Below, piece after piece: positions 1 through 50,630 of a DNA stretch of 50,630 bases (positions are counted from its first letter, which is position 1; each line of letters opens with the position of its first letter). Below the pieces are notes generated by a model. It saw nothing but the letters and a program-made list of their open reading frames with translations. It was not told the DNA's origin and made no database searches. The stretch is taken from assembly GCA_002104905.1 (NCBI GenBank), contig MCFE01000641.1:1-50630 (forward strand), in the 5' to 3' direction. The stretch is from Basidiobolus meristosporus CBS 931.73. Lineage: Eukaryota > Fungi > Basidiobolomycota. The translations under genes were made by a program, and so were the position numbers.

Positions 1-43
1 GAGAAGAAAATATCTTTACTACAAAGATGCTGCAGGAGAAGAA

Positions 44-3000
44 ATGAAAAATCTAATTAACAGAATTACCCTGCTGGTAGATGAGATGGAATCTGTGGGC
101 GTACCAACTACTGATGAGGATGTGATAGTTACCATCCTGAATAGCCTGACAGACGAGTTTCAGGGCCTTGTAACAGCCCTAGAGTCCAGAACTGAAGATT
201 TGACCTTAAATTACGTATATGGAAGGCTCCTGGATGAAGAATTAAGAAAATCAAGCGCCAATAAGAAGGAAGAAGAAAATGCTTTAATAAGCAATGATAA
301 CCAACAAAGGAGGTACCCAAGACCCTACAAAGGCAACAGCAACCTATTTTGCAACTACTGCAAAAGGAAAGGACACACATCAGACCGGTGTTTCAAAAAG
401 AGAGATTATCAGCAAAAGAAGCCTGAATATGGAAATGCTGCAACAACTGAAGATAGACTATTCATATCTGCACTAAATATGACCACAAACAAGGATTCTC
501 AGACGTGGTATATTGACTCTGGAGCTTCTCAACACTTTACACACCAAAAAGAACTTTTTACCCAATATCAAGAAATTCCAATTAAGAAGGTTTTCATGGG
601 TGACGATAGAACACTTGATGCAGTGGGAGAAGGAACTATCCAAGTAAACCTTAGAAGCAGTGAAGGAAGCCATACACTGACCTTTAAAGAAGTACTCTAT
701 GTACCAGAAATAGCCAAGAACCTACTCTCTGTAAGCAAGGCCACAGCAGAAGGACTCAGTTTCAGTTTTGACAATTCTGGATGCAGGATCACTGATCAAA
801 ATGGTGCTCATATTGCTTCAGGCATCAGAGATCAGAACCTATACAAGTTGACTTATATTCCATCATATCTGGAAGCCAATATAAGTAACTTAAATGAAGA
901 AACACCAATGCTTTGGCACAGGAGATTTGGACACATCAATTTTGATTATTTGCGTAAAATGATCAAAGATCAGCTAATTTCTGGAGTGAAAATTGATCCC
1001 CCAGCTAATTTGGAGCACTGTGAAGCCTGCATATATGGGAAACAAGTCAGACAACCGTTCAAGAGCTCTGGGTTAATCAAAACTAAGAAAAAATTAGATC
1101 TAATTCACTCAGATCTGTGTGGACCTATGCAAAATTTATCCTTAGGCGGGATGAAGTATTTAATCACTTTTATTGATGATTATACAAGATACACATGGGT
1201 CTACTTCATGGAGAGAAAGGAAGAAGCTCTGTCTAAGCTCAGGGAGTTTAAAGCCATGGTGGAGAGAGAAACTGGTGAAAAAATCAAGAAAATACGCTCT
1301 GACAATGGAGGAGAATATACCTCAAAACTCTTCATCCACTTCTGCAAAATTCATGGGATAAAGCAAGAGACTACTGTACCATACTCCCCACAGCAAAATG
1401 GAGTAGCAGAACGAGCTAACAGATCAATAATTGATATGGCAAGATCTATGATCCATGATCAAAAATTATCCTATGATTTTTGGGCGGAATCAGTTGCCAC
1501 TGCTGTATATCTTAAAAATAGGAGTTATAACAGAATACTTTGTGATTCTACTCCATTTGAAGCATGGTATGGATACAGACCAAGTGCAGAACATCTAAGA
1601 ATATTTGGGTGTACAGCATATGCCAAAAAACTGGCCGGAAATCAGTCAAAATTTGAGCCAAAAAGTGTAAAATGCATATTTTTGGGCTACTGCAATGAGA
1701 GTAAGGCATACAGACTCTACAATACCGAAGCAAAGAAGCTGATCAAGTCCAGGGATGTGTTGTTTGATGAAAATTCAAAATTTTCACAAAAAATGACATC
1801 AGATGATGACGAAAATTTGATCTCAAGTCCACCAATTGTCAGGATTGAATCAGAGCAAAACAATGAAAATTTTTTCACTCCAGAGGACTCTACAACCGTG
1901 GTTCAGCCAGAATCAGTGCCCAGGAATATCCCAGAAGTGATCATTCCAGTATCAAATGCCCGGAGATCCAATCGGACAAGAAATAGCCCAAATTACTATA
2001 TCAATGAGGGTACAAACTTAGCCTATGCCTATTCAGTCCATGTTGATGAACCCCAGACTGTAAAAGAGGCCCTAAATAGCCCTCAGACAAAGTTTTGGAG
2101 ATCTGCAATGACTGAGGAATATCAGGCCCTGATGGAAAATCAAACTTGGGACTTAGTCAAATTACCAATCAACCGAAAATCAATTGGATGCAGATGGGTC
2201 TTTAAGACAAAATACAAGGCTGATGGTACAATTGAAAGATACAAAGCAAGGCTTGTAGCCAAAGGTTACTCTCAAACAAAAGGACTTGACTATACTGAGA
2301 CCTTTGCACCGGTAGCCAAGTTTAATTCCATCAGATTAATATTGGCTATTGCAGCCAAATATAAGTTTTTTATTCATCAAATGGATGTAAAAACTGCATT
2401 TTTGAATGGAGAACTTGATGAGGACGTGTATATGGACCAGCCTGATGGGTTTGTTGACCAAGATAACCCCCATTTGGTCTGCAAGCTTAAAAAGTCACTA
2501 TATGGTCTCAAACAATCACCGAGAGCCTGGAATTGCAAGATAGATTCTTATTTGGAATCTTTGAGTTTCAAAAGGAGTAATGCTGACTATAGTATATACT
2601 ATAAGCCAGATAGAGCAAATCCAGTTCTATTAGCTCTATATGTGGATGATCTTATTATAGCCACCAATAACCTAGAAACATTGGAAGAGACTAAATCCAG
2701 CCTATCTAAGGAGTTCAAGATGTCCGATCTAGGAGAACTTAGTTACTACTTAGGGATTAAGTTCTCCATAGACAGAAGTACCCAGACTATTACCCTAAGC
2801 CAATCCAAGTATATTCAAGATATACTAAAGAAGTACAAAATGGAAGATTGTAAACCGGCAGCTACCCCAATGGAGACAAACCTTAACTTGGTCAAAACTC
2901 AACCAAATCAAGAGAGCTTGGTGCCATCTGAAAGCCCTGACTTTCCTTATCAATCTATGGTCGGCAGTCTGATGTATATCATGCTTGGAACACGTCCAGA

Positions 3001-3619
3001 TATCTCATATTCAGTGGGAGTTGTCAGCCAACATAATCAGAATTATGGATCTGATCATATTGCAGCAGTTAAGCGGATTTTTAGATACCTAAAAGGAACT
3101 GCTGATATCTGCTTAAGATACACTTATAAGGATTCAGAACAGGATCTTGTGGGATACTCTGATGCTGATTGGGGACGAAATTTAGAAGACAGAAGATCCA
3201 CCACAGGATACACCTTTCTTTACTGTAAAGGAGCAATTTCATGGAATTCAAGAAAGCAACCAACCGTAGCACTTTCTACTACAGAGGCAGAATATATGGC
3301 AGCCTGTGAGGCTACAAAAGAAGCAATGTGGTTAAGAAAGCTGTTTACAGATTTAGGCCTATGTCAAAAAACGCCTATTACTTTATTTCAAGATAATCAA
3401 GGATGTATACAATTAGGTAGAAATCCAACTTTTCATGCTAGAACCAAGCACATAGATATTAGACATCATTTCATACGTGAAGCTATAGAGAATAACTTAG
3501 TTAGCTTAGTTTACTGTCCTACAGATGAAATGATTGCAGACATATTTACCAAACCATTAGCTAGAGACAAGTTTGAATATCTTAGGTCAAAATTAGGACT
3601 AGTCAGTATGAACATTTAG
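44..3619 (+). CDS. Copia gag-pol polyprotein (gag C-terminus, zinc knuckle, protease, integrase, RT, RNase H); frame is open upstream to the window start
   Basis: CNYCKRKGHTSDRC knuckle; WYIDSGASQH protease; LWHRRFGH/CEAC; IHSDLCGP, RSDNGGEY, QQNGVAER integrase; QMDVKTAFLNG, LYVDD RT; YSDADW, STTEAEY, IADIFTKPL RNase H. Order PR-IN-RT-RH is copia-type. Confidence 0.97.
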   Translation: MKNLINRITLLVDEMESVGVPTTDEDVIVTILNSLTDEFQGLVTALESRTEDLTLNYVYGRLLDEELRKSSANKKEEENALISNDNQQRRYPRPYKGNSNLFCNYCKRKGHTSDRCFKKRDYQQKKPEYGNAATTEDRLFISALNMTTNKDSQTWYIDSGASQHFTHQKELFTQYQEIPIKKVFMGDDRTLDAVGEGTIQVNLRSSEGSHTLTFKEVLYVPEIAKNLLSVSKATAEGLSFSFDNSGCRITDQNGAHIASGIRDQNLYKLTYIPSYLEANISNLNEETPMLWHRRFGHINFDYLRKMIKDQLISGVKIDPPANLEHCEACIYGKQVRQPFKSSGLIKTKKKLDLIHSDLCGPMQNLSLGGMKYLITFIDDYTRYTWVYFMERKEEALSKLREFKAMVERETGEKIKKIRSDNGGEYTSKLFIHFCKIHGIKQETTVPYSPQQNGVAERANRSIIDMARSMIHDQKLSYDFWAESVATAVYLKNRSYNRILCDSTPFEAWYGYRPSAEHLRIFGCTAYAKKLAGNQSKFEPKSVKCIFLGYCNESKAYRLYNTEAKKLIKSRDVLFDENSKFSQKMTSDDDENLISSPPIVRIESEQNNENFFTPEDSTTVVQPESVPRNIPEVIIPVSNARRSNRTRNSPNYYINEGTNLAYAYSVHVDEPQTVKEALNSPQTKFWRSAMTEEYQALMENQTWDLVKLPINRKSIGCRWVFKTKYKADGTIERYKARLVAKGYSQTKGLDYTETFAPVAKFNSIRLILAIAAKYKFFIHQMDVKTAFLNGELDEDVYMDQPDGFVDQDNPHLVCKLKKSLYGLKQSPRAWNCKIDSYLESLSFKRSNADYSIYYKPDRANPVLLALYVDDLIIATNNLETLEETKSSLSKEFKMSDLGELSYYLGIKFSIDRSTQTITLSQSKYIQDILKKYKMEDCKPAATPMETNLNLVKTQPNQESLVPSESPDFPYQSMVGSLMYIMLGTRPDISYSVGVVSQHNQNYGSDHIAAVKRIFRYLKGTADICLRYTYKDSEQDLVGYSDADWGRNLEDRRSTTGYTFLYCKGAISWNSRKQPTVALSTTEAEYMAACEATKEAMWLRKLFTDLGLCQKTPITLFQDNQGCIQLGRNPTFHARTKHIDIRHHFIREAIENNLVSLVYCPTDEMIADIFTKPLARDKFEYLRSKLGLVSMNI

Positions 3620-3630
3620 CTGAGTGGGAG

Positions 3631-3979
3631 TGTTGTAAAAATTCGTAATTCCACCTAAATATTCACCTAACTTAGTCACTTAGATCATTTCCCTCAAATT
3701 CTAGAGAATACTGACCAAATTCCTTGTCGGGATTTACTTAGAATATTTTCACCAAAATATCAGGTACCCAGAACATGAAAATTCTCAAAGTTGTCCAAAC
3801 AGCCCCAAACTTTGCACACATGTTCTTGGGACCTTCCTTAACCTATTCTACGTGTTTGTAATGCCAAGACCAGGTAAAAGTATAAATACCACTTTTACAT
3901 TCAATAAATCATTAAGTGAAAACCACATAATCTACTTGTTCTCCCAATCACTTCCAATATCTCCAAGACTCTTACAACA
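3631..3979 (+). repeat. 3' LTR of copia-1
   Basis: TGTTG...CAACA termini directly after the PPT; homologous to LTRs at 4745, 27674, 31915, 32574, 32930 and 36409. Confidence 0.95.
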
Positions 3980-5092
3980 GTATCTTGTATAATCATCAAT
4001 AAAAGTGATTAAATAACTCATCCAACCTGAGGATAAATTTGGCATTGGTCCACACAGATCTGAGTGAATTAGATCTAATTGTTTCTTATTTTTGATTAAC
4101 CCAAAGCTCTTGAACAGCTGTCTGGCTTGTTTCCCATATAGGCAGGCTTCACAGTGCTCCAAATTAGCTGGGGGATCAATTTTTACTCTAGAAATTAGCT
4201 GATCTTTTTGCACAAATAATCAAAATTGATGTGCCCAAATCTCCTGTGCCAAAGCATTGGTGTTTCTTCATTTAAGTTACTTATATTGGCTTCTAGATAT
4301 GCTGGAATATAAGTCAACTTGTATAGATTCTGATCTCTGATACCTAAAGCAATATGGGCACCATTTTTAACAGTGCTCCTGCCTCCATAATTGTCAAAGC
4401 TGAAATTGAGTCCTTCTGCAGTGACCTTGCTTACAGATAGTAGGTCCTTGGCTACTTTTGGTACATGGAATACTTCCTTGAAGGTAGTGTATGGCTTCCT
4501 TCACTGCTTCTAAGGCTTGACTGGATAGGTCCTTCTCCCACAGCATCAAGTATTCTATTGTCACCCATGAATACCTTCTTAATTGGAATTTCTTGGTATT
4601 GGGTAAAATTCTTTTTGGTGTGTAAAGTGTTGAGATGCTCCAGAGTCAATGTACCACATCTGAGAATCCTTGTTTGTGGTCATAGAAATTCCAGTAATAG
4701 CAGTAGTGGACATTGCAGAGAGTGACAGCTTGGGACTCATAATCTGTTGTAAGAGTCTTGGAGATACTGGAAGTGATTGTGAGAACAAGTAGATTATTTG
4801 GTTTTCACTCAATGATTTATTGAATGTAAAAGTAGTGTTTATAATTTTACATGGACTTGGCATAACAAACACATTGAATAGGGTTAGCAGAGTCTCAAGA
4901 GCATGTGTGCAAAGTTTAGGGCTGTTTAGACAGCTTATCTAATTTTCATGTTGTAGGTACCTGATATTTTAGTGAAAATATTCCAAATAAATCCTAACAA
5001 GGATTTAGTCAGTATTCTCTAGGATTTGAAGGTAATGATCCAAGTGACTAAGTTAGGTGAGTATTTAGGTGGAATCCCAAATTCTCACAACA
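3980..5092 (-). mobile_element. Inverted, internally deleted copy of the same copia family (LTR 4745-5092, gag start fused to protease, partial integrase), interrupted by copia-1
   Basis: Reverse-complement homology to copia-1 PR/IN (WYIDSGASQH, HCEAC, IHSDLCGP); the LTR is followed by a mutated PBS and the MSPKLSLSAM gag start. Confidence 0.92.
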
Positions 5093-6824
5093 CTGACAAG
5101 AATATCAACATCTGGGACTTTCCCTGAGACACTCTTATCATTGGGTTTGCAAAGGCTCCTTAAAGTAGAAGTGCTTTGTCTGAACTGAATCAAACAACAA
5201 GTGAGTATCATGCAATTATTTGAGCTCTCCAGATCACTTACAATACTCCCTAGAGTCCTGCAACAAGACCAAGGTTAACATTTCTCTTGCTGTCCCATGT
5301 ACATACTTTGCATCCCAGCCCCACCTGGCAAGCCACTTGCCAGGAGATACAAATTTCCTGGCTTATCAATATCTCACTGGAGAAACTCACTGGCTGTGAT
5401 TCCCCTAAATATACATTGCCCAGGAAAGGATCCTTCTTTAGAACAAGTGGAATAGATGTACATGTATATACTGGATGCCTATTAGTTGGCATTAAGCCCA
5501 GAAAGATCTCACTTTTCAATCAATCATCCCAATAGCCAATAAACCACCCCCCACCATCATTGGTAGCTTGGCTGTCTGGTTGACCAGCAGGCTTGAAGGA
5601 GGATCTGGGAGTATGAAGGGACCCAGCAACTGAGGGCAAAAGTTCTGCCACTTGGATGGTGATCCAGGCTCATGGTGAAGCAATTGATATGATGAGGATG
5701 GGATTGACCAATGGAAGGGATGGCAAATGTACCAAAAAAAATAACACCCACTCCTGTGGCAAACCCGGGTAGCAGGGTAACCAGGCCCCATATCCATCTC
5801 ATCTATGCCAGCCAGGAGTTTGTGGGAGTTGGGGAGGAGTTGGGGAGGAGAACCTGAACACTGCTTTCTTATACCAACCGGTCACACCATGGGCGTGATA
5901 AATCGGGTGTAGATGTGGTTTCAGGGGTACACAGCTGCACTACTGCTACTCGTACACCCAGGCGCTTACGAAAGAATGGATCAAGGCCTGTATGATGAGC
6001 ACCTGTTTGGTGCATCCTGCCAACGGGATCCCGTCAATCCATCAGAGGCAAGGTTCTGTAACTGGATGGGTCTGAGTGTTGGGGACGGAAAAGGAATAGT
6101 AAGCGGGGGGGTTAGTTCCCAAGATCGATCACCATTCATGAGACGAGGGGAGGCGTAGGCATCTACCGTGGACTTCACAAGGGCCAACCAGCCAGTGGCC
6201 CCCCCGGGATGTTCGATGGACGGATGGATGGCGTTCCGAAGACGAAGTCCAACACACTAGCGGCAGGTAAATCGATGGGTATGTGGTACGGAAGCCATGC
6301 GCTGAGAAAACACTGGGAGAGGCTTAAGATCTCAATGACTGTTTGTGCCCGGACAGTAGATGAAACACCATGCGTACCGCACCACGCCACACCACACCAC
6401 ATCGCACCCATTTGGCTTCAAGGTATAGGCCATCGGTTATTCCAGTGAGCAGGGAGGATCGGTTACCAGATAGGCCTATTCGCCGTGGCGTACGTCCGAT
6501 CGAGCAAGTGAGGTTATTCCCCGCAAGGTCGACATCAAATCACCGTGGACGGAGTGGTACACAGCCATCGGATGCAGGCCAACTCCAACCATTGCCTCGC
6601 ATTGCAGCACTCACTCGTGCGGAGTAACGAGGCATCATTACTGCCAGGACCGAGCACTCCGATGTGGATGCCGGCTGCATGTGGTGGTCACCCAACCATC
6701 CCGCAAATTCTCCTCTCCGCCGACGAGAAAATCTCCCTTAAAGCCGAGGCGGGGGACAAAAAGGCGGCTCCCCCTCCCCACCACCACCGAGGATTTCGTC
6801 CACACACACACCCACCAACCCATC

Positions 6825-8222
6825 ATGGCCCCGATAGCACCAGCCTTCACGGATTATCTTATCGGCTTCATCGTATCCTTGGCCGCGTCCTTCCTCAACG
6901 CCTTGGGTCTTAACATCATGAAGCGAGACCACTCCCGCAACGAAGCCCTTTCGACGGAACTCCAGAAGCACGAGTTCCTGCGGGTGAATTGGCACATCGG
7001 GCTATACCTTTACGCGGGGAGTCAAATGTTTGGTAACACCATCGCCTTAAGTGCGTCCACCCATTTCCCATTCCCTCTTTCCCCAGGAGGACCTTTACTT
7101 ACCAACCGACCCCCCCCGTTTACCAGATTATCTCAAGACCCAGTGGGTGGCCCCCCTGGGCGCGGTATCGTTGATCTTCAACTTCCTCTTCGCGAAGATG
7201 CTGGTCGGAACGCCCATCACTCGGAAAGACATCTACGGGACGGCGGTGGTGATCCTGTGCGTCGTCTGGATTGTTGTGTGGGGAGGTAGAGGGACCGGGG
7301 AGGATGGTAGGTGGGAGGAACCCGTGGTTGGTTGCGTGCCTTGACATTGACGTGCTCTATTCCACGATCTAGCGGAAAACGATTTGACCCTGGACCGACT
7401 GAAATCCCTGTATCTTCGGCCGGTGTTCATCGTCTACTTCTCCGTCCTCGACTTCATCACCCTGGTGGGCTTTCTCGCCGGGCTTTACGTGAAGTATTGC
7501 CTGGAGGGAGCTGCCGATCGCCACGTGACTCTGCTCGGGTACGTGGTCAGCCGGAGGAGGCTCGAGAAAACCCTGGGCATGTGTATGGCGGGGATTGGTG
7601 GCTTGGTGGCCAGCCAGACGCTGTTGCTGGCGAAAAGCGGGTAGGTTCCAGTGCATTTACCCCCGACGACCTGACTGCTAACGATTACCACAGCGTCAAA
7701 CTGTTCACCATCACCATGACACAGACCAACCAATTCACCGACAGCCTTTCCTTCCTAATCCTGGTGGGGTTGGTGATAACATCCGTCATGCAGGTAAGCA
7801 CCCGGACCCCCTCCCCCAGACCGTCAAAGGCTAGGCTTACTTACGACCGGGCCTGTTTCCCCTAGATCTACTGCCTCAACACCGGGCTTAAGCTGGCCGA
7901 CTCGGTGTTGATCGTCCCGATTTTCTTCGGATTCTACACCTCCACGGGTCTGATCAACACCATCATCTACCTAAACCAACTGGCGAACTACGAGGTATGG
8001 GTGCTCTCCCTGATCCTGGTGGGAATCTTCGCCCTGATCTACGGGGTGAGGCTGCTCTCCCAAGCCAAGCCCGACCCGGGGGCCAGTGTCGAGAGGCTCG
8101 AGTTCGGGAAAGAGAAACAGCTGAGGGTCAGCTACCGGAAACCCGACGACCCCATCAGATACTCCAAGAAATCCCATCTCTGGACCAACGACGACGACGG
8201 TTTTGAAAACATCAAGCTCTAA
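6825..8222 (+). CDS. NIPA/DUF803-family (EamA-like) magnesium transporter, 5 exons
   Basis: Introns at about 7051-7126, 7307-7372, 7641-7693 and 7794-7865 join MAPIAPAFTDYLIG..., WVAPLGAVSLIFN, LLAKSGVKL and YCLNTGLKLADSVLIVPIFFGFYT, which are typical NIPA segments. Confidence 0.85.
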
Positions 8223-8462
8223 CCCCCCCCCCCCCGAGGACACCCCGCTATCTACCGTTTATCCCCGAGAATGTAAATACCCAATAGATTAAAATAAACC
8301 GGCTTTTTGAACTTTCGAGCATGGAACGGAGGCGGGGTTTTGGAACAGAGGCGTGGTTTTAACTGTCTATTTATTGGATGTCTCGGTGGATGCTATCTAT
8401 ACTCGGTGAAAATGGGAACCTAGGCCAGCTTTGCAGTTGCTCAATTTCCGGACGGCACGGCC

Positions 8463-10423
8463 CTAGCCGACCCCATGATAGGTGATCCCTACGCTGGAGA
8501 CAGCGTCCTTGAGAGCAAACATGAACTGTGCTTCCGGTTAGTCGGTGTGCGGGGAGGGAAGGATGAAAATCCAAGCTTACCATGTTTCGGCGCTTCGAGT
8601 GCTCGCTCTCGTTCTGCCAGTTCCCTTTGTACGGGACCTCGATCTCGAGCGTCATCTGGCTAGGGTCAGGAAAGTCGCTCAGGGTGATCTTGGTTTCGTT
8701 CTTGAACTCCCGGCTACACTCGTTGAGGAATTGGACGAGCTTCAGTTCGAGTTGGTGGATCTGCTTCATCGTCGTGGAGCTGTCCACCAGCACCCGGAGA
8801 ATCTCCGAGATATCGCCGGAACGGCGGATGTTTTCGATGCTAGAGCCGGAGATGCTGTTGTTGGGGATGATGACCACGGTCCCTTCCGGAGTTTCAAAGA
8901 CCGTACTCAGGAGCCCCATCTCCTTCACGATGTAGGATTTGTCGTCGATGTTGACCCGGTCGCCTAGATACGCCTTAGATAAACATCCGATGACCAACTC
9001 AACCTGGCCCACTTACCTACGTCAAAGGGATGGCGGACAAAGAGGAACACGATGCTCTCGAAGACTGCCTGGGCTGAGGATCCGGTCATGAAGCTGACAG
9101 CTACCAGGATAGAACCGGCGGTAGCGATGTATGTTTCAAACTTGGAGACAAACGAGGCCACCAACACGAGAACGACGATCACATACACAATGGCCATGAG
9201 AATGGAATCCAGCTTGGCTGTGGAAAGAAAAGCAGTCAGAAACCCGGGGCAAATCACCAGCATCTACACACGAAACTACCTATTGCTTTGTCCAGATCCT
9301 TGAGGGATTTGGTCAGCGCTTGCTTTTCCTGGTAGATCTCCTGGAGAGAGAGAATCAGGTCATCCCGGACTATGTCGCCTTTCGAGTACTGGTCGAAGTA
9401 GACGAACGCCCGCTCGGCTCTCTCGACGGTCTGGAACACCTCCTTGAACTCCCTGACCGTAATCGCCTTCTTTTCCGGTGGGCACAGTGCGGCGAAAATC
9501 CGTCTGGCCAGCACTCGCGCATCGTGCGAGCTTTGCACGGCGTGAAAGGGCTCCGCCTTGTCGGTGCCCCCGGTGGCGATATCTGATGCGATGGTGCCCA
9601 GCGTCGAGGTGGTCTTCTCCAAGGCGTTCTTGGTCTGAGAGAGGAATCGGAAGACGGTGAACTTGGGTCTTCTGTGCGAGCTCATATCATCGATGATTGG
9701 CATTTCCTTCTCGCGCTCCCTGGTAAACTCGGCCAGTTTGTTGATGATGTTGATGGCATAGCGGTTGATTAGGATGCGATCCTGATAGGATGCCTTGTGG
9801 AATTTGACCGCGATCACCTGGAGAAACAGCTTCTCGATGGTGACGGCCGCACTGGTCACTATTAGAACGATGTATATTTTCTTGAGCCAGTCGGACCGGA
9901 AATCATTGGTGGTCGCTATGACGGCCTCGAATAGAACCCAGGTGACGATGCAAAACACAAGGAAAGAGATATAATTGTGGAGCTGTCGAACGTAGTTCAT
10001 GTACTGCTTCACCAGCGAGGTAAGCTCACCGAGCAGCATCTCCAACAGGTTGGGTAGGACGTGGATGAGGACCCTCGACAGGAAGAAGGTGGACCACAGG
10101 ATGATGGCGAAGACGCACCACCAACCCAGGGTGACCCCGGATATGTTCACCCGACGAAACACTGTGAAGTCCAACGCAGCAATAAGCCCGAATATACAGT
10201 CTACCGGCAAGACCAATATGGCGGTTCGTTGGAAGAGATTGAAACGGTAAAGCCACACCATAAAATGATCCCATCGGGTCTCAACCTCGGGGGTGATGGC
10301 ACCCATCTTCAAGGCAAGGTGGGATATATCATCATCCGAGCTGTGGATCGAGTTCTTCGAACTGTTGGCTTCTAAATCATAAGCGCCCTTTTCCATCGAA
10401 TGGTCAGCTTTTTCTTCGGCCAT
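8463..10423 (-). CDS. MscS-family mechanosensitive channel (Msy1/2-like), spliced
   Basis: IEKLFLQVIAVKFHKASYQDRI, EF-hand-like FDQYSKGDI, AVFESIVFLFVRHPFD(V)GDRVNID, IPNN, ENIRRS, KGNWQN; last exon FMFALKDAVSSVGITYHGVG*. Confidence 0.92.
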
Positions 10424-11743
10424 GCTTAGAAAAAGGGACTCCGGGCGGCCCAAGAGTCGGCAGGCTTCTTATATGCCACCATGAGAAAGGATAGAAAGAA
10501 CATGTTGTACTGATTTTCCTAACTAGGAAATGATACGGGGATTTTTTTAAGGAAGTGGCATCTGGGAATACTCATCTAGAATGATCAGTGAATTCTGGTG
10601 GGCGCCTTATTCGTTGGCTTCGATAGAAACCACCGCACCCTTACAATGATGCTGCTGGTCTTTTTAAGCTCATATTGCTTCCAAATCCTTGTCGATTGAA
10701 CAAATATGCACACAACCTCAATATACATGACGATTGGACTAATACGCACCCAGCACCCGTCCATCTAGCTGGCCTCAATCCCACTATATCCATTGATTTC
10801 CTCTGCCTGCATTGGCCCGCTTTATTGGCCTGTTTGCTGAATCGGATTGGATTGCCAGGAGATTTATTCAGGTTCCGACAAGGTCGACTAGGAAGCTTAA
10901 ACCCTATGCATAGTCTGATTACTGTCGTAACATCCTCTGCCCCATGATTGGGACTCCTTATAATTAGATTTGATTGAAATTCCCTCTATGGACCATACAA
11001 GAGTCAGGTCATACCATTGTTTTTCCTATTCAATATTGTACCACTGCCTAGTTAAGCAGTTTGTGTATCAGAAGTGCAGAACAAGCTGTTTGCCTCCATT
11101 ACGCCGCTATATCTATGGTGAAAGCACTCCGTCAAGCCTAACCAAGTTCACCTTTACCCTTGAAACGTACCCACCGGAGGCCTCTTTCTTTTCTTTTCTC
11201 TTCTTTTCCTTGGGAGGCCTCTTACTTTTCTTTCCCTGAGCAGTGTTAGATGGAAGAGGTACAGCAGCTTCTTAAAAGAGCAGAGGCCTGTCAGGGAGAT
11301 GGCGTTTTTGGAGTAGGTCCCGCGTTTCCTCTTTTGGTTACCCCTTTACTGATATCTCTGTCCTCCCTGTAGGACGCATATTTCATGTACTTGAATGTTC
11401 TGGAGGTGGCCACAAAGCAGCTGCGTTCCGTTGTGTTTGATAGAGAAGGTAAGGGGCGTTTCGGTTGTTGGCGACCCTGGTATTTTGGGATGGCCGCTTA
11501 TTTCCATACGCCTAGTTGTCATAAAGAAGCCGCGCCAGATCAACCTCCTGTTTGCCTCGTGCCAGAGGTCGCTCTCTGAGGCACAGACAATCGTTCAGAC
11601 ACATTCGATGAACATAGAAACGCAAAGTTTGGCCGACCAGAGCACCCACCAGCCTGAACAAGCCGTTCCCAACGAGGTGGAGTTCCGATACCAAACAAGC
11701 GCCCCCAGAAAACGAATGGTCGCAACGAAGCCTTTGAAAAGAC

Positions 11744-14126
11744 TTGCCATTGTTCATGACCACTTCCAACCAATCGCAGGGGGAAGCCATGGTATGGTTC
11801 GAATCAATCCACCCCGTCCTGATGCCAGTCACTAACGCTCACTCTCACCAATTCAAAGATTGGAGTTTCGAGGATTCGGAGCCATCCACGTCCCCAGAGA
11901 ATGAGATGTTCAACGGGATATCACCACCGACTTCCCCTCACTTGAACACATTCTCCCCGCCAGACTCGCCCAACTACCATTCCCACCAGTCGACCACGCT
12001 GTCCATACCAAATACCATGATCCTCCCGCAGCAAACGTACATCCATATCGTCCCAGAGGGGAGCGTGGATCCATTAAATCTCGTGCCGGCACAGATGGGC
12101 GACGATGAGGTTTCGAAAGGCCAATACGTCCCGGTGATCCCCAAATCCCCCTTGCTTATCAGCTACCACACGCTGAGCGAGAAGCTGGAGGCCGTCAACA
12201 GTGAGATGGTGCTTTTGCACAATGTGTGTCGAAAGAACTCTGTACATACGCCAAGGTCTGCCCGGAAGGAAGATCCAGCGGTGATTGAAAAGGCCCAGAG
12301 CCTCAACCTGACCATCACCGAAACCCAGTCGACGTTGGGCAAGATCAACAACCTGGTGCAGCTTGCTGCTGCGTCCACCCACATCACCACCTTCTCGCCC
12401 CGGCTAGTTGCCTACCAGCTGACCTTGATCGAGTCCGCTCTGTTCCAGCGCATCCCTCCCACCGCAGTTCTAACCCACTCACCCAAATCGCCCCACCCGG
12501 CCATCGTGGCTTCGACCGATTTCTTCAACTACTTGACCAGAGTCGTCGAAACCTCTATCCTGCTCTCCGATGAGCCGTCCGACCGGGCCGAGATCCTCAA
12601 CCACTGGATCAGGACCGCCTCGCGCCTGCACGACCTACGCAACTTCCAAACGCTGAAGGCGGTGTTAAGCGCCACCGGAACCCCGCCTGTGCAGAGATTG
12701 AAGCGCACCTGGAACTGCGTTCCCAAGAGGGCCATGTCCCGTCTAGATACGCTGAGAGAGTTGATGAGTGAAGACAACAACTACGGGAAATACCGGGAGA
12801 TCATGATCGGAGGGGACGTGTTGTCCGATGTGAATGCGACGACCAACATCCTTCCGCTGACCAAACCAACCGTACCGTTCCTTGGTGTCTTCATCATGGA
12901 TGCAACCTACCTGCTGGCGGCGACCAAGAAATCCGGCCCCGGTCCCGGCCCCAGCCCCCTGGCCCCCACGCCTACGCCAATGTCCCCGGCCACCCCGCTC
13001 GCGTCCATGCTAGACAAGGGGAAGACAGCCACGTCGAACCGGCTCGAGGATGATCCCCGAATTCAGACGCTTCTATCGGTACTTCGCTGCTACCTGGCCG
13101 GCCCGAGATATCCCTCGACTCCACCACAGGACTTCTTGAAGTCGAAGTCGAAGCTCTTCACCTTCAGCACTAGCACTAGCACCAGCACCAACACCAACAC
13201 CAGCGCAGAGAACCCAGGCCGCCCGTCGACGTACGAAAAACAGGCCCACAACCGACGCAGAAACAAGGAGCTCGACGGGCTGTACACCACCCAGCAAGTG
13301 GTGCTACACTACCTTTTGTCGCAACCATGGTGCACCGAACGTCAAGTCGATGAGATCAGCAAGTCCCGGGAGCCGAAAAAGAAATCGACAAGTGGGTTGA
13401 GAAATCAGCACCGGCAATCGCCTCGCCCTCTCGACCTCCGCCTCCACATCCACCAGCACCAGCACCAGCACCCCGGTCACCACGACAGTCACCTCTTCGA
13501 ATCACTCCAGCGTGGTGGACGAGGCCTCGTGGTCGAAGCACAACAACAGCGGGATCAGGGAGGCGTTCGGCAGCTTGAAGCACCATCTTCACTTCCACAT
13601 CGGCCATTCCCCCGGTCGCCACGAGGAGGAGGATCACAGGCTTGGGCCCCGAAAGCCATCCCTGCCAAATCTGCAGCGGATAAGACACGCCCTGGGAACC
13701 CCGCCTGCGGAGGAGGGGATGAATTACGAGCTTTCGTTTGCGACGATGGAGATCTCACCCCCGATACCACTGGCGCGTGGAATGCGTACCACCTCGTCGT
13801 TGAGGGTGCCCAGGTCGACCAAGAGTGCCGAAAGCCTCCCGGTGGTGACCACAGGTCGATTCGCCAGAGGGAGCATCAACCCGACCATCCAGGAGGAATC
13901 CTACAGCCTCCCGAATGAAAACGTGCTGGCGTCCACGGAGGAGTTGGTGGATCTCTTCCATCCCCATCTGGAGGAGAGGGAGCATCTCCGCCGAAACCAG
14001 ACGGAGTCGAGCCCCACCTGCACCTCCCCAACCCCGACCCCGACCCCGACCAAATTGGGTGGGTCCAACCTGTTCACCAAAAAACTTAAACCACTCACCC
14101 GCACCATAAGAAATATCACCAGCTAA
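11744..14126 (+). CDS. RasGEF (CDC25-domain) guanine nucleotide exchange factor; apparent frameshift near 13400 and uncertain start
   Basis: LVAYQLTLIESALFQRI, RAEILNHWIRTA, LRNFQTLKAVLSA, VQRLKRTW, NNYGKYR, PTVPFLGVFIMD. The Ser/Thr-rich C-terminus continues in the frame of ORF 13512-14126. Confidence 0.85.
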
Positions 14127-14169
14127 CTCGAATGTTCCATAAACAACCAGGGGATGAGTGGGGAGAGAA

Positions 14170-14245
14170 GCGCCATCGCCAACATCACCATCACCATCAC
14201 CCTCCTCCTCTTCCTCTTCCTCTTCCTCTTCCTCCTCCACTTCCA
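14170..14245. repeat. Low-complexity CAT/CAC and CCT/CTT microsatellite
   Basis: catcaccatcaccatcacc followed by (cctctt)n. Confidence 0.8.
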
Positions 14246-14709
14246 CTTCCATGGCATTGCCATCGTCATCGTAGACCTAAATTTAGCCTTTACCTAAATC
14301 GAAGACATGCACTTTTGATCCGCCAGCCACTTACCATATATAGATCCACAGCTAAGCAATCAACTTACAAAATAAACAGGCTAGCTCCCAACAGATTTCC
14401 ACACGGGTATCCGGATCCAAGATGGTGTCGGGGGGGGGGGGTATCGTTTAGGTTCTTCACGGTGCCGGAGTTGGTATCACCATGGCCATCTCCAGGATGG
14501 TTCGTGATCCACACCAACAATGGAACCCGCATCCATTGACTAATCCTTGGTCGTATCGAACGCACCCACGTCCTTATCTGTACTCGCTCCCCCATTCCCT
14601 ATCTCCATCCATAGATCTGAGCAAACAATGGAATGTTCAGAACTTTTATTCATAGGTGGATACATGATGTCGGGATGGGACACGAGCATGAGTAAAGATA
14701 CAGGTATGG

Positions 14710-14750
14710 GTGAGTGTGAGTGTGAGTGTGAGAGTGAGGGTGAGAGTGAG
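14710..14750. repeat. (GAGTGT)n-like hexamer microsatellite
   Basis: gagtgtgagtgtgagtgtgagagtgagggtgagagtgag. Confidence 0.8.
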
Positions 14751-15881
14751 GTTGGATGAGAACAAGAACTGGTGTGGAAGCGAGTATGGCTACAAGCAGA
14801 GATACAAGATAGGAGAAAAATGAGAAATGAGAAATGGAAACAAAAACACTGATAATGATGCCGAGATAAGAAAAAGGAAATGCGGGTAAGAGATGCGATA
14901 GGTTGCGATTGGAAATCTGGGTGAGGAACCACCAGCATCATGGGGGTGGAGTAGAAGGGATGGTGGACGGGCGGTCGAGAAAGATCCGGATTGCAATGGG
15001 ATGGGGTTGGCATGAAGTGGGTGGTGTGAGAACGGAATCGGGGTGGATCTAAGGGCTACAGGGCCGCTCAAAGGATATGGCTACGAATATGGCCATGGAG
15101 AAGGGTCCGAGTACAGGATTGGCCACTTCCACGGCCACGGCTGCGGTCATTCTCTGCTACGGAAAACTCGCCGAATTTGGCAATGTCGGAGAAAATGAAT
15201 TCTCGCAGAGCTCCATCGCTCGGGGAAAAACGGGTCCCTCCGGGACTTTTTCCGCAAACACATGAGCGCCAAACCACATTAACACGTACGGGCACAGGCA
15301 CAGGAAGAGGAACAGACACAGATACACGTACACGTACAGGCTCGCGCACACACAGATACACTTGTGAAGAAGCAGCGATGCGCACGCCTCAAACCGGACC
15401 AGATCTTCCGGGGAAATTCGAAACACACTCACTCCATAGCGTTGGGTCAAGGGAAATCGAACTTTAGATGGATTAAAGGAATTTCTCTAAGTAAGGGGAA
15501 ACACTGTACAAATCGTGGGTCAGATTGCACTTGGGTGAAGAACATGAGCGAGGGAGTGGGGGAGGGGAAGAAGGGAAGGGGATAGAGTTGGGAACAAAGC
15601 AAAATAAATGTCTCCACGTGGAGAGGTTGAAAGAATAAATGGGGAGGGGGTGTACTGAGTATTGTGGTGACCGCGATGGTGGTGTTGGCCGGTTGCTTGG
15701 TCTGCTAAAAGCATTGCGAGTATCTTCGATGAGCAGGTGATTGGTAGGGGGGGGGAGTAGGTGGAGTGAGCAGGGCTGAGTAGAGGTGGGGGTCTGGTGG
15801 TTGGTAGGTGAAATAGGTTCCCTTCTTCGGCGTTGAGGTAGGGTCAGAGATTCTTCAGGATGTAAGTGGCATATATTTACA

Positions 15882-16781
15882 TTAATGGAAAGGACGTTCA
15901 TGTGAATTATACAAGGTTGTAGGATGGGAGGTGGGGACGGGTTGCAGGTTAAGAAGGGTGGATGGCTTGGTTTCTATTTCAACCTGGCTATAGGAAGGTG
16001 GGTTAACTGGATTGGTTTTAAGGTTAGGGAGGCCCTGCTCAAAAAGCAACGATGACCAGCGGGAAAACACGGCGGTCGAGACGAAGAGGCGATAGTCCAA
16101 GAGTCGAAGGACAGTCAACTCACAGGCGGAGATTTCCGCGACTTTTAGCCCAGTGATCTTGGCCCAGGCACGGTTCGAGCAGCTACGGTCGGCGAGAAAC
16201 TTCGAGGAAAGAATGAGCGCAGCCAAGAACATTCTTCTACCACATCTGACCAGAGTGTAGGTCAAGGTATCCGCGTCAGCGAGAAGAGTCGGAAGTTCCT
16301 TCGAGGGACAGGTTGAGCCTGGTTCAGATAACTGATTGGCTCTAAAAAACCCATCCGACTTGGGGATATGCTCCTTGATGCGTAGGATATATATAAGAGC
16401 GGTGAGAAGGGTACAGAAGGTGGTCTTGGAGCGTTTAAGAGTCTCGCGAATGAAACTTTTCAAACCCAATACTTGGGTGGAATAAGCTGAGGTGGGTGGG
16501 TTGGGCCAAATGGACTCGATCACAAGGGCAGAAACGTCTGCAGGAAACATAAAGAACAAGTACGTTAATGAGGGTCGACAGGGGGCCTAGAGAACGACGG
16601 TATCCTGCTTCAGCTGAGCGTTTCATACCGAGGTCGCGGTTTCGGACTTACCAACTAGCTTTTCCACAAAGTCACGCTTACTTTGCTGAGCCCGTGGGGC
16701 GGTGTTTAGGACCGGTCCGCCAGGGACAGGGAAATGAGCGTCTTTTCTGTGATTAATCTTGTCATTGTTGGCAAGGTTCAT
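15882..16781 (-). CDS. Pho85-type cyclin (Pcl5/Clg1-like), 2 exons
   Basis: Exon 1 16781-16652 (MNLANN...KRDFVEKLV), intron 16651-16538, exon 2 with FIRETLKRSKTT, CGRRMFLAALILSSKFLADRSCSNRAWAKITGL, ELTVLRLLDYRL. Confidence 0.9.
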
Positions 16782-17874
16782 GTTGATACTAGTAGGTGGA
16801 CTGGTTGTTCAAAGCTTGGGGGAAGTGGTTGGAAAGTGGTCTACAAAATAGTACTGTTGAGTAAAATAGGGGTTTGTAGTGGGTAAAGAAAGTAGATGAT
16901 AATCGAAGTGGGGAGAAACGGTAACTTTCAGAGCAGTTTAGAAGCAAAGGAAGCAATCTTCATTTGAAGTCAAATTATAATCTAAACCAGTGCCGCAGTT
17001 GATCTAATTATGACGCTAACTTAGGCGGAGCTGGAAGCTTGATGTTAAGAATGACCAGGCCCAACTACCAACCAAATTGGTCCATTTCTCTTGTTCAACG
17101 TGAGATTTATGAAGCTGCGGTCCAATAGAAAAGAAGAACCTAGATCTCAAGAAATTAAATCCAGGGAGTTTGCCCATCCTCTATGATCAAAACCACCGAG
17201 ATCTGATGAAATATGGCATTTTAGCCCGGTTACGTAAAAAAAAGCGGACTACCGCAGTCAGGAATTCATTGCGGGCCTCGATAGTTTAGGTGATCACGAT
17301 ATATCCACGGGTCCAATCAGATCATAGGAATTGTAGGAGCTTGCGGCATCCCCAAAGAGTTTGACCCGCAGATTTGTTATCAGGACAATTGGAAATCTAC
17401 AAATGTGCAACGATTGTTATTAGTCAGGCATCTGGCCAATGAGCAGCTGGACGCAGTGTAAGTGACATCTGGTGCGTCGAGTATAGATCAAGTGGGAGGT
17501 CATCTGGGTCAGTCTGACACTCTGGCTTTTTTTGGTTAGCGCTTTAATGAGAGGGTGTTATTGAGTGGCTCGCATGGATGGTGCTTAACTGGAGTGGAGA
17601 TTCATGATCAGCGGCATCTTCCAAAGTGAGGGCAGCCCCTGGTAGAGGAAAACGACTCCAGATATTCGGGGCAGCATGGGAGTCGGATGCTAGCAACTAC
17701 CTCGTCGCCTTCTATCGATCGGCATACTGAGCCTCTGTTTCGCATAGTGAACATGTTTAAAGGTAGATGTCGTAGACTTTGTTACCGATCATACATGATT
17801 TGCGTTTCAAGTACCTCAGCCACTTCTCTAATAAAAGGGCTTCTCATCCTCCAGCGTATCGGCTATTCTTGAAG

Positions 17875-18399
17875 ATGGGAGGCCTGTCGCTCGTATTGCT
17901 AGGTGGTATCTGGGCTACTGCATGCTATTTAGCCAAAGCTAGCCCCCATTACAAGTCCAAACCGGTGGTCGGAATCAGCTTTGGCTATGATATAATTACT
18001 TCACCTGAACCCTACGAAGCAGCCGCCCTTTGGGATGGGTTAGATGCGATCCCATATACTCTGGACAGTTTCATTGATGGTGATTTATCCGGATATGAAT
18101 GGGACAACCTCGCAGATAGAGGTTTGGACGCGCTGACTCCCCTTAGGCCGGTGCAGCCACTTCATCCTCCAGAGTTTGGTAATGCGCCGATGGTCATTCC
18201 AGATCCAGTGCGTCAGGGCTTTCCCTCGCCACTAAAGACTAAAGTCGACCGCGTAGAAACCCTTGGAACCCCCTCAGTCGTAAAGGTGCATAGGCCGGCA
18301 ATCCATGTAGAAACACCAAAGCATCCTGATAGGCAGCCTTGGATGTCTTTTACCACCGACTCGGAGCGATATAGAATTGAGACCTCGAGTGAGGAGTAG
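17875..18399 (+). CDS. Hypothetical secreted protein, about 174 aa
   Basis: The ATG at 17875 gives a signal-like hydrophobic N-terminus (MGGLSLVLLGGIWATACYLAKA); open frame; no recognised domain. Confidence 0.5.
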   Translation: MGGLSLVLLGGIWATACYLAKASPHYKSKPVVGISFGYDIITSPEPYEAAALWDGLDAIPYTLDSFIDGDLSGYEWDNLADRGLDALTPLRPVQPLHPPEFGNAPMVIPDPVRQGFPSPLKTKVDRVETLGTPSVVKVHRPAIHVETPKHPDRQPWMSFTTDSERYRIETSSEE

Positions 18400-18604
18400 G
18401 CTTCAGATTGTATCAATGTCCCTCATTTGGCAGGAGATGGTTTCATTTAAACGCAATGAAGTGACTACCACATACGCTTTGCGGGTGTATGCAGTAAATA
18501 TTAGTTACGTTTTAATGCGGAGAAACTCCATTGCGTGACTTTGTCTTGGGTTATATGCGTACACGAAACTACTATTATGGTTTATTTATTTACAAAACAT
18601 CTCC

Positions 18605-19179
18605 CTATTCCTCTTCGGAAGGCCTCTCGCTTATGACCGTGGCCATTTCTTCAGGGTAAAGCTGACCAATGCGTGATTTCAGAGCTCTAACGTGTACACT
18701 TAGAGGGGAGGACGTGGTAATCTCTGTAAAAATGAGTTGAGCACTTACCGAATCCTCCGAAAGACGTGTTCCAAGTCAGTCCTCAGATGTGTCAGCAATT
18801 CAGTATGCTTCTGAAATCGGCCTTGTAATTCTTGGTATTTGCTTTGGCTGAATTCGTTGAAGATGGCGAGTTCTTCGGTTCGAGAATGAAGAACCTGTGC
18901 GCTAGGATTCGTTTTCGTTTAGTAAAGTAGGTGTGAGGCTTGAGAGACTATCACATTGAGGGACTCTTACGTCTCTTGCTGAAACTGTAACATCATATCC
19001 ACCATCTCTGGGCTGACCAATTCCATGCATCTTTCCAAGAATTTTTCTGAGCCATCCACTTTTTGCAGTTCCTCCTGAGGAACTTGCTCGTTGGATAGAT
19101 TGCTGTCAGGGAGCGCTTTAAACTGAAGCTGGAAGTAATCAGGGCCGGATGGTTCCTGAATATGTGAGGGTGAAGGCAT
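18605..19179 (-). CDS. KXD1: KxDL-motif protein (BLOC-1/BORC subunit KXD1-like), 3 exons
   Basis: Spliced product ...ELAIFNEFSQSKYQELQGRFQKHTELLTHLRTDLEHVFRRIRALKSRIGQLYPEE..., matching the KxDL pattern; GT-AG introns. Confidence 0.8.
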
Positions 19180-19482
19180 CTTGTACAGTTGTCACTGCTA
19201 TTTGATTAGCTGATAATAAAGGCGATATTTGAGCCTCAACAATGATCAATTCTGGTGGGCAGAGGATCTGAACATAAATTCAATAAGCCTATGCCCGTAA
19301 GCCTATGCCCCTAGGACTTTGGTCTGACGTGTATTTGATTTGAATTGAAAAAGTGCATTACCATCTAATTTGGTCCGTGAACCTCGCTAAATTGGCCTTG
19401 TATCAAAGTACCACTGCTAATCTCATACGCCTTCCAATTTCTACTTGACGCGCTATATAGATCTATACCTCGCTTTAGACTC

Positions 19483-20329
19483 ATGGGTACTTCGGTTCGC
19501 TTTACTGTTGGGAAGATTGATGCCGGCATGGTAACTTTAAAGGGTAGAGGACCCACCAACCACTCTCAATACCAACTCGCTTGTTTATTCTTAGGCAATT
19601 CTTTTGACGGAGGACAATCATCTCATAGAATTTCCTTCCCTTTTGCTCCCTTCAGGGGTGACTTCGGGTAGTATCATCAACATCGACGTAAACAGAGATT
19701 ACTTGGAAGAGAAGAAACGAAAGCAAACCTTCTGGGAGTTGCAGGACGAGATTCTTGCCGAATTCGGCGCTCACACACCAGAAGCGCCCACGCTTCGCGC
19801 CAAAGGAGTCACCCAAACCTCCTTGGTCCTCGAATGGGATCCGCTGGTCCTTTACAACGCCGAGCTGCGCAGTGTGAATATTTTCCGCGACGGACACAAG
19901 CTTAGCCACCACGTTTCGGAGGGAGTCAACTACTTCAAGATCAGTGGGCTAGACATGGACCACGAGTACCTGCTACACATTCAGGTCAAAACATCCGCTG
20001 GCACTTTCGAAAGCAACAAGGTGCTGGTCAAAACACACACCATCGAAAACCTCACGGGAATCAACATATGCTTGGGGGAGTTCGATCGACCAGAGGAGAT
20101 CGAAGAGCTGAAGCAGTGCGCTGAAAGAATCGGGGCCAAGTGGTCGGACACGATGTCGGTGGAAACCACACATCTTATTTGCAAGCACCCGGGAGGGATC
20201 AACTATCAAAAAGCCACAGGATGGAACATCCCCATCGTCAAGCCACTATGGTTGACGTCCTGCGAGGCCTTGAAGAAGGTTCAGCCTGCTTTGACATACT
20301 ATCTTGAGCCAGAGCCGGCCGCGAAATAA
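19483..20329 (+). CDS. CHS5: Chs5/Cfr1 exomer subunit (N-terminal domain, FN3, BRCT), 2 exons
   Basis: MGTSVRFTVGKIDAGM|AILLTEDNHLIEFPSLLLP, TQTSLVLEWDPL, KISGLDMDHEY, BRCT TTHLICK...IPIVKPLWL. Confidence 0.92.
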
Positions 20330-20612
20330 ATACCTGTGCACATCGGGCGGGTGCTCTTTTGTGCTGTCATCAACGTAATCATTAAAGCGCTTTATCCCCT
20401 TGATACACTGGCGCCAATCATTAAAACACAATATTCCATTTGTGCACTGGAGGCTTCGAGTTTTATTTAGATTCGATGGGATGAAGATGTCTAAACATGT
20501 CCTGATGGAAGCTCCTTCGGGGCAATTCGAGGGAATTAGTGACTGCCATGAGTGTACAACAGTGTGGGGTTTCTGAGCCAGGTGGGAGGTGGTTTATATC
20601 AACATGATTCGG

Positions 20613-22015
20613 TCACATGGAGTCTAGGAGGTAATTGGTGGCTTTGACCAGGTCGTAGTCGTGTGCTTTCAAGGCCCGGATGGCTTGCTCCTTACTGAAT
20701 CCCATGTTCACCAACTCGCGGACCTGGGGAACATTTGCTTCATTCTCAGCTTGGTCTTCGTGGAGGGACGCTGGAAGCGGAGGGATGGGTGGCGGCATGC
20801 TTGTTTCAGAGTCATACCAGCTTTTTGCGGGCTTGGGTGGCAGTTGGGGAGGCATAGCGTGGTTAGTCTTGGAAGATCCTGGAGTGGTGTATCGTGCAGA
20901 GTGATGTGGCGCTGACAGTTGTGAGTGGGAGTCGTAGTAAGATTTTGCGGTGTGGCTGGGGTAGCTTGCTCCTTGAGACGAAGGAGCGATGTGAGGTTGG
21001 CTTGGATGGCGATATGGCGGATTTGGGCTACTGTGGAGTGGCTGGCCGTAGCTGTATGTGTTGGACCGAGGTAAGTTGTAATGGTTGGGGCTAGTGTCGC
21101 TGAGCGACAGTTCCGTGACACTGCGTGCGATAAACTCAGGCGCCTGCGCATCGGAAACGACATCAAGTCCATTGTGTATGATTGGCTGACTGGTCTTGTA
21201 AGAGCTAGGCTTGGATTTTGAACTGGATAATGGTGCAAGAGGGTCGAAGTCTGGGTCGAGGCCGACATGTGGGGTTTGGTTCACTGCTCCGGCAAGAACG
21301 TCTTCTAAAATTTTCAGGTCATCTTCGGACGTTTTCGGGGTATCCCAGGGGTTGGCAGGAGGTAGGCCGTTTTCAAATTCCAAATAATTGAAGTTTCGTG
21401 GTTTTCCTCCCTAAAGTACGAGTTGCGTCAGCTTGACTTGAATTCATTGACGGCTGATAATTTACCTTGTTATCGGAAGCAGGTCTTAACATTTCTAGAG
21501 TGGGCGACATCTCTCTTCTGGTCTCCAGCTCTGGTGACATGGAGGCGGCTCTTCCGTGCGATGATACCACGGGAACTGGCTGCAGTATTTCCCCCTCACT
21601 AGAAAGACCCGGGGCTACTGCTTTCAAGCGGGCTCTTTCTTTATCGACTTTTTCTTTGTCGACCATCTTACGTGATTCCTCCTGAGCTGCAGCACGTGCC
21701 TCTTCTTCCTTTCTTTTTTCATCTGCTACAGTAACTATGTGCCTTTCCAGCTTGAAATCGTAGGCCGACTGCAACTGCGAAAAAGTTAGATGCTAAGGAA
21801 ACAACGCTACTACTGCATGGCATTCTTGGTGAGAATCATACCAATTGCTTTAGATGTGGAAGAGGGGCATATTCGCTCGGAAGTTTGACCTGTCAGCAAG
21901 GAAATTAGCCAATGTCACCAAGTGAGTGCAAAGTAAAACCTACCGATTTGGGTAATTTCTTCTTTAGTGTTGTTGTTAAAGGGACATCCGATAGCGCAGA
22001 ATACATAAGTGACAT
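20613..22015 (-). CDS. UBAP1-like ESCRT-I subunit (N-terminal UMA, C-terminal UBA), spliced
   Basis: Spliced N-terminus MSLMYSALSDVPL...VKLPSEYAPLPHLKQLLQSAYDFKLER resembles the UBAP1 UMA domain; C-terminal VRELVNMGFSKEQAIRALKAHDYDLVKATNYLL is a UBA domain. Confidence 0.75.
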
Positions 22016-22436
22016 TATCGACGAGACTCTCAGCAGCTTTGATTCTTCTCGAGGTGTTTGGGGGATGTGGCAACTGTGAGTAGGGTGTATGTGCTAGAGA
22101 TAGACTGGTATGTGGCAAGGAATTCAGATAGAAATTATGTCATGCGATAATCACTCTGACAATAGTTAATTCATACTCAGATATCACGCATTTTCCTCAC
22201 TGCCTTTACGCTACATATTTCCTCAATAATCTGCAAATCAGGTTGAAGCCGATGTAAATCGGCTAATAAACACAACTGCTGTTCATTGATTTTCAGTAAA
22301 TCACCCAAAAATATGCATAAATCCCCGATACGTACATACAACTTGACTTTGCTGGCTATGCATTGCACATGTGTGTATGGTGGTTGGTGAAATTGAAACA
22401 TTTATTGGACCTCAATATTCCGACTCCAGCCAAACC

Positions 22437-22733
22437 TTAGAATTCGTAGCGGACACATGTCCCACTCCCACCGAGTAATCCTTCATAATCTTGCTTACAT
22501 CTGAACCCTCGGGGGCAAAAGACGCGAGCACTTGGATTGCACCGCACTATAGGGGGGCGCCGGCGTACACACCTTCCATACCCTCCAGGAAGGCCCCTGC
22601 GTTCCGGTTCGCACTCAAAGCCGCGAGGACAAAATAGACGAGCACTCGGGTTGCATCTGAACTCCAGCGCTGCCATACCATTCCATAAGGAAGCCACTAA
22701 GATGAAGATCAGTAGTCCAGTTCTTGCGTACAT
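22437..22733 (-). CDS. Small secreted cysteine-rich protein with two tandem 4-Cys modules, 98 aa
   Basis: Signal peptide MYARTGLLIFILVASLWNGMAA; modules RCNPSARLFCPRGFEC...GYGRC and RCNPSARVFCPRGFRC...GSGTC. Confidence 0.75.
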   Translation of the reverse strand: MYARTGLLIFILVASLWNGMAALEFRCNPSARLFCPRGFECEPERRGLPGGYGRCVRRRPPIVRCNPSARVFCPRGFRCKQDYEGLLGGSGTCVRYEF

Positions 22734-22995
22734 ATCAGAGATGTTGGGATATTTGCCTGGTGATTGTTTGGCCACTGCATCCTTTTAAATCAAAGATACA
22801 TACACACTGCTTTGAGCTTAGAGTTGAAACCGGTGAGCTGTGCATTGCAGCCAGAGTCTTTTAAACTATCAGAATGGGTGACGACTTCCAATCTTGAACT
22901 GAAAGATGGTGCTGATTTGTCTACCAGGTTCAGAGCTATTTTAATATCAGTAACTTTGTCATAATGTATCCTTTCACCGTTATGCTCTAACATCT

Positions 22996-23345
22996 TCAGT
23001 GTATAATTGATGAAAAGATACGCCAGTCATAGTGTTTATCGAATGCTCTACATATGCACACACATATTCCACTTCCATCTTCCTTGTCCGGTTTACATTC
23101 GTATCCTCTTGGGCAGAAGACTTGAACATCATTATTACATCTCCGGCGTCCGGCTAATATCCTGAACACAGTTCCACTTCCTTCGGAAAAATCCATATGT
23201 TCTGGTTTACACGCGAATCCAAGCGGCAGACATGTCAGAGCTGGGATTGCACCTCCCATGCTTTAGACCAGCCTCACGCACGCATACTCCACTTCCTTTG
23301 CATTCAAGCCTTTGGCAGTATTTCCTAGAGCTCGGTCACACCTGA
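22996..23345 (-). pseudogene. Frameshifted paralogue of the Cys-rich repeat protein (about 3 modules)
   Basis: ECKGSGVCVR, RCNPSS, GFACKPE...GSG and RCNNDVQVFCPRGYECKPDKEDGSGIC, split across frames. Confidence 0.65.
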
Positions 23346-23672
23346 TTTGGCGGCAGTACTACAGCTCCAGAGAGTAACCATAATCAAACTGATTCTTGCC
23401 ACATGCTGTTTGCCGGATGGATGGGTGAACTCCAACCATTTATTGTTATATGCTAAAACTGGGCGTTACAAATGAGTTAGAGCCCTGTTATGGAATTTTG
23501 CTGTGACTCGGCTGCATGCTCCTTCCGCAGTCCAACAAATTGGTGGACGTATTTGATCCATTAGCATTTGCTTTCATTCTCCTGACTATACAATGCTCCT
23601 TCTACTTCTGCTCATACATCTGAAAAATGGCCATCGAACGCATTGAATCAACTGAATATTTCTAGGGATTTG

Positions 23673-23752
23673 CTCAATCATGGCCATCCTACCTGGTTTA
23701 CTCAATCATGGCCACCCTATCTAGTTTGATCAATCATGGTCACCCTATCTAG
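23673..23752. repeat. Three tandem 28-bp repeats upstream of the acyltransferase-like gene
   Basis: TCAATCATGG(C/T)CA(T/C)CCTA(C/T)CT(G/A)G units start at about 23673, 23701 and 23729. Confidence 0.85.
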
Positions 23753-23810
23753 CCACGAGCAAATCATTCCCCAGCCTGCTATCCTCGTCAAGCCACTACT
23801 ACATCCAAGC

Positions 23811-24340
23811 ATGAAGTTGTCGCTCTCTCTCCTATCGATAGTATCGCCCCCGTCATATCGTTTCATTTCCATTTCCAGTTCGTGTACAAGAACCAAAAAA
23901 ATGTCGCAAATTTAGTGAACTCGGAGGCCATGAGGACTTCCTTGGCGGAATTGTTAGTGAAGTATCCGCTGATGGCAGGGAGAGCTAGACCTGAGGACAA
24001 ACGATGGTTTATTGAGAGTAAAAACGCAGGTGCTCCTTTTGTTGTCACTCACTCGGATTTGACTCTCGACGACTCGAACCTCGGGGACTTTGACCAGTAT
24101 CCTAAAGGACTCCACACGCAATGGACCAATCCAAGTGATCCTATAGACTATACAGAATTCCTTGCCAAACGGTCTCATTGTACAGCGAAGTTAATCCATT
24201 TTCGAAAGAGGAATTGCTCACTATAACACACATGGACAGGCTACTGGCTGACCCAGATTTACGCATGTACGCACCTGTATGAATTTGCTAGCTGCTATCA
24301 TGATCTGTCGAATCAAGAGAGTATTTTATCGCTTAATGAG
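23811..24340 (+). pseudogene. CoA-dependent acyltransferase (BAHD/Tri101-like) N-terminal fragment
   Basis: MKLSLS/PIDSIAP start broken in a (CT)n run; AMRTSLAELLVKYPLMAGR...AGAPF; degenerate HxxxDG (HYNTHG); stops follow. Confidence 0.6.
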
Positions 24341-25465
24341 TGATCTTGCTTGTGTCGGTGTTTGTACCACTGTATAGATATCTGGATGGTGTGGCTGGTA
24401 ATTGTTACCTGTTTACTTGGACTACCAAGAGCAAGGCAAAGGTGATGTTGCATGCACCTGTGTTGCATATAGCTATGTCCTTTCCCAACCATAAATGCAA
24501 CTGTTCTACACCTTTCACAACCCGCCATCCAAGGTAAAATGATTCCGCAGATTGTCTCCATTGGTTCTATGCTTGCCAACCAGCTCCAATGACCCCAATG
24601 ACTGGAATTGCCATGGTTTTCCAGCACTCCACTGCATTTTGAACAGTATCACAAATGTGGGGCGGGTTTGAATGTGATTAGTCTATATTAGCCATATGAG
24701 GTTTTCTCGCACCTGGCAGGAATTTCCTAGTTTGAGTGCACCGATTAGCTTCAAATGGGTATGTGCGCACTGCACCAATGTTGTGGTTAATGGTGGTAGC
24801 TCCTATAAAACTTCAATCTTTTAGGATCCTCGTCACGTAGATAGCCACTTTTCAAGCATGGCCTTCCGCTTACAGTTGGAATCGAGAGCGGTCTTTGGAT
24901 TGGATAGACAAGAATGGAAAGAATGCTTATTGGAGACTGTCTAGAAGAGTACATATCAAGCATCCTGCATGACCAATCTAGAAATTCATAGCCATCCTAG
25001 AGGAGCATATAGAGTTGAATATGGAGTATGCTTCATGGCTCAAGTTTGGACTTATCACTGCCTTCAGCTACGGAAAACTCATGATCATATGAGCCAGGTC
25101 GAAAATCCATGATGCCGGGGTTATGAACATGTATGTGGTGGAAGTAGGATTGCTACTACTAACTATTAAGACGCACTGAACTCATGCCATTGCAGACTAT
25201 CAAGACATTGGATGGCGGTCCGCTTAGTATATTGGTGATTGCCCCTTTCCCGGAAATAAAGCATTTATCAGAGCGCGACCAACTTTATAAGGCTAATCTA
25301 CCTTTCAAAAGCCCAAATAAGCAGCCAATTCTATATTTCTACCTAAGTGCCCAAGCAAACATTATATTTCTTCAGCTTGGAATGCTTCCTATCTCTGTCC
25401 GATAATGACATGTCCCCAATTACACACGCGTTATAAGAGCTGCAGGAGCCGCCAATCCTCCCCAA

Positions 25466-26668
25466 ATGCTGCTATATTGCTTCCTCTACCTTTTGGCATA
25501 CCTTGGAAGCACCCACGCGGGTGATTTTGGCTTTAACTGGCATAATAGCCCGGGCTTCTTCACGGACATTCAAAGCATTTACACTAGCTTCGAAAGCCCA
25601 GAAGGGTACGCTCCCCCAGGCACTTACTGGTGTGTTGCTGCTTGGTACAACGGATATTTCGGCGTCCAGAGGGCCGATGATGGGGTCTACAATTTCATCA
25701 CCTCTGTCTGGAATAATGGCGAAAAGTCACCCCGTGTCGAACTAGGGCTTCCTGGAGGTTTAGTTCAGCAATGCGAGAATGCCGAAAACTGCTATGAAGG
25801 AGCCGTTGCCCATGACCTGGTTTTCGGAAAGACCTGGCTACCTGGAGTCAGATATGATTTCCTTGTTCACTGTGAGCGCGATGGAGAGAACGAGATCTTT
25901 TCTAGTTATGTCCTCAAAGACGATCATTGGATGCTGATCACCAGGTTCATTGGGCCTGGATACAGGCATTACTTGGGAAACTTCATGTACCAGTTTCTGG
26001 AGAATCCCGATTGGATTCGGGGTGCTCCTACTCCGCAGCGCAGAGGGCTCTACTACAACCAACATATTAAATACGTGGGATCTGAGGAGTGGCATCCGGC
26101 CGAAGTCATCTTTCCGGATGGTGGTTTCAATCCAAATGGCGAGTTCTGGGAGTTCATCCCTATGCCGCTGGACAATGGTGTATTGGTTGTTGTGGATGGT
26201 GGTAATTCTAGCACTCTGACTGCACAATCGAGGCAGTCAATGAGGGTGAATCTGACCAACGTGGAGCCTCCGGTGAACGTGCCTACGTCAGTAAAAGGTA
26301 AGCATACAGCAACCGAGGTTTTGACGTATATGTCGTATGGGGCCATTACCGAAAGGGCCACTACCACCACTACCACCCAGCAGCATTGGGTTACTGATCT
26401 TGCGTTGACAACGACCTTAGTGTCGACTACTAAGCAGAAAGTCACGTCGAGAGGAACAAAAACCCGGATGCACACCGTCACCATGCCTACACATAACGTA
26501 ACCGAGACTGAGGTCCGAGTACAAACGACTACCGTCACCCCTGGAACTAGCTTTAGCACAGTAGACGCGACCACTGTCGAGGACTCCACGTTGACCTTGT
26601 ATGAAACTGACCAGCTTACACTTACTGGTCCGGCTGTTACTGTTTATGTCACTAGCATGTTGAAATGA
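25466..26668 (+). CDS. Secreted DUF3472-like protein with Thr-rich C-terminal tail, intronless
   Basis: Signal peptide; TYWCVAAWYNGYFGVQ, FITSVW, WMLITRF...YLGNFMYQFLEN, RRGLYYNQ...W resemble the DUF3472 pattern as I recall it (no search run). Confidence 0.6.
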   Translation: MLLYCFLYLLAYLGSTHAGDFGFNWHNSPGFFTDIQSIYTSFESPEGYAPPGTYWCVAAWYNGYFGVQRADDGVYNFITSVWNNGEKSPRVELGLPGGLVQQCENAENCYEGAVAHDLVFGKTWLPGVRYDFLVHCERDGENEIFSSYVLKDDHWMLITRFIGPGYRHYLGNFMYQFLENPDWIRGAPTPQRRGLYYNQHIKYVGSEEWHPAEVIFPDGGFNPNGEFWEFIPMPLDNGVLVVVDGGNSSTLTAQSRQSMRVNLTNVEPPVNVPTSVKGKHTATEVLTYMSYGAITERATTTTTTQQHWVTDLALTTTLVSTTKQKVTSRGTKTRMHTVTMPTHNVTETEVRVQTTTVTPGTSFSTVDATTVEDSTLTLYETDQLTLTGPAVTVYVTSMLK

Positions 26669-27477
26669 ACCATGCTACTTGTTGATTTAAATAATTAGCT
26701 ATTTATCGAAACCACTTTAGAAAAAAAGAAGTGGTAACTACATATCCATAACTAGGGTGGTGTATACAAACATTGACATATATATTATATGCTGACCCAA
26801 TTCAGTAATAAAAAGATGTAGCAGCGATAGAAATTCTTTGTTTGCAGTGGTCACAAGAGCAAAATGCTTATTCACACCTATACGGAGTGCGTGCTAACAA
26901 AGTCCCGCCGGAGATTGTTCATAAGCAGGTTTCTGCTGTTCCGATTGAGTGTAAAGGTGGTAAACTCTCTGACCTAAGCATTGCCTAATATTCTGCAGAA
27001 AAGTGCACCTAGCTGTTGCCAGATTTGAGGGGTATCGGCGGTGATATGGAGGGCTTGAGAGCAATGTGGAATTATGAGTCAAGGGTAATGTAAGAGAGAG
27101 TGGCCATGCCACTATGGATGTTGTTTACAGCTTCAGCACGACATTGAGGCAGTGTTGAACAGCACCCATGAAACAGATAGTTGAATGGCTCTACCACTGC
27201 CTCTAAATATGGAAAATACTGACCAATTCCAATGATCTAGACCAACACTAAGATCATGTGTGATGGGAGCGGTTAATTATGGGTTAATTACGGGTTAATT
27301 ACCAAATTCACGTGAAGATATACTGGTAGCAGGTTACTGATTATCAAGGCATGGGATAGTGGGAAACCTTGTATGCTATTCGAAAATGTAGCTATCCCAG
27401 ACAACCCTCTTCACTTTGGTCACCTGCGCACTGCGCTTGACTCCCCTTCCATATGTATAATAAGATCGGAATGTTTG

Positions 27478-27594
27478 GGAGAACATGATCTTTTCTAGTT
27501 ACACCCTCAAAGATGATCATTGGCTGCTGATCAACTGATTTATTGCTCCTGGATATAGCCGCTACTTGTGAAGCTAAACATATCAGCTTCTGAG
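27478..27594 (+). pseudogene. Degenerate duplicate of part of the DUF3472-like gene
   Basis: Nucleotide match to about 25883-26002 (IFSSYTLKDDHWLLIN*FIAPGYSRYL* versus IFSSYVLKDDHWMLITRFIGPGYRHYLG). Confidence 0.8.
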
Positions 27595-27673
27595 CACTTG
27601 ATGCAGTTCCACTAATTTGCAAATACTGCATTTTGTCAGCAGCAAAGAAGCTACCATGTAGGATAGTTCTTAG

Positions 27674-30600
27674 TGTTGTAAGAGTCTTGGAGATATTGGA
27701 AGTGATTGGGAGAACAAGTAGATTATGTGGTTTTCACTTAATGATTTATTGAATGTAAAAGTAGTATTTATACTTTTACCTGGTCTTGGCATTACAAACA
27801 TGTAGAATAGGTTAAGGAAGGTCCCAAGAACATGTGTGCAAAGTTTGGGGCTGTTTGGACAACTTATCTAATTTTCATGTTCTGGGTAAATATTCTAAGT
27901 AAATCCCAACAAGGAATTTGGTCAGTATTCTCTAGGATTTGAGGGTAATGATCTAAGTGACTAAGTTAGGTGAATATTTAGGTGGAAATACGAATTTTTA
28001 CAACACTCTCACTCAGCTAAATGCTCATACTGACTAGTCCTAATTTTGACCTAAGATATTCAAACTTGTCTCTAGCTAATGGTTTGGTAAATATGTCTGC
28101 AATCATTTCATCTGTAGGACAGTAAACTAAGCTAGCTAAGTTATTCTCTATAGCTTCACGTATGAAATGATGTCTAATATCTATGTGCTTGGTTCTAGCA
28201 TGAAAAGTTGGATTTCTACCTAATTGTATACATCCTTGATTATCTTGAGATAAAGTAATAGGCGTTTTTTGACATAGGCCTAAATCTGTAAAGAGCTTTC
28301 TTAACCACATTGCTTCTTTTGTAGCTTCACAGGCTGCCATATACTCTGCCTCTGTGGTGGAAAGTGCTACGGTTGGTTGCTTTCTTGAATTCCATGAAAT
28401 TGCTCCTTTACAGTAAAGAAAGGTGTATTCTGTGATGAAGCTTCTGTCTTCTAAATTTTGTCCCCAATCTGCATCAGAGTATCCCACAAGATCCTGTTCT
28501 GAATCCTTATAAGTATATCTTAAGCAGATATCAGCAGTTCCTTTTAGGTATCTAAAAATCTGCTTAACTGCTGCAATATGATCAGATCCATAGTTCTGAT
28601 CATATTGGCTGACAACTCCCACTGAATATGAGATATCTGGACGTGTTCCAAGCATGATATACATCAGACTGCCAACCATAGATTGATAAGGAAAGCCAGG
28701 GCTTTCAGATGCCACCAAGCTCTCTTGATTTGGTTGAGTTTTGACCAAGTTAGGGTTTGTCTCCATTGGGGTAGCTGCTGGTTTACAGTCTTCCATTTTG
28801 TACTTCTTTAGTATATCTTGAATATACATGGATTGACTTAGGGTGATAGTCTGGGTACTTCTGTCTATGGAGAACTTAATCCCTAAGTAGTAACTAAGTT
28901 CTCCTAGATTGGACATCTTGAACTCCTTAGATAGGCTGGATTTAGTCTCTTCCAATGTGTCTAGGTTATTGGCAGCTATAATAAGATCATCCACATATAG
29001 AGCTAACAGAACTGGATTTGCTCTATCTGGCTTATAGTATATACTATAGTCAGCATTACTCCTTTTGAAACTCAAAGATTCCAAATAAGAATCTATCCTG
29101 CAATTCCAGGCTCTTGGTGAATGTTTGAGACCATATAGTGACTTTTTAAGCTTGCAGACCAAATGGGGGTTATCTTGGTCAACAAACCCATCAGGCTGGT
29201 CCATATACATGTCCTCATCAAGTTCTCCACTCAAAAATGCAGTTTTTACATCCATTTGATGAATAAAAAACTTATATTTGGCTGCAATAGCCAATATTAA
29301 TCTGATGGAATTAAACTTGGCTACCGGTGCAAAGGTCTCAGTATAGTCAAGTCCTTTTGTTTGAGAGTATCCTTTGGCTACAAGTCTTGCTTTGTATCTT
29401 TCAATTGCACCATCAGCCTTGTATTTTGTCTTGAAGACCCATATGCATCCAATTGATTTTTGGTTGATTGGTAATTTGAATAAGTCCCAAGTTTGATTTT
29501 CCATCAGTGCCTGATATTCCTCAGTGATTGCAGATCTCCAAAACTTTGTCTGAGGGCTATTTAGGGCCTCTTTTACAGTCTGGGGCTCATCAATATGGAC
29601 TGAATAGGTATAGGCTAAGTTTGTACCCTCATTGATAGAATAATTTGGGCTATTTCTTGTCAGATTTCATCTCCGGGCATTTGATACTGGAATGATCACT
29701 TCTGGGATATTCCTGGGCACTGATTCTGGCTGAACCACGGTTGTAGAGTCCTCTGGAGTGAAAAAATTTTCATTGTTTTACTCTGTTTCAATCCTGACAA
29801 TTGGTGGACTTGAGATCAAATTTTCTTCATCATCTGATGTCATTTTTTATGAAAATTTTGAATTTTGATCAAACAGCACATCCCTGGACTTGATAAGCTT
29901 CTTTGCTTTGGTATTGTAGAGTCTGTATGCCTTACTCTCATTGCAGTAGCCCAAAAATATGCATTTTACACTTTTTGGCTCAAATTTTGACTGATTTTCA
30001 AATGGAGTAGAATCACAAAGTATTCTGTTATAACTCCTATTTCTAAGATATACAGCAGTGGCAACTGATTCCACCCAAAAATCATAGGATAATTTTTGAT
30101 CATGGATCATAGATCTTGCCATATCAATTATTGATCTGTTAGCTCGTTCTGCTACTCCATTTTGCTGTGGGGAGTATGGTACAGTAGTCTCTTGCTTTAT
30201 CCCATGAATTTGCAGAAGTGGATGAAGAGTTTTGAGGTATATTCTCCACTATTGTCAGAGCATATTTTCTTGATTTTTTCACCAGTTTCTCTCTCCACCA
30301 TGGCTTTAAACTCCCTGAGCTTAGACAGAGCTTCTTCCTTTCTCTCCATAAAGTAGACCCATGTGTATCTTGCTTAATCATCAATAAAAGTGATTAAATA
30401 CCTCATCCCACCTAAGGATAAATTTTGCATAGGTCCACACAGATCTGAGTGAATTAGATCTGATTTTTTCTTAGTTTTGAGTAACCCCAAGCTCTTGAAC
30501 GGTTGTCTGGCTTGTTTCCCATATATGCAGGCTTCACAGTGCTCCAAATTAGCTGGGGGATCAATTTTCACTCCAGAAATTAGCTGATCTTTGATCATTT

Positions 30601-32262
30601 TGCGCAAATAATCAAAATTGATGTGCCCAAATCTCCTGTGCCAAAGCATTGGTGTTTCTTCATTTAAGTTACTTATATTGGCTTCCAGATATGATGGAAT
30701 ATAAGTCAACTTGTATAGATTCTGATCTCTGATGCCCAAAGCAATATGAGCACCATTTTGATCAGTGATCCTGCATCCAGAATTGTCAAAACTGAAACTG
30801 AGTCCTTCTGCTGTGGCCTTGCTTACAGAGAGTAGGTTCTTGGCTATTTCTGGTACATAGAGTACTTCTTTAAAGGTCAGTGTATGGCTTTCTTCACTGC
30901 TTCTAAGGTTTACTTGGATAGTTCCTTCTCCCACTGCATCAAGTGTTCTATTGTAACCCATGAAAACCTTCTTAATTGGAATTTCTTGATATTGGGTAAA
31001 AAGTTATTTTTGGTGTGTAAAGTGTTGAGAAGCTCCAGAGTCAATATACCACGTCTGAGAATCCTTGTTTGTGGTCATATTTAGTGCAGATATGAATAGT
31101 CTATCTTCAGTTGTTGCAGCATTTCCATATTCAGGCTTCTTTTGCTGATAATCTCTCTTTTTGAAACACCAGTCTGATGTGTGTCCTTTCCTTTTGCAGT
31201 AGTTGCAAAATAGGTTGCTGTTGCCTTTGTAGGGTCTTGGGTACCTCCTTTGTTGGTTATCATTGCTTATTAAAGCATTTTCTTCTTCCTTCTTATTGGC
31301 GCTTGATTTTCTTAATTCTTCATCCAGGAGCCTTCCATATACGTAATTTAAGGTCAAATCTTCAGTTCTGGACTCTAGGGCTGATACAAGGCCCTGAAAC
31401 TTGTCTATCAGGCTATTCAGGATGGTAACTATCACATCCTCATCAGTAGTTGGTACGCCCACAGATTCCATCTCATCTACCAGCAGGGTAATTCTGTTAA
31501 TTAGATTTTTCATTTCTTCTCCTGGCAGCATCTTTGTAGTGTAAGAATTTTCTTCTCAGATACATTTTCTTGGCAGCTGAACATGACTGGTAGGTGTCTT
31601 CTAATGCTTTCCAGGCATTCTTTGCTGTTTTTGCTCTTGAGCATTGAATTAGCAATTTGTCCTTGACATTAAGGCAAATGCAGTTAAAGGCACTTTGTTC
31701 TTTCTTCTGGTACTTTAAGGCTTCCTCTCCCACGTTTTTAGGAGGGCATTCTTCTCCCATGACAATATCCCAAAGGCCTCTTTCTTGTAGCAGCATCTTC
31801 ATCTTCACCTTCCACACTTGGTAGTTAGATACATCCAACTTTTCAGCAGAGGGAAAAATTCCAGTAATAGCAGTAGTAGACATTGCAGAGAGTGACAGCT
31901 TGGGGCTCATAACCTGTTGTAAGAGTCTTGGAGATATTGGAAGTGATTTGGAGAACAAGTAGATTATGTGGTTTTCACTTAATGATTTATTGAATGTAAA
32001 AGTAGTATTTATACTTTTACCTGGTCTTGGCATTACAACACATAGAATAGGTTAAGGAAGGTCCCAAGAGCATGTGTGCAAAGTTTGGGGCTGTTTGGAC
32101 AACTTTGAGAATTCTCATGTTCTGGGTACCAGGTATTTTGGTGAAAATATTCTAAGTAAATCCCAACAAGGTATTTGGTCAGTATTCTCTAGGATTTGAA
32201 GGTGATGATCTAAGTGACTAAGTTAGGTGAATATTTTGGAGGAAATACAAATTTTTACAACA
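27674..32262 (-). mobile_element. Near full-length copia element (copia-2) with both LTRs; frameshifts and an integrase deletion
   Basis: 5' LTR 31915-32262, PBS 31903-31914, gag, fragmented PR/IN, open RT-RH 28017-29504, PPT, 3' LTR 27674-28005. Flanks CTTAG/CCTAG may be a TSD with one mismatch. Confidence 0.95.
31903..31914 (-). other. Primer-binding site complementary to the anticodon arm of initiator tRNA-Met
   Basis: GGTTATGAGCCC directly after the LTR; its complement GGGCTCATAACC is the fungal tRNAi-Met anticodon arm. The same PBS occurs at 33279-33290. Confidence 0.8.
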
Positions 32263-32474
32263 CCTAGAACATGAAATTAGATAAGCTGTCCAAACAGCCG
32301 CAAACTTTACACACATGCTCTTGGGACCTTCCTAAGCCTATTCTATGTGTTTTTTATGCCAGAACTATGTAAAAGTATAACTACTACTTTTACTTTCAAT
32401 AAATCATTAAGTGAAAGCCACATTATCTCCTTGTTCTCCCTATCACTTCCAATATCTCAAAGCTTCTTACAACA
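32263..32474 (+). repeat. Diverged partial LTR of the copia family
   Basis: Homologous to the 3' two-thirds of LTR 3631-3979; ends CTTACAACA. Confidence 0.8.
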
Positions 32475-32573
32475 TATAGTATACAGGCTTTGGACTACTA
32501 ATCCCTCATTGACTGGATGTGCTATGCTCTTATAAATATTCCAGAACCTACTTGGAGTTTTTTAGCTCATTTT

Positions 32574-32922
32574 TGTTGTAAAAGTTTGTAATTCCACCTA
32601 GATATTCACCTAACTTAGTCACTTGGATCATTACCTTCAAATTCTAGAGAATACTGACCAAATACCTTGTTAGGATTTACTTAGAATATTTTCACCAAAA
32701 CATCAGGTGCCCAGAACATGAAAACTCTCAAAGTTGTCCAAACAGCCCCAAGCTTTGCACACATGATCTTGGGACCTTCCTTAACTTATTCTATGCGGTT
32801 TTAATGCCAAGACCAGGTAAAAGTATAAATACTACTTTTACATTCAATAAATCATTAGGTGAAAGCCACATAATCTACTTGTTCTCCCAAACACTTCCAA
32901 TATCTCCAAAACTCTTACAACA
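32574..32922 (+). repeat. Solo LTR
   Basis: TGTTG...CAACA, 349 bp, no PBS or PPT adjacent; flanks ATTTT/GTTTT. Confidence 0.88.
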
Positions 32923-32929
32923 GTTTTGA

Positions 32930-35900
32930 TGTTGCAAAAAGTTGCAATTCCACCTAAATACTCACCTAAGTTAGTCACTTAGATTACAGTCAACAAATCT
33001 TAGATAATACTCACCAAACTTCTTGTTGGAATTTACTTTGGTTAATTTTAACCAAATACCAGGTACCAATAGCATGAACACTTGTTAAGTTGTCCAAACC
33101 AACCCAAATGCTGCACACATATTCTTGGAATATCCTGGAGCCTATTATATGTGTTGGGTTTGCCAAGACTATGTAAAAGTACATGTACTACTCTTACATT
33201 CAATAAGTCATTAAGCAAAGCCCATGTTATCAACTCTTTCTCCCAATCACTTCCAATATCTTCAATATTCTTGTAACAGGTTATGAGCCCTAAGCTATCA
33301 TTCTTGGCAATATCCACTATGGCTAGTGCTGCAATTTTTCCATCTACTAAAAAGTTGAATGAATCCAACTACCAATTCTGAGAGGTGAGAATGAAGAAGC
33401 TGCTACAGGAAAGAGGCCTTTGGGATATTGTCATGGGAGAAGAATGCCCTCCAAGAATGTTGGAGATGGAGCCCTAAAGTATCAGAAGAAAGAACTAAGT
33501 ACCTTTTGCTGCAATGGCTTTGATGTCAAAGACAAACTGCTAATTCAATGCACAAGAGCAAAATGACAAGGAACGCCTGCAAGGTATTAGAAGAAACCTA
33601 CCAGTCATACATAGCTGCTCAGAAATTGTATCTTATGCAAAAGTTCTGTCCAAAAAAGATGCTGCCAGGAGAAGCATTGAAAGTATAATTAACAGACTCA
33701 CCTTGTGTGTTGATCAGATGGAATCTGTGAGTGTACCAAATACTAATGAAGATGTAATAGTCACCATCCTGAATAGTCTGACCAACAGGTTTCAGGGCCT
33801 TGTATAAACTTTAGAGTCCAGAACTGAGGATTTGACCTTAAACCTCATATATGGAAGGTGCCTGGATGAAACAACAAGAAAATCAAGAGGCAATAAGAAG
33901 GAAGAAGCAAATGCTTTAGTAAGCAGTAATAACCAACAGAGAATGTATTAAAGATCCTCTAAAGGCAACAGCAAGCTGTTTTGCAACTACTGCAAAAGGA
34001 AAGGACACACATTAGATGTGTTTCTCAAAAAGAGAGATAGATGGCAGAAAAAGCCTGAAAATGAAAATGCTAAAACAACAGAAGATATACTATTCTAATC
34101 TGCACAGAATATCACCACAATCAAGGATTTTCAGACGTAGTGGGATAAAGCAAGAAACTACAGCAGCATACTCCCTAAAGCAAAATGGAGTGTCTGAATA
34201 TGCAAGCAGATCAATAACTGATATGGCAAGATCCATGATCTGTGATCAAAAGTTATCCTACAAATTGTGAATGGAATCAGTTGCTACCATTATACCTCTC
34301 AGAAATAGGAGTCTTTGCAGAATGCTGTGTGCATTTACACCATCTGAGGCATGGTAACAATATTGACCAAGTGCAGAACACCTAGCAATATTTAGGTGGA
34401 CAGCATATGTCATAAAACTGTTTGGACATCAGTCAAAATTGGAGCCAAAAAGTATAAATGCACAATATTGGGTTACTGCATTGAGAGTAAGGCATACAGA
34501 CTCAACAATACCAAAGCAAAGAAGCAGCCCAAGCTCAGGGATATGTAGTTTGATGAAAATTTAAATTTTCACAAGAAATGAAATAAGATAACTACAATTA
34601 TTATATCTCAGGTCCACCAATAGTCAGGATTGACTCAGTACAAGTAGCGAAAGCTTTTTTACTGCAGAGGATTATACCCATATGGTTCAGCCTGAATCAT
34701 TGTTTAGGAATATCCCAGAAGTGCTCATTCAAGTATATTAGGAAGGGAATCCAACAAGACCACTAATAGCATAAGTTGCTATGTAAATGAAGGTTCAAAC
34801 TTAGTATATGCCTATGCAGTCCATATTGGTGCACCCAGACTGTAAAAGAGACCTAAAATAGCCCATAGATAAAGTTCTGGCTATCTGGAATAGCTGAGGA
34901 GTGTCACACCTAGATGGAAAACCAAACTCAGAACTTGGTTAAGTTACCGATCAACCAAAATCAATTGAATGCCAATGGGACTGCAAGATAAGATACAAGT
35001 CTGAAGGTAAAACAAAAAGATTTGAAGCCAGACTTGTGGCTATAGGAAACTCTCAGGCAAAAGGACCTGATTGTACTGAAACCTATTCACTTGTAGCTAA
35101 GTTTTATTCCATTAGACTCATATTGGCTAGCGTAGCTGAATATAGGTTTTATATTTGTCCAATGGATATGAAACAGCATTTTTAAATGAAAGAGCTGATG
35201 AGGATGTGTGTAGCAGCTAGTCTAATGGGTTTGCCAACCAACATAACCCCCATTTGGTCTGCAGGATATGAAATACATATATGGTCCCAAACAAATAACA
35301 AGAGCCTGGAATTGCAGGATAGAATCTTACTCAGAATCATTGAGGTTTCACAGGAGTACTGTGGACCATGTTATCCACTGCAAGCCAGATAGAGCAAATC
35401 CAGCTACATTAGCTCTATATATGCATGAACTTTTTATAGCCAGCAATAGTCATGAAGCCCTAGAAGAGACTAAATCCAGCCTATCTAAGGAGTTCAAGAT
35501 GTCCAATCTTATAGAACTCAGTAACTACTCAGGAATAAAGTGCACCATAGAAAAAAGTACCCAGACTATTACCCTGAGCCAGTCCAAGTATATTCATGAT
35601 ATACTTAAGAAGTACAAAATAGAATACAGTAATCTGGTGGCTACCCTAAAGCAGACAAACCTTGACTTGGTCAAAACTAAACTAAATTAAGAGAGCTTAG
35701 TGCCATTTGAAAGCCCAGAACTCCTTTACCAAGCTATAGTCAGCAGTCTGATGTACATAATGCTTGGATAATGTTCAAATATCTCATATTCAGTGGGAGT
35801 TGTCAGCTGCTATAATCAGAGCTATAGATCTGATCATGTTGCCAAAGTTAGGCAGGCTTTTAGATACCTAGTAGAAACTGCTGATATCTGCTTAAGGAAC

Positions 35901-36755
35901 ACCTTTAAGGAATCAGATCAGAATCTTGTGGGATACTCAGATGCTGAGTTAGGACAAGTATTTGTAGACAGAAGAGACAAAACTGATTACACCTTGTTTT
36001 AATGCAAAGGATCAATTTGATGGAATTCAAGAAAGGAAACAGCTGTAGTACTTTTGAACACAGAAGTAGAGTATATGGCCATCTATAAAAATATAAAAGA
36101 AGCAGTGTGATTAAGAAAGCTTTGGAAAGATAGAGGCTAATGTCAAGAAGTGCTTATAACTTTATTTCAAGATAATCAAGGATGCATATGATCAGGTTAA
36201 AATTCAACTTTTAATACAAGAGCTAAGCACACAGATATTAGACATTGTTTCTTACTTAAACCTTTAGAGAGTAATGTTGACCACTAAGCTTACTGTCTTA
36301 CAGATGAAATGACTGCAGATATATTTACCAAATCATTACCACAAGACAAATTTGAATATTTTAAGTTACAATATGAACTAGTCAGTAAAACATTGAGTTC
36401 AGTGGGATTGTTAGAAAATTTTGCAAATCCACCCAGATACTTGCCTAACTTAGTTGCTTAGATCACTACCTACAGATCTTAGAGAAAACTCACCAAATTC
36501 CTTGTTGGGATTGACCTTAAATATTTTAACCTAAATAGCAGGTATTCACAACAAGAAAATCCATAGAGTTGTCCAAACAGCCCCAAGCCTTGCACACAAG
36601 CTCTGGGGACCTTCCTAAGTATTTGGAGGGCTTGTTATGCCAAGACCATGCAAATGTACAAATACTGCTCTTACATTGAATAAACCATCATATGAAAATA
36701 ACAATATCTACTTCTTCTACCAATTACTTCCCAGATCACCAAGACTCTTACAACA
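32930..36755 (+). mobile_element. Old, heavily decayed copia element (copia-3) with both LTRs
   Basis: LTRs 32930-33278 and 36409-36755; PBS 33279-33290; gag/IN/RT/RH remnants with many stops; flanks TTTGA/TGTGA. Confidence 0.9.
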
Positions 36756-38548
36756 TGTGATGTCATTAGGAACTCTGCTGATTTCTAGTACCTTCTAGAA
36801 CTTGCATACAAGTATGTACTTGGCAATCAGGATTTGTATTTAAGTAGAGTCAATTGCACATCAACATATCATCCTATATATCATTGAGCCTCACTCCTTA
36901 TTGATTAGCAGTTGATCACTGCACCAACCTTTAGCTATTACACTTAAGACTTACTAATGAGTAGTTTTCAGGAAAGTGTAAAGGACACAAAGAGACCTTT
37001 GGAGACACCTGGAGCACCTAGGAAGCTGGGGAAACAGGATCTCCTACCATAGTGATAGATTGAGAGTCACCAGCAGTTTAGACCCTGAGGTTATGGGACC
37101 CATTGGACAACTTAAAGCACCTTGAGTTGTGTAGCTTCTCTGAGTAGTATGTTTAAAACAACACCCCACTTAATTCATATTGACACCTTCCTTGTTCCTT
37201 TGGTGTTGGTGATATTGGTGAAAAGGCTTTTGACAATGACTCTGACCAGATGTTTTGTGCAAAGTTGCTGTTAGTTTAACTTTTCAATACCAAAAGAAAT
37301 TGCTGTACAGTACAAAGTATCTGATTGCTACTGTTGCAAAGGGATTGGAGGTAAAGCACAACCCTTCTTGATATACCATAAATCATTCACCAGGAAGCAG
37401 GCGTGTAGGGTGCCCTTTGATATTGCCTGTGAGTCTTTGGTAGTATGTACAGATATGGAATGATCCATATGAGCTACTTAACCAGCCCACAAGTTTCCTG
37501 CTGAGGGTCAAAGCCATCTTGATAACTTTTCATAAAAGCAAGACTGGGTTGCATGTTATGAAGAATGTATTGAAGAGTGTCTTTGTAGCTGCTTCATATA
37601 ACACAGCTCCCTTGTCCAAGATACTTGGGAAAACTCTTGTATATGTCCAGTGAGTTGAGTACCTGAAAGCAACAGAGTCAGAGTCAAGTGTGGCAATAGA
37701 GAGTACGCCATTACTGCAATATCTCAAAACAAATATTGCATTTATTAGTTTATTTTGCCTTTGCTCCTACAACACATATATGAAAGCTTAGTAATTTTCA
37801 ACTTTGAAGGACAAAACCTCAAGGTCTTGACTATCAGTCCAATAAAGACTAGTATTCCCTGCAGAATGCTCAGTGAACAGTACATGTCTCAAAAACCAGC
37901 CTATTTGAGGCAGTATTCAAGGAGTTATGATCAATAAAGTACAATGAGCAAATTCATTAGCCCCCCTTACTAGGTTGCCCTGGTGACTTCAATTGCATCA
38001 AATTTTTGATTTAGCCATTCAAGTGATATGAGATTCCCACAGGTGCTGCATCTATGTTCAGTCTGTGTTACTGCAAAGGTTAGCATAGTATTTTATGTGT
38101 TGCTTGTACAATAGTCCAAAAACTCTTGTACTTTGGAAACTTCTTCTATATGACTTATCCAGGGGAAAAATAAAAGACAGCCTCTCTTACTAAAATCTCT
38201 GCACTACAATTGAAGTTCAAAGGTTTAAGACTCTTGCCTGCATTACTTACACTGTTGAGTGTCTGGATGTTGATCAGTGCTATGCCAGTAAAGAGACTCC
38301 TCAGCTCACATCATCAAATATAGGCATTACACTTAGAGAGTAGGTGTTATACTAAGGGCTAGAAAAAGGTTAGAAGAGCAGGGGGTCAGGGGGATGCAGT
38401 CCTCTAGAGAAAAAAAGCAGGGGGTTTTGGGGATGCAATCCACCATACTGCTCCCATACACTTTAAATTCCCTCTGGGTTACAATTCCTCCTCCTAGCAC
38501 TTATCACCCATACCACAAATATTTGTACCCTACAATTGGCACATTGTC

Positions 38549-39521
38549 TTAGGGGGAGGAAAAGTCACCAAGGTAGGTGAAATCTTTATTTGATTTCAGA
38601 CAAGTTTAACTACAAATAAAGAAGCCAGCTGGGAATGAAGATTCCCAAAGTAAACACCAAGTTGAATATGAATAAATCTGAGCTAAAGTTTAGACAGTAT
38701 CCCAGAGTACACTGGAGTTCGGGTTCATGGGGGAGTGAAGCAGATAAGCTTGAGAGATATAATAATCTGCTAAGAAGTGGGTAACAGCAGGTGAAGGGGA
38801 GTTTTTGATAAGTGAAGTGAATCCTGAGAGCAGAGATTCCTCTAATGAGAAGGTCTTGTAAACTGGAGAATCAGGAAACTCTTTAAAGGCATGGTCAGTA
38901 GGTTCCCAGTAAAACTGGTCAGAGACATTTTGAGAAAATTGCCGGGCAATACTTATGTCAAGCACTACCTCCAGAGTGTGATGGTTGATAAATCTCATGT
39001 TAACAATCTTAGACAAATTGTAACCTTGTTGCTTGAGATACATCCTATGCTCAGATATAGGAATAAACTCCACAGTTGGCAAAGTAGCAGACAGCCCAGT
39101 CAGTAGCAGGAAGTAAATCAGAAGTGGCAGGAAGCTTTCTTTCAGTCTTGGGAGGAGCAGCAGGATGTCTTGAGGAAGCAGGAACAGGCTTTTTGACAGC
39201 TTCAGAATTGGAAGAGTGAGCAGGCGCAGACAATTCTTGGGCAGTCTTGTTGACAGGCAAGAGTTGGCACAGGGACAATAAGTCTTGTAGATCAGAAAAG
39301 GCAGAAAAAAGCTTTTGAACTTGTTTCTTGAGTAAAGCATTTTCAGCTTCACCAAGTGCAAGCCTTTCCTCCAGGAAGGAAATCTGAAGGGAATGAAGTG
39401 AAGGAATAAGAAATAAGAAGAAGAGGGTAGTAAATGGTGGGTGGGTGAGAAAATTGGCAGGGAGAAGAGAAGGAAGAAGCAAAATGAAGATGAAGAACAG
39501 AGTGTTACTTGTGGTGCGCAT
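38549..39521 (-). mobile_element. Telomeric module 1: decayed ORF1/gag-like module with the shared 3' motif
   Basis: TTAGGGGG junction at 38549, shared motif to about 38628; homologous to 47723-48650 but with ATG>ATT, frameshifts and an early stop. Confidence 0.88.
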
Positions 39522-39816
39522 CCAGATGCAGATATTGTAGATAGTATCAGTGAATCACACTCATCAATTATTTCATGTAAAAGGCCACAATTAACAGCCC
39601 CACCTACAGAAATACCAGTTTTGGGTACATCAATGCCATCATTGCCGCCACCACCACCACCGCCATTATTAATGTCTTGAAGAAGTCAGATAAATAAAAT
39701 CAATGATTCTTTTTTGTATTATGCAGAGTTTAATTGATATATTAATAAAGCATGCATAGTGCATTATCTACTTGCCTAATATTTAACTAGCCAGTTGTAG
39801 ACTATAACAGATAGAC

Positions 39817-42570
39817 TTGAGGCAAGCCACAAAGATAGTTACTCTGCTCATCATGACAACAATAGATATGACAACCGGAGAAAATGATTACAAACTGTAT
39901 CAACAATGTCTTGGTTTATATCTGGCAGGAGTAATATCTGTTACTAGGCGCAGTTATTCTTCAGTGACAGTCACACCATCACTAAGAGACATATTTTTAT
40001 ATGGTGGATATCTTGTGGAGCACTTGAGAGATTTATCATTGGAGGGACACCATAGTAATAGTGGTAGGAGAGGTACCAGTGCTGGTAGCCAAAATTTCTC
40101 TCTAACAGGAATTCTTGGCTAACTTAACTCTGGCATTTTGAGAATTAGAATGACTGATATTTGGAATACTGAAGATACTAGAACCAGTACCTTCAATGGA
40201 CAGCAAGATAGTCAGCCTATTTTTTCTACAGGATACTATTACTAGAATTAGAGTCACAGGAAGACTTCTTCTTAGTAATATTTGCGCAGGTGATCATAAG
40301 AATCTTTATGTATTTGGTGGTTTGAGGTAGAGAACAAAATTTCCAACCCAACAACTAACAAAAGTGGAGATGGAGAAATTATTGAAGCTGCAGCAACTAT
40401 TCATTGTAAAGATAATTTCAATTGTATGGATCCAAGTAAGCTACAAGTTATTTGTTACACAGATGCTGATCAGAAGTGGAGAATGTGTAGTAGTAGTACC
40501 CTTCAAACTAAACCATTCATGGGGAACCCCAAAAACATGCCAACCCAACAAGCCTGGGCAACTCTAACATATGCATACAGTTGCTTATTTCTACTTGGTG
40601 GATATGCCATTTCCAACACAGAAATACCTATATTCCCTCCAGAGGATACCCCCTTTTTAAATGAGTTTTATTGCTTGAGGCTACGCACTGGGACTTGGGA
40701 GAAGCTCTATATTCACTCTACAATTCAGAAGGAGTTACTAGGGAATGCTATTTTGGTTGTCAATGAATCTGCAAATCTAATTCATTACATGAACAAGGAA
40801 AACGTTGCTTTTACATATGACATTGATATTAGAATATGGATTTATCCACCTGACCCAGCACAGCATATTAGTACTAAGCAACTTCTGGGACAAATACTCA
40901 ATGAGTCAGCTGGAGTACCACTCACAAGTATGGATGGAAGAAACAATAATTTACTTAGACAGAGTGCTGAGACTCTCAAAGTTCCTCTTAAGAATCATCA
41001 AATCTTTGGTGTGCATTGGCTTAAATACACAGAAGTACTTCATAATGGAGCATTGCTTGCAGATTCCATGGGGTTGGGGAAAACTCAAGAGATATTGAGC
41101 TTGATTGTGGAAACACCTATGCAACAACCAAATCTCATTATTGTTTCATTATCATAACTATTGAATTGGCCAGAAGAAATCAAGAGCAAAACACAAATAT
41201 CAATGCATGAGATACATGTGTTCCATGGGAAATATCAAGCCATACACATGGTTGATATAAAGGCCAAATGGATTGTCCTCACTACCTATCATATGCTTTG
41301 TGTAGAAGCAAAGAACTCTGGATCACCTATCTGGAAGGTGGAATTTGGTCAGGTAGTAGCTGATGAAGCAGTTATACTGAAGAACTATTCTGGTGGAAGC
41401 ATAAATGCAATAGCCAAGGTGAACGGAAAGTCCTTAATTCTTATCACCATGACTCCTTTTCAAAATGATCTTATTGATTTATACTTGTACTTTATTCTCT
41501 TTGGTCAATGGGAAGGCACTCCAAAGGATTTGCAACAACTATTGAATGAGGAGAATAATGCTAATTGGCTTGTTAACTGGCTGGTGAAAAGATTAGGCCA
41601 TATAGTTTTGAGACAAGTACCCGAGTCTCAACTTTTGGAGAGAGAGCAGTACAAATGACTGATATACAAGAGCAGATTATTCTGTGTCAATTATCCATGG
41701 AAGAACAAAAGAAATATACTGAGCTACTAGCAGAGCTGCCAAATGACATTAGTAAGATGGGAGCTAATACATATTTGTGCCTATTTTCATATCACCCATT
41801 CATGTATACCTGGAGCAGAGAGAAGAATATTAGTTTGCAACAAATAAACACTATTGATGGGGAAGAGGATGATGTAGAAGCTGTTTCTGCTGGTATTCTT
41901 CATCAGAGAGTACATTACTAGGTAGCAGAGAAGAAGAAGAAGAAGAAGCAGTAGAGTGTACATCTTATTCTAACCCCTCTTCATTGTTGCCCAAAATGAC
42001 TCCTGAGCAAGTGGAAATAGATCACGCCATTGATAACAATAATGCCACTCCCAATGATGGCATACTTGTAACAGACACCCAGCAAAGAGGCAATACCACA
42101 GAGGGGTTAGATTTGGAACAAGTCTTAATGGAGGATTTTATTTCTGATGTTGAGAATAACACAGTTAACAAACATAGTGCAAAGACACAGCAATTGATTG
42201 ATATTCTGCAAAAGGAGATATTTGCTAATGGGAGCACAATTAGGTTGTCATATTTTCCTCTTTTAATCTGATGCTTGATTTAATTGCATATCATTTGAAG
42301 AGAAATTCAATCACTTTCCTTACTAAAACCAGATCTACTCCAGTGCAAGCTTAGAAATGCAATCTCAAACAATTTGTACTACCAGTTCCAGAGAATGAAA
42401 TCTGGGTCTTATTAATGAACCTTAAATGTGGTGCCTTTGGGTTGAATTTACAGATGGTGTCAGTGATGATCTTCACTGACAACTGGTGGAATCTGTTTGT
42501 TGAAGCCCACGCAAAAGCTTGTGTACAGAGAGTGAATTAGCCAAAGAATATAGTCAGTGACCAGCTGATA
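39817..42570 (+). pseudogene. Kelch-repeat + SNF2-family helicase pseudogene inside the subtelomeric array
   Basis: Kelch-like RSYSS..IFLYGG, LYVFGG (40304), LFLLGGY...WEKL; SNF2 GALLADSMGLGKT, IVLTTY, VVADEA, TPFQNDL; HELICc GAFGLNL...DNWWN (42400-42540); in-frame stops at 41155 and 42538 plus frameshifts. Confidence 0.8.
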
Positions 42571-42671
42571 ATGCAGGATTTGTTTGAATCCCAAGGACTT
42601 ATTGACAGTCAAACCCAAAAGCTTGACTTATTGACTAGAATGACCTGTACATGTGTTGATGAATATTCCAC

Positions 42672-44244
42672 TTAGGGTTAGGGGGGGAGACATTCACCAA
42701 CAGGTGAAAATCTTTATTTCAGTTGAAACAAAGAAGCCAGCGCTACTGTTGTAGCTTTGATACAAGAGTGTGTAGCTGAGGGGAATTTGTTGGTAAGTTA
42801 ATAAGAAGTGATGATAGTTCTTCAGTGGTCAAGACACTGTTCAGTGGGAAGGGGGGTAGCAAGAGAGGTAAGAATGACTTGTGAACAACATTAATGAGGG
42901 GAATGTGATAAGGATTGATATTCATCATAAAGGGTGTGTGCTGCTGCAGATATTGCTGCCAAAGGTCTGTCAAGTACCTCAGGTAGGCCAGCTTGGGTTT
43001 TTCTGACTGCAGAATAAGTTCAGCAAACTTCTTGACTTCAGGATCTCCAAGTATAGTTCTCCAGCAGGAGTCAGGTGTAGTGTGGTGTGTTCTCTTCCAT
43101 GCCTTAATCAGTGGGTTGTTGCAGTTGTGAAGTCTGAGGTATAATCTGGTTCTAAGGTAGAGAAGTCTGATCTTATAGGGCATAAACCCAAAAGCACCAA
43201 GAATAGCATGTCTGTAGGGGCATTCAGGCAAATCAGGCACCAAGGAGGTAATGCACCATACTGAAAACTTGTCAAGCTTAGTGCAGTCTCTAGAAGTAAG
43301 AGAGAGAAGTGGTAAGCCAAATTCCAGGACAGGGAAGACAAACTGCTTGAGTAGAAGGAGGCAGCTGGGAGCTGAAGTTGTAGGAGGAGTAACAACCAGT
43401 AGCTTGTGGAGTGCCTGTCTTGCCAGGATAATTCTCTTCTTCAGGTGTGCTCCAGAGTCTAGTCCAGTAGGAAGGAAAGGAAAGCCAAGATATGTAGCAG
43501 AAACCTGAGCAGGTAGAGTGGAGTTCTCCAAGTTGATGGGAGAGCCCAAAGGTACTGTCTTTGCAATGGAAAGCTGGAGATTATTCTTCTGCAGATACTG
43601 GTGGATGGTCTGGGAGTCTTGTTGCACATTGGAGGAGGATATTCTGATGTCATCAGCAAAGAGAGTAACCAGGCAGTCAGCTGAGAGTCTTGGGAAATCA
43701 TTCAGGAAGATGGCAAACAGTATAGGACCAAGCACAGAGCCTTGAACCACTCCATTAGGAACTGAGAACACAGCTGATTGCTCACTTGGGTGCAGAATTC
43801 TTGCTTGTGGATCCAGAAACAGAGACCTGACAAGGAGGGTGAGAGAGGTACTGGAGAAGCATTGCAACTTGGATCAAAGCAGATTTCTATCAACTGAATC
43901 AAAGGCCTTAGTAATATCAAACAGAACAGAGGGATACTTGCACTGGAGAAAGTGATCTTGGCTAAGTATGACTGCATATTCCAAGGAGAGGCCAGGAACA
44001 AAGCCAAACTGTGCAGGATGAAACTTGAGGGAGTCGGAGTAGAGCTCCTGAGCAAGCAGAAGCTCAAACACCTTTCTGCAGGTGGGCAGCAGAGATATTG
44101 GCCTGTAGGAGCTAGGATCCAGGTGCTTTCCTTTACCCTTGTACAGTGGCAGAACATTTGCAAAGGACCATTGCTCAGGAGTAGAAAGCTGGGCTGAACA
44201 TTGCTGAAACAGTAGAAGCAGAAGTGCAGACATGGCCTTGGTAC
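42672..44244 (-). mobile_element. Telomeric module 2: 5'-truncated RT-A non-LTR element with a TGG>TGA nonsense at 43874
   Basis: Near-identical to the 3' 1.55 kb of 45437-47669; TTAGGGTTAGGGGGGG junction at 42672; ends at GGTACT. Confidence 0.93.
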
Positions 44245-45436
44245 TTAGGGGAGGGAAAGTCACCAAGTTGGTGAAATCTTTATTTGGGTTAAGAACTAAT
44301 GTAGGTACAAATAAAGAAGCCAATTAAGAGGTCTAGAACCTCTCTAATAAGTAATCTAATTTATGTTTTGTTTCATCTCTAATGTTTGTTTCAATAAAGT
44401 AAAGCTTGTCAGGGGTAAATATAAAATACAGGGGTTTTGGGGGATGTACAAATTGTAGATGTTTCTGATCTATATAATCCAAGACTGGAACCCAGCCTGG
44501 GATTAGGTGTAGTAGGAAAGGTGTGTGGACTTGTAAGTAGCGCTGCCACATAGATCTTAGATGGTCCTGAGCCAGTAGTCTTGGTTTTTCAGCTTTTTGA
44601 AGTTTTGAAGCAAGCTCTGTTACTACAGCAGAGCCAACCAGGGTGTGCCAGCAAGAAGATTTCAGGGAAGAGTTAGATTGAAGCCATTGTTTGATGGAGG
44701 GGTTATGTGATTTCTGAAGTTTGACAAGGAAGGAAGCACGGAGATAGACCATTTGGATTTGGTATGGGTAGAAGCCAAAGGCTCCATTAGTTGAATGGAT
44801 ATAGGGAGATACTGGAAGATAAGGTACCAAGGATCTGATACACTGATGGAGATATTTATCCAGGTGGTGAAGTTCTCTGGAGGTTAGGGGTATAATGTGG
44901 AGACCAAATTCAAGTACCAGCAGTACATACTGCTTCAGAAGTATAGGGATCTTTTGAATTGGAGTGTCTGGAGTGACTACTACCAGAAGCTTTTTGAGAG
45001 CCTGCTGGGCAAGACGGATCCTATTATTCAGGTGGAGCTTTGAGTCAATCCCATGTTGACAAAATGGCAGACCTAGATATATTGCAGTTTGTTGTGGCAG
45101 AATGCTAGTGTTCTGTATAGTTGTAGTGCATCCAATTGGGACTGTCTTGGAAATTGAGAGAGAGAGGTTGTTGGCAGCCAAGTACTTCTCAATGATGGCA
45201 GTGTCTGCTATGGGATCAGGAGTAGCAATCTTGATATCATCCACATAGAGAGTTAGTAGTGGATAGGGAGAGTCTGGTGAGGGGCCTTTTGGAAATAAAG
45301 GAAAGTCATGTAGGAATATCACAAATAGTAAGGGACCTAGTACAGATCCTTGGACTACTCCATTTGGAACCTCATAAGTCTCTGGTGTACAACTTGGATG
45401 CAAAATTTTGGCTGAGTTCTCACAAAATAGAGAATG
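44245..45436 (-). mobile_element. Telomeric module 3: 5'-truncated RT-B (second RT subfamily)
   Basis: GVVQGSVLGP, LYVDD, YLG, GAFGFYPY; clearly diverged from RT-A; same 3' motif at 44245-44322; frame open to the stop at 44333. Confidence 0.92.
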
Positions 45437-47669
45437 TAGGGGGGGGGAGACAGTCACCAACAGGTGAAATCTTTATTTCTGTTGAAACAAAGAAGCCAGT
45501 GCTACTGTTGTAGCTTTGATACAAGAGTGTGTAGCTGAGGGGAATTTGTAGGTAAGTTAATAAGAAGTGATGATAGTTCTTCAGTGCTCAAGACACTGTT
45601 CAGTGGGAAGGGGGGTAGCAAGAGAGGTAAGAATGACTTGTGAACAACATTAATGAGGGGAATGTGATAAGGATTGATATTCATCATAAAGGGTGTGTGC
45701 TGCTGCAGATATTGCTGCCAAAGGTCTGTCAAGTACTTCAGGTAGGCCAGCTTGGGTTTTTCTGACTGCAGAATATAGTGAGCAAACCTCTTGACTTCAG
45801 GATCTCCAAGTATAGTTCTCCAGCAGGAGTCAGGTGTAGTGTGGTGTGTTCTCTTCCATGCCTTAATCAGTGGGTTGTTGCAGTTGTGAAGTCTGAGGTA
45901 TAATCTGGTTCTAAGGTAGAGAAGTCTGATCTTATAGGGCATAAACCCAAAAGCACCAAGAATAGCATGTCTGTAGGGGCATTCAGGCAAATGAGGCACC
46001 AAGGAGGTAATGCACCATACTGCAAACTTGTCAAGCTTAGTGCAGTCTCTAGAAGTAAGAGAGAGAAGTTGTAAGCCAAATTCCCGGACAGGGAAGACAA
46101 ACTGCTTGAGTAGAAGAAGGCAGCTGGGAGCTGAAGTTGTAGGAGGAGTAACAGCCAGTAGCTTGTGGAGTGCCTGTCTTGCCAGGATAATTCTCTTCTT
46201 CAGGTGTGCTCCAGAGTCTAGTCCAGTAGGAAGGAAAGGAAAGCCAAGATATGTAGCAGAAACCTGAGCAGGTAGAGTGGAGTTCTCCAAGTTGTTGGGA
46301 GAGCCCAAAGGTACTTTCTTTGCAATGGAAAGCTGGAGATTATTCTTCTGCAGATACTGGTGGATGGTCTGGGAGTCTTGTTGCACATTGGAGGAGGATA
46401 TTCTGATGTCATCAGCAAAGAGAGTAACCAGGCAGTCAGCTGAGAGTCTTGGGAAATCATTCAGGAAGATGGCAAACAGTATAGGACCAAGCACAGAGCC
46501 TTGAACCACTCCATTAGGAACTGAGAACACAGCTGATTGCTCACTTGGGTGCAGAATTCTTGCTTGTGGATCCAGAAACAGAGACCTGACAAGGAGGGTG
46601 AGAGAGGTACTGGAGAAGCATTGCAACTTGGACCAAAGCAGATTTCTATCAACTGAATCAAAGGCCTTAGTAATATCAAACAGAACAGAGGGATACTTGC
46701 ACTGGAGAGAGTGATCTTGGCTAAGTATGACTGCATATTCCAAGGAGAGGCCAGGAACAAAGCCAAACTGTGCAGGATGAAACTTGAGGGAGTCAGAGTA
46801 GAGCTCCTGAGCAAGCAGAAGCTCAAACACCTTTCTGCAGGTGGGCAGCAGACATATTGGCCTGTAGGAGCTAGGATCCAGGTGCTTTCCTTTACCCTTG
46901 TACAGTGGCAGAACATTTGCAAAGGACCATTCCTCAGGAGTAGAAAGCTGGGCTGAGCATTGCTGAAACAGTGGAAGCAGAAGTGCAGACATGGCCTTGG
47001 TACTAGTCTTCAGAAGCTCATAAGAGATTGTGTCCACACCTGGAGCAGTAGAGTTGGGAAGCCTCTTGAGCACATTATGGATTCTCCTTTGATCAAGTGC
47101 AAGTGGGATGGGCAGAGTCTTGAAGTCAGGATGAAAGCCAGGAGTTGAGTACTGCTTTGTAGAGAAGAAGATGTTAGCCAGCTGTTCTGTTGAAGGTAAC
47201 TTCCTGGAAGAGGGCCTCATTGCCCTGTAGAGTCTTGATACTGTTCTTGTTATAGAGTTGGAAGATTGCAGAGGCAAAGAACTCATAATATGATCCCAGA
47301 GCTGAGTATGCAGAGTGTGGTGAATTGCCTTGGAGTGGTGTATTGCTGTCAGGAGGAGTTTCTCTGTTTTTGGGTTAGGGAAACTCAGGTAGCTTTGTTG
47401 CAGGGCTGAAACAATGGATTCCCATTTTCTTGAGGTAACAGCAGTAGTCTTGCATGGTAGTGAAAGGGAGGCAGACACCAGAATCAGATGCTTCACAAAG
47501 AGCCAGGCATAGTTGAGATCATCTGGCAGAGAAAGTAGCAAACTGGCAAGCTTCAAGTTGTTCCCAAAGTCTTTCTTCTGATTCTTGGTAGCTTTGTGGG
47601 TGAGCACAGTAAGTTTTGGCAGCTTCCTCTTCACAACTGGTTGCATAGAAAGGGACCAGGCTGGGTGGG
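45437..47669 (-). mobile_element. Telomeric module 4: longest RT-A non-LTR element
   Basis: Shared motif 45437-45499, 714-aa ORF, capped by TGGGTGGGTTAGGGTTAGG. Confidence 0.95.
45502..47646 (-). CDS. LINE-type reverse transcriptase, 714 aa, no recognisable endonuclease or RNase H
   Basis: TAPGVDTI (domain 0), W..ANVLPLYKGKG, YRPICLL, QFGF, FDITKAFDSV, GVVQGSVLGP, LFADD, YLG; uninterrupted frame. Confidence 0.93.
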   Translation of the reverse strand: MQPVVKRKLPKLTVLTHKATKNQKKDFGNNLKLASLLLSLPDDLNYAWLFVKHLILVSASLSLPCKTTAVTSRKWESIVSALQQSYLSFPNPKTEKLLLTAIHHSKAIHHTLHTQLWDHIMSSLPLQSSNSITRTVSRLYRAMRPSSRKLPSTEQLANIFFSTKQYSTPGFHPDFKTLPIPLALDQRRIHNVLKRLPNSTAPGVDTISYELLKTSTKAMSALLLPLFQQCSAQLSTPEEWSFANVLPLYKGKGKHLDPSSYRPICLLPTCRKVFELLLAQELYSDSLKFHPAQFGFVPGLSLEYAVILSQDHSLQCKYPSVLFDITKAFDSVDRNLLWSKLQCFSSTSLTLLVRSLFLDPQARILHPSEQSAVFSVPNGVVQGSVLGPILFAIFLNDFPRLSADCLVTLFADDIRISSSNVQQDSQTIHQYLQKNNLQLSIAKKVPLGSPNNLENSTLPAQVSATYLGFPFLPTGLDSGAHLKKRIILARQALHKLLAVTPPTTSAPSCLLLLKQFVFPVREFGLQLLSLTSRDCTKLDKFAVWCITSLVPHLPECPYRHAILGAFGFMPYKIRLLYLRTRLYLRLHNCNNPLIKAWKRTHHTTPDSCWRTILGDPEVKRFAHYILQSEKPKLAYLKYLTDLWQQYLQQHTPFMMNINPYHIPLINVVHKSFLPLLLPPFPLNSVLSTEELSSLLINLPTNSPQLHTLVSKLQQ

Positions 47670-47722
47670 TTAGGGTTAGGGGGGATGATCATCACCAAAG
47701 GGTGAAATCTTTATTTAAATAA
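47670..47722 (-). mobile_element. Telomeric module 5: abortive mini-insert (about 50 bp) consisting only of part of the shared 3' motif
   Basis: TTAGGGTTAGGGGGG-ATGATCA-TCACCAAAGGGTGA-AATCTTTATTT-AAATAA, then TAGGGTTAGGG. Confidence 0.8.
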
Positions 47723-48650
47723 TAGGGTTAGGGAGGGAAAGTCACCAAAGTAGGTGAAATCTTTATTTGATTTCAGACAAGTCTAACTACAAATAAAGAA
47801 GCCAGCTGGGAATAGAAGATTCCCAAAGTAAATACTAAGTTGAATATGAATAAATCTAAGCTAAAGTTAAGGCAGTATCCCAGAGTACACTGGAGTTCAG
47901 GTTCATGGGGGAGTGAAGTAGATAAGCTTGAGAGATATAATAATCTTTTAAGAAGTGGGTAACAGCAGGTGAAGGGGAGTTTTTGATAAGTGAAGTGAAT
48001 CTTGAGATCAGAGATTCCTCTAATGAGAAGGTCTTGTAAACTGGAGAATCAGGAAACTCTTTGAAGGCATGGTCAGTAGGTTCGCAGTAAAACTGGTCAG
48101 AGACATTTTGAGAGAATTGTGTTGCAATACTTTTGTCAAGTACTACCTCCAGAGTGTGATGGTTGATAAATCTCATGTTAACAATCTTGGATAAGTTGTA
48201 ACCTTGTTGCTTGAGATACATCCTATGCTCAGATATAGGAATAAACTCCACATTGGCAAAGTAGCAGACAGCCCAATCAGTAGCAGGAGGCAAATCAGAA
48301 GTGGCAGGAAACTTTCTTTTAGTCTTGGGAGGAGCAGCAGGATGTCTTGAGGAAGCAGGAACAGACTTTTTGACAACTTCAGAGTAGGAAGAGTGAGCAG
48401 GAGCAGATGATTCTTGGGGAGTCTTGTTGGCAGGAAGAGTTGGCTCAGGGACAATAGATTCTTGCAGATCAGAGAAGGCAGAAAAGAGCTTTTGAACTTG
48501 TTTCTTGAGTAGAGCATTTTCAGCTTCAACAAGTGCAAGCCTTTCCTCAAGGAAAGAAATCTGAAGGGAATGGAGTGAAGGCATAAGAAATAAGAAGAAG
48601 CGGGTAAGATGGGGTGGGTGGGTGGGAAAATTAGCAGGGAGAAGAGAAGG
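47723..48650 (-). mobile_element. Telomeric module 6: ORF1/gag-like module with its own shared 3' motif
   Basis: Motif 47728-47803; truncated at GAAGAGAAGG relative to the longer copy (39461-39480). Confidence 0.9.
47856..48584 (-). CDS. ORF1-like (gag-like) nucleic-acid-binding protein, about 242 aa
   Basis: Coiled coil LEERLALVEAENALLKKQVQKL, SYSEVV motif, low-complexity linker, RRM-like YFANVEFIPISEHRMYLKQQGYNLSKIVNMRFINHHTLEVVLD. Resembles ORF1 of zygomycete LINEs (from memory). Confidence 0.65.
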   Translation of the reverse strand: MPSLHSLQISFLEERLALVEAENALLKKQVQKLFSAFSDLQESIVPEPTLPANKTPQESSAPAHSSYSEVVKKSVPASSRHPAAPPKTKRKFPATSDLPPATDWAVCYFANVEFIPISEHRMYLKQQGYNLSKIVNMRFINHHTLEVVLDKSIATQFSQNVSDQFYCEPTDHAFKEFPDSPVYKTFSLEESLISRFTSLIKNSPSPAVTHFLKDYYISQAYLLHSPMNLNSSVLWDTALTLA

Positions 48651-48904
48651 GTTAGGGGGGAGGAAAGTCACCAAGTGGTGAAATTTTTATTTACTTATGA
48701 CAAGTATCCAAAGAAGCCATGTTAATCTGAAGTAATTCCTAGAAAGCTAGGTCTGAGAGATATCTTCCTGGTAAGCCAGGTCTGAGAGTTGAGAAGCTGA
48801 GTGGTACTGTATTTCCTAGTTAGCTAGGTCTGAGAGAGGTTTCCTGGAAAGCCAGGCCTGAGAAGTGAGAATCTGAGTATATCTGAGGTGAGTTTTACTG
48901 ATTT
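48651..48904 (-). mobile_element. Telomeric module 7: 5'-truncated SINE-like unit (variant)
   Basis: First 250 bp of the 530-bp unit, with a diverged distal end. Confidence 0.88.
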
Positions 48905-49435
48905 GGTTAGGGGGAGGAAAGTCACCAAGTGGTGAAATCTTTATTTACTTATGACAAGTATCTAAAGAAGCCAAGTTAATCTGAAGTAATTCCTAGAAAG
49001 CTAGGTCTGAGAGATATCTTCCTGGTAAGCCAGGTCTGAGAGTTGAGAAGCTGAGTGGTACTATATTTCCTAGTTAGCTAGGTCTGAGAGAGGTTTCCTG
49101 GAAAGCCAGGCCTGAGAAGTGAGAATCTGAATATATCTGAGCTAAGTTATACTGGTTTGCGGTAGCTGAATTGTGGCCGGAATGGCCAGTAGACTGGGGG
49201 AACTGAGATGAATTTCTGGGCGATCACTGGCCAAATATACTAGGCAAATCTGGCCAATTAGCATTTCAAGGATTTCAGCCAATCAGAGCCTTTACTTTGC
49301 CCGATGGTTGATCAAGCCATCTCCCAATGAGCACACATCAATTTATTAATCAAATTTTGCTGGATCCAGGATTTGAACCCACCACCATGGGTATGGAAGG
49401 GTTAGGGATAACCACAAGGCTAAGTGTTCTTGGTT
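48905..49435 (-). mobile_element. Telomeric module 8: full-length tRNA-headed SINE-like unit
   Basis: A box 49422-49412, B box 49379-49369, non-coding body, shared 3' motif. Confidence 0.85.
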
Positions 49436-49980
49436 GGGTTAGGGTTAGGGTTAGGGGGGAGGAAAGTCACCAAGTGGTGAAATCTTTATTTACTTATGAC
49501 AAGTATCTAAAGAAGCCAAGTTAATCTGAAGTTATTCCTAGAAAGCTAGGTCTGAGAGATATCTTCCTGGTAAGCCAGGTCTGAGAGTTGAGAAGCTGAG
49601 TGGTACTATATTTCCTAGTTAGCTAGGTCTGAGAGAGGTTTCCTGGAAAGCCAGGCCTGAGAAGTGAGAATCTGAATATATCTGAGCTAAGTTATACTGG
49701 TTTGCGGTAGCTGAATTGTGGCCGGAATGGCCAGTAGACTGGGGGAACTGAGATGAATTTCTGGGCGATCACTGGCCAAATTTACTAGGCAAATCTGGCC
49801 AATTAGCATTTCAAGGATTTCAGCCAATCAGAGCCTTTACTTTGCCCGATGGTTGATCAAGCCATCTCCCAATGAGCACACATCAATTTATTAATCAAAT
49901 TTTTGCTGGATCCAGGATTTGAACCCACAACCATGAGTATGGAAGGGTTAGGGATAACCACAAGGCTAAGTGTTCTTGGT
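49436..49980 (-). mobile_element. Telomeric module 9: full-length tRNA-headed SINE-like unit preceded by three telomere repeats
   Basis: A box 49968-49958, B box 49925-49915; same 5' end as its neighbours. Confidence 0.85.
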
Positions 49981-50510
49981 GGGTTAGGGGGAGGAAAGTC
50001 ACCAAGTGGTGAAATCTTTATTTACTTATGACAAGCATCTAAAGAAGCCAAGTTAATCTGAAGTAATTCCTAGAAAGCTAGGTCTGAGAGATATCTTCCT
50101 GGTAAGCCAGGTCTGAGAGTTGAGAAGCTGAGTGGTACTATATTTCCTAGTTAGCTAGGTCTGAGAGAGGTTTCCTGGAAAGCCAGGCCTGAGAAGTGAG
50201 AATCTGAATATATCTGAGCTAAGTTATCATGGTTTGCGGTAGCTGAATTGTGGCCGGAATGGCCAGTAGACTGGGGGAACTGAGATGTATTTCTGGGCGA
50301 TCACTGGCCAAATTTACTAGGCAAATCTGGCCAATTAGCATTTCAAGGATTTCAGCCAATCAGAGCCTTTACTTTGCCCGATGGTTGATCAAGCCATCTC
50401 CCAATGAGCACACATCAATTTATTGATCAAATTTTGCTGGATCCAGGATTTGAACCCACAACCATGGGTATGGAAGGGTTAGGGATAACCACAAGGCTAA
50501 GTGTTCTTGG
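49981..50510 (-). mobile_element. Telomeric module 10: terminal full-length tRNA-headed SINE-like unit
   Basis: A box 50499-50489, B box 50456-50446; directly capped by the telomere. Confidence 0.85.
50446..50499 (-). promoter_or_regulatory. Internal RNA polymerase III (type 2) promoter: A box TAGCCTTGTGG and B box GGTTCAAATCC
   Basis: Matches to the A and B consensus at tRNA-like spacing (31 nt between GGTTA and TTC); repeated in three units. Confidence 0.75.
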
Positions 50511-50630
50511 TTAGGTTAGGGTTAGGGTTAGGGTTAGGGTTAGGGTTAGGGTTAGGGTTAGGGTTAGGGTTAGGGTTAGGGTTAGGGTTAGGGTTAGGGT
50601 TAGGGTTAGGGTTAGGGTTAGGGTTAGGTT
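50511..50630 (+). repeat. Telomere (TTAGGG)n, about 120 bp, G-strand running to the sequence end
   Basis: Perfect TTAGGG tract after one TTAGG variant; terminates the sequence. Confidence 0.98.

What the first reader, a model, noticed from the sequence alone, without database searches (positions are those of the whole stretch)
38549..50630. Modular telomere-extending retroelement system: RT, ORF1 and SINE modules chained onto the chromosome end
Seen: ten junctions (38549, 42672, 44245, 45437, 47670, 47723, 48651, 48905, 49436, 49981) each read (T)TAGGG-G(n) plus the same short motif, followed by four unrelated kinds of body. All are on the minus strand, several are 5'-truncated, none shows a TSD, and the last is capped by (TTAGGG)n. 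Established: this polarity is what results when the G-strand 3' OH primes cDNA on an RNA ending in CCCUAA, as for HeT-A/TART, MoTeR, Athena/Coprina and Terminons. Inference: here a LINE-type RT mobilises in trans a separate ORF1 RNA and a Pol III SINE through a shared 3' tag. I do not know of this combination being described.
Basis: partly seen in the sequence, partly recalled or inferred. Interest (0 to 1): 0.95.

Follow-up and report, generated by a model that had tools for sequence, protein, structure and literature searches.

The report
Retroelement arrays building fungal chromosome ends
The last 12 kb of this contig is a real, one-directional stack of retrotransposon copies from several families that all end in the same folded RNA tag plus one telomere-repeat unit, lying under a normal TTAGGG cap. 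The same stacks sit at hundreds of contig ends of what is probably the fungus Basidiobolus meristosporus, a Drosophila-like arrangement I found no description of for this group.

Summary
Ten junctions, all on one strand, read (T)TAGGG, a G-run and one shared motif, and the contig ends in about 19 TTAGGG repeats. Genome-wide the motif occurs 1,658 times, always near contig ends.

Five families share a about 60-nt 3' module: two hairpins, a pyrimidine tail, a C-run and UAA.
- Two are LINE lineages (B, C).
- Two are ORF1-only elements (A, E).
- One is a SINE-like element (D).

Three points need correcting.
- Full-length B copies do carry an APE-type endonuclease and an ORF1. The window copy is simply 5'-truncated.
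- One TTAGGG per junction is carried by the element itself. Only about half the junctions hold extra repeat, never more than 3 units, while terminal caps are 74-243 bp.
- The tRNA/Pol III origin of the SINE is unproven.

A telomerase (TERT) gene is present. Within arrays, distal copies look younger. Best reading: the elements are copied onto chromosome ends that have lost nearly all their repeats, and telomerase then re-caps the end. Endonuclease-dependent targeting is not excluded.

Other first-stage notes of this scan flagged the same arrays on other contigs of this genome. I found no paper describing them. This is a new variant of the known telomere-associated non-LTR systems.

The parts
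38335..38548 (+). Truncated start of the 'X' upstream part of a Y'-like subtelomeric SNF2 gene unit. It is cut off exactly where element A begins.
   Evidence: 77% identical to copies in L047, L042, L052 and L038, which all continue past this point. In other loci X starts right after TTAGGG repeats.
38549..39486 (-). A1: a full-length but older ORF1-only element, with a frameshifted ORF. Its 3' tag lies at 38549-38626.
   Evidence: Tag seen. Median identity to other A copies is 91.8%. The 5' end is defined against L034. Both flanks belong to the X-SNF2 unit.
39487..42671 (+). SNF2-family subtelomeric gene fragment, with its 5' part missing and in-frame stops. It is not a retroelement of the tag system.
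   Evidence: Pfam SNF2-rel_dom. The genome holds 2 copies at 92% identity and about 25 at 66-69%, all reading toward the telomere.
42672..44244 (-). B1: a 5'-truncated LINE (lineage B) covering the C-terminal half of the RT.
   Evidence: Pfam RVT_1 on window:42743-43867:-. Median identity to other B copies is 97.6%.
44245..45436 (-). C1: a 5'-truncated LINE of a second lineage (C), carrying the same 3' tag stems.
   Evidence: 46% protein identity to B ORF2, E 2e-87. Tag seen.
45437..47669 (-). B2: a 5'-truncated LINE with a 714-aa open RT frame at 45502-47646. It lacks the endonuclease domain and ORF1 that full-length copies have.
   Evidence: Full-length structure is seen in L033 (ORF1 254 aa, ORF2 917 aa).
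47670..47722 (-). E remnant: a 3' tag plus about 25 nt of an ORF1-only family E element.
   Evidence: The tag variant GATGATCA-TCACC-AAAG-GGTGA matches E units in L024 and L047, which encode a 285-aa ORF1-like protein.
47723..48650 (-). A2: an ORF1-only element missing about 13 nt at its 5' end. Its intact 242-aa ORF lies at 47856-48584 and has a coiled-coil N-terminus.
   Evidence: 34% identity and E 1e-20 to B ORF1. About 296 candidate copies at 96-100% identity in the genome.
48651..48904 (-). D1: a 5'-truncated SINE-like element.
48905..50515 (-). D2-D4: three full-length SINE-like elements of about 535 bp (48905-49435, 49436-49980, 49981-50515). They have no ORF, an A/B-box-like head, and the shared 3' tag.
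   Evidence: Copies are 97-98% identical to others. There is no tRNA match.
50516..50630 (+). Terminal telomere tract of about 19 TTAGGG units, running to the contig end.

Best explanation
This is a chromosome end of a telomerase-positive fungus, probably Basidiobolus meristosporus CBS 931.73. Its subtelomere is built by a consortium of non-LTR retroelements.

Who supplies what. Two LINE lineages (B and C) encode ORF1 plus an ORF2 with an APE-type endonuclease and a reverse transcriptase, and so supply the enzymes. At least two ORF1-only families (A, E) and one SINE-like family (D) have no RT. They carry the same about 60-nt 3' RNA module: hairpin 1 (which holds AAUAAA), hairpin 2 (UCACC-loop-GGUGA), a pyrimidine tail, a run of 4-10 C, then UAA. 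The inference is that the LINE RT recognises this module, as in 'stringent' LINE/SINE pairs. The inference also holds that the terminal C-run plus UAA, the complement of one telomere unit, pairs with the G-rich strand.

How a unit is added. cDNA is primed from the 3' end of the G-rich strand, so every unit lies with its 3' end toward the centromere. Additions happen at ends that carry only 0-3 telomere units, or at the eroded 5' end of the previous unit. They do not happen within or beyond a normal 74-243 bp cap. Telomerase then re-caps the new end.

What is shown and what is inferred.
- Shown: the anatomy, the polarity, the shared structured tag, the endonuclease fold, presence of TERT, the short seeds, the caps on truncated units, and the age gradient.
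- Inferred: tag recognition, trans-mobilisation, and end-priming.

My odds are about 0.85 for a telomere-end-specialised LINE consortium with tag-sharing dependants. They are about 0.5 for endonuclease-independent priming on repeat-depleted ends.
For: Location and copy number.
- The tag occurs 1,658 times, with 0 for the control, and the listed hits cluster at contig ends.
- No fetched locus holds tags in both orientations.
- Of the 62 best RT hits, 59 lie on the minus strand, at positions that track the inferred contig length.
- The right ends of C1, C21, C22, C23 and C970 are capped by TTAGGG tracts.

The shared tag.
- The module folds the same way in all five families.
- It recurs, followed by C-run + TAACCC, in relatives from 7 other samples. 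Two of those contigs also show head-to-tail units.
- Hairpin 1 shows compensatory changes at stem positions 2, 9 and 10.

Activity and coding capacity.
- B copies are 98-99% identical, 59 of 62 have no stop, and 36 of 62 have the 922-aa frame.
- The A ORF is homologous to B ORF1. E encodes an ORF1-like protein.

Junctions.
- Among 72 junctions, none carries more than 3 repeat units, and 25 carry only the element-borne TTAGGG or TAGGG after arbitrary sequence.
- Terminal tracts are 74-243 bp.
- Terminal tracts directly cap 5'-truncated A and B units and full-length SINEs.
- Distinct truncation-to-tag joints appear in short-read contigs at about the depth of the flanking low-copy DNA, which points to independent events.

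Order of addition.
- The distal unit is the younger one in 16 of 21 same-family pairs, and in 8 of 10 groups.

Telomerase.
- A TERT RNA-binding domain is found at C935.
Against: - ORF2 keeps an APE fold. The N, Y, GDxN, D and SDH motifs are conserved, and only Glu-to-Asp is changed. The domain is 43-55% identical among relatives, so it is under selection. A working endonuclease suggests nick-primed insertion.
- A1 (38549-39486) sits between two parts of one X-SNF2 unit with about 2.5 kb missing. That looks like an internal insertion with a target deletion, not a terminal addition.
- No RNA data exist for transcript ends.
- The age-gradient sample is small and its pairs are not independent.
- The organism is identified only by matching the assembly size.
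Confidence: 0.6

Rival explanations
1. TRAS/SART-like targeting. The APE endonuclease of ORF2 nicks the G-rich strand at TTAGGG, within telomeric or telomere-like sequence. Ordinary target-primed reverse transcription then inserts the element. Polarity would follow from strand-specific cleavage.
For: - The endonuclease fold is confirmed, and the TRAS1 endonuclease is the top PDB hit (E 1.1e-7).
- Most catalytic motifs are conserved across diverged relatives.
- The junction phase is constant (TTA then the G-run).
- A1 looks like an internal insertion.
Against: - Nicks placed at random in a 74-243 bp cap would leave long proximal tracts. None of 72 junctions has more than 3 units.
- In 25 of 72 junctions there is no chromosomal repeat on the primer side at all.
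- Most units are 5'-truncated, and terminal truncated units are directly capped. Bombyx TRAS/SART copies at telomeres are reported as full-length (PMC4700185).
- There is no poly(A).
- The catalytic Glu is replaced by Asp.
Confidence: 0.25
2. Template-jump concatemers. One priming event at an end is followed by the RT jumping from one RNA, at its 5' end or a broken point, to the 3' tag of the next. Several units would then be laid down at once, and most internal 'seeds' would simply be the RNA's own C-run + UAA.
For: - Full-length SINE 5' ends are often followed directly by the next unit, sharing only TT.
- Very small units of 18-95 nt occur, as does a triple 120-bp repeat in L012.
- About a third of junctions carry only one element-borne unit.
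Against: - About half the junctions carry extra GG/GGG or 1-2 more full units in front of the element-borne unit.
- An age gradient within arrays implies additions spread over time.
- It cannot be told apart from rapid successive end additions with the data in hand.
Confidence: 0.1
3. The arrays are mainly the product of recombination between subtelomeres (break-induced replication, unequal exchange) spreading a few old insertions, or they are an assembly artefact.
For: - The X-SNF2 unit is clearly spread among ends, and in other loci it is bounded by interstitial repeats.
- Tandem 120-bp units occur in L012.
- Contig orientation is oddly uniform.
Against: - Junctions differ from end to end.
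- Individual joints have about the depth of the flanking low-copy DNA in independent short-read contigs.
- There are hundreds of near-identical open frames.
- The same architecture is seen in contigs from 7 other samples.
Confidence: 0.04

Closest known systems
HeT-A / TART / TAHRE arrays of Drosophila telomeres
   Same: - Polar head-to-tail arrays at chromosome ends, with 3' ends toward the centromere.
- Many 5'-truncated units.
- A gag-only (ORF1-only) partner that must borrow an RT.
- RT-bearing members that still carry an APE domain.
   Different: - Here telomerase and TTAGGG caps are present.
- Junctions are C-run + TAA, not oligo(A).
- All families share a structured 3' tag.
- A SINE-like member takes part.
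- The host is an early-diverging fungus.
- Clade membership (Jockey) was not established.
TRAS / SART (R1 clade) of Bombyx mori
   Same: - APE-type LINEs with ORF1 + ORF2 associated with TTAGG(G) repeats.
- The 3' UTR is needed for recognition (PMC4700185).
- Orientation is as for TRAS.
- The TRAS1 endonuclease is the best structural match.
- They coexist with telomerase.
   Different: - There is no poly(A).
- Junction seeds are 3 units or fewer, rather than insertion inside long repeat tracts.
- Most copies are truncated.
- Non-autonomous partners share the tail.
- Sequence identity to insect LINEs is about 30% at most.
MoTeR, FoTeR and Cnl1 (fungal telomere-associated LINEs, CRE/SLACS clade)
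   Same: Fungal non-LTR elements lying in or next to TTAGGG telomeres, in genomes that also have telomere-linked helicase genes.
   Different: - Those carry a C-terminal restriction-enzyme-like endonuclease and form one clade (PMC12857005).
- These carry an N-terminal APE domain and no such motif.
Athena / Coprina endonuclease-deficient Penelope-like elements and Terminons
   Same: The RNA 3' end carries a telomere-repeat complement, and the elements stack at ends of telomerase-positive genomes (recalled, not tested here).
   Different: - The RT here is LINE-type, not Penelope/TERT-like.
- An endonuclease is present.
- Rfam found no hammerhead in 47600-50520.
Stringent LINE/SINE pairs sharing a 3' stem-loop (eel UnaL2/UnaSINE1 type)
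   Same: Unrelated bodies share a conserved, structured 3' tail with the autonomous LINE, and there is no dependence on poly(A) (recalled knowledge).
   Different: - Here the tail ends in a telomere-unit complement.
- All members are confined to chromosome ends.
- ORF1-only elements also use the tail.

Membership tests
Non-LTR (LINE) retrotransposon, APE type | Reverse transcriptase with LINE motifs | tested here: met
   Pfam RVT_1 at 4.5e-24 to 2.6e-25. The best solved relative is human L1 ORF2p at 5.8e-13. The YRPI and FADD motifs are visible.
Non-LTR (LINE) retrotransposon, APE type | N-terminal apurinic-endonuclease-like domain with catalytic residues | tested here: met
   Pfam hits are below threshold (Exo_endo_phos_2 at 5.9e-5). 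The AlphaFold model has pLDDT 80.7. Foldseek matches TRAS1 EN, APE1 and L1 EN at E about 1e-7. The N, Y, GDLN, D and SDH motifs are kept, and the Glu is replaced by Asp. Activity was not tested.
Non-LTR (LINE) retrotransposon, APE type | Target-site duplications flanking insertions | tested here: inconclusive
   None is visible. The flanks are other elements or repeats, and A1 shows a deletion instead.
Drosophila-type telomeric retrotransposon array | Polar head-to-tail array at the physical chromosome end | tested here: met
Drosophila-type telomeric retrotransposon array | Elements replace telomerase and form the terminal cap | tested here: not met
   A TERT RNA-binding domain is found.
TRAS/SART-type telomere-repeat-specific LINE | Insertion at a fixed position inside long telomeric repeat tracts, with repeats on both sides | tested here: not met
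   The primer side carries 0-3 units in 72 of 72 junctions. In 25 there is nothing beyond the element-borne unit.
TRAS/SART-type telomere-repeat-specific LINE | Poly(A) tail | tested here: not met
   All units end in C-run + TAA.
MoTeR/FoTeR/Cnl1 (CRE clade) | Restriction-enzyme-like endonuclease with CCHC motif C-terminal to the RT | tested here: not met
   Pfam finds no such domain, and the endonuclease is N-terminal and APE-type. The clade definition comes from PMC12857005.
Penelope-like elements (Athena/Coprina) | Penelope/TERT-like RT, hammerhead ribozymes | tested here: not met
   The RT is LINE-type. Rfam gave no ribozyme hit at E up to 1 in 47600-50520.
LINE/SINE partnership through a shared 3' tail | The same conserved structured 3' tail on the LINE and on non-autonomous elements | tested here: met
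   Five families and outside relatives share the two-hairpin module. Compensatory changes occur at 3 of 10 stem positions of hairpin 1.
LINE/SINE partnership through a shared 3' tail | SINE head derived from tRNA, 5S or 7SL with an internal Pol III promoter | tested here: inconclusive
   ARAGORN finds nothing. Rfam finds nothing at E up to 1 on 2.9 kb, nor at E up to 10 on 116 nt. A-box-like (10/11) and B-box-like (10/11) motifs 43 nt apart are seen by eye.
LINE/SINE partnership through a shared 3' tail | Demonstrated mobilisation in trans | not testable with these tools
   This needs a retrotransposition assay.

The most novel reading that the evidence does not exclude
An early-diverging fungus keeps telomerase but runs a second, retroelement-based way of rebuilding chromosome ends. 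At least five families (two APE-LINEs, two gag-only elements, one SINE-like element) share a structured 3' RNA tag that ends in a one-unit telomere complement. They are reverse-transcribed directly onto ends that have lost their repeats, at hundreds of chromosome ends. This would be a convergent, modular counterpart of the Drosophila system, and would include what may be the first chromosome-end-specific SINE.
Probability: 0.45. Interest if true: 0.85.

Novelty: new variant of a known kind. Interest (0 to 1): 0.72.

Why it matters
Telomere-associated retrotransposons are the main evidence for a link between retroelements and telomerase. The well-studied cases, however, either lack telomerase (Drosophila) or use sequence-specific cutting (Bombyx; the REL-type elements of fungi).

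Here a very active system of hundreds of open reading frames 98-99% identical coexists with telomerase. It uses an APE-type LINE, and it shows a whole set of dependants (gag-only and SINE-like) recruited through one RNA tag with a built-in telomere unit.

It would offer a culturable organism in which to test three things:
- how an RT chooses chromosome ends;
- whether end healing by retroelements backs up telomerase;
- how non-autonomous elements hijack a stringent LINE.

It also bears on the unusual karyotype and fragmented assembly of Basidiobolus. Nearly every contig sampled ends in such an array.

Tried and rejected
- **Ciliate-type genetic code.** In-frame TAA/TAG in the SNF2 segment suggested it. 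I dropped it because the 714-922 aa RT frames and other genes are open in the standard code.
- **Penelope-like (Athena) RT.** Rejected; the RT is LINE-type.
- **tRNA origin of the SINE.** ARAGORN and two Rfam searches found nothing.
- **Mis-assembly.** Rejected. Junction types are abundant in short-read contigs, and the architecture recurs in other samples.
- **Nested insertion of new units at the 3' junction of older ones.** Disfavoured by the distal-younger gradient.
- **Random endonuclease nicks in the cap, or priming from a full-length telomere.** Both rejected by the 3-unit ceiling on seeds.
- **RNA evidence.** No RNA run holds the sequence, so transcript ends, strand and promoter use are unknown.
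- **Short-read check of unique junctions.** The short-read contigs listed did not bridge the three unique junctions at 38549, 39486 and 42672.
- **Fetching more array sequence.** The 5' end of full-length B, a full-length C, and the complete list of tag positions were therefore not obtained.
- **LINE clade assignment.** Not possible, because the relatives found are unnamed.
- **Literature.** Five searches found no description of this system.

Full report

Yes. The + strand of 38549-50630 carries ten junctions of the form (T)TAGGG, a G-run, a short purine-rich linker, TCACC, 4-6 nt, then GGTGAAATCTTTATTT.
- The 16-nt core occurs 9 times at up to 2 mismatches, against 0.03 expected. The tenth copy has a 1-nt insertion.
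- All ten lie on the + strand and inside the last 12 kb.
- The contig ends in about 19 TTAGGG units.

In the whole assembly (89,489,060 bp, 1,366 contigs) the motif gives 1,524 forward and 134 reverse matches, and none for the reversed control. About nine in ten of the listed copies are preceded by TAGGG.

**2. Where are the copies?**

The listed hits lie near the right ends of contigs when forward and near the left ends when reverse.

Contig numbers turn out to follow the alphabetical order of size-ranked scaffold numbers. With that mapping, the 15 known contig lengths fall monotonically. The end coordinates of the 62 best RT hits track contig length, and 59 of them lie on the minus strand.

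The right ends of C1, C21, C22, C23 and C970 carry TTAGGG tracts of about 100-240 bp. A sixth locus, in C482, also runs out in a TTAGGG tract (74 bp held). The left ends I could read are not telomeric. No fetched locus has tags in both orientations. These are chromosome-end structures.

Independent short-read contigs from runs X1 and X2 hold many different joints from a truncated element to the next tag. Each joint has about the depth of the flanking low-copy DNA. The summed depth over B is thousands of times that of the flanks (the tool warns that depth is not copy number). Mis-assembly is not the explanation.

**3. What are the bodies?**

| Family | What it is | Evidence |
|---|---|---|
| B | LINE. 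The window copies are 5'-truncated. Of the 62 best genomic copies, scored out of 1,614 candidates, all are 98-99% identical, 59 have no stop and 36 have a 922-aa open frame. | |
| C | A second LINE lineage, 46% identical to B in protein. | |
| A | ORF1-only element. Its 242-aa ORF (coiled coil plus C-terminal domain) is homologous to B ORF1 (34% identity, E 1e-20). About 296 candidate copies, 96-100% identical. | |
| E | Encodes a similar 285-aa protein. | |
| D | A non-coding element of about 535 bp. | |

A full-length B copy (L033) has a 254-aa ORF1 and a 917-aa ORF2. The ORF2 N-terminus deserves detail:
- Its Pfam matches to the endonuclease families are below threshold.
- It aligns with APE-bearing LINEs. 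The N, Y..PP, GDLN, VDW and SDH motifs are conserved, and the catalytic Glu is replaced by Asp.
- It is predicted with pLDDT 80.7.
- It matches the TRAS1 endonuclease, AP endonucleases and the L1 endonuclease at E about 1e-7.

The RT is LINE-type. Human L1 ORF2p is the best solved relative, at 5.8e-13.

For D, ARAGORN and Rfam give no tRNA match, even on the 116-nt head alone. Only A-box-like and B-box-like motifs are seen. Its Pol III origin remains a guess.

**4. The shared tag**

On the sense strand all families end in the same module:
- GGCU;
- hairpin 1 (stem UCUUUAUUU / AAAUAAAGA, which contains AAUAAA, with a family-specific apex);
- hairpin 2 (UCACC, a loop, GGUGA);
- a pyrimidine-rich tail;
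- 4-10 C, then UAA.

Only five close protein relatives exist in the large database (48-80% identity, unnamed). The next hits are APE-LINEs at about 30% identity. Contigs encoding those relatives, from seven other samples, end in the same module followed by C-run + TAACCC. Two of them show further head-to-tail units.

Across these sequences, hairpin 1 keeps pairing through changes on both sides at stem positions 2, 9 and 10. Hairpin 2 is almost invariant. The tag is therefore a conserved, structured RNA element. It is the only thing that RT-less A, D and E share with the LINEs.

**5. What the junctions say**

I read 72 distinct junctions.

| Junction class | Count |
|---|---|
| Lone TTAGGG after a non-G base | 19 |
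| TAGGG only | 6 |
| TTAGGG preceded by G, GG or GGG | 30 |
| One or two extra full units | 11 |
| No clear unit | 6 |

No junction has more than three units.

- A lone unit after arbitrary sequence would be expected about once in 64 junctions by chance. One unit must therefore be part of the element (C-run + UAA).
- G-run length is family-typical: 4 in A and C, 5-6 in D, and 6 or more in B. This fits a templated run with slippage.
- Terminal caps are 74-243 bp. Nicks at random positions in a cap, or priming from the tip of a full-length telomere, would leave long proximal tracts. Neither is seen.
- Caps sit directly on a 159-nt stump of A (C22), on a short stump of B (C1), and on full-length SINEs (C970, C21). 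Element 5' ends really have been chromosome termini.
- Within arrays, the distal unit is closer to its family's other copies in 16 of 21 same-family pairs, and in 8 of 10 groups. In the window the figures are A1 91.8% versus A2 95.5%, B1 97.6% versus B2 98.2%, and D1 95.6% versus D2-D4 about 97.5%.

New units are therefore added distally, on ends that hold few or no repeats.

**6. Complications**

The stretch is not a pure retroelement stack.
- 39487-42671 is part of a subtelomeric SNF2-family gene. The genome holds 2 copies at 92% identity and about 25 at 66-69%, all reading toward the telomere.
- Its upstream part, 'X', starts right after interstitial TTAGGG in other loci. That is reminiscent of yeast Y' elements.
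- In the window, A1 lies between X position about 215 and the interior of the SNF2 gene. This is either an internal insertion with an approximately 2.5-kb deletion, or healing of a break followed by capture of another end.

This case, together with the conserved endonuclease, keeps an endonuclease-dependent route alive.

A further element family with a different 3' end exists (L040).

**7. Organism and telomerase**

The assembly size equals the 89.49 Mbp quoted for Basidiobolus meristosporus CBS 931.73. Gene content is fungal, with copia elements and RasGEF, and the look-alikes are from Mucoromycota. Runs under the same species label from 2013 lack the elements. The identification is an inference.

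A TERT RNA-binding domain is present at C935.

**8. Comparison and novelty**

| Known system | How this differs |
|---|---|
| Drosophila HeT-A/TART/TAHRE | Same polar arrays, truncation and gag-only partner. Here there is telomerase, a structured tag in place of oligo(A), and a SINE-like member. |
| Bombyx TRAS/SART | Same APE-LINE architecture and orientation, and coexistence with telomerase. Here there is no poly(A), no long flanking repeats, and few full-length copies. |
| Fungal MoTeR, FoTeR, Cnl1 | Those belong to the REL-endonuclease CRE clade. These do not. |

Five literature searches found no description of this system in Basidiobolus or other early-diverging fungi. Other first-stage notes of this scan flagged the same kind of array on other contigs of this genome.

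My verdict is a real and very active system. It is a new variant of the telomere-associated non-LTR kind, and the priming mechanism is still open.

Noticed in passing
window 38335-38548 and 39487-42671; L050:4518-10000; L047:5365-10000: A Y'-like subtelomeric unit: an upstream 'X' part followed by a gene with kelch-like and SNF2 helicase parts. It always reads toward the telomere. In other loci it starts right after interstitial TTAGGG. The genome holds 2 copies at 92% identity and about 25 at 66-69%. It may spread by recombination, like yeast Y' or the fungal telomere-linked helicases.
   Followed up: partly
whole genome: 92% of tags are on the forward strand. Nearly every contig sampled, from about 345 kb down to about 6 kb, has its array and telomere at the right end and a non-telomeric left end. 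I have no explanation for this uniform contig orientation. It also implies hundreds of distinct chromosome ends.
   Followed up: partly
L040:4282-5068: Another end-associated element family with a different 3' end: a hairpin UUGCAC-UUCU-GUGCAA, AAUAAA, then CCCUAA. Its 5' region carries about 90-bp tandem repeats with telomere-like motifs, directly capped by TTAGGG.
   Followed up: no
window 38370-38470 and homologues in L047, L042, L050: Conserved palindromes in the X element (for example AUGGGGGAU-GCA-AUCCCCCAU) just inside its telomere-proximal boundary. Their function is unknown.
   Followed up: no
window 30000-37150: A dense mosaic of other subtelomeric repeats shared with many ends at 70-97% identity. 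It includes a repeat of about 350 bp, in direct and inverted copies, at 31915-32262, 32574-32926 and 36409-36755.
   Followed up: no
window 44-3619 and 28017-29504: Copia-type LTR retrotransposon genes. The first has a 1,191-aa open gag-pol frame; the second is an RT fragment on the other strand.
   Followed up: no
window 6000-16000: A GC-rich island (50-59% GC, against about 38% around it). It holds a 724-aa RasGEF ORF and other long ORFs. A DUF3472 gene lies at 25466-26668.
   Followed up: no
runs X6-X8: Runs from 2013 under the same species label as the source hold none of these elements at 95% identity. A 2022 run of another organism holds one 258-nt piece of the B RT. The families may be strain- or species-restricted.
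   Followed up: no
L012 (C2:259994-260258): Three successive 120-bp units, each a B tag plus the same 95-nt stump. This is a tandem duplication, or repeated template switching at one point.
   Followed up: no
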